In this document: positions 1 to 26,261 of the stretch, one piece after another
How positions within the stretch are numbered: the first letter of the stretch is position 1
How the letters are laid out: every line of letters begins with the position of its first letter
Source: Planctomycetaceae bacterium
GTDB lineage: Bacteria; Planctomycetota; Planctomycetia; Pirellulales; JAEUIK01
Direction: 5' to 3'
DNA: 26,261 bases
Assembly: GCA_016793185.1 (NCBI GenBank)
Contig: JAEUIK010000674.1
Coordinates: forward strand, 1 to 26,261
Position numbers and translations under genes: made by a program
Notes under the pieces: generated by a model
What the model saw: only the letters and a program-made list of their open reading frames with translations
Told to the model about the DNA's origin: nothing
Databases searched by the model: none

Positions 1-2
1 GC

Positions 3-779
3 CCGCGTAAGGGGCAAAGCGTCGAGTTCGCCGATTTTCGCTCGTACGTGCCCGGCGACGACTTGCGCTTTATCGACTGGAACACCTACGCGCGGCTCGA
101 CAAGCTCTTCCTCAAGATGTTTCTCGAGGAGGAAGATCTACATTTGTACGTGCTGATCGACAACAGCGCGTCGATGAGTTTCGGCACGCCGGCCAAGCTC
201 GATTACGCCCGGCGCGTGGCCGCGGCGCTGGGATTCATCGGGCTGGTGCGGTCCGATCGCGTGCGAATCGAGACGCTCTCGGCCGACGCCCGCACGGCGG
301 GGCCCGTGCTGCGCGGGCGGCGCAGCTTGTGGCGGATGATGGATTACCTCACGCAACTCGAGGCCGCCGGAACCACGGCGCTGGGGCCGGGCATCAAAAA
401 CTTCTGCCTGCGCAACTCGGGCAAGGGAATCCTCGTGCTGATCAGCGATCTGCTGGACAAGGAAGGCTTCGAGGCGCCGCTCCGGTACCTCACCAGCCAG
501 CAGATGGACGTCTACGTGATTCAGGTGCTCGCCGCCGAGGAACTCAACCCGCAGTTGGTGGGCGACCTGCAACTGGTCGACAGCGAGGATCGCGATCTGG
601 CCGACGTGACGATCAGCGCCCCCTTGCTCAAACGCTATCAGCAGACTTTGAACGGGTTCGTGGGTTCGATCCGCGATTTTTGCAATCGCCGCGGGATCGC
701 CTATCTGCTGGCCAACAACCAGGTGCCGTTCGAGCAGTTGATCACGTCGTACTTGCGGCAGCGCGGGCTGGTGCGATAG
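3..779 (+). CDS. DUF58 family protein (vWA-like, MoxR-associated), 5'-truncated by the window edge
   Basis: The frame is open from base 3 and reads RKGQSVEFADFRSYVPGDDLRFIDWN, the typical DUF58 signature. It also has a DxSxS motif (DNSASM) and LISDLLD, and lies directly upstream of a BatA/vWA gene. Confidence 0.9.
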   Translation, partial: PRKGQSVEFADFRSYVPGDDLRFIDWNTYARLDKLFLKMFLEEEDLHLYVLIDNSASMSFGTPAKLDYARRVAAALGFIGLVRSDRVRIETLSADARTAGPVLRGRRSLWRMMDYLTQLEAAGTTALGPGIKNFCLRNSGKGILVLISDLLDKEGFEAPLRYLTSQQMDVYVIQVLAAEELNPQLVGDLQLVDSEDRDLADVTISAPLLKRYQQTLNGFVGSIRDFCNRRGIAYLLANNQVPFEQLITSYLRQRGLVR

Positions 780-864
780 GGAGAGCGAGGAACGCCGAGA
801 GCGCCGACCTCTCGGCAAGTGACGAACCGAGGATGCGCCGATCGTGTGGCCGCAGTGGACCAAC

Positions 865-2805
865 ATGCTTTCGCCCTGGCAGTGGGCCGCCTTGCTGGCG
901 GTGCCGCCGGCGATCGTCGCGCTGTACTTCTTGCGCTTGAAGCGGACGCCGCTGGATGTCTCCAGCACGTATCTGTGGCGCAAGTCGATCGAGGATCTGC
1001 ACGTCAACAGCCTCTGGCAGCGCCTGCGGCAGAGCCTGTTGTTGTTTCTGCAGTTGCTCCTGGTCGGGCTGCTGATGCTGGCCCTCTGGCGGCCGAGCTG
1101 GCAGGGAGACCAGCTGGTCAACGACCGGATGCTGCTGTTGATCGATACCTCGGCCAGCATGTCCGCGACCGACGTGAAACCCACGCGCCTCGAAGAGGCC
1201 AAGCGCCGCGCGCTGGAATTTGTCGAGCGGATGAAGAGCGGCGACCAGGCGATGGTCATCAGCTTTTCGGATCGGGCCCGCGTCGAGCAGCCCTTCACCG
1301 ACAATCGGAAAGAACTGCGGCGGCGGATTGCCGCCATTCGGCAGACGGCGCATCGCACGTCGCTGGACGAAGCTCTGCGCGTGGCGACCGGCCTCGCGCA
1401 AGTCACCCAGGCGACGGCCCAGGCCGCCGACCAGGAAGGGGCCGCCGCGGGACCGGTCGAGGCCATTGTGTTGAGCGACGGCAAATTCGGCGACGTGCCC
1501 CAGCTGACGCTGGGCAACCTGCGGCCGACGTTGATCCCGATCGGTAGCCCGCTGGCGGCCAACGTGGCGATCGCCGCGTTCAATGTTCGTCCGCACGAGT
1601 CGCATCAGGATCAATGGCAGGCGTTCGGGCGGATCGAGAATCATGGTCCACATCCGGCCAAGGTACAGGCCGAGCTGTACCGACAGGCGGACTTGCTCGA
1701 CGCGACGCAGGTGGACGTTCCCCCGGGGGAGAGCCGGGCAGTGGTGTTCGATTTGACGAACCTCGCAACCGGCGTGCTCGAACTGCGGGCCCGGACCGGG
1801 GATGCGCTGGCGTTGGACGACACTGCCTGGGCGACGGTGAATCCGCCGCGCCGCGCGCGGATCCTGTATGTGACGCCCGGCGGCGACGAGGCCCTGAACC
1901 TGGCCCTGGCCACCGGGCGTGCGGTCGAGCTGGCCGACGTCCACCGACAGTCCCCCGACTTTCTGAAGTCGGCGGATTACCAGAAGCAGACGGCCGACGG
2001 CCGGTACGATCTGGTGATCTATGACCGCTGCGCGCCCGCGGAACTGCCGCCGGCGAATACGTTGTTCGTGGGGCGATTGCCACCGGGCGACGCCTGGAAG
2101 CAGCAGGCCAAGGTCGACGTGCCGCAAATCATTGACGTCGAGCGGGCGCACCCGCTGATGCAGTTTCTCGAATTGGGCGACGTGTTGATTGCCGAGGGGA
2201 CGCCACTGGAGCCGCCGCCGGGGGCGACGGTGTTGATCCATACCAATGCCGGTCCCATGTTCGCGATTGCACCCCGTTTGAATTTCGAGGACGCGGTGCT
2301 GGGGTTCGAACTGTACGGCGATGAGACGCTCGGAACCAATTGGCCGGCTCGGCTGAGCTTTCCGCTGTTCGTGTTGAACGTGATCGAGTATTTGGGTGGG
2401 CAGTCGCGCGATTCGATTCGCGGGGCCAGCGTCAGCCCGGGCGAGACGGTCCGCGTGACCAGTGATTTGCCGGCCGATCGGGCGACGGTTCGGCTGCCGA
2501 ACCAATCAACGCAGCGGCTGGAACGGCGCGGAAACGTGTTCGAGTTTGCCGGCACGGATGGTCTGGGGATTTACGAGGTTTCTGCGGGGGGGCGGGTGAT
2601 CGACCGGTTTGCCGTCAATCTGTTCGATTCGGCCGAAAGCGACATCCCTCCCCGCACGGATCCGCTCAAGATCGGACATGTGGAAGTGGCCCCGCAGCCG
2701 ACGCAGGAAACGATCCGCCGCGAGGGGTGGAAGTACCTGGCTGTGGCGGCTCTGGCGGTGCTAATCTTAGAGTGGTATATCTACAATCGCCGCGTCTACT
2801 TGTAG
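865..2805 (+). CDS. BatA N-terminal domain + von Willebrand factor A domain membrane protein
   Basis: N-terminal PAIVALYFLRLKRTPLDVSSTYLW...LLLFLQLLLVGLLMLALWRP is BatA-like. MIDAS elements are DTSASM, RTSLDEAL and LSDG. C-terminal TM WKYLAVAALAVLILEWYIYNRR. ATG at 865 preferred over GTG at 844. Confidence 0.88.
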   Translation: MLSPWQWAALLAVPPAIVALYFLRLKRTPLDVSSTYLWRKSIEDLHVNSLWQRLRQSLLLFLQLLLVGLLMLALWRPSWQGDQLVNDRMLLLIDTSASMSATDVKPTRLEEAKRRALEFVERMKSGDQAMVISFSDRARVEQPFTDNRKELRRRIAAIRQTAHRTSLDEALRVATGLAQVTQATAQAADQEGAAAGPVEAIVLSDGKFGDVPQLTLGNLRPTLIPIGSPLAANVAIAAFNVRPHESHQDQWQAFGRIENHGPHPAKVQAELYRQADLLDATQVDVPPGESRAVVFDLTNLATGVLELRARTGDALALDDTAWATVNPPRRARILYVTPGGDEALNLALATGRAVELADVHRQSPDFLKSADYQKQTADGRYDLVIYDRCAPAELPPANTLFVGRLPPGDAWKQQAKVDVPQIIDVERAHPLMQFLELGDVLIAEGTPLEPPPGATVLIHTNAGPMFAIAPRLNFEDAVLGFELYGDETLGTNWPARLSFPLFVLNVIEYLGGQSRDSIRGASVSPGETVRVTSDLPADRATVRLPNQSTQRLERRGNVFEFAGTDGLGIYEVSAGGRVIDRFAVNLFDSAESDIPPRTDPLKIGHVEVAPQPTQETIRREGWKYLAVAALAVLILEWYIYNRRVYL

Positions 2806-2872
2806 CGGTGCATGCCTCGACCGGACGAACCCCATCCCCTCCCCAGTCCACCCGCCAGGCGGAACATCTTCC

Positions 2873-3604
2873 ATGAGCACGGAGCCCCTTACGAAGCCCG
2901 CAGTGGAGCGCAAGCGCAAGAAGAACGTCATCAATCGTCTCGTCGAGAATCCCTTGATCGGCAAGGTGAGCTACGAGACGTATCGCGACAAAGTGCGCGA
3001 CGTCTACGATGGTCCGCAGGGAGCGCTCTTGGCGACGGCCAGTCTGCTGTCGCTGCATCTGGCTTTTGGCGAGCGGTTGTTTCGCAAGCGCCGTTTCGAA
3101 TTGACCGGGGTCAAGAAGATACTGGACGTGGGGAGCGGCGCCGGTCAGATCGCCAAGCATCTCCTCAAGTACGCGGACCGCGATGCCCAGATCACCTGCT
3201 GCGATCTCTCGGTCGAGATGCTCCGCCGTTCGCGCGTACGGCTGAAGAGCAATCGTCCCAAGTACTCGGCCGCCGACGTGACGCGGTTGCCGTTTGCCGA
3301 CAATTCATTCGACTGTGTTACTTGCGGCTACGTGCTGGAGCATCTGCCGGATGCGCGCCTTGGGCTCTCCGAGCTCGCCCGCGTGCTGGTGCCCGGCGGC
3401 CGGCTGCTCTTGCTGACGACCGAAGACAGCTTCGGGGGCGCGTGGACGAGCCGCGTCTGGTACTGCCGTACTTACAGCCGGCACGAGATTCTCGACACCT
3501 GCCGGCAAGTCGGCCTCGATGTGCATCGCGAATTGTGGTTCTCGCGGATGCACAAACTTCTCCGCGCCGGCGGCATCTGCCTCGATCTGCGCAAGCGTGC
3601 GTAG
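2873..3604 (+). CDS. Class I SAM-dependent methyltransferase (Methyltransf_11/UbiE-like fold), substrate unknown
   Basis: Motif I LDVGSGAG, then CCDLSVEML, ADVTRLPFADNSFDCVT and LVPGGRL. Confidence 0.88.
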   Translation: MSTEPLTKPAVERKRKKNVINRLVENPLIGKVSYETYRDKVRDVYDGPQGALLATASLLSLHLAFGERLFRKRRFELTGVKKILDVGSGAGQIAKHLLKYADRDAQITCCDLSVEMLRRSRVRLKSNRPKYSAADVTRLPFADNSFDCVTCGYVLEHLPDARLGLSELARVLVPGGRLLLLTTEDSFGGAWTSRVWYCRTYSRHEILDTCRQVGLDVHRELWFSRMHKLLRAGGICLDLRKRA

Positions 3605-3631
3605 CACGACGGCCAACCCGGCGGATTCCGT

Positions 3632-4873
3632 TCAGCGCACGCCGGCCGGCTCGGCTTCGGTTGTGGTCTGGGCCGTCGGCCGACTGCGTGCCGCCGGAGC
3701 ACGGAGTACGAGCCGCACCAGCTCGGGTGGGCAGAAGAACCGCAGCGGGTCGACGCCCGAAAGGCCTCGGCTGACGTGCAGCACCGTCGGCGGCTCGTGG
3801 AAGACGCCGCAGTCGTACTTCACCCCGTAGAGGCTGGGGCAGAGCAGCGCTCCCACGCCGGGGAGGCGGATTTGGCCGCCGTGCGTGTGGCCGGCCAGCA
3901 TCAGGTCGAAGCCGCGCTGCCGGGCCCAGCCCAGTTGGTCGGGACTGTGCGACAGCAATAGCCTGAGACAGGCCTCGTCTTCATCGCGGTCCGGGCACTC
4001 GGGAGCGTCGGCGGGAGGGACGATCCACGGGCGTTCGTTGCCCGCCAGCAGGACGCGCGCACCTGAAATCTCGATGTGCCGATGCGTCAGCCCCAGGTCG
4101 ACGATGCCCAGGTCCGTCAGCACACGCCGCAGCCGGCCCAGCTCCCCCTTCACGCGGAGGTCGTGGTTCCCCAGGATTGCGTAGACGCCCTGCGGGGCGC
4201 GAAGTCGCCCCAGTGTGGCGGGCAGCCAATCAATGCAATGCACTTTGTCGACCAGGTCGCCGGTTACGGCGATCAAGTCGGGGTTCAAGTCGTTGGTGAT
4301 TCGCGCGACGACTTCGAAGTATTCGCGGCTGATGCCGCCGGTGTAGTGCAAGTCGGTGAGGTGCGCGATCGACAGTCCATCCAACGCTGGTGGGAGACGC
4401 GGCACCACGAGCTCTTTCTCGACGACTTCGAGCTCGAGCGACTGGTTACCAGGGAGGCGCGAGATTGCGCGGCGAATCGGGTTCGCCACGGGATGCCGCG
4501 CCAGCTCGGCGGCCGGCGACAGGCTGGTGGAGCTTTGCACCCGGCACAACTCGCGCCCGGCCCGCGGGAGCTGCCGCCAGCCCCACCGCGCCGACACGAA
4601 CAGGCCCATGGCCGCGGCACCCCACCCGTATGCCTGCAGACCGGCGGCGAGTCGGGTCCACTGCGTGGGACGCAGCCAGGGTAGGTCTTGGATATAGAGA
4701 TTCGCGAGATACGCCAGGGGCAGGGTCGCCAGCGCGATCAACCGCAATAGCGTCAACCAGCGCACGACGACGCGGGGAAACGCCAGCCCGTGCAAGCGAT
4801 TGACCAGTCCGATCCAGATCGCGGCATGTCCCAGTAGACCCAGGAACAACAAGGGGGCGTCGGCCAAATCCAT
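3632..4873 (-). CDS. Membrane-anchored calcineurin-like metallophosphoesterase (YkuE/YaeI-like)
   Basis: Motifs HLTDLH, VTGDLVD, LGNHD, LLSHSPD and GHTHGGQ, preceded by N-terminal hydrophobic helices. Confidence 0.9.
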   Translation of the reverse strand: MDLADAPLLFLGLLGHAAIWIGLVNRLHGLAFPRVVVRWLTLLRLIALATLPLAYLANLYIQDLPWLRPTQWTRLAAGLQAYGWGAAAMGLFVSARWGWRQLPRAGRELCRVQSSTSLSPAAELARHPVANPIRRAISRLPGNQSLELEVVEKELVVPRLPPALDGLSIAHLTDLHYTGGISREYFEVVARITNDLNPDLIAVTGDLVDKVHCIDWLPATLGRLRAPQGVYAILGNHDLRVKGELGRLRRVLTDLGIVDLGLTHRHIEISGARVLLAGNERPWIVPPADAPECPDRDEDEACLRLLLSHSPDQLGWARQRGFDLMLAGHTHGGQIRLPGVGALLCPSLYGVKYDCGVFHEPPTVLHVSRGLSGVDPLRFFCPPELVRLVLRAPAARSRPTAQTTTEAEPAGVR

Positions 4874-4968
4874 CGGCGGGCAATCCTCTCGGAACCACGC
4901 AACGTCTCTCGATCAATGTACGGCCTCGCACCCCCGAGCGGCAACGGCGCCCCGCGTTGCGGGCGCTG

Positions 4969-6714
4969 CTAGCGGGCGGCCTGCGCCCCCCGCGGCGGCA
5001 GGGGGAGATCGAAATAAACGATCCGCTTCGAGTCGGCTGCGCCGTCAATCTCAGCCGGCGCCACCAGCAAACGGTCTCCGAGCAGTTCTTGCCCGGCGAT
5101 GGTCCCATCGGGCGCCGTCGCCAGGAACTCGGCCGGGTGTACGAACAGGATGGGAAGCTCGGTCTCGCGCGAGCGGGCTTGCACGATGGGGTCGTTCCTG
5201 GCCGGTCCGTACATTCCGCCCGATGGACAGAGGAGGAAGTCCGCCCCGTTCGCCTTGTAGCCGGCCACAATCGCCGGCTCGGTGCGATCGGCGCAAATCA
5301 TCACCCCCACGCGCCCAAACTCGGTGTCGAAGACTTTCGACTCCGTGCCGGGCGTGTTGCGGAGGCTTTCGTGTCCCAGCTTCTGCTTGCGATACTTGCC
5401 GAGGATCTCGCCCGCCGGGCCGAGCAGGACCGCGGTGTTAAAGCGGTCGGTGCCGTCGGCTTCGAGCATCCCGGCCAGGAGGTGGATGTTCAGTTCGTCG
5501 GCCAGCCGCGATAGTTTCTGAAAGTACTCGCCACCGGGGATCGGCTCGCCGAGCGCCCGAAAAGTATCGAGGGGAATGCTCTTGTCGGCAATGGCATAGC
5601 CGTCGAGAAAACACTCGGTCGTGCACACGAGTTGTGCACCGCCGGCCGCGGCGGCGCGAATCATGGCTTCGGCCCGGGCGTAATTGGCCGTTTTGTCGCC
5701 GCGGATCCACTTCAGGACGAGGCCGGCCACCCTGACCGTCGACCCGCCGGGGGAGACTGCCGCCGCTTCTTCTCGGGCGGGCTCGATCACGCGGACCTGC
5801 CGGAGGCCCGCCTGCCACCAGGCGCCGAGCGGTCCCCGATCAACGCTCTGCTGGGCGAGCTTGCCCGTCGCCCGGCTCAGGTCCAAGGTCGCGGACACGA
5901 CGGCCTCGTCGAATATCCCGGCCTCGTCGACCAGATTGCCGTCAGGAGCAATGATCCTGCTCTGCCCGTGAGAGCCAGAGAGGTCTTCGTTGGCCGGCGC
6001 ATTGGCCTGGACCACATACACCGAATTCTCGACTGCGCGGGCTTGAATCTGCGCCCGGTACGGAGCGATCTTCTGCTCGTGCTTCAACCCTGATTCGTGC
6101 GAGAGGTAAAAGATGACGCGGGCGCCAGCCAGCACCGGCAGCCGCACCAGCTCGGGGTAGCGCTCGTCGTGGCAAATGATGATCGAGCAGCGGATGCCGT
6201 CGATGGGGAATGTCGAGAGGTGCTCGCCGGGGTCGGGCCAGGACTCGGCCAGCTGGATCTTGTGGTAGCGTTCGAGCACCTGCCCCCGCGGATCGATGAC
6301 AATCGCCGAGTTGTAGAGCTTGCCGTCCGCGCGATGGGGCATGCCGACAATGGCGTAGATCCGATATTCGCGGCAGGCCGCGGACAGCTGCCCTTCGGCC
6401 GCGGCGAGCTGCTCGGCGGTGAAGCCGCGCATCGTGTCAGCGTCGAAGTATCCCGTCGTCGAACATTCGGGAAAGACCACGACGCGGGCGCCGTCAGCGG
6501 CGCAGCGGGCGAGGTGTTGCCGGGCGCGCGACAGATTGTCGGCCAGATCGCGCGACGAGCGCATTTGCACGGCGGCCACGCGCAGGTTGGCGGGCAGGTT
6601 CGGCGGCGCTTGTTGGCCGCTCTCGGCCTGTCCCCAGGCGCTGCGATTCGGCAGGCCCAACGTGAGTGCAACCACCAGCGGCGCCAGCGCGGCGGCGGAC
6701 CAGGAGCATCGCAT
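4969..6714 (-). CDS. Secreted carbon-nitrogen hydrolase (nitrilase superfamily) with two tandem catalytic domains
   Basis: Domain 1 has FPECSTTGY / YHKIQL / IICHDERYPE. Domain 2 has TTECFLDGY / YRKQKL / MICADRTEP. Both carry the E-K-C triad. ATG at 6714 opens a signal-peptide-like stretch (AAALAPLVVALTLG...SAWG), so it is preferred over the track start at 6810. Confidence 0.85.
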   Translation of the reverse strand: MRCSWSAAALAPLVVALTLGLPNRSAWGQAESGQQAPPNLPANLRVAAVQMRSSRDLADNLSRARQHLARCAADGARVVVFPECSTTGYFDADTMRGFTAEQLAAAEGQLSAACREYRIYAIVGMPHRADGKLYNSAIVIDPRGQVLERYHKIQLAESWPDPGEHLSTFPIDGIRCSIIICHDERYPELVRLPVLAGARVIFYLSHESGLKHEQKIAPYRAQIQARAVENSVYVVQANAPANEDLSGSHGQSRIIAPDGNLVDEAGIFDEAVVSATLDLSRATGKLAQQSVDRGPLGAWWQAGLRQVRVIEPAREEAAAVSPGGSTVRVAGLVLKWIRGDKTANYARAEAMIRAAAAGGAQLVCTTECFLDGYAIADKSIPLDTFRALGEPIPGGEYFQKLSRLADELNIHLLAGMLEADGTDRFNTAVLLGPAGEILGKYRKQKLGHESLRNTPGTESKVFDTEFGRVGVMICADRTEPAIVAGYKANGADFLLCPSGGMYGPARNDPIVQARSRETELPILFVHPAEFLATAPDGTIAGQELLGDRLLVAPAEIDGAADSKRIVYFDLPLPPRGAQAAR

Positions 6715-6858
6715 CGAGAGAGTTCCTCCGACCAAGCGACTCGCAGGGGGCTTCCCGGCCCGATTGTCGCTTGTCCGCCAGGGGGACGGCAAGCCTGGCG
6801 AGCGCAGCACCGCGAGGCACAGCGGGCGCGCGAGATTTTCCCGGGAACCGTGAGCGGC

Positions 6859-8580
6859 TCAGGCCTGCTTCACGGCTTTGGGCTTGAGGATGATCTTCTC
6901 GACCGTGTCGAGGAGCTGGTCGAGCCGGAAGGGCTTGGAGAGTACCGCATCGGCCGGCAAGCCGGCGCGCCGCGCGTTGACGATCGAGTGCCCCGGGTCG
7001 TAACCGTAACCCGTCATCAGCACCAGCGGGACGACGTCGAGCACGTCCTGCAGTTTGAGCATCAGGTCGTAGCCCGACATGTCGGGCAAGCGGATATCGG
7101 CGATGATCACGTCGTAGCCCGAGTGGCCCAGCGTATTGCGGGCCATGAAGACCGCCTCGGCGCCGTCATGGGCGGTCTCGACGATGCACCCGTAACGTTC
7201 GAGCAGGGCGTGGGCGGCGCTGCGGACCGATTCGTCGGCGTCGGCCACCAGCACCTGCTTGGACTTCAGCAGCGGCCGTTCCTCGTGCTGCAGGCTTTGC
7301 GGCACCGCCTGGCTGGGGCTCATCTTCTGGCCGACGGATTGAATCACCTGTTTGATATCGCGGGCGTTGCGCAGAATGCGCTTCACGTGCTCGGCCACTT
7401 CGGGTTCGTGGCCGATGTACCGCTCCATGATGTTCACGGCGGCATTGAGGATATCGTCGACGGGGAGCGCCACGGCCGAGTGCATCGCCTCGACGCTTTC
7501 GGCGGTCGTGCCAGCCCGCTCGGCCACCAGCAGCTCCAGCGTATTGAGCGCGTTGGCCACGTCGCGCGTGAAGATCTCGAGGAACTGCAGGTCGCTTTCG
7601 GTGAAGGCGCGGGGGTCGGGGCTCTCGACATTGAAGGTGCCGATCACCTCGTCGTGGAGGATCAACGGCACGGTCAGCGAGCTCTTGGCGTCCTTCGATC
7701 CCTCGAGGAAGAGCGGATCCTCGACCGTATTCTCGCACTGGTAGCTCTTGCCGGTAGCGGCCACGTAGCCGGTGACGCCATTCCCCTGCATGCTGGCGAA
7801 GAGGACGCGCCCGGCGGCCGCGGGTTCCATCCCCACCGCCAGCAACGGCTCGAGCTTGCCGGTCTCGGCGTCGAGCAGCCGAATCTCGACGACGTCGAAG
7901 TTCAGCAGATCCTTGGTGTAGTGCAGGATGTTCGACTTCAACAGCTCGATGCGATCCTCGACCGACATATGGAACAACTCGTCGGGCGTGAGATTCGCGA
8001 GCTCGATGCCGGCGCGGTGGATCGCGGCCAGCTTTTGCTGTTGCAGGATCTCGGTCGTCAGGTCGCGGACCGTGACGATCAGATGCTGGATCGGCCCATC
8101 CCCTTCGCGAACCGGCGTGGCATGCACCCGGTAGTAGCGGTTGTCGCCCGAGCGGAGGGTCGAGGAGCTGGGAAGTCCGGTGGCCAGGGCGGTGTGGAAG
8201 GGACAGAAGTCGGGACCGAGGATCTCGGGGCTCCCCAGCACGGCGTAGAAATTGGCGCCGATGACGCTCTCGCGCCCCGACCATTCGCGGAGCCGGCCGT
8301 TGCCCCAGATGATCGTGTTGTCGCTGTCGAGCAGGACGACGCCGTCGGGCATCCCCTCGAGGATGCGTTCGTTCTGGAGGAGCTTGCCGATCTGGAAGGC
8401 GTCCTGAAAATGGGCAGCGCCGACGTAAACCCCGTCGAACTCCTCCCGCTTGAGCCGGGCCAAGGCGCGCAACATGCCTTCGGCAATGACGATGTCGGCG
8501 ACACCGTCAAACTGGGCTCGGAGCTGCTCGCCCCGCTCGCGCGAGTCGCTGACTGCCAGGATCTTTGGTTTCGTCGTCAA
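6859..8580 (-). CDS. Signalling protein: PAS + GAF + degenerate HisKA-like helix + C-terminal response-regulator receiver domain
   Basis: PAS: ILEGMPDGVVLLDSDNTIIWGN. GAF: GVTGYVAATGKS...SSLTVPLILHDEVIGTFNVES. Receiver: VLVADAD, DVIIADIRLPDMSG, LMTGY, KPF. TTG at 8580 has a GGGAG RBS 9 nt upstream and a matching promoter. Confidence 0.85.
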   Translation of the reverse strand: MTTKPKILAVSDSRERGEQLRAQFDGVADIVIAEGMLRALARLKREEFDGVYVGAAHFQDAFQIGKLLQNERILEGMPDGVVLLDSDNTIIWGNGRLREWSGRESVIGANFYAVLGSPEILGPDFCPFHTALATGLPSSSTLRSGDNRYYRVHATPVREGDGPIQHLIVTVRDLTTEILQQQKLAAIHRAGIELANLTPDELFHMSVEDRIELLKSNILHYTKDLLNFDVVEIRLLDAETGKLEPLLAVGMEPAAAGRVLFASMQGNGVTGYVAATGKSYQCENTVEDPLFLEGSKDAKSSLTVPLILHDEVIGTFNVESPDPRAFTESDLQFLEIFTRDVANALNTLELLVAERAGTTAESVEAMHSAVALPVDDILNAAVNIMERYIGHEPEVAEHVKRILRNARDIKQVIQSVGQKMSPSQAVPQSLQHEERPLLKSKQVLVADADESVRSAAHALLERYGCIVETAHDGAEAVFMARNTLGHSGYDVIIADIRLPDMSGYDLMLKLQDVLDVVPLVLMTGYGYDPGHSIVNARRAGLPADAVLSKPFRLDQLLDTVEKIILKPKAVKQA

Positions 8581-8629
8581 GCCCCGACACTCCCAGGGCA
8601 GCTTCGTCGAATCAGATGTTCCCAGCATT

Positions 8630-8658
8630 AGTATAGGTATCGTCAGGTTCGGGAACAA
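8630..8658 (-). promoter_or_regulatory. Candidate sigma70-type promoter for the PAS-GAF-receiver gene
   Basis: Minus strand TTGTTC (8658-8653), 17 bp spacer, TATACT (8635-8630). It is an AT-rich patch in a GC-rich genome, about 50 bp upstream of TTG 8580. Confidence 0.55.
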
Positions 8659-9039
8659 CGGCGCGCCGGTTTCGCCTGCCTTGAAGGACATCGGTTGCGC
8701 TGGATGCCCAGATTAACAACCGGGACCCGAATCGCCGGCGCCAGCGCATGTGCTGCCGGGCGCGTCGCACGCGGTCGCCACAATCGAACCTGCGGAGCCC
8801 CGCAGAAAGGGTGCCACGGGATCCGGAAGCCTGTGGAACCTTTGCCTGACCAATCGCGGGGCGAACCCCCGCATATCGGGACTACGCGTTGCAACTCGCC
8901 CGACCGCCACTGGGTTGCAGCCGCGGCGGCAGGGGTGCCGATGAGACTGGAGGACGCCCGACATTCTCGCCCCCGGCGAGTCGCGGTCGGCGCGGGCGTC
9001 GATCGTCTGATATCGCAACGTTTTTTGGGGTGACCCATC

Positions 9040-9297
9040 ATGTGGCGTTCGCTGTTTCTCGCGCTGGGGGCCTTCGCCGTGATCGCGGGCGTCGAGTGCC
9101 TGGTTTGCGATAAGGCCATCCTGGCCGCCAAGGGAGAACCCTCGCTCGAAGGGATGATCAACAACCCGGCCGGCGCTTCCGATGCCGTGACGCGCCGCGA
9201 GATCGTCCCGCCCGAATGGGCCCCCTGGAGCCTCCTCTCGGGCGGAGCCGTGACGATGTTGTACTCGTTCACGCTGCCGAAACGGGCCGCGGGCTAA
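9040..9297 (+). CDS. Small two-TM membrane protein, unknown function
   Basis: 85 aa ORF with ATG start and GC-rich third positions. Two hydrophobic segments (MWRSLFLALGAFAVIAGVECL; APWSLLSGGAVTMLYSFTL) flank a polar loop. Confidence 0.7.
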   Translation: MWRSLFLALGAFAVIAGVECLVCDKAILAAKGEPSLEGMINNPAGASDAVTRREIVPPEWAPWSLLSGGAVTMLYSFTLPKRAAG

Positions 9298-9332
9298 CGC
9301 CTAACCGCGGGCGGGCGGCTATCCTGAACGGC

Positions 9333-10523
9333 GTGAAGCCGACTGATCCTCAGCCGCCGCCGGCTCGCGATTCGAGCCCCGTGACCACGAACTGGCCCGC
9401 GCCGCGCGCGGCGTACATTCACGTTCCGTTCTGCGCGCATCGTTGCGGGTACTGCAATTTCACGGTGATTGCCGGCCGCGAGGATCTGGCCGACCGGTAC
9501 CTGGAGGCCCTGGCGCGCGAGCTCGAACACGTCGGAACGAGTCGTCCCGTGGAGACGATTTTCGTTGGCGGAGGCACCCCCACCCATCTGGGAATGCCCC
9601 ATCTCGCGCGATTGCTGCAAACGATTACCCGCACTTTTGCGCTGGCCCCCGGCGGCGAGTTCAGCGTCGAAGCGAATCCCAGCGGGTTGGCGGCCGATAA
9701 GTTGCGGCTGCTGGCCGAGCACGGCGTGACGCGACTGAGCCTGGGGGCCCAGAGTTTCGATCCCGCCAAGCTCCGCGTGCTCGAGCGCGACCACTCGGCC
9801 GGCGACATCCGCCGGGCGATCGAGCTCGCGCGCCGCGAGTTGCCGTCGGTCGCGGTGGATCTGATTTTTGGCGTCCCCGGCGAGAGCCTCGAGGTCTGGC
9901 AGCGCGACCTGCGCGAACTGATTCGGCGCGCTCCCGATCATGTCTCGACCTATGGGCTGACCTACGAATTGGGGACGCGCTTCTGGGCGCGACGGCGCCG
10001 CGGCGATCTGTCGTCGCTCGACGAGGAACTCGAGCGGGCACTGTACGAGGCGGCGCTCGATCTGCTTCCCGCGGCGGGCTACGAACATTACGAGGTTTCG
10101 AATTTCGCGCAATCAGGCCAACGCTGCCGACACAACGAAACTTACTGGGCCGGCAACAGCTACTGGGCCGCAGGACCGGGCGCGGCGCGCTATGTCGACG
10201 GCCGCCGCGCGGTGAACCATCAGAGCACCACGACTTATTTGCAGCGCGTGCTGCGCGGCGAATCTCCCGTCGCGCAGGAAGAGACGCTCGCCGCCGAGGA
10301 CCGCGCGCGCGAGCAGCTGGTGCTGGGGCTGCGGAGACTCGCCGGCGTTGATCGCCGCGAGTTCCAGGCCCGCACCGGTTTTGTGCTCGACGCGTTGGCG
10401 GGGCCCAAGCTCGCCGAGCACGTCGAGCGCGGGTTGCTCGCCGACAACGGCAAGGGGGTGCGGCTCACGCGCGCGGGGCTGTTCGTGAGCGATGCGATCT
10501 GGCCCGACTTCTTGCGCGTCTAG
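9333..10523 (+). CDS. hemW: Radical SAM heme chaperone HemW (HemN-like)
   Basis: YIHVPFCAHRCGYCNF (H-x-PFC-xxx-C-xx-C), IFVGGGTPT, SVEANP, RLSLGAQSFD, DLIFGVPG and GYEHYEVSNFA. Start uncertain: GTG 9333 or 9381. The track start at 9216 overlaps the upstream gene. Confidence 0.88.
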   Translation: MKPTDPQPPPARDSSPVTTNWPAPRAAYIHVPFCAHRCGYCNFTVIAGREDLADRYLEALARELEHVGTSRPVETIFVGGGTPTHLGMPHLARLLQTITRTFALAPGGEFSVEANPSGLAADKLRLLAEHGVTRLSLGAQSFDPAKLRVLERDHSAGDIRRAIELARRELPSVAVDLIFGVPGESLEVWQRDLRELIRRAPDHVSTYGLTYELGTRFWARRRRGDLSSLDEELERALYEAALDLLPAAGYEHYEVSNFAQSGQRCRHNETYWAGNSYWAAGPGAARYVDGRRAVNHQSTTTYLQRVLRGESPVAQEETLAAEDRAREQLVLGLRRLAGVDRREFQARTGFVLDALAGPKLAEHVERGLLADNGKGVRLTRAGLFVSDAIWPDFLRV

Positions 10524-10559
10524 CAGCCTGACAAGAGCACTCACCGAGTGCTTCGACCG

Positions 10560-10841
10560 CTAGACCATCCGCCGGGCCAGCGTCAGCAGCACGCGGAGGC
10601 CAAGCTGGCGAAACAGCCCGTGCCCGCTGCGGAAGAACTGTCGGGCGGTTCGCAGGGCCAGCAGGATGGCGACTCCCACGCCAACCGCGGCAAGGGTCAA
10701 GAGGGCGGCCCGGCTGAACCAATAGAGCCAGGCCAACCAGGCGACCGCCAGCGCGAACATTCCCCGCAGGAGCGTGCCGCGGGCGCGCGAATTCGCGGCG
10801 CTGGGATCCACTGTTCGAGTGCTGGCACGAGCGAATCGCAT
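10560..10841 (-). CDS. Small membrane protein, unknown function
   Basis: Two hydrophobic stretches (MFALAVAWLAWLYWF; AALLTLAAVGVGVAILLAL). Codons are mostly G/C-ending in the 3' three quarters but not in the first ~25 codons of the track ORF, so ATG 10841 is preferred over GTG 10889. Confidence 0.5.
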   Translation of the reverse strand: MRFARASTRTVDPSAANSRARGTLLRGMFALAVAWLAWLYWFSRAALLTLAAVGVGVAILLALRTARQFFRSGHGLFRQLGLRVLLTLARRMV

Positions 10842-11099
10842 GCGAAGCTGCCCAAAGCCGAGTGCGGGTAGTGGTTTCCCTGATGCCACGTCCGCCAGGT
10901 CGATCCCCCCGCGAGCCCTTTCGGCTCGCCGGCCGAGGACTCCCCAGTGTAATGTGTGAAGTGGCTCCCCGGAAAGCTCGCCCTGGGGACCTATCGAAAC
11001 CCATTCGCCGTCCGATGGTTTATATAGAGCAACTCCCAGGAGCGCTGTGGACGCGGGTTGGAACCCTGCGGCCCACCCCTTGAGGCAGAGGTACTCACC

Positions 11100-12851
11100 A
11101 TGATGCGATACAAGTGTTCAGCAATTTTGCGGTCGGCCGGCTGGCTGGTGCTGGGGTTGGCAATTTCCAGCAGCGCCGCGATTACCCGCAGCGCGGCGTT
11201 GGCCGGTCCTCTGGGCGCGGTCGAGGCCGCCCGGCGGGTGGATCGATTGCTGAGCAAGGAGTTGCCGCAGGACTCGTTGACCGCGTCGAATTCCCCTGCC
11301 CCGCCGGATCTCAAGTCGGCGGACGTCGGAGAGCCTCAAGTGGACGACGAGACGTACCTCCGCCGGGTCACCTTCGACCTGGTGGGCGAGTTGCCGTCGC
11401 CCGAGGAAGTCACGCAGTTCGTGCTGGACAGCTCGCCGAATAAGCGCAAGCAGCTGGTCGACCGGCTGCTGGCCGACGAAAAGTTCGGCGAGAACTGGGG
11501 GCGCTACTGGCGCGACGCCGTGCTGTATCGCCGCAGCGACGATCGGGCGTTGATCGCGTCGCAGAGCGTCGAGCAGTACCTCAAGGACGAGTTCAACCGC
11601 GGGGCGCATTGGGACGAGATCGCCCGCGAGTTCATCGCCGCCAAGGGCAAGCTCAACGAGGCCGGCGCGACGGCGCTGATCGCCTCGCAATGGGGCGAAG
11701 TGCCGGAGACGGCCGCCGAAGTCTCGCGGATCTTCCTGGGCGTGCAGATTCAGTGCGCCCAATGCCACGACCATCCGACCGACCGCTGGAAGCGCGAGCA
11801 GTTCCACGAGCTGGCCGCGTTCTTCGCCCGGATCGCGGTGCGACCCGTGATCGATAACGGACAGCGGAAGGGATTCGAGCTGACCTCGAGCGACATGCGC
11901 TTCAAGGATCGCACGCCGGCGCAACAGGCCAAGATCAAGGCGAATCTGAAGGGCAAGAAGAACGCCCGGCTCGAGCATTTCATGCCCGATCTGCAGGATC
12001 CGACTGCCGAGGGGAAGCTGATGGAGCCGGTGTTGTTCTTGACCGGCCAGAAGATGGAGCCGGGGGCTTCCGACGACGAGCGGCGCGCGACGTTGGCGAA
12101 TTGGATTGCTTCGCCCGAGAATCCCTGGTTCGCCAAGGCGTTTGTGAACCGCGTGTGGGGTGAATTGGTCGGCGTCGGCTTTTATGAACCAATCGACGAT
12201 CTCGGGCCCGACCGCCCTTGCGGCGCACCCAAAACGCTCGACTTCCTGGCCCGGCAGTTCGCCGAGCATGATTTCGACGTCAAGTGGCTCTACCGGACGA
12301 TCGTCGGCACCCAGGTCTACGGCGCACCGAGCCGGCCACGCTCCCCCAACGGCGACAACGTGCCGACCACGGCCTGCGTGCAGCCGCTCCGCGCGGACCA
12401 GCTGTTCAACGCCTTGACGATGGTGCTCGAAGTCGAAGAAACGCAGATCGGCGCTGCGCCCGACAAGACCAAGGGCTACCGCGGTCCGCGGACGGCGCGG
12501 GCGCTCTTCCAGCAGGTCTTCGGCTTCGATCCGAGCACGCCCCGCGACGAGCTCGCGGCCACGATTCCGCAGGCCCTTTTGATGATGAACCAGCCGGGGC
12601 TGAATCGCGCCCTGAGCGCCGAGGGCCCGACCGGGCGCCGACCGGGCACCATGTTGGCCCGGCTGCTGGAAGAAACCGAGAACGACGAGGACGTGGTGGT
12701 CGATCTCTATCTCCGCTGCTTCGCTCGCGAGCCGAAGCCCAACGAGCTAAAGACGTGCCTCGACTACGTCCGGGAAGTCGGCAATCGAACCGAGGCGTTC
12801 GAAGACGTCCTCTGGTCGCTGGTCAACTCGACGGAATTCCTCTACCGCTAA
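11100..12851 (+). CDS. DUF1549/DUF1553 (PSCyt2/PSD1) planctomycete protein with one CxxCH motif
   Basis: Signal-peptide-like N-terminus; DDETYLRRVTFDLVGELP; KFGENWGRYWRD; FLGVQIQCAQCHDHP; NPWFAKAFVNRVW; IPQALLMMN; EDVLWSLVNSTEFL. ATG 11100 follows a GAGG RBS. Confidence 0.92.
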   Translation: MMRYKCSAILRSAGWLVLGLAISSSAAITRSAALAGPLGAVEAARRVDRLLSKELPQDSLTASNSPAPPDLKSADVGEPQVDDETYLRRVTFDLVGELPSPEEVTQFVLDSSPNKRKQLVDRLLADEKFGENWGRYWRDAVLYRRSDDRALIASQSVEQYLKDEFNRGAHWDEIAREFIAAKGKLNEAGATALIASQWGEVPETAAEVSRIFLGVQIQCAQCHDHPTDRWKREQFHELAAFFARIAVRPVIDNGQRKGFELTSSDMRFKDRTPAQQAKIKANLKGKKNARLEHFMPDLQDPTAEGKLMEPVLFLTGQKMEPGASDDERRATLANWIASPENPWFAKAFVNRVWGELVGVGFYEPIDDLGPDRPCGAPKTLDFLARQFAEHDFDVKWLYRTIVGTQVYGAPSRPRSPNGDNVPTTACVQPLRADQLFNALTMVLEVEETQIGAAPDKTKGYRGPRTARALFQQVFGFDPSTPRDELAATIPQALLMMNQPGLNRALSAEGPTGRRPGTMLARLLEETENDEDVVVDLYLRCFAREPKPNELKTCLDYVREVGNRTEAFEDVLWSLVNSTEFLYR

Positions 12852-12910
12852 CGAACCATCGCCGGGGCTGAGCCGGCCTCGATCGCGCCATTCGCAGGAG
12901 CTTGTTTCCG

Positions 12911-14206
12911 ATGCGTTATGAACACCACATGCAGTTGGCGATGCACCGCCAGGGGGTTGTCCGGCGCCGCGACTTCCTCAAGGGGATTTCGGCCGCCAGC
13001 ATCGCGGCGGGCACGCTGAGCTGGACCGACCTGATGAGCGTCCACGCCGGCGACCTGCGAAAGCGCGGCATGGCCTGCATCGTGCTCTGGATGCAAGGAG
13101 GCCCGAGCCAGTTCGAAACGTTCAGTCCCAAGCCCGGCCACGAAAATGGCGGCGAGACGAAGGCCATTCAGACCTCCGTGCCAGGCATCGAGATCGCCGA
13201 GGGCTTGCCGCACCTGGCGCAGGTGATGGACGACCTGGCCATCGTCCGGTCGATGACCACCAAGGAGGGGAATCACCAGCGCGCGAGCTTCTTGCTGCAC
13301 ACGGGTTACGCGCCCACCGCCAGCGTCAAGCATCCGACCTTTGGCGCGATCGCCGCGCATCAGTTGCCCAACCCTGAGTGTGATCTCCCTTCGTTCGTGC
13401 GGATCGGCAACCAGTTCCGCAACTCGGGTGGCGGCGGTTTTCTGGGCGCCGAGTTCGACGCCTTCGGACTGCCCAGCGCCGAGCAGATGCCGGCCAACAC
13501 CCAGCCGACCACTTCCAGCGAGCGGTTCAGTCGGCGCCTGGGGTTGCTCGGCCGGCTCGAGGCCGACGCCGCCAACGGCTCGACTGCTCCCTTTGCGGCC
13601 GATCATCGCAAGCTCTACGACAAGGCCTCGCGCATGATCCTGAGCCCGGCGATGAAGACCTTCAACATCGAGGACGAGCCCGAGGCGATCCGCACGGCCT
13701 ACGGCGAGTCGGATTTCGCGACGGGCTGCTTGATGGCGCGGCGCCTGGTCGAGGCGGGCGTGACCTTCGTCGAAGTCAGCACCGGCAACTGGGACACGCA
13801 CAACGACAACTGGCCGCGCACCGCCGAGCTCAAGGCGCAGATCGATCAACCGTTCGCGCAGTTGCTCCGCGATCTCAAGCAACGCGGACTGCTGGAAACC
13901 ACGCTTGTTGTCTGGATGGGCGAGTTCGGCCGCACCCCGCGGATCAATCCCCGCGGCGGCCGCGATCACTATCCCAAGGCGTTCAACGTCGCCCTGGCCG
14001 GCGGCGGCGTCCGCGGCGGCCGCGTGATCGGCGCCACCGACCCGAGCGGCGCCGAAGTGAGCGACCGCCCTGTCGCGGTGACCGATCTCTTCCAGACTTT
14101 CTGCCGCAGCCTGAAGATCGACGCGGCGCACGAGAACATGAGCCCCATCGGCCGGCCGATCAAGATCGTCAACGGCGGTTCGCCGGTCGAAGAGCTATTT
14201 GCGTAG
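12911..14206 (+). CDS. DUF1501 family protein with Tat-type signal
   Basis: RRRDFLK twin-arginine motif; LWMQGGPSQFETF; CLMARRLVEAGVTFVEV; WDTH; LVVWMGEFGRTP; GRDHYP. AGGAG RBS upstream of ATG 12911. Confidence 0.93.
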   Translation: MRYEHHMQLAMHRQGVVRRRDFLKGISAASIAAGTLSWTDLMSVHAGDLRKRGMACIVLWMQGGPSQFETFSPKPGHENGGETKAIQTSVPGIEIAEGLPHLAQVMDDLAIVRSMTTKEGNHQRASFLLHTGYAPTASVKHPTFGAIAAHQLPNPECDLPSFVRIGNQFRNSGGGGFLGAEFDAFGLPSAEQMPANTQPTTSSERFSRRLGLLGRLEADAANGSTAPFAADHRKLYDKASRMILSPAMKTFNIEDEPEAIRTAYGESDFATGCLMARRLVEAGVTFVEVSTGNWDTHNDNWPRTAELKAQIDQPFAQLLRDLKQRGLLETTLVVWMGEFGRTPRINPRGGRDHYPKAFNVALAGGGVRGGRVIGATDPSGAEVSDRPVAVTDLFQTFCRSLKIDAAHENMSPIGRPIKIVNGGSPVEELFA

Positions 14207-14246
14207 CGCAGTTTAGGCTGGGACAGAGCACTAGCCTCCCCCGCCA

Positions 14247-14275
14247 TTGAGCTTTCGCGCGCCGCGGGGTAGAAC
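14247..14275 (+). promoter_or_regulatory. Possible sigma70-type promoter for the MBL hydrolase gene
   Basis: TTGAGC (14247-14252), 17 bp spacer, TAGAAC (14270-14275). The -10 match is imperfect. Confidence 0.3.
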
Positions 14276-14360
14276 GAACCCAGCCGGACGGGCCCCCCGT
14301 TCGGCGGGCGAGCCGCGCTCCGCGCTTGCCCGTCGCTTCCCCGCCAGCCGCTCGGGCTCG

Positions 14361-15380
14361 ATGATCGAACTTCCCGCCATTACCCGGCACGAGGCGTCCA
14401 ACGGCGCCCGCGTCTATCGGATTCCCTGCGAGGCGTTTCCCGGCTTCATCGCCTATGCCTACCTGGTGCTCGAGGCAGGGCCCCCCACGCTGATCGACAC
14501 CGGCAGCGGTTACAACCACTCGAACGAGCATCTCCTGGCGGGGCTCGGCAGCCTCCAGGAGACCTTCGGCGAGCCGATCGCCGTGACCGACATCAAGCGG
14601 ATCATTCTCACGCACGGTCACATCGACCACTTTGGCGGGCTGCCGCACATGGTCGAGCTGACCAATGCCGAGGTCGGCATCCACGAGCTCGACCGCCGCG
14701 TGCTCACCGCTTATGAAGAACGTGTGATCGTCGCCACCAAGTCGCTCCGCGTCTATCTGCAGCGAGCGGGCGTCGAGCGCGACTTCCAGCTCAAGCTGAT
14801 GGAGTATTACGGCTTCTCGAAGAAACACGTCCGCTCGGTGCAGGTCGACTTCACCGTGGCTGACGGCCAGGTCCTCGACGGGATGCGGTTCATCCACACG
14901 CCGGGACACTGCCCCGGGCAGGTCTGCATCGTACTGGGGGACGTGCTGCTGAGCGCCGATCACATTCTCGAGCGAACCACGCCGCATCAATCGCCCGAGA
15001 GCATCATGGCCTCCACGGGCCTGGGGCATTACCTCGAATCGCTCGATCGCGTCGGCGCGCTCGGCGGTTTTGACATTGCCCTGGGAGGCCACGAAGGGCC
15101 GATCCACGACGTCTACAAACGGATCGACGCGATCCGCGACAGCCACCAGCGCAAGCTCGAGCGCGTGCTCGATCTGATCCGCGGCGCCGAAGCCCCGCTG
15201 ACCGTCAGCGACATTTCCAAGCAGATGTATCCCACCATCAAGGGTTTCAATATTCTGCTCGGACTCGAAGAGGTCGGGGCGCATGTCGAGTACCTCGACC
15301 AGCATGGGCATCTCCGCGTGACGAACCTCGACGAGGTTGAGAACGAGGACAACCCGGCGCTGCGCTATCGGTTGGCTTAG
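14361..15380 (+). CDS. Metallo-beta-lactamase fold hydrolase with a C-terminal winged-helix-like region
   Basis: LIDTG, THGHIDH (HxHxDH), HTPGHCPG, LLSADH, GGHEG. ATG 14361 preferred over the TTG at 14247. Confidence 0.9.
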   Translation: MIELPAITRHEASNGARVYRIPCEAFPGFIAYAYLVLEAGPPTLIDTGSGYNHSNEHLLAGLGSLQETFGEPIAVTDIKRIILTHGHIDHFGGLPHMVELTNAEVGIHELDRRVLTAYEERVIVATKSLRVYLQRAGVERDFQLKLMEYYGFSKKHVRSVQVDFTVADGQVLDGMRFIHTPGHCPGQVCIVLGDVLLSADHILERTTPHQSPESIMASTGLGHYLESLDRVGALGGFDIALGGHEGPIHDVYKRIDAIRDSHQRKLERVLDLIRGAEAPLTVSDISKQMYPTIKGFNILLGLEEVGAHVEYLDQHGHLRVTNLDEVENEDNPALRYRLA

Positions 15381-15413
15381 CGCGGGTTCTCACCCGCCGC
15401 ATTCGCATCCCCC

Positions 15414-15499
15414 CGAGCCCCGGGCCTCAGGCCCGGGGAGTTGAGTTTCGACCGAGGTCGCAACAACGTCAGCTCCGGGGACCTGAGGTCCCCGGCTCG
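15414..15499. repeat. Inverted doublet of REP-like palindromes (REPIN-like)
   Basis: Plus copy at 15414-15440 is CGAG-CCCCGGGCC-TCA-GGCCCGGGG-AG. Minus copy at 15472-15499 is CGAG-CCGGGGACC-TCA-GGTCCCCGG-AGC. Both have a 9-bp stem and a TCA loop. Confidence 0.75.
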
Positions 15500-15651
15500 T
15501 AAGGTGAGCGCGCTGCGATCGTGAGGACACAGCGCGTCTCTTGCCTGAGGATGTGGCTGCGCTTTTCGCGGGCGTCGGAGGGAGATGGCTTCTAGAATAA
15601 GTCGCTGGCGAAGAGTTCGACCGCCTTCCGTTCTTGCCGAGTTGTCGTCCG

Positions 15652-16803
15652 ATGGATGTGCAGGCCACCACCGTCCCGCGGCGGCCGCTGCTGAGCAGCG
15701 GGATTCTGTTGGTGGGGGCCCTGGCCTACGCTGCCTTGTGCGTTCCCGCGATCCGGCGCCGCGGTTATCCGCCGATCGATCATTTCTGGATGGCGATGCC
15801 CTACCTGTGGGTCGGGCCGCTCGTACTTTCGGCGCTCTTCGACCGGGGAGCCAGCCGCCGGCGCTGGTTGATTGCCTACTCGCTGTTTACGGGCTTTGTG
15901 GACGCGGCGACGACTCAACATATGGTGCCGCGCCATGTGACCCTGGTGGGAACGCTCTTCGAGACGCTGCTGCTATTCGGTCCATTACATCTGCTCGTGA
16001 CATTCGTCGTCGAAGTCGCGTTTCAGGCGGTCTTCAAGAACTGGCGCAGCTTCGGACCCGCCACCGCGAACGTTGAATGGCGACCCCGCCTATCGCTGTT
16101 CGAGTTCCTGGTGGCGATCTTCCTGATCTCCCTGATGGCAGCCTTTCCCGCCACCTATCGCCAATGGATGGTGACGCGCGAGCACACGCGCGGGCGGGAA
16201 ATCGCGAACAGGGATTGGGCGCAGCATAACGCGATCTACTACTCGGACTCGGTCTACGACCCGATCTACCTGCCTGACGGAACCCACGTCGAGTACGAGT
16301 ACGATCGCGAGACGGGCCTGCGCAGCGGATTCCCCCGGCCGCCGCGCGAACTGCGAAACGCCTACCGAGAGCGGATCAACGAGCTGCTCGGCGAACAGGG
16401 CATTCCCAAGTGGTCGGTGAAGGCGCTCTTGCTCTCGCCCGAGGAGTTGGCGGCCCGGCTGAACGATCCCGCGGGCATGGAGATCACCTCGCTGCCTTAT
16501 GAAGTTACTCCGAGCATCGTCGTATTCCGGTCGGGCACGCTCTCGAAGTGGGGATCGACGATGACCGTTGGCGGGACGAGCTCAGGGATCACCTCCAGCG
16601 GGACCGGGCCTGCGGCAATTTCCTCGCGCGGCAACGGGCTGTCGATCGCCATGGAGCGCGACGGGTTGCTGGGTGTTGGCAGCGGCCAGCATCCGATCTA
16701 TGTGCTCGATGCCGGCCCCGAGACGGTTTTGATTCGCCACGGCACGAATTGGATCGGGCTGTTTCATCGCGACGGGCGCTTGCTGCAATCGGCAAGCCGG
16801 TGA
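15652..16803 (+). CDS. Multi-pass membrane protein with C-terminal soluble domain, unknown function
   Basis: Long ORF with about five hydrophobic segments in the N-terminal half and a hydrophilic C-terminal half; no family recognised. ATG 15652 preferred. Confidence 0.75.
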   Translation: MDVQATTVPRRPLLSSGILLVGALAYAALCVPAIRRRGYPPIDHFWMAMPYLWVGPLVLSALFDRGASRRRWLIAYSLFTGFVDAATTQHMVPRHVTLVGTLFETLLLFGPLHLLVTFVVEVAFQAVFKNWRSFGPATANVEWRPRLSLFEFLVAIFLISLMAAFPATYRQWMVTREHTRGREIANRDWAQHNAIYYSDSVYDPIYLPDGTHVEYEYDRETGLRSGFPRPPRELRNAYRERINELLGEQGIPKWSVKALLLSPEELAARLNDPAGMEITSLPYEVTPSIVVFRSGTLSKWGSTMTVGGTSSGITSSGTGPAAISSRGNGLSIAMERDGLLGVGSGQHPIYVLDAGPETVLIRHGTNWIGLFHRDGRLLQSASR

Positions 16804-16869
16804 AGTGCGATGCTGGCACGGACGCTCGCCGGCCGTCGATTCGCAGCGTGATCGCGTGGATCTGGAACC

Positions 16870-16897
16870 CGAGCCGGGGACCTCAGGTCCCCGGAGC
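16870..16897 (+). repeat. REP-like palindrome, exact reverse complement of 15472-15499
   Basis: CGAGCCGGGGACCTCAGGTCCCCGGAGC matches the reverse complement of 15472-15499 at 28/28 positions. Confidence 0.8.
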
Positions 16898-17005
16898 CCG
16901 TGCACGCGGGAGCACGGCGAGTCACGCTCGCAGGGACGCTTGACGTCGAGCCAAGGCTTCTCCCGGAACCTGATGAACGGGCTTGCGAGTTGGAGGCAAC
17001 TCATA

Positions 17006-17153
17006 CCCTCGCCCCGGTACTCCGGGGAGAGGGAAGGGTGAGGGGCAGTCCCGCTGTCGACGATCGTGCGCCTTCACCGACGAACGCCAAATCGCGCTCA
17101 CGCCCCTCATCCGGCCTGTCGGCCACCTTCTCCCCGCGCCGCGGGGAGAAGGG
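17006..17153. repeat. Pair of CCCTCA(C/T)CC...CTCCCC-loop-GGGGAGA-type intergenic hairpin repeats
   Basis: 17006-17045 read on minus: CCCCTCACCCTTCCCTCTCCCCGGAGTACCGGGGCGAGGG. 17103-17153 on plus: CCCCTCATCCGGCCTGTCGGCCACCTTCTCCCCGCGCCGCGGGGAGAAGGG, with a perfect 12-bp stem. They lie between convergent genes. Confidence 0.7.
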
Positions 17154-17199
17154 TTTCGGCGCTTTGCCGTGCCATTGTTTCCCCGATCGGCCCCGCCAG

Positions 17200-17958
17200 C
17201 TACTTCAACTCCTTCACCCGAATGTTCCGGTAGCGAACGAACTCCTTGGTCGTGTCGCCGCCGCCGTGGACTTGCAGGGCGATGCCGCCGGTGTCGGGGT
17301 GGCGCTTCTCCGTGTCCTGAAACTCCATGAAGCGGACGCCGTTGATCCAGGTGGTGATCTGGGGTGGGTTGCCGACAATCCGCGCGCGGAGCTCGTTCCA
17401 CTGGCCGTGCTTCCAGAACTTGGGCCAATCGGCGGGCGTCACGGGCAGCGGGAACTTGCACTCGACCGGCTTGATCTCGGTGACCAGTTGGCCGAAGTCG
17501 AAGTTGCGCTGATGGATTCCGCCCGAGAGGCCTTCGCCGTAGATGCCCGCCAGGTTGCCGTTGGCATGGTAGTCGATCATGTACTGGTAGGCTTGTCCCT
17601 TCTCGGTGCTGCGGAGGAACAGCCCGCTGTCGGGCACGAAGTCGTTGTTCATTTCAAGCGCGACTTCGAAATCGCCGTACTGCTTGTCGGTGAGAACGAT
17701 GCCGCCGTTGCCGGGGATGTCCTGGGTGCCAGCTATCGCGCCTGCTTGCACTTCCCAACGCCCGCCCGACTTGTGCTGGCTGGCGCCGCTGTGGCCGGTC
17801 TGGGCGCTGACGTGCCAGCCAGCGAGCGACTTGCCGTCGAAGATCGACACAAAGCCCTCGTCGCTGAACTTCTCGCGCGCGAAGTCGGCGGCGGGCGAAA
17901 CCTCGACGGACAAGACCGCGCACGCGCACGACAGACAAATCGACAGCGGCAATCTCAT
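17200..17958 (-). CDS. DUF1080 (3-keto-disaccharide hydrolase family) secreted protein
   Basis: Signal peptide; GFVSIFDGKSLAGW; TDKQYGDFEV; DSGLFLR; GQWNELR; WINGV; GGIALQVHGG; VRYRNIRVKEL. Confidence 0.92.
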   Translation of the reverse strand: MRLPLSICLSCACAVLSVEVSPAADFAREKFSDEGFVSIFDGKSLAGWHVSAQTGHSGASQHKSGGRWEVQAGAIAGTQDIPGNGGIVLTDKQYGDFEVALEMNNDFVPDSGLFLRSTEKGQAYQYMIDYHANGNLAGIYGEGLSGGIHQRNFDFGQLVTEIKPVECKFPLPVTPADWPKFWKHGQWNELRARIVGNPPQITTWINGVRFMEFQDTEKRHPDTGGIALQVHGGGDTTKEFVRYRNIRVKELK

Positions 17959-18195
17959 GATGCAGTACTCCAGGTGGCAGGAAGCACGGAAGCGGGCATT
18001 CTACAAGCTGCCGTGGCCCGTGCCAGAAAGTCGGCCTTCGGCCGCAAGCGAGCCGTCGCTTCCGCGAACTGATCGGGAACTTCGCCGGCGGAGGCCGCGT
18101 CTGAGGCCATGTCGGGCCCGTCGGCCCTGCGGCAGGAACACGGCGAGCGTGCCCCTGGCGCCCAAGAACCCGTGATGCAAAAATGAGGACCTCCG

Positions 18196-18672
18196 ATGGG
18201 GACGAAATCGCTGCTTGGACTTTTCGCCGTCCTGTCGGTGTTCACGCTGTCGGGCCTGGGGGGCGACGCCGAAGAACCTAAGGGGGTGACCCTCCTCGGG
18301 ACGCTCGAAGAATGGCAGTACCCCGGCGCGAAGTTCGGCGGGGCGACCATGTTCGACGGTGGCAACCACCAGGTCGCCGCGACCAACTGCGAGGCGCTCC
18401 TGACGACCGACGACTCCGTCGAGCAGGTGGTCAGGTTCTACACACAAAAGTTCGTTCCCGGCCCGGCCGATGGCCGGAGTCCCCTCAAGCCGGGCGAGAT
18501 CGCGCAGGCTGTGGGCGTGCAGACCGATTCGGAGAATCGGCCCGTCGAGCTGCGCGTGATTACCGTGAACCGCGCCCGAAGTTCCACGACGCTGGTCGTC
18601 AGCCGGAGCCAGGGTGAGCAGAAGACGCACATTGCCTGGTCGCACTTTCAGTTGCTGGACCTCCCGCGCTAA
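18196..18672 (+). CDS. Small exported hypothetical protein
   Basis: 158 aa, signal-peptide-like N-terminus, GAGG RBS upstream of the ATG, G/C-ending codons. Confidence 0.75.
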   Translation: MGTKSLLGLFAVLSVFTLSGLGGDAEEPKGVTLLGTLEEWQYPGAKFGGATMFDGGNHQVAATNCEALLTTDDSVEQVVRFYTQKFVPGPADGRSPLKPGEIAQAVGVQTDSENRPVELRVITVNRARSSTTLVVSRSQGEQKTHIAWSHFQLLDLPR

Positions 18673-18673
18673 G

Positions 18674-18702
18674 GGGCGGGTCCACGAGCGAACCACCCGC
18701 CC
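18674..18702 (+). terminator. Possible hairpin or terminator after the 18196-18672 gene
   Basis: GGGCGGGT...ACCCGCCC forms an 8-bp stem right after the stop codon. The loop is 13 nt and there is no U-tract. Confidence 0.3.
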
Positions 18703-18867
18703 AGGGCGAGCGTATTGAGGGGGCCAGTCCGCGCGCCTGGCGCGAGGCCCAGCCGCGTGGTCGGCCGGTTTGGCCTTACGGTATGGCCTGCAACAGGTTA
18801 CGATTATTGTCCGGGTGGCGTCTGCCCCCTCGACGGAAATTCTCGGACCGAAGCCAGCGACCCGACC

Positions 18868-19539
18868 ATGCTGCAGCTCACGAACATCAAGAAGACCTTC
18901 ACCGAGCCTGGGGGAGGTCGCCTGCCGATCCTCGATATCCCTCGATTCCGCGTCGATGCCGGCGAGCAGCTCGCCCTGGTGGGGCGGAGCGGATCCGGCA
19001 AGACGACGCTCTTGCACACCATCGCGGGCATCAGCCGGCCCGATTCGGGCGTCGTCGAGATCGACGGCACCGATATCACCCGCCTGTCCGAGGCGGTGAC
19101 CGATCGCTTTCGGGCCGCCAAGATCGGCTACATCTTCCAGACGTTCAACCTGCTTCCGGCCTTCTCGGCGCTCGAGAACGTGCTGCTGGGGATGAGCTTT
19201 TCGCGGGGACGGGCCGATGAAGCCCGGGCCCGGCTGCTGCTCGACCGCGTGGGGCTCGGACATCGGCTGGCGCACAAACCCCAGATGCTCTCGGTGGGCG
19301 AAAAGCAGCGCGTGGCAGTCGCGCGGGCGCTGGCGAACCGGCCCAAGCTGATGCTGGCCGACGAACCGACGGCCAACGTCGACGCCCGGCATCAGCAGCA
19401 GATCATCGACCTGATCGTCGGGGCCTGCCGCGAGGAGAATGTGGCCCTGGTGCTGGTGACGCATGCCACCGAGGTGGCGGAGCAGTTCGAGCGCCTGGAG
19501 CACCTCGACCAACTCAATCAAGCGGTGGCCAACGTATGA
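18868..19539 (+). CDS. ABC transporter ATP-binding protein (LolD/MacB-type, PA4064/ZrgB-like)
   Basis: Walker A GRSGSGKT, Q-loop IFQTFNL, variant signature LSVGEKQR, Walker B LMLADEPT, H-loop VTH. ATG 18868 preferred. The stop overlaps the next start (ATGA). Confidence 0.93.
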   Translation: MLQLTNIKKTFTEPGGGRLPILDIPRFRVDAGEQLALVGRSGSGKTTLLHTIAGISRPDSGVVEIDGTDITRLSEAVTDRFRAAKIGYIFQTFNLLPAFSALENVLLGMSFSRGRADEARARLLLDRVGLGHRLAHKPQMLSVGEKQRVAVARALANRPKLMLADEPTANVDARHQQQIIDLIVGACREENVALVLVTHATEVAEQFERLEHLDQLNQAVANV

Positions 19540-21059
19540 GTCTCTGGAAGATCGCCTGGCGCAGTATTCAGCAGCGGACACTGGCTTCGAGCCTGACCGC
19601 CTTGTCGATGGCGCTGGGGGTGGCGCTGGTCGTGGCGGTGCTGGTCATTTACGGCGTGGTGCAATCGTCGTTCACCCGCGCGGCGCACGGCTACGATCTG
19701 ATCGTCGGCGCCAAGGGGGGCAAGCTGCAGCTTGTCCTCAATACCGTCTTTCACCTGAGCCAGCCGATCGAGAACATTCCCTGGAGCTACTACAAGGAGT
19801 TCCAGCCGGGAGGACGCTTCGCCTCGCGCGTCGAATTCGCCATCCCCTACTGCCTGGGGGATAACTACGAAGGGTACCGCGTCGTCGGCACCATTCCCGA
19901 GATGTTCTCCGCGGTCGAGTACGCGCCGGGCAAGCACTACGAGTTCTCGGCGGGCGAGAATTTCAAGAAAGACAACTACTTCGACGCGGTCGTCGGATCG
20001 GTGGTGGCCAGGCGCACCGGGCTGAAGGTCGGCGACCACTTTGCCCCGACGCACGGGATCAGCGCCGAAAAGGACGGCCATAAGCACGACGAATTTCACG
20101 TCGTGGGGATTCTCGCGCCGACGGGGACTCCCAACGATCGCGCGGTCTTCGTCAACATTGAGGGCTTCCTGCTGCTCGACGGCCACGCCAAGCCCGTCCC
20201 CAAAGAGGAAAAACCCGCCGCGACGGCACCCGCGCCCGACGGAAGCCACGCCGGGGAGCATGACCACGCCCATGAGAAAGCGCATGACGAGCACGCGCAC
20301 GGCGGCGAAGAAGGGGATCACCCCCCGGCAGCCGGCGAGGCTCAAACGGCCAAGCAGGCGGATGACGAGCACGCACACGCGGAGCACTCTCACGCCGACG
20401 AGCATGCCCATGGCGACGAGCACGCTCATGCCGATGAGCACGCCCATCATCACGATCACGACCATGACCATGGTCACCATCATCACCATCACGAGCCACT
20501 CCCCGAGAATCAGCGCGAGGTGACGGCAGTGCTCGTCAAGAGCACGCTGGTCGGCGGCCTGTCGCTTCCGCGCACGATCAACAAAGAGCAGTACGCCCAG
20601 GCCGTGTTCCCCGTGCAAGAGATCCAGATGCTGTTCAAGGGTCTCTTGGGGAATTTTCAGATGCTGCTGTTCGGGCTGGCGCTGCTGGTCGTGATCGTCT
20701 CGGGCATCAGCATCATGGTGAGCATCTACAACTCCATGAACGATCGCCGCAACGACATCGCGGTGATGCGGGCCCTGGGGGCCAGCCGCTCGACGGTCAT
20801 GGCCATCATCCTGCTGGAGTCGATTCTGCTGGCCGTCGGCGGGGGGGTGGCGGGCGTGCTCATCGGGCACGGCCTGATCGCCGCTCTCGACCCGATTATC
20901 GAGGCCCAGACAGGCATCCGGATCGGTTTCTTGAAGTTTGAGTGGGTTGAGTTAGTTTTAATACCGGCCCTGGTGGTGCTGGCCGCGGTGGTAGGCTACC
21001 TGCCTGCCGTGGTGGCCTATCGCACCGATGTGGCGGGAGCCCTGAGCGAGCGTCCCTGA
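19536..21059 (+). CDS. ABC transporter permease, MacB/FtsX family (PA4065/ZrgC-like), with His-rich periplasmic insert
   Basis: TM1 followed by DLIVGAKGGKLQLVLNTVFH, IPYCLGDNYEGYRVVGT and FHVVGILAPTGTPNDRAVF; three C-terminal TMs with RRNDIAVMRALGASR; His-rich insert at 20241-20492. Confidence 0.9.
   Translation: MSLWKIAWRSIQQRTLASSLTALSMALGVALVVAVLVIYGVVQSSFTRAAHGYDLIVGAKGGKLQLVLNTVFHLSQPIENIPWSYYKEFQPGGRFASRVEFAIPYCLGDNYEGYRVVGTIPEMFSAVEYAPGKHYEFSAGENFKKDNYFDAVVGSVVARRTGLKVGDHFAPTHGISAEKDGHKHDEFHVVGILAPTGTPNDRAVFVNIEGFLLLDGHAKPVPKEEKPAATAPAPDGSHAGEHDHAHEKAHDEHAHGGEEGDHPPAAGEAQTAKQADDEHAHAEHSHADEHAHGDEHAHADEHAHHHDHDHDHGHHHHHHEPLPENQREVTAVLVKSTLVGGLSLPRTINKEQYAQAVFPVQEIQMLFKGLLGNFQMLLFGLALLVVIVSGISIMVSIYNSMNDRRNDIAVMRALGASRSTVMAIILLESILLAVGGGVAGVLIGHGLIAALDPIIEAQTGIRIGFLKFEWVELVLIPALVVLAAVVGYLPAVVAYRTDVAGALSERP
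20241..20492 (+). repeat. His/Asp/Glu-rich low-complexity coding repeat, including imperfect 18-bp (A/G)DEHAH units
   Basis: 29 His in 84 codons; ADEHAH-GDEHAH-ADEHAH, then HHDHDHDHGHHHHHH. Confidence 0.9.
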
Positions 21060-21090
21060 CGCCGCAGTCTTTCAGCCGAGGAGTGACGCC

Positions 21091-22767
21091 ATGCGTCGCA
21101 TGCTCTCGAAGTGGACCTTACCGCTCTGTGTCGCGCTGGCGTTGGTACCGGCTGCCGCACTGGCCTGCCCCTTTTGCAGCGGCGTTTCGCTCACGCTCAG
21201 CGAAGAGATGAAGACCGCCACGGCCGCCGTGGTCGGCAAGCTCGTCTCGCTCCCCCCCGCTCCGGCCGACGGCCAGCCGCTGACCGGAGCCGACAGCAAG
21301 GCGGTCTTCGAGATCGTTACGGTCCTCAAGGGCGAAGATCTCCTGAAGACGGCCGACGCGCCGGCCGTGGGTCGCCAGATCGACGTGATCTATTTCGGCC
21401 AGGACGAGCCGGGCAAGCTCTTCTTTCTGCTCGGAAACGACACGCCCAACGTGAGTTGGGCCACGCCGATCCCGTTGACCGAGCGTTCGGCCGAATACGC
21501 GGCGAAGCTGCCCGGCCTGCCCGAGACGGGCGCCGATCGCCTGGCGTTCTTCCAGGACTACTTCGAAGACACCGAGGAGCTTCTGGCCCGCGATGCCTAC
21601 GATGAGTTCGCCAAGGCGCCGTACATCGAGGTCAAGCAGCTCAAGGAGCGAATGCAGCACGATAAGCTCGTCGCGCGGATCAAAGATCCCAACGTCTCGC
21701 CGAGCCGGCGGAGGCTGTACTTGACGATGCTCGGCGTGTGCGGCAGCAAGGACGATCTGCCGCTGCTCGAAGAAATCGTCAAGAGCCAGAATCCCGAGCA
21801 GAAGTCGGCCCTCGATGCGACGATCGCCTGCTATCTGACGCTCAACGGCGTCGATGGCCTGCCGCTGATCGAGGAGCTGTTCCTCAAGAAACCCGATGCC
21901 GAATACACCGACACGTACGCCGCGATCATGGCTTTGCGGTTTCATGGGCAGGAGGAATCGCAGATTCCGCGCGAGCGCTTGGTCGCGTCGTTGCGATTGA
22001 TGCTCGACCGCCCGGAGCTGGCCGACCTGGTGATTCCCGATCTCGCCCGCTGGCAGGATTGGTCGGCCATGGATCGGTTGGTGCAGCTTTTCAAAGAGGC
22101 CGACGAGCAGTCGAGCTGGGTGCGGGTGCCGGTGATCAAGTACCTGAAGGAGTGCCCGTTGCCGGAGGCGAAGGCGCACATCGAGGAGCTCGCCAAGATC
22201 GACCCGAAAGTGGTGCAGCAGGCCAATAGTTTCTTCCCGTTGGTGGGAGCCCCGGCGCCGCCGGCCGCTGCGGCCGATCCCGCCGCCACGGAACCTGCGG
22301 CGACCGACACGGCGGCAACCGCACCGGCGGCCGTCACGAATCCCCCCGCCGAGGGCGCAGCGAGCGAAGCTCCTGCCGATTCGACTCCGCCGGCCGAGAC
22401 CCAGGCGGCGACCGACAAGCCGGCCGAGACCGCCACGGAGCCGGCTGCCGCCGCGACGGCGCCCGAGGAGGCGTCCACGGCTGCCGCCAGTCCGGCCGAG
22501 TCGTCGGAGGCACCCGCCGCAGAACCCGCCAAGCCGGCAGAGCCGGCCAGTGCGGCGGAAGCGTCGCCTGCGGCGACGGCCGCGGTCGGGACCCCGCCCG
22601 CGACCGGAGCGATCGCAGCACCAGCGGCGGAGCGGGCCGTCGAGATCCGCGAGAATCCCTGGACGACCATGTTCTGGGTGCTCGCCATTCCGCTGGCGGT
22701 CGGCGTAGTATTGATGGGACTGCTGTTGGTGATCCTGCGTGGGCAGCGCCCTTCGGCGAGCGCCTGA
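21091..22767 (+). CDS. Exported protein with predicted N-terminal CPFC, helical (HEAT-like) core, Ala/Pro/Glu/Thr stalk and C-terminal membrane anchor
   Basis: Signal peptide ending ALA followed by CPFC (21166-21177); low-complexity stalk at about 22246-22629; TM FWVLAIPLAVGVVLMGLLLVIL followed by RGQR; GGAG RBS. Confidence 0.85.
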   Translation: MRRMLSKWTLPLCVALALVPAAALACPFCSGVSLTLSEEMKTATAAVVGKLVSLPPAPADGQPLTGADSKAVFEIVTVLKGEDLLKTADAPAVGRQIDVIYFGQDEPGKLFFLLGNDTPNVSWATPIPLTERSAEYAAKLPGLPETGADRLAFFQDYFEDTEELLARDAYDEFAKAPYIEVKQLKERMQHDKLVARIKDPNVSPSRRRLYLTMLGVCGSKDDLPLLEEIVKSQNPEQKSALDATIACYLTLNGVDGLPLIEELFLKKPDAEYTDTYAAIMALRFHGQEESQIPRERLVASLRLMLDRPELADLVIPDLARWQDWSAMDRLVQLFKEADEQSSWVRVPVIKYLKECPLPEAKAHIEELAKIDPKVVQQANSFFPLVGAPAPPAAAADPAATEPAATDTAATAPAAVTNPPAEGAASEAPADSTPPAETQAATDKPAETATEPAAAATAPEEASTAAASPAESSEAPAAEPAKPAEPASAAEASPAATAAVGTPPATGAIAAPAAERAVEIRENPWTTMFWVLAIPLAVGVVLMGLLLVILRGQRPSASA

Positions 22768-22808
22768 GTCCCCTGCCCTGCCTCGCAAGCTGACGGAACC
22801 AGAGAACG

Positions 22809-23483
22809 ATGAGCGTCGCCTTTGCCGAAAACTCGTACTCCGGCATGACTCCCGAGGGGGAGGATTATCGCGCCCTGAGCTCGACCGCCGTGGCGAGCCT
22901 CGTTGCCGGGGTTCTCTCGGTGCTCTGCTTTTTGGGATGGTCGATGGCCATCCTGCCTTTGCTGGGCGTGCTGCTCGGCGCGCGGGCACTCTGGAGCATT
23001 CGCCGCACGCCCGACGAACTGACCGGCAAGCGCCTCGCCGTGGCGGGAATCGTGCTCTCGCTGGCCTGCTTTGCCGGCGGCTGGGGATGGTTGAGCTACG
23101 TCTATCTGACGGAGGTGCCCGACGGTTACACCCGCGTCTCGTTCAGCCAGTTGCAGCCCGACGCCTCGCGGCAGGGAGAGATCTTTCCCCCGTCAGCCTT
23201 GGAGCTGGATGGCAAGCGCGTGTTCATCAAGGGCTACGTCAAGCCGGGCGCACAAGCCGGCGGCATCAAGGAGTTCCTGCTGGTGCGCGACTTGCGCGAG
23301 TGCTGCTTCGGCGATTCGACGCCCAAGTTGACCGACATGGTTCTGGTACGCTTGCAGGATCCGCTGCGGGCCGATTTCTCGCTCTGGCCGCGTGGTTTGG
23401 CAGGCACGCTGCACGTCAAACCCGACGCGCTGGGACGACCCGACAGCGTGCTGTACTCCCTCGACGCGGACTATCTGAAATGA
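22809..23483 (+). CDS. DUF4190-like membrane domain fused to a DUF3299-like domain
   Basis: N-terminal AVASLVAGVLS...LLGVLLGARALWSIRR...GKRLAVAGIVLS is DUF4190-like. C-terminal LDGKRVFIKGY...FLLVRDLRECCFG is DUF3299-like. Confidence 0.8.
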   Translation: MSVAFAENSYSGMTPEGEDYRALSSTAVASLVAGVLSVLCFLGWSMAILPLLGVLLGARALWSIRRTPDELTGKRLAVAGIVLSLACFAGGWGWLSYVYLTEVPDGYTRVSFSQLQPDASRQGEIFPPSALELDGKRVFIKGYVKPGAQAGGIKEFLLVRDLRECCFGDSTPKLTDMVLVRLQDPLRADFSLWPRGLAGTLHVKPDALGRPDSVLYSLDADYLK

Positions 23484-24151
23484 TGCATCGTCTGCGGAGA
23501 GCCGGGCTGGCCTGCGGAGTGCTCGCCAGCTGGGGACTTGCGGGCTGCGAGAAAGCCGAGCTCGACGCGCCCCTCCCGCCCCCGGCGGTCGCCGAGGAGT
23601 CGGCGACGTCAGCGACGACGCCCCCGTCACCAGCGGCGGCCCCCGAAACGACGGCGGCTGCGACTTCCGCTGCGCTGCCTGCGGATCCGCGCGGCGGCGC
23701 AACACCTCCGGCGGCCGCGGCCCCGCCTCCGCCCAGTCGCCCGCGCGCTGCCAGCACGGCGCGGCGCAAGCCCGGCGAAGTGCAGGAGATCACCTTCGAC
23801 GACATCAAGTTTCCGATGGAGAAGGAGGATCCGTTCAAGCGTGAGCTGCTGACGCCGCAGATCGTGGCGCTCGACGGCCAGCCGATTCGGATTCGGGGCT
23901 ACATTCTGCCGAGCTTCCAGCAGACGGGCATCACGCAATTCGTGCTCGTGCGCGACAATCTGCAATGCTGCTTCGGCCCTGGCGCCGCGCTCTTCGATTG
24001 CATCATTGTCGAGATGCGCCCCGGCAAGTCGACCGATTACACGGTGCGGCCGGTGAGCGTCGAGGGCAAATTCACACTCGCCGAACTGGTCAATCCCGAC
24101 GATGGCAAGCATCTGGCCATTTATCATCTCGACGGCGAGAAAGTTCAGTAG
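23480..24151 (+). CDS. DUF3299-like lipoprotein (PA4066/ZrgD-like)
   Basis: ATG 23480 overlaps the upstream TGA. Lipobox LAG|C at C23, a Pro/Ala linker, then EITFDDI...LDGQPIRIRGYILP...FVLVRDNLQCCFG...VSVEGKF. The track start at 22739 is an upstream artefact. Confidence 0.85.
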   Translation: MMHRLRRAGLACGVLASWGLAGCEKAELDAPLPPPAVAEESATSATTPPSPAAAPETTAAATSAALPADPRGGATPPAAAAPPPPSRPRAASTARRKPGEVQEITFDDIKFPMEKEDPFKRELLTPQIVALDGQPIRIRGYILPSFQQTGITQFVLVRDNLQCCFGPGAALFDCIIVEMRPGKSTDYTVRPVSVEGKFTLAELVNPDDGKHLAIYHLDGEKVQ

Positions 24152-25301
24152 CCGCGCCAGCCTGGCGCCGCTCTGGAGCGCGTGCGCGATCGGCGTCGCG
24201 ACGCTGTGCTTGAGCGCGGCCCCGGCCAGGGCCTGCCCCTTCTGCAATGCTGTGCTTCCCTCGTTCGCGCAGACGCGTGAAGCCGCCGAAATCGTCGCCC
24301 TGGGCGAAGTCACCCGCAGTGAACCCCAGTTAGCCGTCCTGCTGCGGGGAGTGCTCAAGGGCCAGGATCGAGCGCGGGCGGGCGAGCGCATTGAAGTGGA
24401 GCGGGTCGAGCCGCTGGCCCCGGGCAGCCTGTGCCTGCTCCTGGCCACGACGGCCGTCGAGCCGAGCGTCAAGGAACCAGGACTGGTCTGGACCTACCGG
24501 CCGGTGACGGAGACGAGTTACGCGTACTTTGCCCGAGCGCCGGAACTGCGCGTCGCTGGGCCGGAGCGTTTGCGCTACTTCGCCCGCTACCTCGAGCACC
24601 CCGACGCCAACATCGCGGCCGACGCGTACCTCGAGTTTGGGCATGCCCCGTTCGACGTCGTGGCACAAGCGGCCGACTCCCTGCCGCTCGAGAGCATGCG
24701 CCGCTGGATCGTCGACGAGAACGTGCCTCAGGAGCGCAAGGGCTTCTATGGGCTGGCACTGGGATTGGCGCGCGAGGCCCGCATACGCGGCGAGAACGCG
24801 GCGCTGCTCGCGCGTCTGGTCCGCGAGCCAGCCGACGATTTTCGCGCCGGATTCGGCGGCATCCTCAGCGGATATCTGCTGGCCGCGGGTGAGCCGGCGC
24901 TCGATCTGCTCGACGAACGTTTTCTGGCCCAAGCGGGCGCCGCCGATGGAGATGTCCGCAGTGCGCTGGCGGCGCTGCGGTTTTATCACGAGTTCGGCAA
25001 GGAGATTCCGCACGAGCGATTGCGCGCCAGCTTGCGCCACCTGGTGGCCCGCCAGGAGTTCGCGGCGGAGGCGATCGTTGATCTGGCCCGCTGGCAGGAT
25101 TGGGGAATGGTGAGCGAGGTAGCGCGCTTCTACGATGCTCCCGCCGAGGTGCAACCGTCGGCGCGTCGGGCCGCGGTGGGTTATTTGTCGGCCTGTCCCT
25201 TGCCGGCAGCGGCGGCCGAACTGGCCGAGCTGCGGGCCCGCGATCCGCGTGGAGTGGGGGATGCGGAGGCTTATCTCAAGGCGTTCGGCGCCCTGCGCTG
25301 A
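24102..25301 (+). CDS. Exported CPFC protein, paralog of 21091-22767, without stalk or membrane anchor
   Basis: ARA followed by CPFC (24234-24245). Shares blocks with 21091-22767: DAYxEFxxAP(Y/F), DLARWQDW and YLxxCPLPxA. Start codon uncertain. Confidence 0.8.
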   Translation: MASIWPFIISTARKFSSRASLAPLWSACAIGVATLCLSAAPARACPFCNAVLPSFAQTREAAEIVALGEVTRSEPQLAVLLRGVLKGQDRARAGERIEVERVEPLAPGSLCLLLATTAVEPSVKEPGLVWTYRPVTETSYAYFARAPELRVAGPERLRYFARYLEHPDANIAADAYLEFGHAPFDVVAQAADSLPLESMRRWIVDENVPQERKGFYGLALGLAREARIRGENAALLARLVREPADDFRAGFGGILSGYLLAAGEPALDLLDERFLAQAGAADGDVRSALAALRFYHEFGKEIPHERLRASLRHLVARQEFAAEAIVDLARWQDWGMVSEVARFYDAPAEVQPSARRAAVGYLSACPLPAAAAELAELRARDPRGVGDAEAYLKAFGALR

Positions 25302-25351
25302 GCGGTGCCGGCGCGATTGCCGCGTGCGTAAGCCGTTACGGGTAATGCGGT

Positions 25352-25379
25352 TTGCGTCTCCGCGGCCGTCGAGTATACT
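25352..25379 (+). promoter_or_regulatory. Candidate sigma70-type promoter for ricT
   Basis: TTGCGT (25352-25357), 16 bp spacer, TATACT (25374-25379), about 110 bp upstream of ATG 25490. Confidence 0.5.
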
Positions 25380-25489
25380 TGGCCTGCCAGCGCATCCGCG
25401 GGGCGAACTCCCCGCCGCATCGACAAAGCTCGTCGGAGTTGGGTTCCGGCGGTGACCTCTTAACTCGACCTCTCCGCGACGCTGTTTTC

Positions 25490-26261
25490 ATGCCCAAGTA
25501 CGTCGTTCGCTGTGGCTCGACTCGCTCGCTCGGGGTTTTTGGAACCGCTCAGGGGGCCATTTATCGCCGGGGAGCGCGCGTCATCGCGCGCACCGACCGG
25601 GGACTCGAGGCGGGCGAGGTTCTCTGCGAAGCAACCGACGCGGCGGTCGGGTTTCTCGACGAACCAACCCGCGGACAGGTCCTCCGCGCGATGACCGGCG
25701 ACGATGAGAACGAGTTGTCGCGGATGCACGCGCAGGAGCGAGCCGAGTTCGAGAGTTGCCGCCGCCACATCGCAGCGCTCGAGCTGCCGATGGAACTGGT
25801 GGACGTCGAGCACCTGTTTGGCGGAGAGCGGATCGTCTTCTATTACCTGGCGGAGAACCGGGTCGATTTCCGCGAGTTGGTGAAGCTGTTGGCCGGCGAG
25901 TTCCAGACGCGGATCGAAATGCGGCAGATCGGCGTCCGCGACGAGGCCAAGCTGCTGGCCGATTACGGCGATTGCGGCAAGCCCGTCTGCTGCAATACGC
26001 ACTTGACCAAGATGCCCCCCGTTTCGATGCGCATGGCCAAGTTGCAAAAGGCGACCCTGGATCCGACGAAAATCTCCGGGCGCTGCGGGCGGCTGAAATG
26101 TTGTCTACGCTATGAGTTCGACACCTACGAGGAGTTGCAGAAGGAGCTGCCCCCGGTCAACGCTCAGGTGATCTCGTCCAAGGGACGAGGCCGGGTGCTC
26201 GGGCAGGAGATCCTTGCCGGCCAGGTCCTGCTTGAGATGGAGGATCATCGGCGGCTGCTGT
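25490..26261 (+). CDS. ricT: PSP1-domain protein RicT/YaaT, 3'-truncated by the window edge (absent from the ORF track)
   Basis: Hand translation from ATG 25490 gives MPKYVVRCG...VIARTDRGLEAGEV...RVDFRELVKLLAGEFQTRIEMRQIGVRDEAKLLADYGDCGKPVCC...KISGRCGRLKCCLRYE, with no stop before the window end. Confidence 0.9.
   Translation, partial: MPKYVVRCGSTRSLGVFGTAQGAIYRRGARVIARTDRGLEAGEVLCEATDAAVGFLDEPTRGQVLRAMTGDDENELSRMHAQERAEFESCRRHIAALELPMELVDVEHLFGGERIVFYYLAENRVDFRELVKLLAGEFQTRIEMRQIGVRDEAKLLADYGDCGKPVCCNTHLTKMPPVSMRMAKLQKATLDPTKISGRCGRLKCCLRYEFDTYEELQKELPPVNAQVISSKGRGRVLGQEILAGQVLLEMEDHRRLL

Follow-up and report, generated by a model that had tools for sequence, protein, structure and literature searches.

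The six genes at positions 18868-25301 of the window, i.e., the whole 26,261-nucleotide stretch that was analysed, constitute a genuine operon conserved in Pirellulales. We favour, at a probability of roughly 55%, the reading that the operon is a lineage-specific planctomycete variant of the Zrg/PA4063-PA4066 zinc-starvation envelope systems, acting in the periplasm on a divalent metal that is probably zinc. The operon joins the MacB-type motor and the DUF3299 core of these poorly understood Vibrio and Pseudomonas systems to a new protein family, CPFC. Gene content, homology and conservation were read directly from the analysis, and the pairing of DUF3299 with CPFC2 is supported by a model.

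Gene organization and conservation

An earlier note on this DNA had described six co-directional genes that overlap or lie at most 41 bp apart. All six reading frames are found where it had placed them (Table 1), and the junctions, obtained from the coordinates, measure -4, +31, +41, -4 and -50 bp, in agreement with that description. Of the 54 Pirellulales loci with enough flanking sequence, 40 show all six genes in this order, which is also seen in loci L002 and L003. In other families, the genes are rearranged yet still linked. In line with the earlier reading, CPFC and DUF3299 genes are syntenic in many genomes. The literature search turned up no description of either the CPFC family or the six-gene operon.

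Table 1. Position of the operon genes and of sequence features in the window.
Feature	Position	Strand	Match or basis
Promoter-like block (TTGGCCTTAC ... TACGAT), 64 bp before the start of the ATPase gene	18770..18804	+	Sequence read
ABC ATPase, 223 aa	18868..19539	+	Pfam ABC_tran 7.7e-35
MacB-fold (type VII) ABC permease, 507 aa	19536..21059	+	Pfam FtsX 2.9e-16, MacB_PCD 5e-10
His/acidic insert in periplasmic domain, permease residues 236-319	20241..20492	+	29 His and 22 Asp/Glu counted
CPFC1, 558 aa	21091..22767	+	No Pfam or NCBIfam match
CPFC motif of CPFC1, residues 26-29	21166-21177	+	Motif read in translation
Membrane-anchored DUF4190/DUF3299 protein, 224 aa	22809..23483	+	Pfam DUF4190 2.7e-11; DUF3299 sub-threshold, 17.4 bits (cut-off 22)
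CCFG of DUF4190/DUF3299 protein, residues 165-168	23301-23312	+	Motif read in translation
DUF3299 lipoprotein, 223 aa	23480..24151	+	Pfam DUF3299 26.2 bits (cut-off 22)
CCFG of DUF3299 lipoprotein, residues 163-166	23966-23977	+	Motif read in translation
CPFC2, 399 aa	24102..25301	+	No Pfam or NCBIfam match
CPFC motif of CPFC2, residues 45-48	24234-24245	+	Motif read in translation

The ABC motor and its accessory proteins

The ATPase, which features a Walker A motif (GRSGSGKTT) and the signature LSVGE, is 59-72% identical to its orthologues in related operons. The permease opens with a transmembrane helix, which is followed by a large periplasmic domain; the remaining membrane helices belong to the FtsX domain at the C-terminus. 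The solved chains nearest to it are MacB, LolE, YtrF and LolF, the match being confined to the FtsX domain. The pair resembles the type VII mechanotransmission systems MacB, LolCDE and FtsEX, as the permease combines MacB_PCD with FtsX and the nucleotide-binding domain is LolD/FtsE-like. As in FtsEX and LolCDE, neither a fusion protein nor TolC is part of the system, which probably acts on periplasmic partner proteins. In contrast, every curated Lol, FtsX and MacB model scores far under its cut-off, the best NCBIfam models for the ATPase (LolD, FtsE and DevA) all fall short of theirs, and the partners are DUF3299 and CPFC proteins rather than LolA, EnvC or MacA.

Residue counts substantiated the cluster of 29 His reported for the permease, the His total of which is 39. 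An 18-bp repeat (4.8 copies, 20364-20447) encodes part of this insert. Orthologues differ widely in the length of the insert and in its His content (from 4 to 48 His among eight aligned proteins, about 1 to 68 across 46 loci), and one family has almost no insert. Since it is not conserved, the insert was counted against the zinc reading. A His cluster of the H-G-x5-G-H-x-H-D-E type is conserved in 8/8 aligned permease orthologues.

The profile search bore out only the DUF4190 half of the supposed DUF4190-DUF3299 fusion, the DUF3299 half remaining under the cut-off (Table 1). The protein, which consists of N-terminal DUF4190 helices and a C-terminal OB domain, cross-matches its lipoprotein paralogue at every locus. 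The positive loop between the helices suggests a periplasmic orientation. The lipoprotein features a lipobox (LAGC), found in most homologues, a Pro/Ala-rich linker and an OB domain. It matches PA4066 (4hsp) in a phmmer search (E 0.019), and 4hsp is also the top PDB match of its AF2 model (E 6.9e-8). The CCFG motif, present in both DUF3299 proteins as previously indicated, is found in 149 of 150 homologues, and is consequently not due to chance. Among DUF4190/DUF3299 orthologues it is invariant in the 10 sequences aligned from other loci, the copy in the window having been read separately. The CCFG loop has a low pLDDT (64) in the AF2 model of the lipoprotein.

CPFC proteins are an undescribed family of cysteine-tipped repeat proteins. 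CPFC1 and CPFC2, neither of which could be assigned to a Pfam or NCBIfam family, are paralogues (32% identity in the full alignment, 34% over the matched stretch). In CPFC1, a signal peptide is followed by the CPFC motif, and a barrel and ARM/HEAT body, from which a linker rich in Ala, Pro and Glu leads to a C-terminal transmembrane helix; by a crude test, such a hydrophobic helix is present in 33 of 46 orthologues. In CPFC2, the signal peptide precedes a mature N-terminus with CPFC, a small beta barrel (residues 64-135) and an ARM/HEAT solenoid (137-394), modelled by AF2 with a pLDDT of 91.6. CPFC2 has at least 570 homologues, and every one with a named source is a Pirellulales “hypothetical protein”. 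Of 115 homologues, 113 have residues at -3 and -1 that suit signal peptidase I, and 18 have residues that suit a lipobox. The CPFC motif, correctly reported for both proteins, is carried by 41 of 46 CPFC1 orthologues. Its occurrence in 116 of 120 homologues and its invariance in a 66-row alignment indicate that it is not a chance feature. Of the cysteines of CPFC2, only C45 and C48 are invariant.

Fold matches of CPFC2 are of the ARM/HEAT type only. Its N-terminal part (residues 45-140) is nearest to TIMP/NTR clusters, with lead-level scores, and the cluster and predicted-structure neighbours carry PF00965 or PF01759. Both TIMP/NTR and CPFC proteins feature a small OB-like barrel and a mature chain opening with cysteine. 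The N-terminal Cys of TIMP is essential, and blocks the zinc of the metalloprotease. The operon could accordingly encode a non-metal mechanotransducing system, in which the motor, in the manner of FtsEX or LolCDE, switches or releases a periplasmic complex; the TIMP-like CPFC tip might block or control a metalloprotease, or lipoproteins might be released, the cysteines being structural. LolD and FtsE as best models of the ATPase, the TIMP-like barrel, the usual binding of peptides or proteins by ARM/HEAT solenoids and the lipoprotein nature of one DUF3299 protein speak for this explanation. We regard it as quite unlikely: Lol and FtsE scores are all far under cut-off, no linked protease or hydrolase gene was found in any locus examined, and a metal role is indicated by the zigA-type operator described below and by the His-rich loops of the permease. 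Moreover, the cysteines matching the disulfide partners of Cys1 and Cys3 of TIMP are not conserved. The CPFC barrel also differs from TIMP in being fused to a solenoid and in having no known protease partner.

A complex model of CPFC2 and the DUF3299 domain scored 0.74, the best of three controls 0.00; 58 of 80 solved complexes came up to this mark, as did 2 of 110 mismatched pairs. The result supports the view that CPFC2 binds the DUF3299 domain, and each CPFC protein probably pairs with one DUF3299 protein. The modelled interface is formed in part by the CPFC tip (45-46, 49-53) and by residues 158-161 beside the CC pair; the four cysteines themselves are not listed among the confident contacts, which was counted against the Zrg-variant reading.

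Comparison with the Zrg and PA4063-PA4066 systems

The core proposed to be common to these systems, an ABC pair plus DUF3299, is recognizable, as DUF3299 matches PA4066 in sequence and fold. Like PA4063-PA4066 and ZrgABCDE, the planctomycete system features a separate ATPase, a four-helix MacB-like permease whose periplasmic domain is large, an operon-encoded DUF3299 protein of OB fold in the periplasm (PA4066 or ZrgE there) and, somewhere in the system, a histidine-rich metal-catching sequence. PA4064/65 and ZrgB are MacB-like with a split ATPase (PMC11481552; PMC9820375) and Zur-controlled (PMC11481552; PMC9820375; PMC9817125), and related planctomycete copies lie behind an operator common to zinc-starvation genes. 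The label “ZrgBCD” was inaccurate, as in the Vibrio operon DUF3299 is represented by ZrgE and not by ZrgD (PMC9817125; PMC9820375).

In contrast to these systems, the planctomycete operon lacks ZrgD and ZrgA/PA4063 (DUF2796); the absence of ZrgA is in line with the search for its family (PF10986), which gave no match over cut-off in the same genome or in four relatives. The His tract resides inside the permease, two DUF3299 paralogues, both membrane-anchored, replace one, CCFG is found where PA4066 has a-C-i-H, and the two CPFC barrel-plus-solenoid proteins have no counterpart. The notion that the His loop and CPFC proteins replace ZrgA went beyond the data, given the variation of the insert and the far wider spread of DUF3299 (125 of the 401 genomes in a phylum survey vs 26 for the CPFC family).

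PA4066 shows no evident zinc binding and zrgE knockouts have no phenotype (PMC11481552; PMC9820375), and PA4064/65, the PA4065 mutant of which accumulates pyochelin and cobalt, has been proposed as a pyochelin-cobalt exporter rather than a zinc importer (PMC11481552). These observations weigh against the favoured reading. By virtue of the common core, the planctomycete motor might similarly export a metallophore or metal-chelate complex, with DUF3299 and CPFC proteins as periplasmic adaptors. This seems highly improbable, as metallophore synthesis genes are found neither in the window nor adjoining related operons, no outer-membrane or fusion component is encoded, and membrane-tethered, Cys-based accessory proteins do not suggest small-molecule export.

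For the favoured Zrg-like system, we infer the identity of the metal, its binding, the direction of its flow and the role of the cysteines as follows. The motor would comprise the cytoplasmic ATPase and the four-helix permease. DUF4190 helices would keep one of the two OB-fold DUF3299 proteins at the membrane, and a lipid anchor the other; of the two CPFC proteins, with their TIMP-like barrel and solenoid, one would be tethered by its C-terminal helix and the other free. The His/acidic loop of the permease, together with its conserved periplasmic His cluster, may capture a divalent metal, most likely Zn2+. Ligand exchange may then carry the metal between the vicinal Cys residues of DUF3299 and the CPFC tip of the solenoid partner. 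ATP hydrolysis, relayed via a MacB-type stalk, would drive loading or release; the metal would not be pumped through a channel, because the MacB-type fold has none. An ABC-coupled, membrane-anchored periplasmic OB-fold carrier recalls CcmE, the haem chaperone freed by the CcmABCD ATPase. The fold search with the DUF3299 model gave CcmE as a weak match (rank 20, TM 0.26/0.32); the likeness is one of generic OB fold only, without the HxxxY haem motif and with another ABC type.

Cys ligands are unusual in periplasmic zinc handling and fit Cu(I), Cd, Hg or redox chemistry, which argues against zinc. CxxC and CC pairs are a typical feature of proteins that transfer Cu(I) and Hg(II). An alternative is a soft-metal or thiol-redox system, in which the CxxC tip and vicinal pair would deal with Cu(I), Cd(II) or Hg(II), or pass on disulfides, and the motor would expel or detoxify periplasmic metal rather than supply zinc. 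To our knowledge, all characterised MacB-type systems work outward from the periplasm; only cysteines occur among the invariant ligands of the accessory proteins, and the export proposed for PA4064/65 is also in keeping with this alternative. We nevertheless hold it to be unlikely. His/Asp/Glu tracts favour Zn, Ni or Co, and Pfam searches of the six genes revealed neither a MerR/CueR-type regulator nor a P-type ATPase, a membrane-fusion protein or an outer-membrane channel.

Operator and promoter sequences

The operator of related operons is common to ZigA-type zinc chaperone and Fur-family genes, not to copper or mercury genes; it thus points to zinc and speaks against a soft-metal system. 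This palindrome, TTGCAA-N5-TTGCAA, is located 76-151 bp 5' of the ATPase gene in orthologous operons. Allowing two mismatches or fewer, it was found in 9 of 44 loci vs 0.23 expected, and it also lies upstream of the operon at L034, L035, L039 and L040. In genome G070, it precedes a ZigA equivalog (600.8 bits, cut-off 600). A stretch of 40 kb in G070 accommodates the operon, a Fur-family gene and two COG0523 (cobW-family) genes, i.e., this equivalog and one scoring only 205 bits against the same cut-off. In G370, it precedes a zigA cluster and a Fur-family gene.

Other data on the palindrome argue against the zinc reading. A scan found no palindrome in the window, its promoter region included, and the operons of its closest relatives have none upstream; some orthologous operons are preceded by a degenerate copy or by none, and, with one mismatch allowed, G070 contains 42 sites vs 18 for the control. 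In the genome to which the window belongs (82% complete), neither a ZigA homologue nor palindrome enrichment was found. Overall, the metal-system reading of the earlier note is partly supported, by the Zrg core, the lack of ZrgA, the synteny and the zinc-linked operator of relatives; the window itself lacks the operator, and zinc-linked regulation of the operon in this genome is conjectural. The promoter-like block upstream of the ATPase gene may act as a promoter, and at least 11 related loci show the same layout (TTGGnCTTGT, 16-18 nt, TACGAT) 5' of this gene.

Operon layout and likeness to Zrg systems

All six plus-strand ORFs claimed in the earlier note are present as described, with intergenic distances of -4, +31, +41, -4 and -50 bp, and the CPFC and CCFG motifs were found in the translations at the positions assigned to them. 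Gene 1 encodes an ATPase (Pfam ABC_tran) and gene 2 a permease with MacB_PCD and FtsX domains, which together provide the split MacB-like ABC pair featured by the Zrg/PA4063-66 systems. The lipoprotein encoded by gene 5 matches DUF3299 (PF11736) with 26.2 bits, above the Pfam cut-off of 22. Gene 4 carries a DUF4190 domain and a DUF3299 match of 17.4 bits, which is under the same cut-off; despite the low score, it is a clear DUF3299 paralogue, since it shares the CCFG motif with the lipoprotein and the two match each other reciprocally by tblastn in every locus. Genes 3 and 6, which encode CPFC1 and CPFC2, have no matches in either Pfam or NCBIfam.

Coordinates of the operon genes, of other genes in the window and of palindrome-associated features in related genomes
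Genome	Location	Feature
window	18868-19539 (+)	gene 1, ATPase
window	19536-21059 (+)	gene 2, permease
window	21091-22767 (+)	gene 3, CPFC1
window	22809-23483 (+)	gene 4, DUF4190/DUF3299 protein
window	23480-24151 (+)	gene 5, DUF3299 lipoprotein
window	24102-25301 (+)	gene 6, CPFC2
window	24102-24151	first ~16 codons of CPFC2, overlapping gene 5
window	4969-10523	tandem carbon-nitrogen hydrolase (613 aa), PAS-GAF-receiver protein (610 aa) and HemN-like radical SAM enzyme
window	11058-14206	typical planctomycete pair, DUF1549 (PSCyt2)/DUF1553 (PSD1) protein, then DUF1501 protein
window	14247-15380	metallo-beta-lactamase-fold protein
window	18196-18672	158-aa exported protein without Pfam family, immediately upstream of the operon
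G070	L083:3874-4885	DUF1559 gene with upstream palindrome
G070	L084:2713-3826	DUF1559 gene with upstream palindrome
G070	L082:6421-7896	DUF1559 gene with upstream palindrome
G370	L045:455-1517	DUF1559 gene with upstream palindrome
G370	L054:1812-2300	162-aa secreted protein with many His, Asp, Glu and Lys residues
Pirellulaceae	L034:8001	second, weaker palindrome
Pirellulaceae	L035:11630	second, weaker palindrome

The zrg and PA4063-66 operons, which are controlled by zinc, encode a separate ATPase and its MacB-like permease, ZrgE/PA4066 as the DUF3299 protein, and ZrgA/PA4063, a zinc-binding DUF2796 protein rich in His (PMC9817125, PMC11481552, PMC8561739, PMC9820375). PA4064/65 and ZrgB are MacB-like, consisting of an ATPase and a permease with four transmembrane segments and a large periplasmic domain (PMC11481552, PMC9820375). 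The ABC pair and a DUF3299 protein in the same operon are common to these systems and to the window operon. In contrast, ZrgA is missing and the CPFC family is added in the latter, which is therefore best filed as a Zrg-like variant rather than as a strict member of the Zrg/PA4063-66 kind. The absence of a ZrgA-like gene, reported in the earlier note, was borne out, as no PF10986 match exceeded the cut-off in the window's own genome (G000) or in four other planctomycete genomes (G070, G270, G190 and G370), and none of the six proteins matched.

The operon most likely serves the handling of a divalent metal, probably zinc, in the periplasm by a Zrg-like MacB-type system with cysteine-based partners, a reading to which we assign a probability of about 0.55. 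The six-gene observation made earlier stands, and its interpretation as a metal-handling variant is supported in part. The roles proposed for the reference systems differ, being zinc import in Vibrio and pyochelin-cobalt export in Pseudomonas (PMC11481552); the mechanism is unsettled, and no role for DUF3299 was found. Chelate export is a rival explanation for the planctomycete operon. Zinc starvation is a strong inducer of the Zrg/PA4063-66 systems in pathogens, yet opinions differ on whether zinc import or chelate export is their task. Full-text literature searches returned no paper on the proteins of the planctomycete operon, and none on metal regulation in Planctomycetota was found in the literature searched, in which DUF3299 is mentioned by four papers only.

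The ABC pair reached none of the NCBIfam equivalog cut-offs. All scores were far lower than required, at 199.5 (cut-off 307.75) for LolD, 167 (264.85) for FtsE, 41.2 (362) for lolCE and 29.5 (966) for MacB. The permease is closest to MacB, LolE, YtrF and LolF, over the FtsX domain only. MacAB-TolC type tripartite pumps have membrane-fusion and outer-membrane channel partners; in contrast, neither the six proteins nor those neighbours that were inspected have a membrane-fusion (HlyD-type) or outer-membrane channel domain. A role in mechanotransduction, involving no metal, is another rival explanation for the operon. The permease contains 39 His residues, 29 of which, along with 22 acidic residues, are found within residues 236-319, a region encoded in part by an 18-bp repeat (4.8 copies). 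The number of His residues in this insert ranges from 4 to 48 in eight aligned orthologues and from about 1 to 68 across 46 loci; the His cluster immediately preceding the insert is kept in all eight aligned orthologues.

Distribution among planctomycetes

Neighbourhood conservation was confirmed by two long contigs of close relatives, which feature the identical six-gene order. All 80 loci returned by a scan of species-representative genomes belong to Pirellulales or Planctomycetia MAGs, and all six genes occur in order in 40 of the 54 loci with at least 6.5 kb of upstream sequence. Both gene order and the number of CPFC genes vary in other families of the class. For instance, family f2 has a single CPFC gene, and in family f4 the ABC pair is followed by the order D4190-D3299-CPFC-CPFC. 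Three complete f4 genomes also encode the ABC pair, though at a distance of 1.3-2.2 Mb. The DUF3299 domain is found in 125 of 401 Planctomycetota genomes, across many families, in contrast to the CPFC family, which is found in 26 (20/20 in f4, 2/2 in f2, and weak matches in family f28). By these counts, the ABC-DUF3299 core is widespread in the phylum, and the CPFC proteins are a narrower addition to it, as far as the query detects them.

The 158-aa protein encoded immediately upstream of the window operon is not kept at the same place in relatives, in which SmpB and RidA genes precede the operon. The window sequence was found almost solely in DNA metagenomes (sludge, freshwater, bioreactor), and one doubtful RNA run contains 6% of its sampled words.

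CPFC and DUF3299 proteins and their predicted contact

CPFC2 has at least 570 homologues, and all those with a source name are Pirellulales "hypothetical proteins". The CPFC motif is present in 116 of the 120 best homologues and does not vary across a 66-row alignment in which CPFC1 and two Pirellulaceae paralogues are included. Of 115 homologues, 113 have residues before the first cysteine that agree with a signal peptidase I site, and only 18 have residues that agree with a lipobox. The possibility that CPFC proteins are lipoproteins was rejected, as residues -2 and -3 match signal peptidase I rather than a lipobox. Since the predicted cleavage site lies directly before the cysteine, the mature CPFC2 chain should begin with a free Cys-Pro-Phe-Cys.

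The AlphaFold model of CPFC2 (pLDDT 91.6) comprises a small beta barrel (residues 64-135) followed by an ARM/HEAT solenoid (137-394). Fold searches with the whole model retrieved generic ARM/HEAT repeats only, and PDB matches were dominated by the solenoid. When residues 45-140 were placed in a protein atlas, TIMP, NTR and NtA clusters were among the closest entries that bear a name; their feature scores are 0.76-0.80, and structural comparison gives a TM of 0.67/0.50 at best. The TIMP/NTR-like nature of the barrel, tested through the protein atlas alone, is a lead and not a proof. TIMP/NTR modules feature disulfides running from Cys1 and Cys3 into the barrel. In contrast, the CPFC2 family has no conserved equivalents of the partner cysteines; only C45 and C48 are invariant in the alignment, and C111 and C365 vary.

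CPFC1 and CPFC2 are paralogues that share 32% identity over the full alignment and 34% over the matched stretch. CPFC1 additionally features a linker rich in Ala, Pro and Glu and, at its C-terminus, a hydrophobic helix, the latter detected by a crude test in 33 of 46 orthologues. The first ~16 codons of CPFC2, which in many homologues read MASxWPSIISMAKKSN, overlap, in a different frame, the conserved C-terminus of the DUF3299 gene, which may be the source of the apparent conservation of this N-terminal extension. Many CPFC2 homologues begin at a later Met, and the corresponding codon encodes Thr in the window.

CCFG is invariant in both DUF3299 paralogues (10 orthologues from other loci each) and occurs in 149 of 150 DUF3299 representatives; 1971 relatives were retrieved at E values up to 0.001 among 1.84 billion representatives. 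The lipoprotein carries a lipobox, as do most of its homologues. Its closest structural match by Foldseek against PDB is 4hsp (E 6.9e-8), and the remaining matches are generic OB folds only. This entry is PA4066, which has an OB-like fold and a role described as unknown (PMC8561739). In a phmmer comparison with 4hsp (E 0.019), the second Cys of CCFG aligns with the Cys of the a-C-i-H motif. In the modelled DUF3299 domain, low confidence is confined to the CCFG loop (pLDDT 64).

One complex, formed by mature CPFC2 and the OB domain of the DUF3299 lipoprotein, was modelled along with three controls. The score was 0.74, compared with 0.00 for the best control. Among solved complexes, 58 of 80 attain the mark reached by this model; among mismatched pairs, 2 of 110 do. 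These counts apply only roughly, because alignments made for this analysis were used. The solenoid accommodates the OB domain on its concave side, and confident contacts include the N-terminal tip of CPFC2 (residues 45-46 and 49-53) and residues 158-161, which adjoin the CC pair. The four cysteines of CPFC and CCFG are absent from the confident contacts. The model supports, but does not show, binding of CPFC2 to the DUF3299 OB domain.

It is conceivable, though we consider it rather unlikely, that DUF3299 is the docking module of Zrg-like systems. In planctomycetes, an intermolecular thiolate metal site would then be built from two elements, the flexible DUF3299 loop with its vicinal Cys pair and the free CPFC tip of the TIMP-like/ARM partner, and the MacB-type motor would open and close it. 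A further rival to the divalent-metal reading of the operon is soft-metal or redox handling. The structure of DUF3299 is solved and its function is not known. The planctomycete variant offers new handles, namely invariant DUF3299 Cys motifs and a dedicated partner family predicted to dock on DUF3299, and its membrane tethers suggest how the parts are arranged. A thiolate docking site, if real, would be the first mechanistic handle on zinc-starvation ABC systems of disputed direction and chemistry.

Candidate operator and regulation

In f4 and f2 genomes, the ATPase gene is preceded by a palindrome, TTGCAA-N5-TTGCAA. It is perfect in locus L039, has one mismatch in L034, L035 and L040, and is reduced to a degenerate core in L041. 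Among 44 further upstream regions, nine carry it with up to two mismatches, all at -76 to -116, compared with 0.23 expected from shuffles. In G370, exact copies occur 52 bp upstream of a Fur-family gene (PF01475) and 98 bp upstream of a two-gene unit ending in a COG0523 gene, the truncated product of which scores 459 bits against the NCBIfam ZigA model. The copy in G070 has one mismatch and immediately precedes a COG0523 gene, the product of which NCBIfam assigns, as an equivalog, to the ZigA zinc metallochaperones (600.8 bits, cut-off 600). A second COG0523 gene scores just 205 bits, and both genes, a Fur-family gene and the operon are found within 40 kb. As the palindrome is common to ZigA/COG0523 and Fur-family genes, a Zur-type operator is the most economical reading in those genomes. 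The palindrome is thus a candidate zinc operator, and its sites a candidate regulon, for Planctomycetota.

One-mismatch sites are frequent (42 in G070 versus 18 for the control). The palindrome is absent upstream of several orthologous operons, including the unlinked ABC pairs of planctomycete genomes G043 and G156, and the second Fur-family gene of each of G070, G344, G270 and G190 also lacks it. A scan found none upstream of the operon in the window or in loci L002 and L003; what the window and its closest relatives have instead is a promoter-like block that lacks the palindrome. In the window's own genome (82% complete), the palindrome is not enriched and tblastn detected no ZigA homologue. 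We therefore infer zinc control of the window operon by orthology only. A tblastn search of this genome with the G370 regulator found no Fur-family gene; a PF01475 profile search identified two, and no palindrome was found near either. The AT-rich GGTTACGATTATTGT was rejected as an operator, as it is the -10 part of the promoter-like block common to relatives; its only other near-match in the genome is inside a coding region, and about one chance hit was expected.

Four DUF1559 genes (prepilin-type, SBP_bac_10) of G070 and G370 also have the palindrome upstream, at a distance of 33-255 bp. A small lipoprotein gene comes after at least two of them (L082 and L084), and a CehA/McbA-type metallohydrolase gene after one (L083). 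Some members of the very large planctomycete DUF1559 family may belong to a zinc regulon; if the docking reading were true, the palindrome would define a planctomycete Zur regulon including these pilin-like proteins. The secreted His-, Asp-, Glu- and Lys-rich protein of G370 adjoins the palindrome-fronted zigA unit. In two Pirellulaceae genomes, a second palindrome with one to two mismatches is located at the start of the DUF4190-DUF3299 gene, past a gap of ~500 bp after the permease gene, and could be an internal promoter or operator.

What the first reader, a model, noticed from the sequence alone, without database searches (positions are those of the whole stretch)
21091..25301. Two paralogous exported proteins whose mature N-terminus would be Cys-Pro-Phe-Cys
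Seen: both have a hydrophobic signal followed by A-x-A (ALA, ARA) and then CPFC. Conserved blocks run along their length: LARDAYDEFAKAPY vs IAADAYLEFGHAPF, RRRLYLTMLG vs RKGFYGLALG, DLARWQDW in both, KYLKECPLPEA vs GYLSACPLPAA. I recognise no named family. Inference: signal peptidase I cleavage exposes a free-amine Cys in a CxxC, which could act as a metal site or a redox pair. A beta-rich N-domain followed by a helical HEAT-like domain, in one anchored and one soluble copy, suggests a relay or heterodimer.
Basis: partly seen in the sequence, partly recalled or inferred. Interest (0 to 1): 0.7.

Follow-up and report, generated by a model that had tools for sequence, protein, structure and literature searches.

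The report
Cysteine-tipped partner proteins of Zrg-like transporter
Two related exported proteins of a Pirellulales planctomycete begin, once their export signal is removed, with Cys-Pro-Phe-Cys on a TIMP-like barrel joined to a helical-repeat domain. They belong to an unnamed family that always sits beside DUF3299 proteins of a transporter resembling the poorly understood zinc-starvation systems of Vibrio and Pseudomonas.

Summary
ORF A (21091-22767, 558 aa) and ORF B (24102-25301, 399 aa) are paralogs (31% identity, E 5e-43). Each has a Sec-type signal ending in small-x-small directly before CPFC.

The CxxC is near-invariant: 235 of about 250 N-complete homologs, and 76 of 80 further named genomes. 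Its context fits signal peptidase I (77%), not a lipobox (9% strict).

No Pfam, NCBIfam or PDB sequence family matches. The fold is an OB barrel closest to TIMP/NTR modules and HypC, followed by an ARM/HEAT solenoid.

The family is present in 133 of 147 good genomes of the order, usually as an A+B pair. It is always next to two DUF3299 proteins with an invariant CCFG loop, and usually next to a split MacB-type ABC transporter. This is the PA4064-66/ZrgBCE module without its His-rich ZrgA/PA4063 partner.

A controlled complex prediction supports B docking onto the lipoprotein DUF3299 (0.75 against 0.02). The contact surface is the conserved ALRF and DLARWQDW blocks.

Best reading (about 45%): these are DUF3299-docking subunits whose N-terminal dithiol hook handles a thiophilic metal. 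A thiol-disulfide relay is the main rival.

Zur regulation could not be shown. The scan has met this system before in at least 14 other genomes.

The parts
18868..19539 (+). ABC ATPase subunit of a split MacB-type (type VII) transporter
   Evidence: PF00005 ABC_tran, E 7.8e-35. Its stop overlaps the permease start. Conserved at this position in L003, L004, L018, L020 and L025.
19536..21059 (+). FtsX/MacB-type permease with a large periplasmic domain that carries a His-rich insert (about 20241-20492)
   Evidence: PF02687 FtsX 2.9e-16 and PF12704 MacB_PCD 5e-10. 28 His within 80 residues. Orthologs have a His-rich patch of variable length at the same place (L003 26 in 80; L004 HDHEHAHEHEH; L018 HDHSGHDHGH). 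The unrelated MacB of family f117 has none.
21091..22767 (+). ORF A, the anchored CPFC protein: signal peptide (21091-21165), CPFC (21166-21177), OB + ARM/HEAT core (to about 22246), Pro/Ala/Thr/Glu-rich linker, C-terminal TM helix (about 22660-22737)
   Evidence: 2299 cluster representatives at E<=0.001 and 721 at E<=1e-30. No Pfam or NCBIfam family.
22809..23483 (+). D1: membrane-anchored DUF4190 + DUF3299-like protein with a CCFG loop
   Evidence: PF13828 2.7e-11; PF11736 0.0049, below the cut-off. Paralog of D2. Adjacent to CPFC genes in every locus examined.
23480..24151 (+). D2: lipoprotein DUF3299 (LAGC lipobox, Pro/Ala linker, OB domain with an invariant RDNxxCCFG loop)
   Evidence: PF11736 8.7e-6, above the cut-off. 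Hits PDB 4hsp = PA4066, E 0.007 (identity of 4hsp from PMC8561739). Its ATG overlaps the D1 stop (ATGA). CCFG is invariant in 14 orthologs and present in 59 of 60 upstream genes.
24102..25301 (+). ORF B, the soluble CPFC protein: 44-aa signal (24102-24233), CPFC (24234-24245), OB domain (residues about 55-145), ARM/HEAT solenoid (to residue 394)
   Evidence: Its first 50 nt overlap the end of D2. Predicted to dock on D2.

Best explanation
A and B are periplasm-facing subunits of a Pirellulales-wide variant of the MacB-type ABC / DUF3299 module. That module is known from the zinc-repressed PA4064-66 (Pseudomonas) and ZrgBCE (Vibrio) systems.

Both are exported by Sec and cut by signal peptidase I directly before Cys1. 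The mature proteins therefore start with a free amine on Cys-Pro-Phe-Cys (inferred from sequence rules).

The ARM/HEAT solenoid is a docking platform. Its conserved ALRF, DLARWQDW and GYL/KYL surface grips the OB domain of a DUF3299 protein (predicted, not measured). This places the flexible CPFC tip next to the partner.

The two thiols, possibly with the N-terminal amine, and the invariant Cys-Cys loop of DUF3299 then bind or hand over a thiophilic metal ion such as Zn, Co or Cu (inferred). The ATP-driven MacB-type engine with its His-rich periplasmic patch would serve this cycle.

A, on a long tether from the inner membrane, and B, which is soluble, would pair with the membrane-anchored D1 and the lipoprotein D2. 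In this system they take the place that the His-rich ZrgA/PA4063 protein holds in proteobacteria.
For: Export and cleavage:
- -1 is Ala or Gly in 89% of homologs; -3 is Ala/Ser/Val/Gly/Thr in 85%.
- The -3/-1 rule is met in 180 of 234 homologs. The strict lipobox is met in 22 of 234.

Membership of the system:
- ATPase-FtsX-A-D1-D2-B, or ...D1-D2-CPFC-CPFC, is conserved across three families.
- DUF3299 with CCFG lies directly upstream in 60 of 73 named loci.
- 133 of 147 good genomes of the order carry the family, mostly as two copies about 3 kb apart.
- In a separate 60-genome sample of the order, every genome outside f117 has two strong DUF3299 hits. Where both searches list coordinates (e.g. 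G350), these lie beside the CPFC genes. Family f117 had no CPFC family in 14 genomes and only one weak DUF3299 in the 3 searched.
- DUF3299 = ZrgE (PMC9817125) = PA4066/4hsp (PMC8561739). PA4064/65 is a MacB-type, Zn-repressed system tied to Co/Zn homeostasis (PMC11481552).

Docking:
- Complex prediction of B(45-399) with D2(95-221) scored 0.75, best of 3 controls 0.02.
- That mark was reached by 58 of 80 solved complexes and 2 of 110 mismatched pairs. My own alignments were used, so these counts hold only roughly.
- Runs agree in at least 76% of contacts; partner pLDDT is at least 81.
- No like complex is solved.
- The interface includes P46, 50-53, R293, F294, D327, A329-Q332 and Y361 of B, and the invariant D105, R137, G138, P142, F152, R156, R188 and P189 of D2.
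- 8 of 43 family-wide conserved positions fall in the interface, against 4.4 expected.

Metal:
- A His-rich patch recurs at the same place in the permeases.
- The DUF3299 loop keeps one universal Cys, while its neighbours swap between Cys and His: CC here, C-x-H in PA4066, HCxxC in f117.
- Extra A-type paralogs keep two Cys near the N-terminus as CC or CLC.
- A CxxC-less homolog is an orphan away from the operon.
- The N-domain is an OB barrel like HypC and TIMP. From general knowledge, not a source read here, both of those use an N-terminal Cys at a metal centre.
Against: - No metal binding, cleavage site or redox state has been measured for any member.
- PA4066 is reported to show no evident Zn binding (PMC11481552).
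- A metal-responsive regulator could not be linked. The conserved TTGCAA-N5-TTGCAA operator-like palindrome sits upstream of a COG0523 gene in one genome only. It is absent from 14 other COG0523 loci and from 3 ZnuA loci.
- ZnuA-family genes coexist with the system in 51 of 60 genomes, so there is no complementary distribution.
- C-P-x-C is the classic redox-active motif, and the segment resembles the DsbE active-site helix.
- The periplasm is oxidising, so the CxxC may simply be a disulfide.
- The listed contacts do not name C45, C48 or the CC pair, so a shared four-Cys site is an inference.
- pLDDT of the CPFC segment is only about 68-71.
Confidence: 0.45

Rival explanations
1. Thiol-disulfide relay. 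The flexible N-terminal CPFC is a redox-active shuttle arm. It oxidises, reduces or forms a mixed disulfide with the vicinal Cys-Cys of the docked DUF3299 protein, or with a Cys-containing cargo of the MacB-type transporter. Metal is not its ligand.
For: - C-P-F-C is the active-site motif of glutaredoxins and several DsbA/DsbE proteins (general knowledge; papers listed).
- The only PDB sequence hit of the N-domain profile is Mtb Mpt53/DsbE: CPFCNAEAPSLSQ... aligned to CPFCtalkPtlaq..., E 0.014.
- The predicted complex puts the N-terminal segment against D2, near residues 156 and 158-159 that flank the CC loop.
- Both Cys motifs are invariant.
Against: - There is no thioredoxin fold. The residues after CPFC form a short helix and an OB barrel.
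- No DsbD/CcdA-like electron source lies in the operon.
- Cys/His interchange in the DUF3299 loop across subtypes and the His-rich permease patch fit metal ligands better than redox centres.
- E 0.014 over 30 residues is not significant.
Confidence: 0.25
2. TIMP-like cap. The free alpha-amine and carbonyl of Cys1, held rigid by a Cys1-Cys4 disulfide, plug a metal already bound in a partner protein. This would inhibit or gate the partner, in the way TIMPs block metalloproteinases.
For: - The N-domain's best Foldseek hits are agrin NtA, PCOLCE NTR and TIMP-1 (TM by query 0.52-0.56, E 0.008-0.2, whole domain aligned).
- VIA-align places NTR/TIMP modules at Z 5.2-7.1.
- The Atlas search finds a bacterial cluster partly labelled PF00965 TIMP.
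- Like TIMPs, the mature protein would start with Cys.
Against: - There is no sequence match to TIMP or NTR Pfam models.
- The TIMP disulfide partners are missing; only two conserved Cys lie in the domain.
- No protease gene is in or beside the operon in any locus.
- Extra paralogs place their Cys pair 2-5 residues after the probable cleavage site.
- Z under 8 is in the range of common arrangements.
Confidence: 0.08
3. Lipoproteins. Cys1 is diacylglycerol-modified after signal peptidase II cleavage, so it is a membrane anchor and only Cys4 is free.
For: - Ala or Gly at -1 followed by an invariant Cys also fits the lipobox.
- A's own sequence (AALA-C) passes the permissive PROSITE rule, as do 64 of 234 homologs.
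Against: - The strict lipobox is met in only 22 of 234 homologs.
- Position -2 is Arg, Glu, Gln, Lys, Trp or Pro in about a quarter, including B itself (R); Leu at -3 occurs in only 13%.
- A already has a C-terminal TM anchor.
- Invariance of Pro, Phe and the second Cys is not explained.
- The true lipoprotein D2 in the same operon has a textbook LAGC.
Confidence: 0.07
4. Purely structural pair. The two Cys form a disulfide that staples the N-terminus. The proteins are only scaffolds or adaptors linking DUF3299 proteins to the transporter.
For: - The solenoid is a generic protein-binding fold.
- Docking is predicted mainly through the solenoid.
- The periplasm is oxidising.
Against: - A four-residue staple at a flexible terminus gives little stability, yet C, P, F and C are the most conserved residues of the family.
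- The Cys pair is retained in a different form (CC, CLC) in divergent paralogs.
Confidence: 0.1

Closest known systems
PA4063-PA4066 of Pseudomonas aeruginosa and ZrgABCDE of Vibrio (Zur-regulated MacB-type ABC systems)
   Same: Both have a split ABC ATPase and FtsX/MacB permease followed by DUF3299 protein(s) (PA4066 = ZrgE). His-rich periplasmic elements are present. There is no membrane-fusion protein in the operon (PMC9817125, PMC8561739, PMC11481552).
   Different: There is no ZrgA/PA4063 (DUF2796, ferredoxin-like His-rich protein) and no ZrgD. DUF3299 is duplicated (one TM-anchored, one lipoprotein) and carries CCFG instead of C-x-H. One or two CPFC OB-HEAT proteins are added. Zur control is not shown here.
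TIMP / NTR (netrin-like) modules
   Same: An OB barrel flanked by helices, with the mature chain starting at a Cys exposed by signal-peptide removal.
   Different: There is no sequence relationship. It has CxxC instead of CxC with long-range disulfides. It is fused to a solenoid and is bacterial and periplasmic. No protease partner is evident.
HypC/HupF hydrogenase maturation chaperones
   Same: A small OB barrel (VIA Z 7.1, rmsd 2.2 over 63 residues). From general knowledge, the HypC N-terminal Cys is the metal-binding residue.
   Different: HypC is cytoplasmic, its Cys sits directly on strand 1, and it has no CxxC and no solenoid. Here the CPFC lies 18 residues before strand 1.
DsbE/TlpA/ResA thioredoxin-fold oxidoreductases (e.g. 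Mtb Mpt53, PDB 1lu4)
   Same: The local motif CPFC-N-A-x-x-P-S-x-x-Q matches the active-site helix. Both are extracytoplasmic.
   Different: There is no thioredoxin fold. The hydrophobic stretch before CxxC is a signal peptide, not strand beta-1.
Bacterial HEAT/ARM proteins such as E. coli YibA and PBS-lyase HEAT repeats
   Same: The C-terminal 250 residues form an alpha-solenoid (YibA 1oyz Z 11.8; designed armadillo TM 0.35). A few homologs carry a faint PF13646 HEAT_2 label.
   Different: Here the solenoid is exported, is preceded by an OB domain and CPFC, and carries its own conserved motifs (DAYxEF, ALRF, DLARWQDW).

Membership tests
Zrg / PA4063-66-type system | Split MacB-type ABC transporter (separate ATPase and FtsX-type permease with MacB periplasmic core domain) | tested here: met
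   PF00005, PF02687 and PF12704 on the two upstream ORFs.
Zrg / PA4063-66-type system | DUF3299 (ZrgE/PA4066) protein encoded in the operon | tested here: met
   PF11736 8.7e-6, above the cut-off, for D2. Hit to 4hsp, E 0.007. D1 is a weaker paralog.
Zrg / PA4063-66-type system | His-rich periplasmic metal-binding protein ZrgA (DUF2796) or PA4063 | tested here: not met
   None of the six ORFs matches such a family. CPFC proteins occupy its place, and the His-rich tract lies in the permease instead.
Zrg / PA4063-66-type system | Repression by zinc through Zur | tested here: inconclusive
   A conserved palindrome lies upstream of seven orthologous operons. It is shared with one COG0523 gene only, and is absent from 14 other COG0523 loci and 3 ZnuA loci.
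TIMP / NTR module | OB-type barrel with flanking helices and an N-terminal Cys at +1 of the mature chain | tested here: inconclusive
   Foldseek TM 0.52-0.56, E 0.008-0.2. VIA Z 5.2-7.1. Atlas row with PF00965 in 13% of members. These scores are in the range of common arrangements.
TIMP / NTR module | Conserved disulfides from the N-terminal CxC to distant Cys; match to the Pfam TIMP or NTR models | tested here: not met
   Only C1 and C4 are conserved in the domain. No TIMP or NTR hit even at E 10.
Thioredoxin-fold thiol-disulfide oxidoreductases | CxxC at the N-terminus of helix 1 within a beta-alpha-beta thioredoxin fold | tested here: not met
   CxxC is present, but models at pLDDT about 90 show coil, a short helix and an OB barrel. 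No redoxin Pfam hit above threshold.
Bacterial lipoproteins | Lipobox [LVI][ASTVI][GAS]C at the end of the signal peptide | tested here: not met
   Strict lipobox in 22 of 234 homologs, permissive in 64 of 234. B has Arg at -2.
HEAT/ARM alpha-solenoids | Stacked helical hairpin repeats | tested here: met
   14 helices from residue 153 onward. Z 10-12 to many solenoids. This is fold class only.
HypC family | Cytoplasmic protein, N-terminal MC[LIV][GA][LIV]P motif, Cys on strand 1 | tested here: not met
   The protein is exported, carries CPFC, and the motif lies 18 residues before strand 1. Only the barrel is alike.

The most novel reading that the evidence does not exclude
These proteins are a bacterial counterpart of the TIMP/NTR design. 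A free N-terminal Cys on an OB barrel reaches into a partner's metal site, here the Cys-Cys loop of DUF3299. The resulting composite thiolate-plus-amine centre shuttles metal to or from a mechanotransmitting MacB-type ABC engine. This would be a new class of periplasmic metallochaperone. It would also give the first working model for DUF3299 and the unexplained Zrg/PA4063-66 systems.
Probability: 0.25. Interest if true: 0.8.

Novelty: new variant of a known kind. Interest (0 to 1): 0.62.

Why it matters
The mechanism of the zinc-starvation MacB-type/DUF3299 systems of Pseudomonas and Vibrio is unknown, and DUF3299 has a solved structure but no function. The planctomycete version is nearly universal in one order. 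It replaces the His-rich partner with a large unnamed family, and it offers a specific, testable picture.

- The picture: a solenoid that grips DUF3299 and presents an invariant N-terminal Cys-Pro-Phe-Cys beside an invariant Cys-Cys loop.
- If the hook binds metal, it defines a new periplasmic metal-handling chemistry (free amine plus thiols, without lipidation of Cys+1). It also tells what DUF3299 does.
- If the hook is redox-active, it is a non-thioredoxin CxxC relay tied to an ABC engine.

Either way it gives mutants and complexes to test.

Tried and rejected
- Pfam and NCBIfam scans of A and B gave nothing.
- PDB sequence searches with the profiles gave no significant hit for the whole protein. 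For the N-domain there was only the local DsbE motif.
- Whole-protein Foldseek and VIA searches returned only generic solenoids.
- Pfam on 29 N-domains at E 10 gave no TIMP, NTR or redoxin family.
- Flanking genes in the window and in L018 are unrelated housekeeping or planctomycete genes, with no metal or redox genes.
- A Zur-box hunt found a TTGCAA-N5-TTGCAA palindrome overlapping the -35 region of seven orthologous operons. It is enriched 42 against 18 in G070 and sits upstream of one COG0523 gene. It is absent from 14 other COG0523 loci and 3 ZnuA loci, and absent from the window's own promoter. The regulator is therefore unassigned.
- Complementary distribution with ZnuA is rejected, because both are present in most genomes.
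- Cytochrome c-type CxxCH is rejected, because no His follows the motif.
- The conserved N-terminal MAxTWPSIIS of B orthologs is explained by the 50-nt overlap with the conserved end of D2, not by function.
- An A-B heterodimer and A-D1 pairing were not tested.

Full report
**The sequence.** The finding covers the last four genes of a six-gene, co-directional operon on the + strand.
- ABC ATPase: 18868-19539.
- FtsX/MacB-type permease: 19536-21059.
- ORF A: 21091-22767.
- D1, a DUF4190 + DUF3299-like membrane protein: 22809-23483.
- D2, a DUF3299 lipoprotein: 23480-24151.
- ORF B: 24102-25301.

The junctions are tight. The ATPase and permease overlap. The D1 stop and D2 start share ATGA. D2 and B overlap by 50 nt. 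The window is 64-70% G+C, and its other genes are typical of planctomycetes: BatA/VWA, DUF58, PSCyt2/PSD1 and PSP1.

A has a canonical 25-residue signal ending AALA, and B has a 44-residue signal ending PARA. In both, the next four residues are Cys-Pro-Phe-Cys. For B, the ATG at 24102 is the only ATG/GTG/TTG start upstream of the hydrophobic core of the signal.

The conserved MAxTWPSIIS at the N-terminus of many B orthologs coincides with the overlap onto the conserved C-terminus of D2. I read it as a by-product of that overlap.

**How conserved the motif is.**
- CPFC is invariant in 30 B orthologs of 45-66% identity.
- Among 270 homologs from two database searches, 235 have CxxC right after the hydrophobic segment. 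Pro is at +2 in 228 and Phe at +3 in 223. Most of the rest are N-terminally truncated.
- In 80 further loci from named Pirellulales or Planctomycetia assemblies, 73 have CPFC and 3 have another CxxC.
- In the window's own assembly, no other ORF of at least 150 aa in any frame combines a hydrophobic segment, small -3/-1 residues and CxxC in its first 70 residues.

**Cleavage.** SignalP was not on hand, so I used rules.
- Position -1 is Ala or Gly in 89% of homologs.
- Position -3 is Ala, Ser, Val, Gly or Thr in 85%, and Leu in only 13%.
- Position -2 is often Arg, Gln, Glu, Lys, Trp or Pro.
- The -3/-1 rule is met in 180 of 234 homologs. The permissive PROSITE lipobox is met in 64 and the strict lipobox in 22.
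- The lipoprotein D2 in the same operon has a textbook LAGC.

Signal peptidase I cutting directly before Cys1 is therefore the likely processing, but it is inferred.

**Fold.** An AlphaFold2 model of B built on 30 orthologs has pLDDT 89.5. It shows a short helix, a five-stranded beta domain (residues 64-135) and an alpha-solenoid to residue 394. The CPFC segment is less confident, at about 68.

Whole-protein searches return only generic ARM/HEAT solenoids: designed armadillo proteins, YibA, importins and adaptins.

The N-domain modelled alone (mature residues 1-106, pLDDT 90.1) is an OB barrel.
- VIA-align ranks HypC (Z 7.1, rmsd 2.2 over 63 residues), NTR/TIMP-like modules (C3 C345C 7.1, agrin NtA 7.0, PCOLCE 6.5, TIMP-3 5.8, TIMP-1 5.2), cold-shock domains and the CusF-like SilB domain (6.2).
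- Foldseek puts agrin NtA, PCOLCE NTR and TIMP-1 first (TM by query 0.52-0.56, E 0.008-0.2), with the whole domain aligned.
- An ESM Atlas shape search adds a bacterial cluster in which 13% of members carry PF00965 TIMP. It also adds Acidobacteriota HEAT proteins with a similar N-domain.

These scores establish the fold class (OB, TIMP/NTR-like topology). They do not establish homology. No TIMP or NTR Pfam model matches even at E 10, and the TIMP disulfide partners are absent.

At the sequence level, the only PDB hit of the N-domain profile is the active-site segment of the thioredoxin-fold Mpt53/DsbE: CPFCNAEAPSLSQ..., E 0.014. It is a local resemblance that keeps a redox role alive.

**Family and distribution.**
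- No Pfam or NCBIfam family matches.
- A exhaustive search with A finds 2299 cluster representatives at E<=0.001 and 721 at E<=1e-30.
- All named hits are hypothetical proteins of Pirellulales or Planctomycetia.
- Across the phylum, 18 of 301 sampled genomes have it, concentrated in a few families.
- Within the window's order, 133 of 147 good genomes and 27 of 28 families have it, typically as two copies about 3 kb apart.
- A-type proteins mostly carry the long linker and C-terminal TM helix; B-type proteins do not.

**Context.** The gene order ATPase-permease-A-D1-D2-B recurs in other families of the order. A different family has ATPase-permease-D1-D2-CPFC-CPFC. Others have only one CPFC gene.
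- In every locus with flanks, DUF3299 genes abut the CPFC gene.
- In 60 of 73 named loci, a DUF3299 gene with CCFG lies directly upstream of the B-type gene, mostly with the same 46-nt overlap.
- In a separate 60-genome sample of the order, every genome outside family f117 has two strong DUF3299 hits. These lie beside the CPFC genes wherever both searches list coordinates. Family f117 has no CPFC protein in 14 genomes, and the 3 searched for DUF3299 have one weak hit each.
- The f117 DUF3299 gene sits in a conventional MFP-ATPase-permease operon, and its loop reads HCQFC instead of CCFG.

DUF3299 is ZrgE of the Vibrio Zur regulon (PMC9817125). It is also PA4066 of P. aeruginosa, PDB 4hsp, an OB-like fold of unknown role (PMC8561739). 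D2 hits 4hsp directly. PA4064/65 form a MacB-type transporter that is repressed by zinc and implicated in cobalt/pyochelin export (PMC11481552).

The window's operon is therefore a variant of that module. It lacks ZrgA/PA4063, has DUF3299 duplicated, and adds the CPFC proteins.

**Partner prediction.** The two genes overlap, and their adjacency is the most conserved. The result:
- Score 0.75, 0.74 and 0.75 in three runs, with best control 0.02.
- The mark was reached by 58 of 80 solved complexes and 2 of 110 mismatched pairs. My own alignments were used, so these counts hold only roughly.
- The runs share at least 76% of contacts, and partner pLDDT is at least 81.
- No similar complex is solved, so the pass is not recall.

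The interface on B comprises P46, 50-53, 183-184, R293, F294, 297-298, 326-332 (within DLARWQDW), 360-364 and the C-terminal helix. On D2 it comprises the invariant D105, R137, G138, P142, F152, R156, R188 and P189, plus residues 158-159 next to the CC loop.

Of 43 positions conserved in both A- and B-types, 8 lie in this interface, against 4.4 expected. This supports binding; it does not show it.

**What the Cys pair does.** Several points favour metal handling.
- The module's relatives are metal-regulated.
- The permeases of CPFC-type operons carry a His-rich patch of variable length at one place in the periplasmic domain. It has 28 His in 80 residues here, and short HDHxH runs even in a distant family.
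- The DUF3299 loop keeps one universal Cys while neighbouring ligand-type residues vary: CC here, C-x-H in PA4066, H-C-x-x-C in f117.
- Extra A-type paralogs in one genome replace CPFC by CC or CLC near the N-terminus, still two thiols.
- A homolog without any Cys pair is an orphan away from the operon. Another is an extra copy beside an intact one.
- The closest OB analogues, HypC and TIMP, both act through an N-terminal Cys at a metal centre (established knowledge).

Points against:
- Nothing has been measured.
- PA4066 is reported not to bind zinc evidently.
- CPxC is the classic redox motif.
- The periplasm is oxidising.
- The complex output does not list C45, C48 or the CC pair among confident contacts.

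I put metal hand-off at about 0.45, a thiol-disulfide relay at 0.25, and the remainder on a structural staple, a TIMP-like cap or lipidation.

**Regulation, tried without success.** Upstream regions of 22 orthologous operons show conserved promoter-like elements of two types. Seven carry a TTGCAA-N5-TTGCAA palindrome overlapping a -35-like hexamer.
- In one genome this palindrome, with one mismatch allowed, occurs 42 times against 18 for the reversed control. One copy sits about 60 nt upstream of a COG0523 GTPase gene, a family often in Zur regulons.
- It is absent near 14 other COG0523 loci and near ZnuA-family genes of three genomes that have the palindrome at the operon.
- The window's own promoter is of the other type.
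- ZnuA-family genes coexist with the system in 51 of 60 genomes.

Zinc control therefore remains an assumption taken from proteobacteria.

**Standing.** This scan has met the same system in at least 14 other genomes, and earlier follow-ups reached similar readings: Zrg-like module, CPFC hook, TIMP-like fold. I saw those notes only after my own searches, and I treat them as agreement, not as evidence.

The protein family is unnamed and uncharacterised. The system is a new variant of a known but unexplained kind.

Noticed in passing
window 20241-20492: The His/Asp/Glu-rich insert in the periplasmic domain of the permease has 28 His in 80 residues. Orthologs carry a His patch of very different length at the same position; the unrelated MacB of family f117 has none.
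   Followed up: partly
window 23480-23483 and 24102-24151: Translational coupling: the D2 ATG overlaps the D1 TGA (ATGA), and B starts 50 nt inside D2. The conserved MAxTWPSIIS N-terminus of B orthologs coincides with this overlap with the conserved end of D2.
   Followed up: partly
L018 6326, L020 11637, L025 2313, L129, L132, L133, L139 (upstream of the ATPase gene): A TTGCAA-N5-TTGCAA palindrome overlaps a -35-like hexamer in seven orthologous operons. One copy also lies upstream of a COG0523 gene in G070 (L032 3051). The regulator is unknown. The window's own promoter (about 18775-18815) is of another conserved type (CTTACG ... TACGAT).
   Followed up: partly
L027 7720-12671 (-): Family f117 lacks CPFC proteins. 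It has MFP-ATPase-permease followed by a DUF4190-DUF3299 protein whose loop reads LSHCQFCQS, that is, its own H-C-x-x-C where the window's proteins have CCFG.
   Followed up: partly
L025 4717-11860: One Pirellulales MAG has three tandem A-type paralogs with N-terminal GCLCGPP, SSICCAGP and ACPFC. D1, D2, a B-type gene and PSP1 follow, which is the same downstream neighbour as in the window (25352-26260).
   Followed up: partly
window 24102-25301, residue 365 (A residue 355): A third Cys, in the motif A/E-C-P-L-P, is conserved in 85-88% of both types. It lies on the helix (360-364) that contacts D2 in the predicted complex, so it may sit near the CPFC tip.
   Followed up: no
ESM Atlas clusters: Acidobacteriota and Verrucomicrobiota HEAT_2 proteins of 290-550 aa resemble B in both language-model features and N-domain shape. 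A 137-aa Actinomycetota cluster is partly labelled PF00965 TIMP. Whether these carry an N-terminal Cys motif was not checked.
   Followed up: no
window 18196-18672: A small exported protein (158 aa, signal-like N-terminus) with no Pfam family lies just upstream of the operon. It is not conserved at that position in L003 or L004, where RidA and SmpB genes lie upstream.
   Followed up: no
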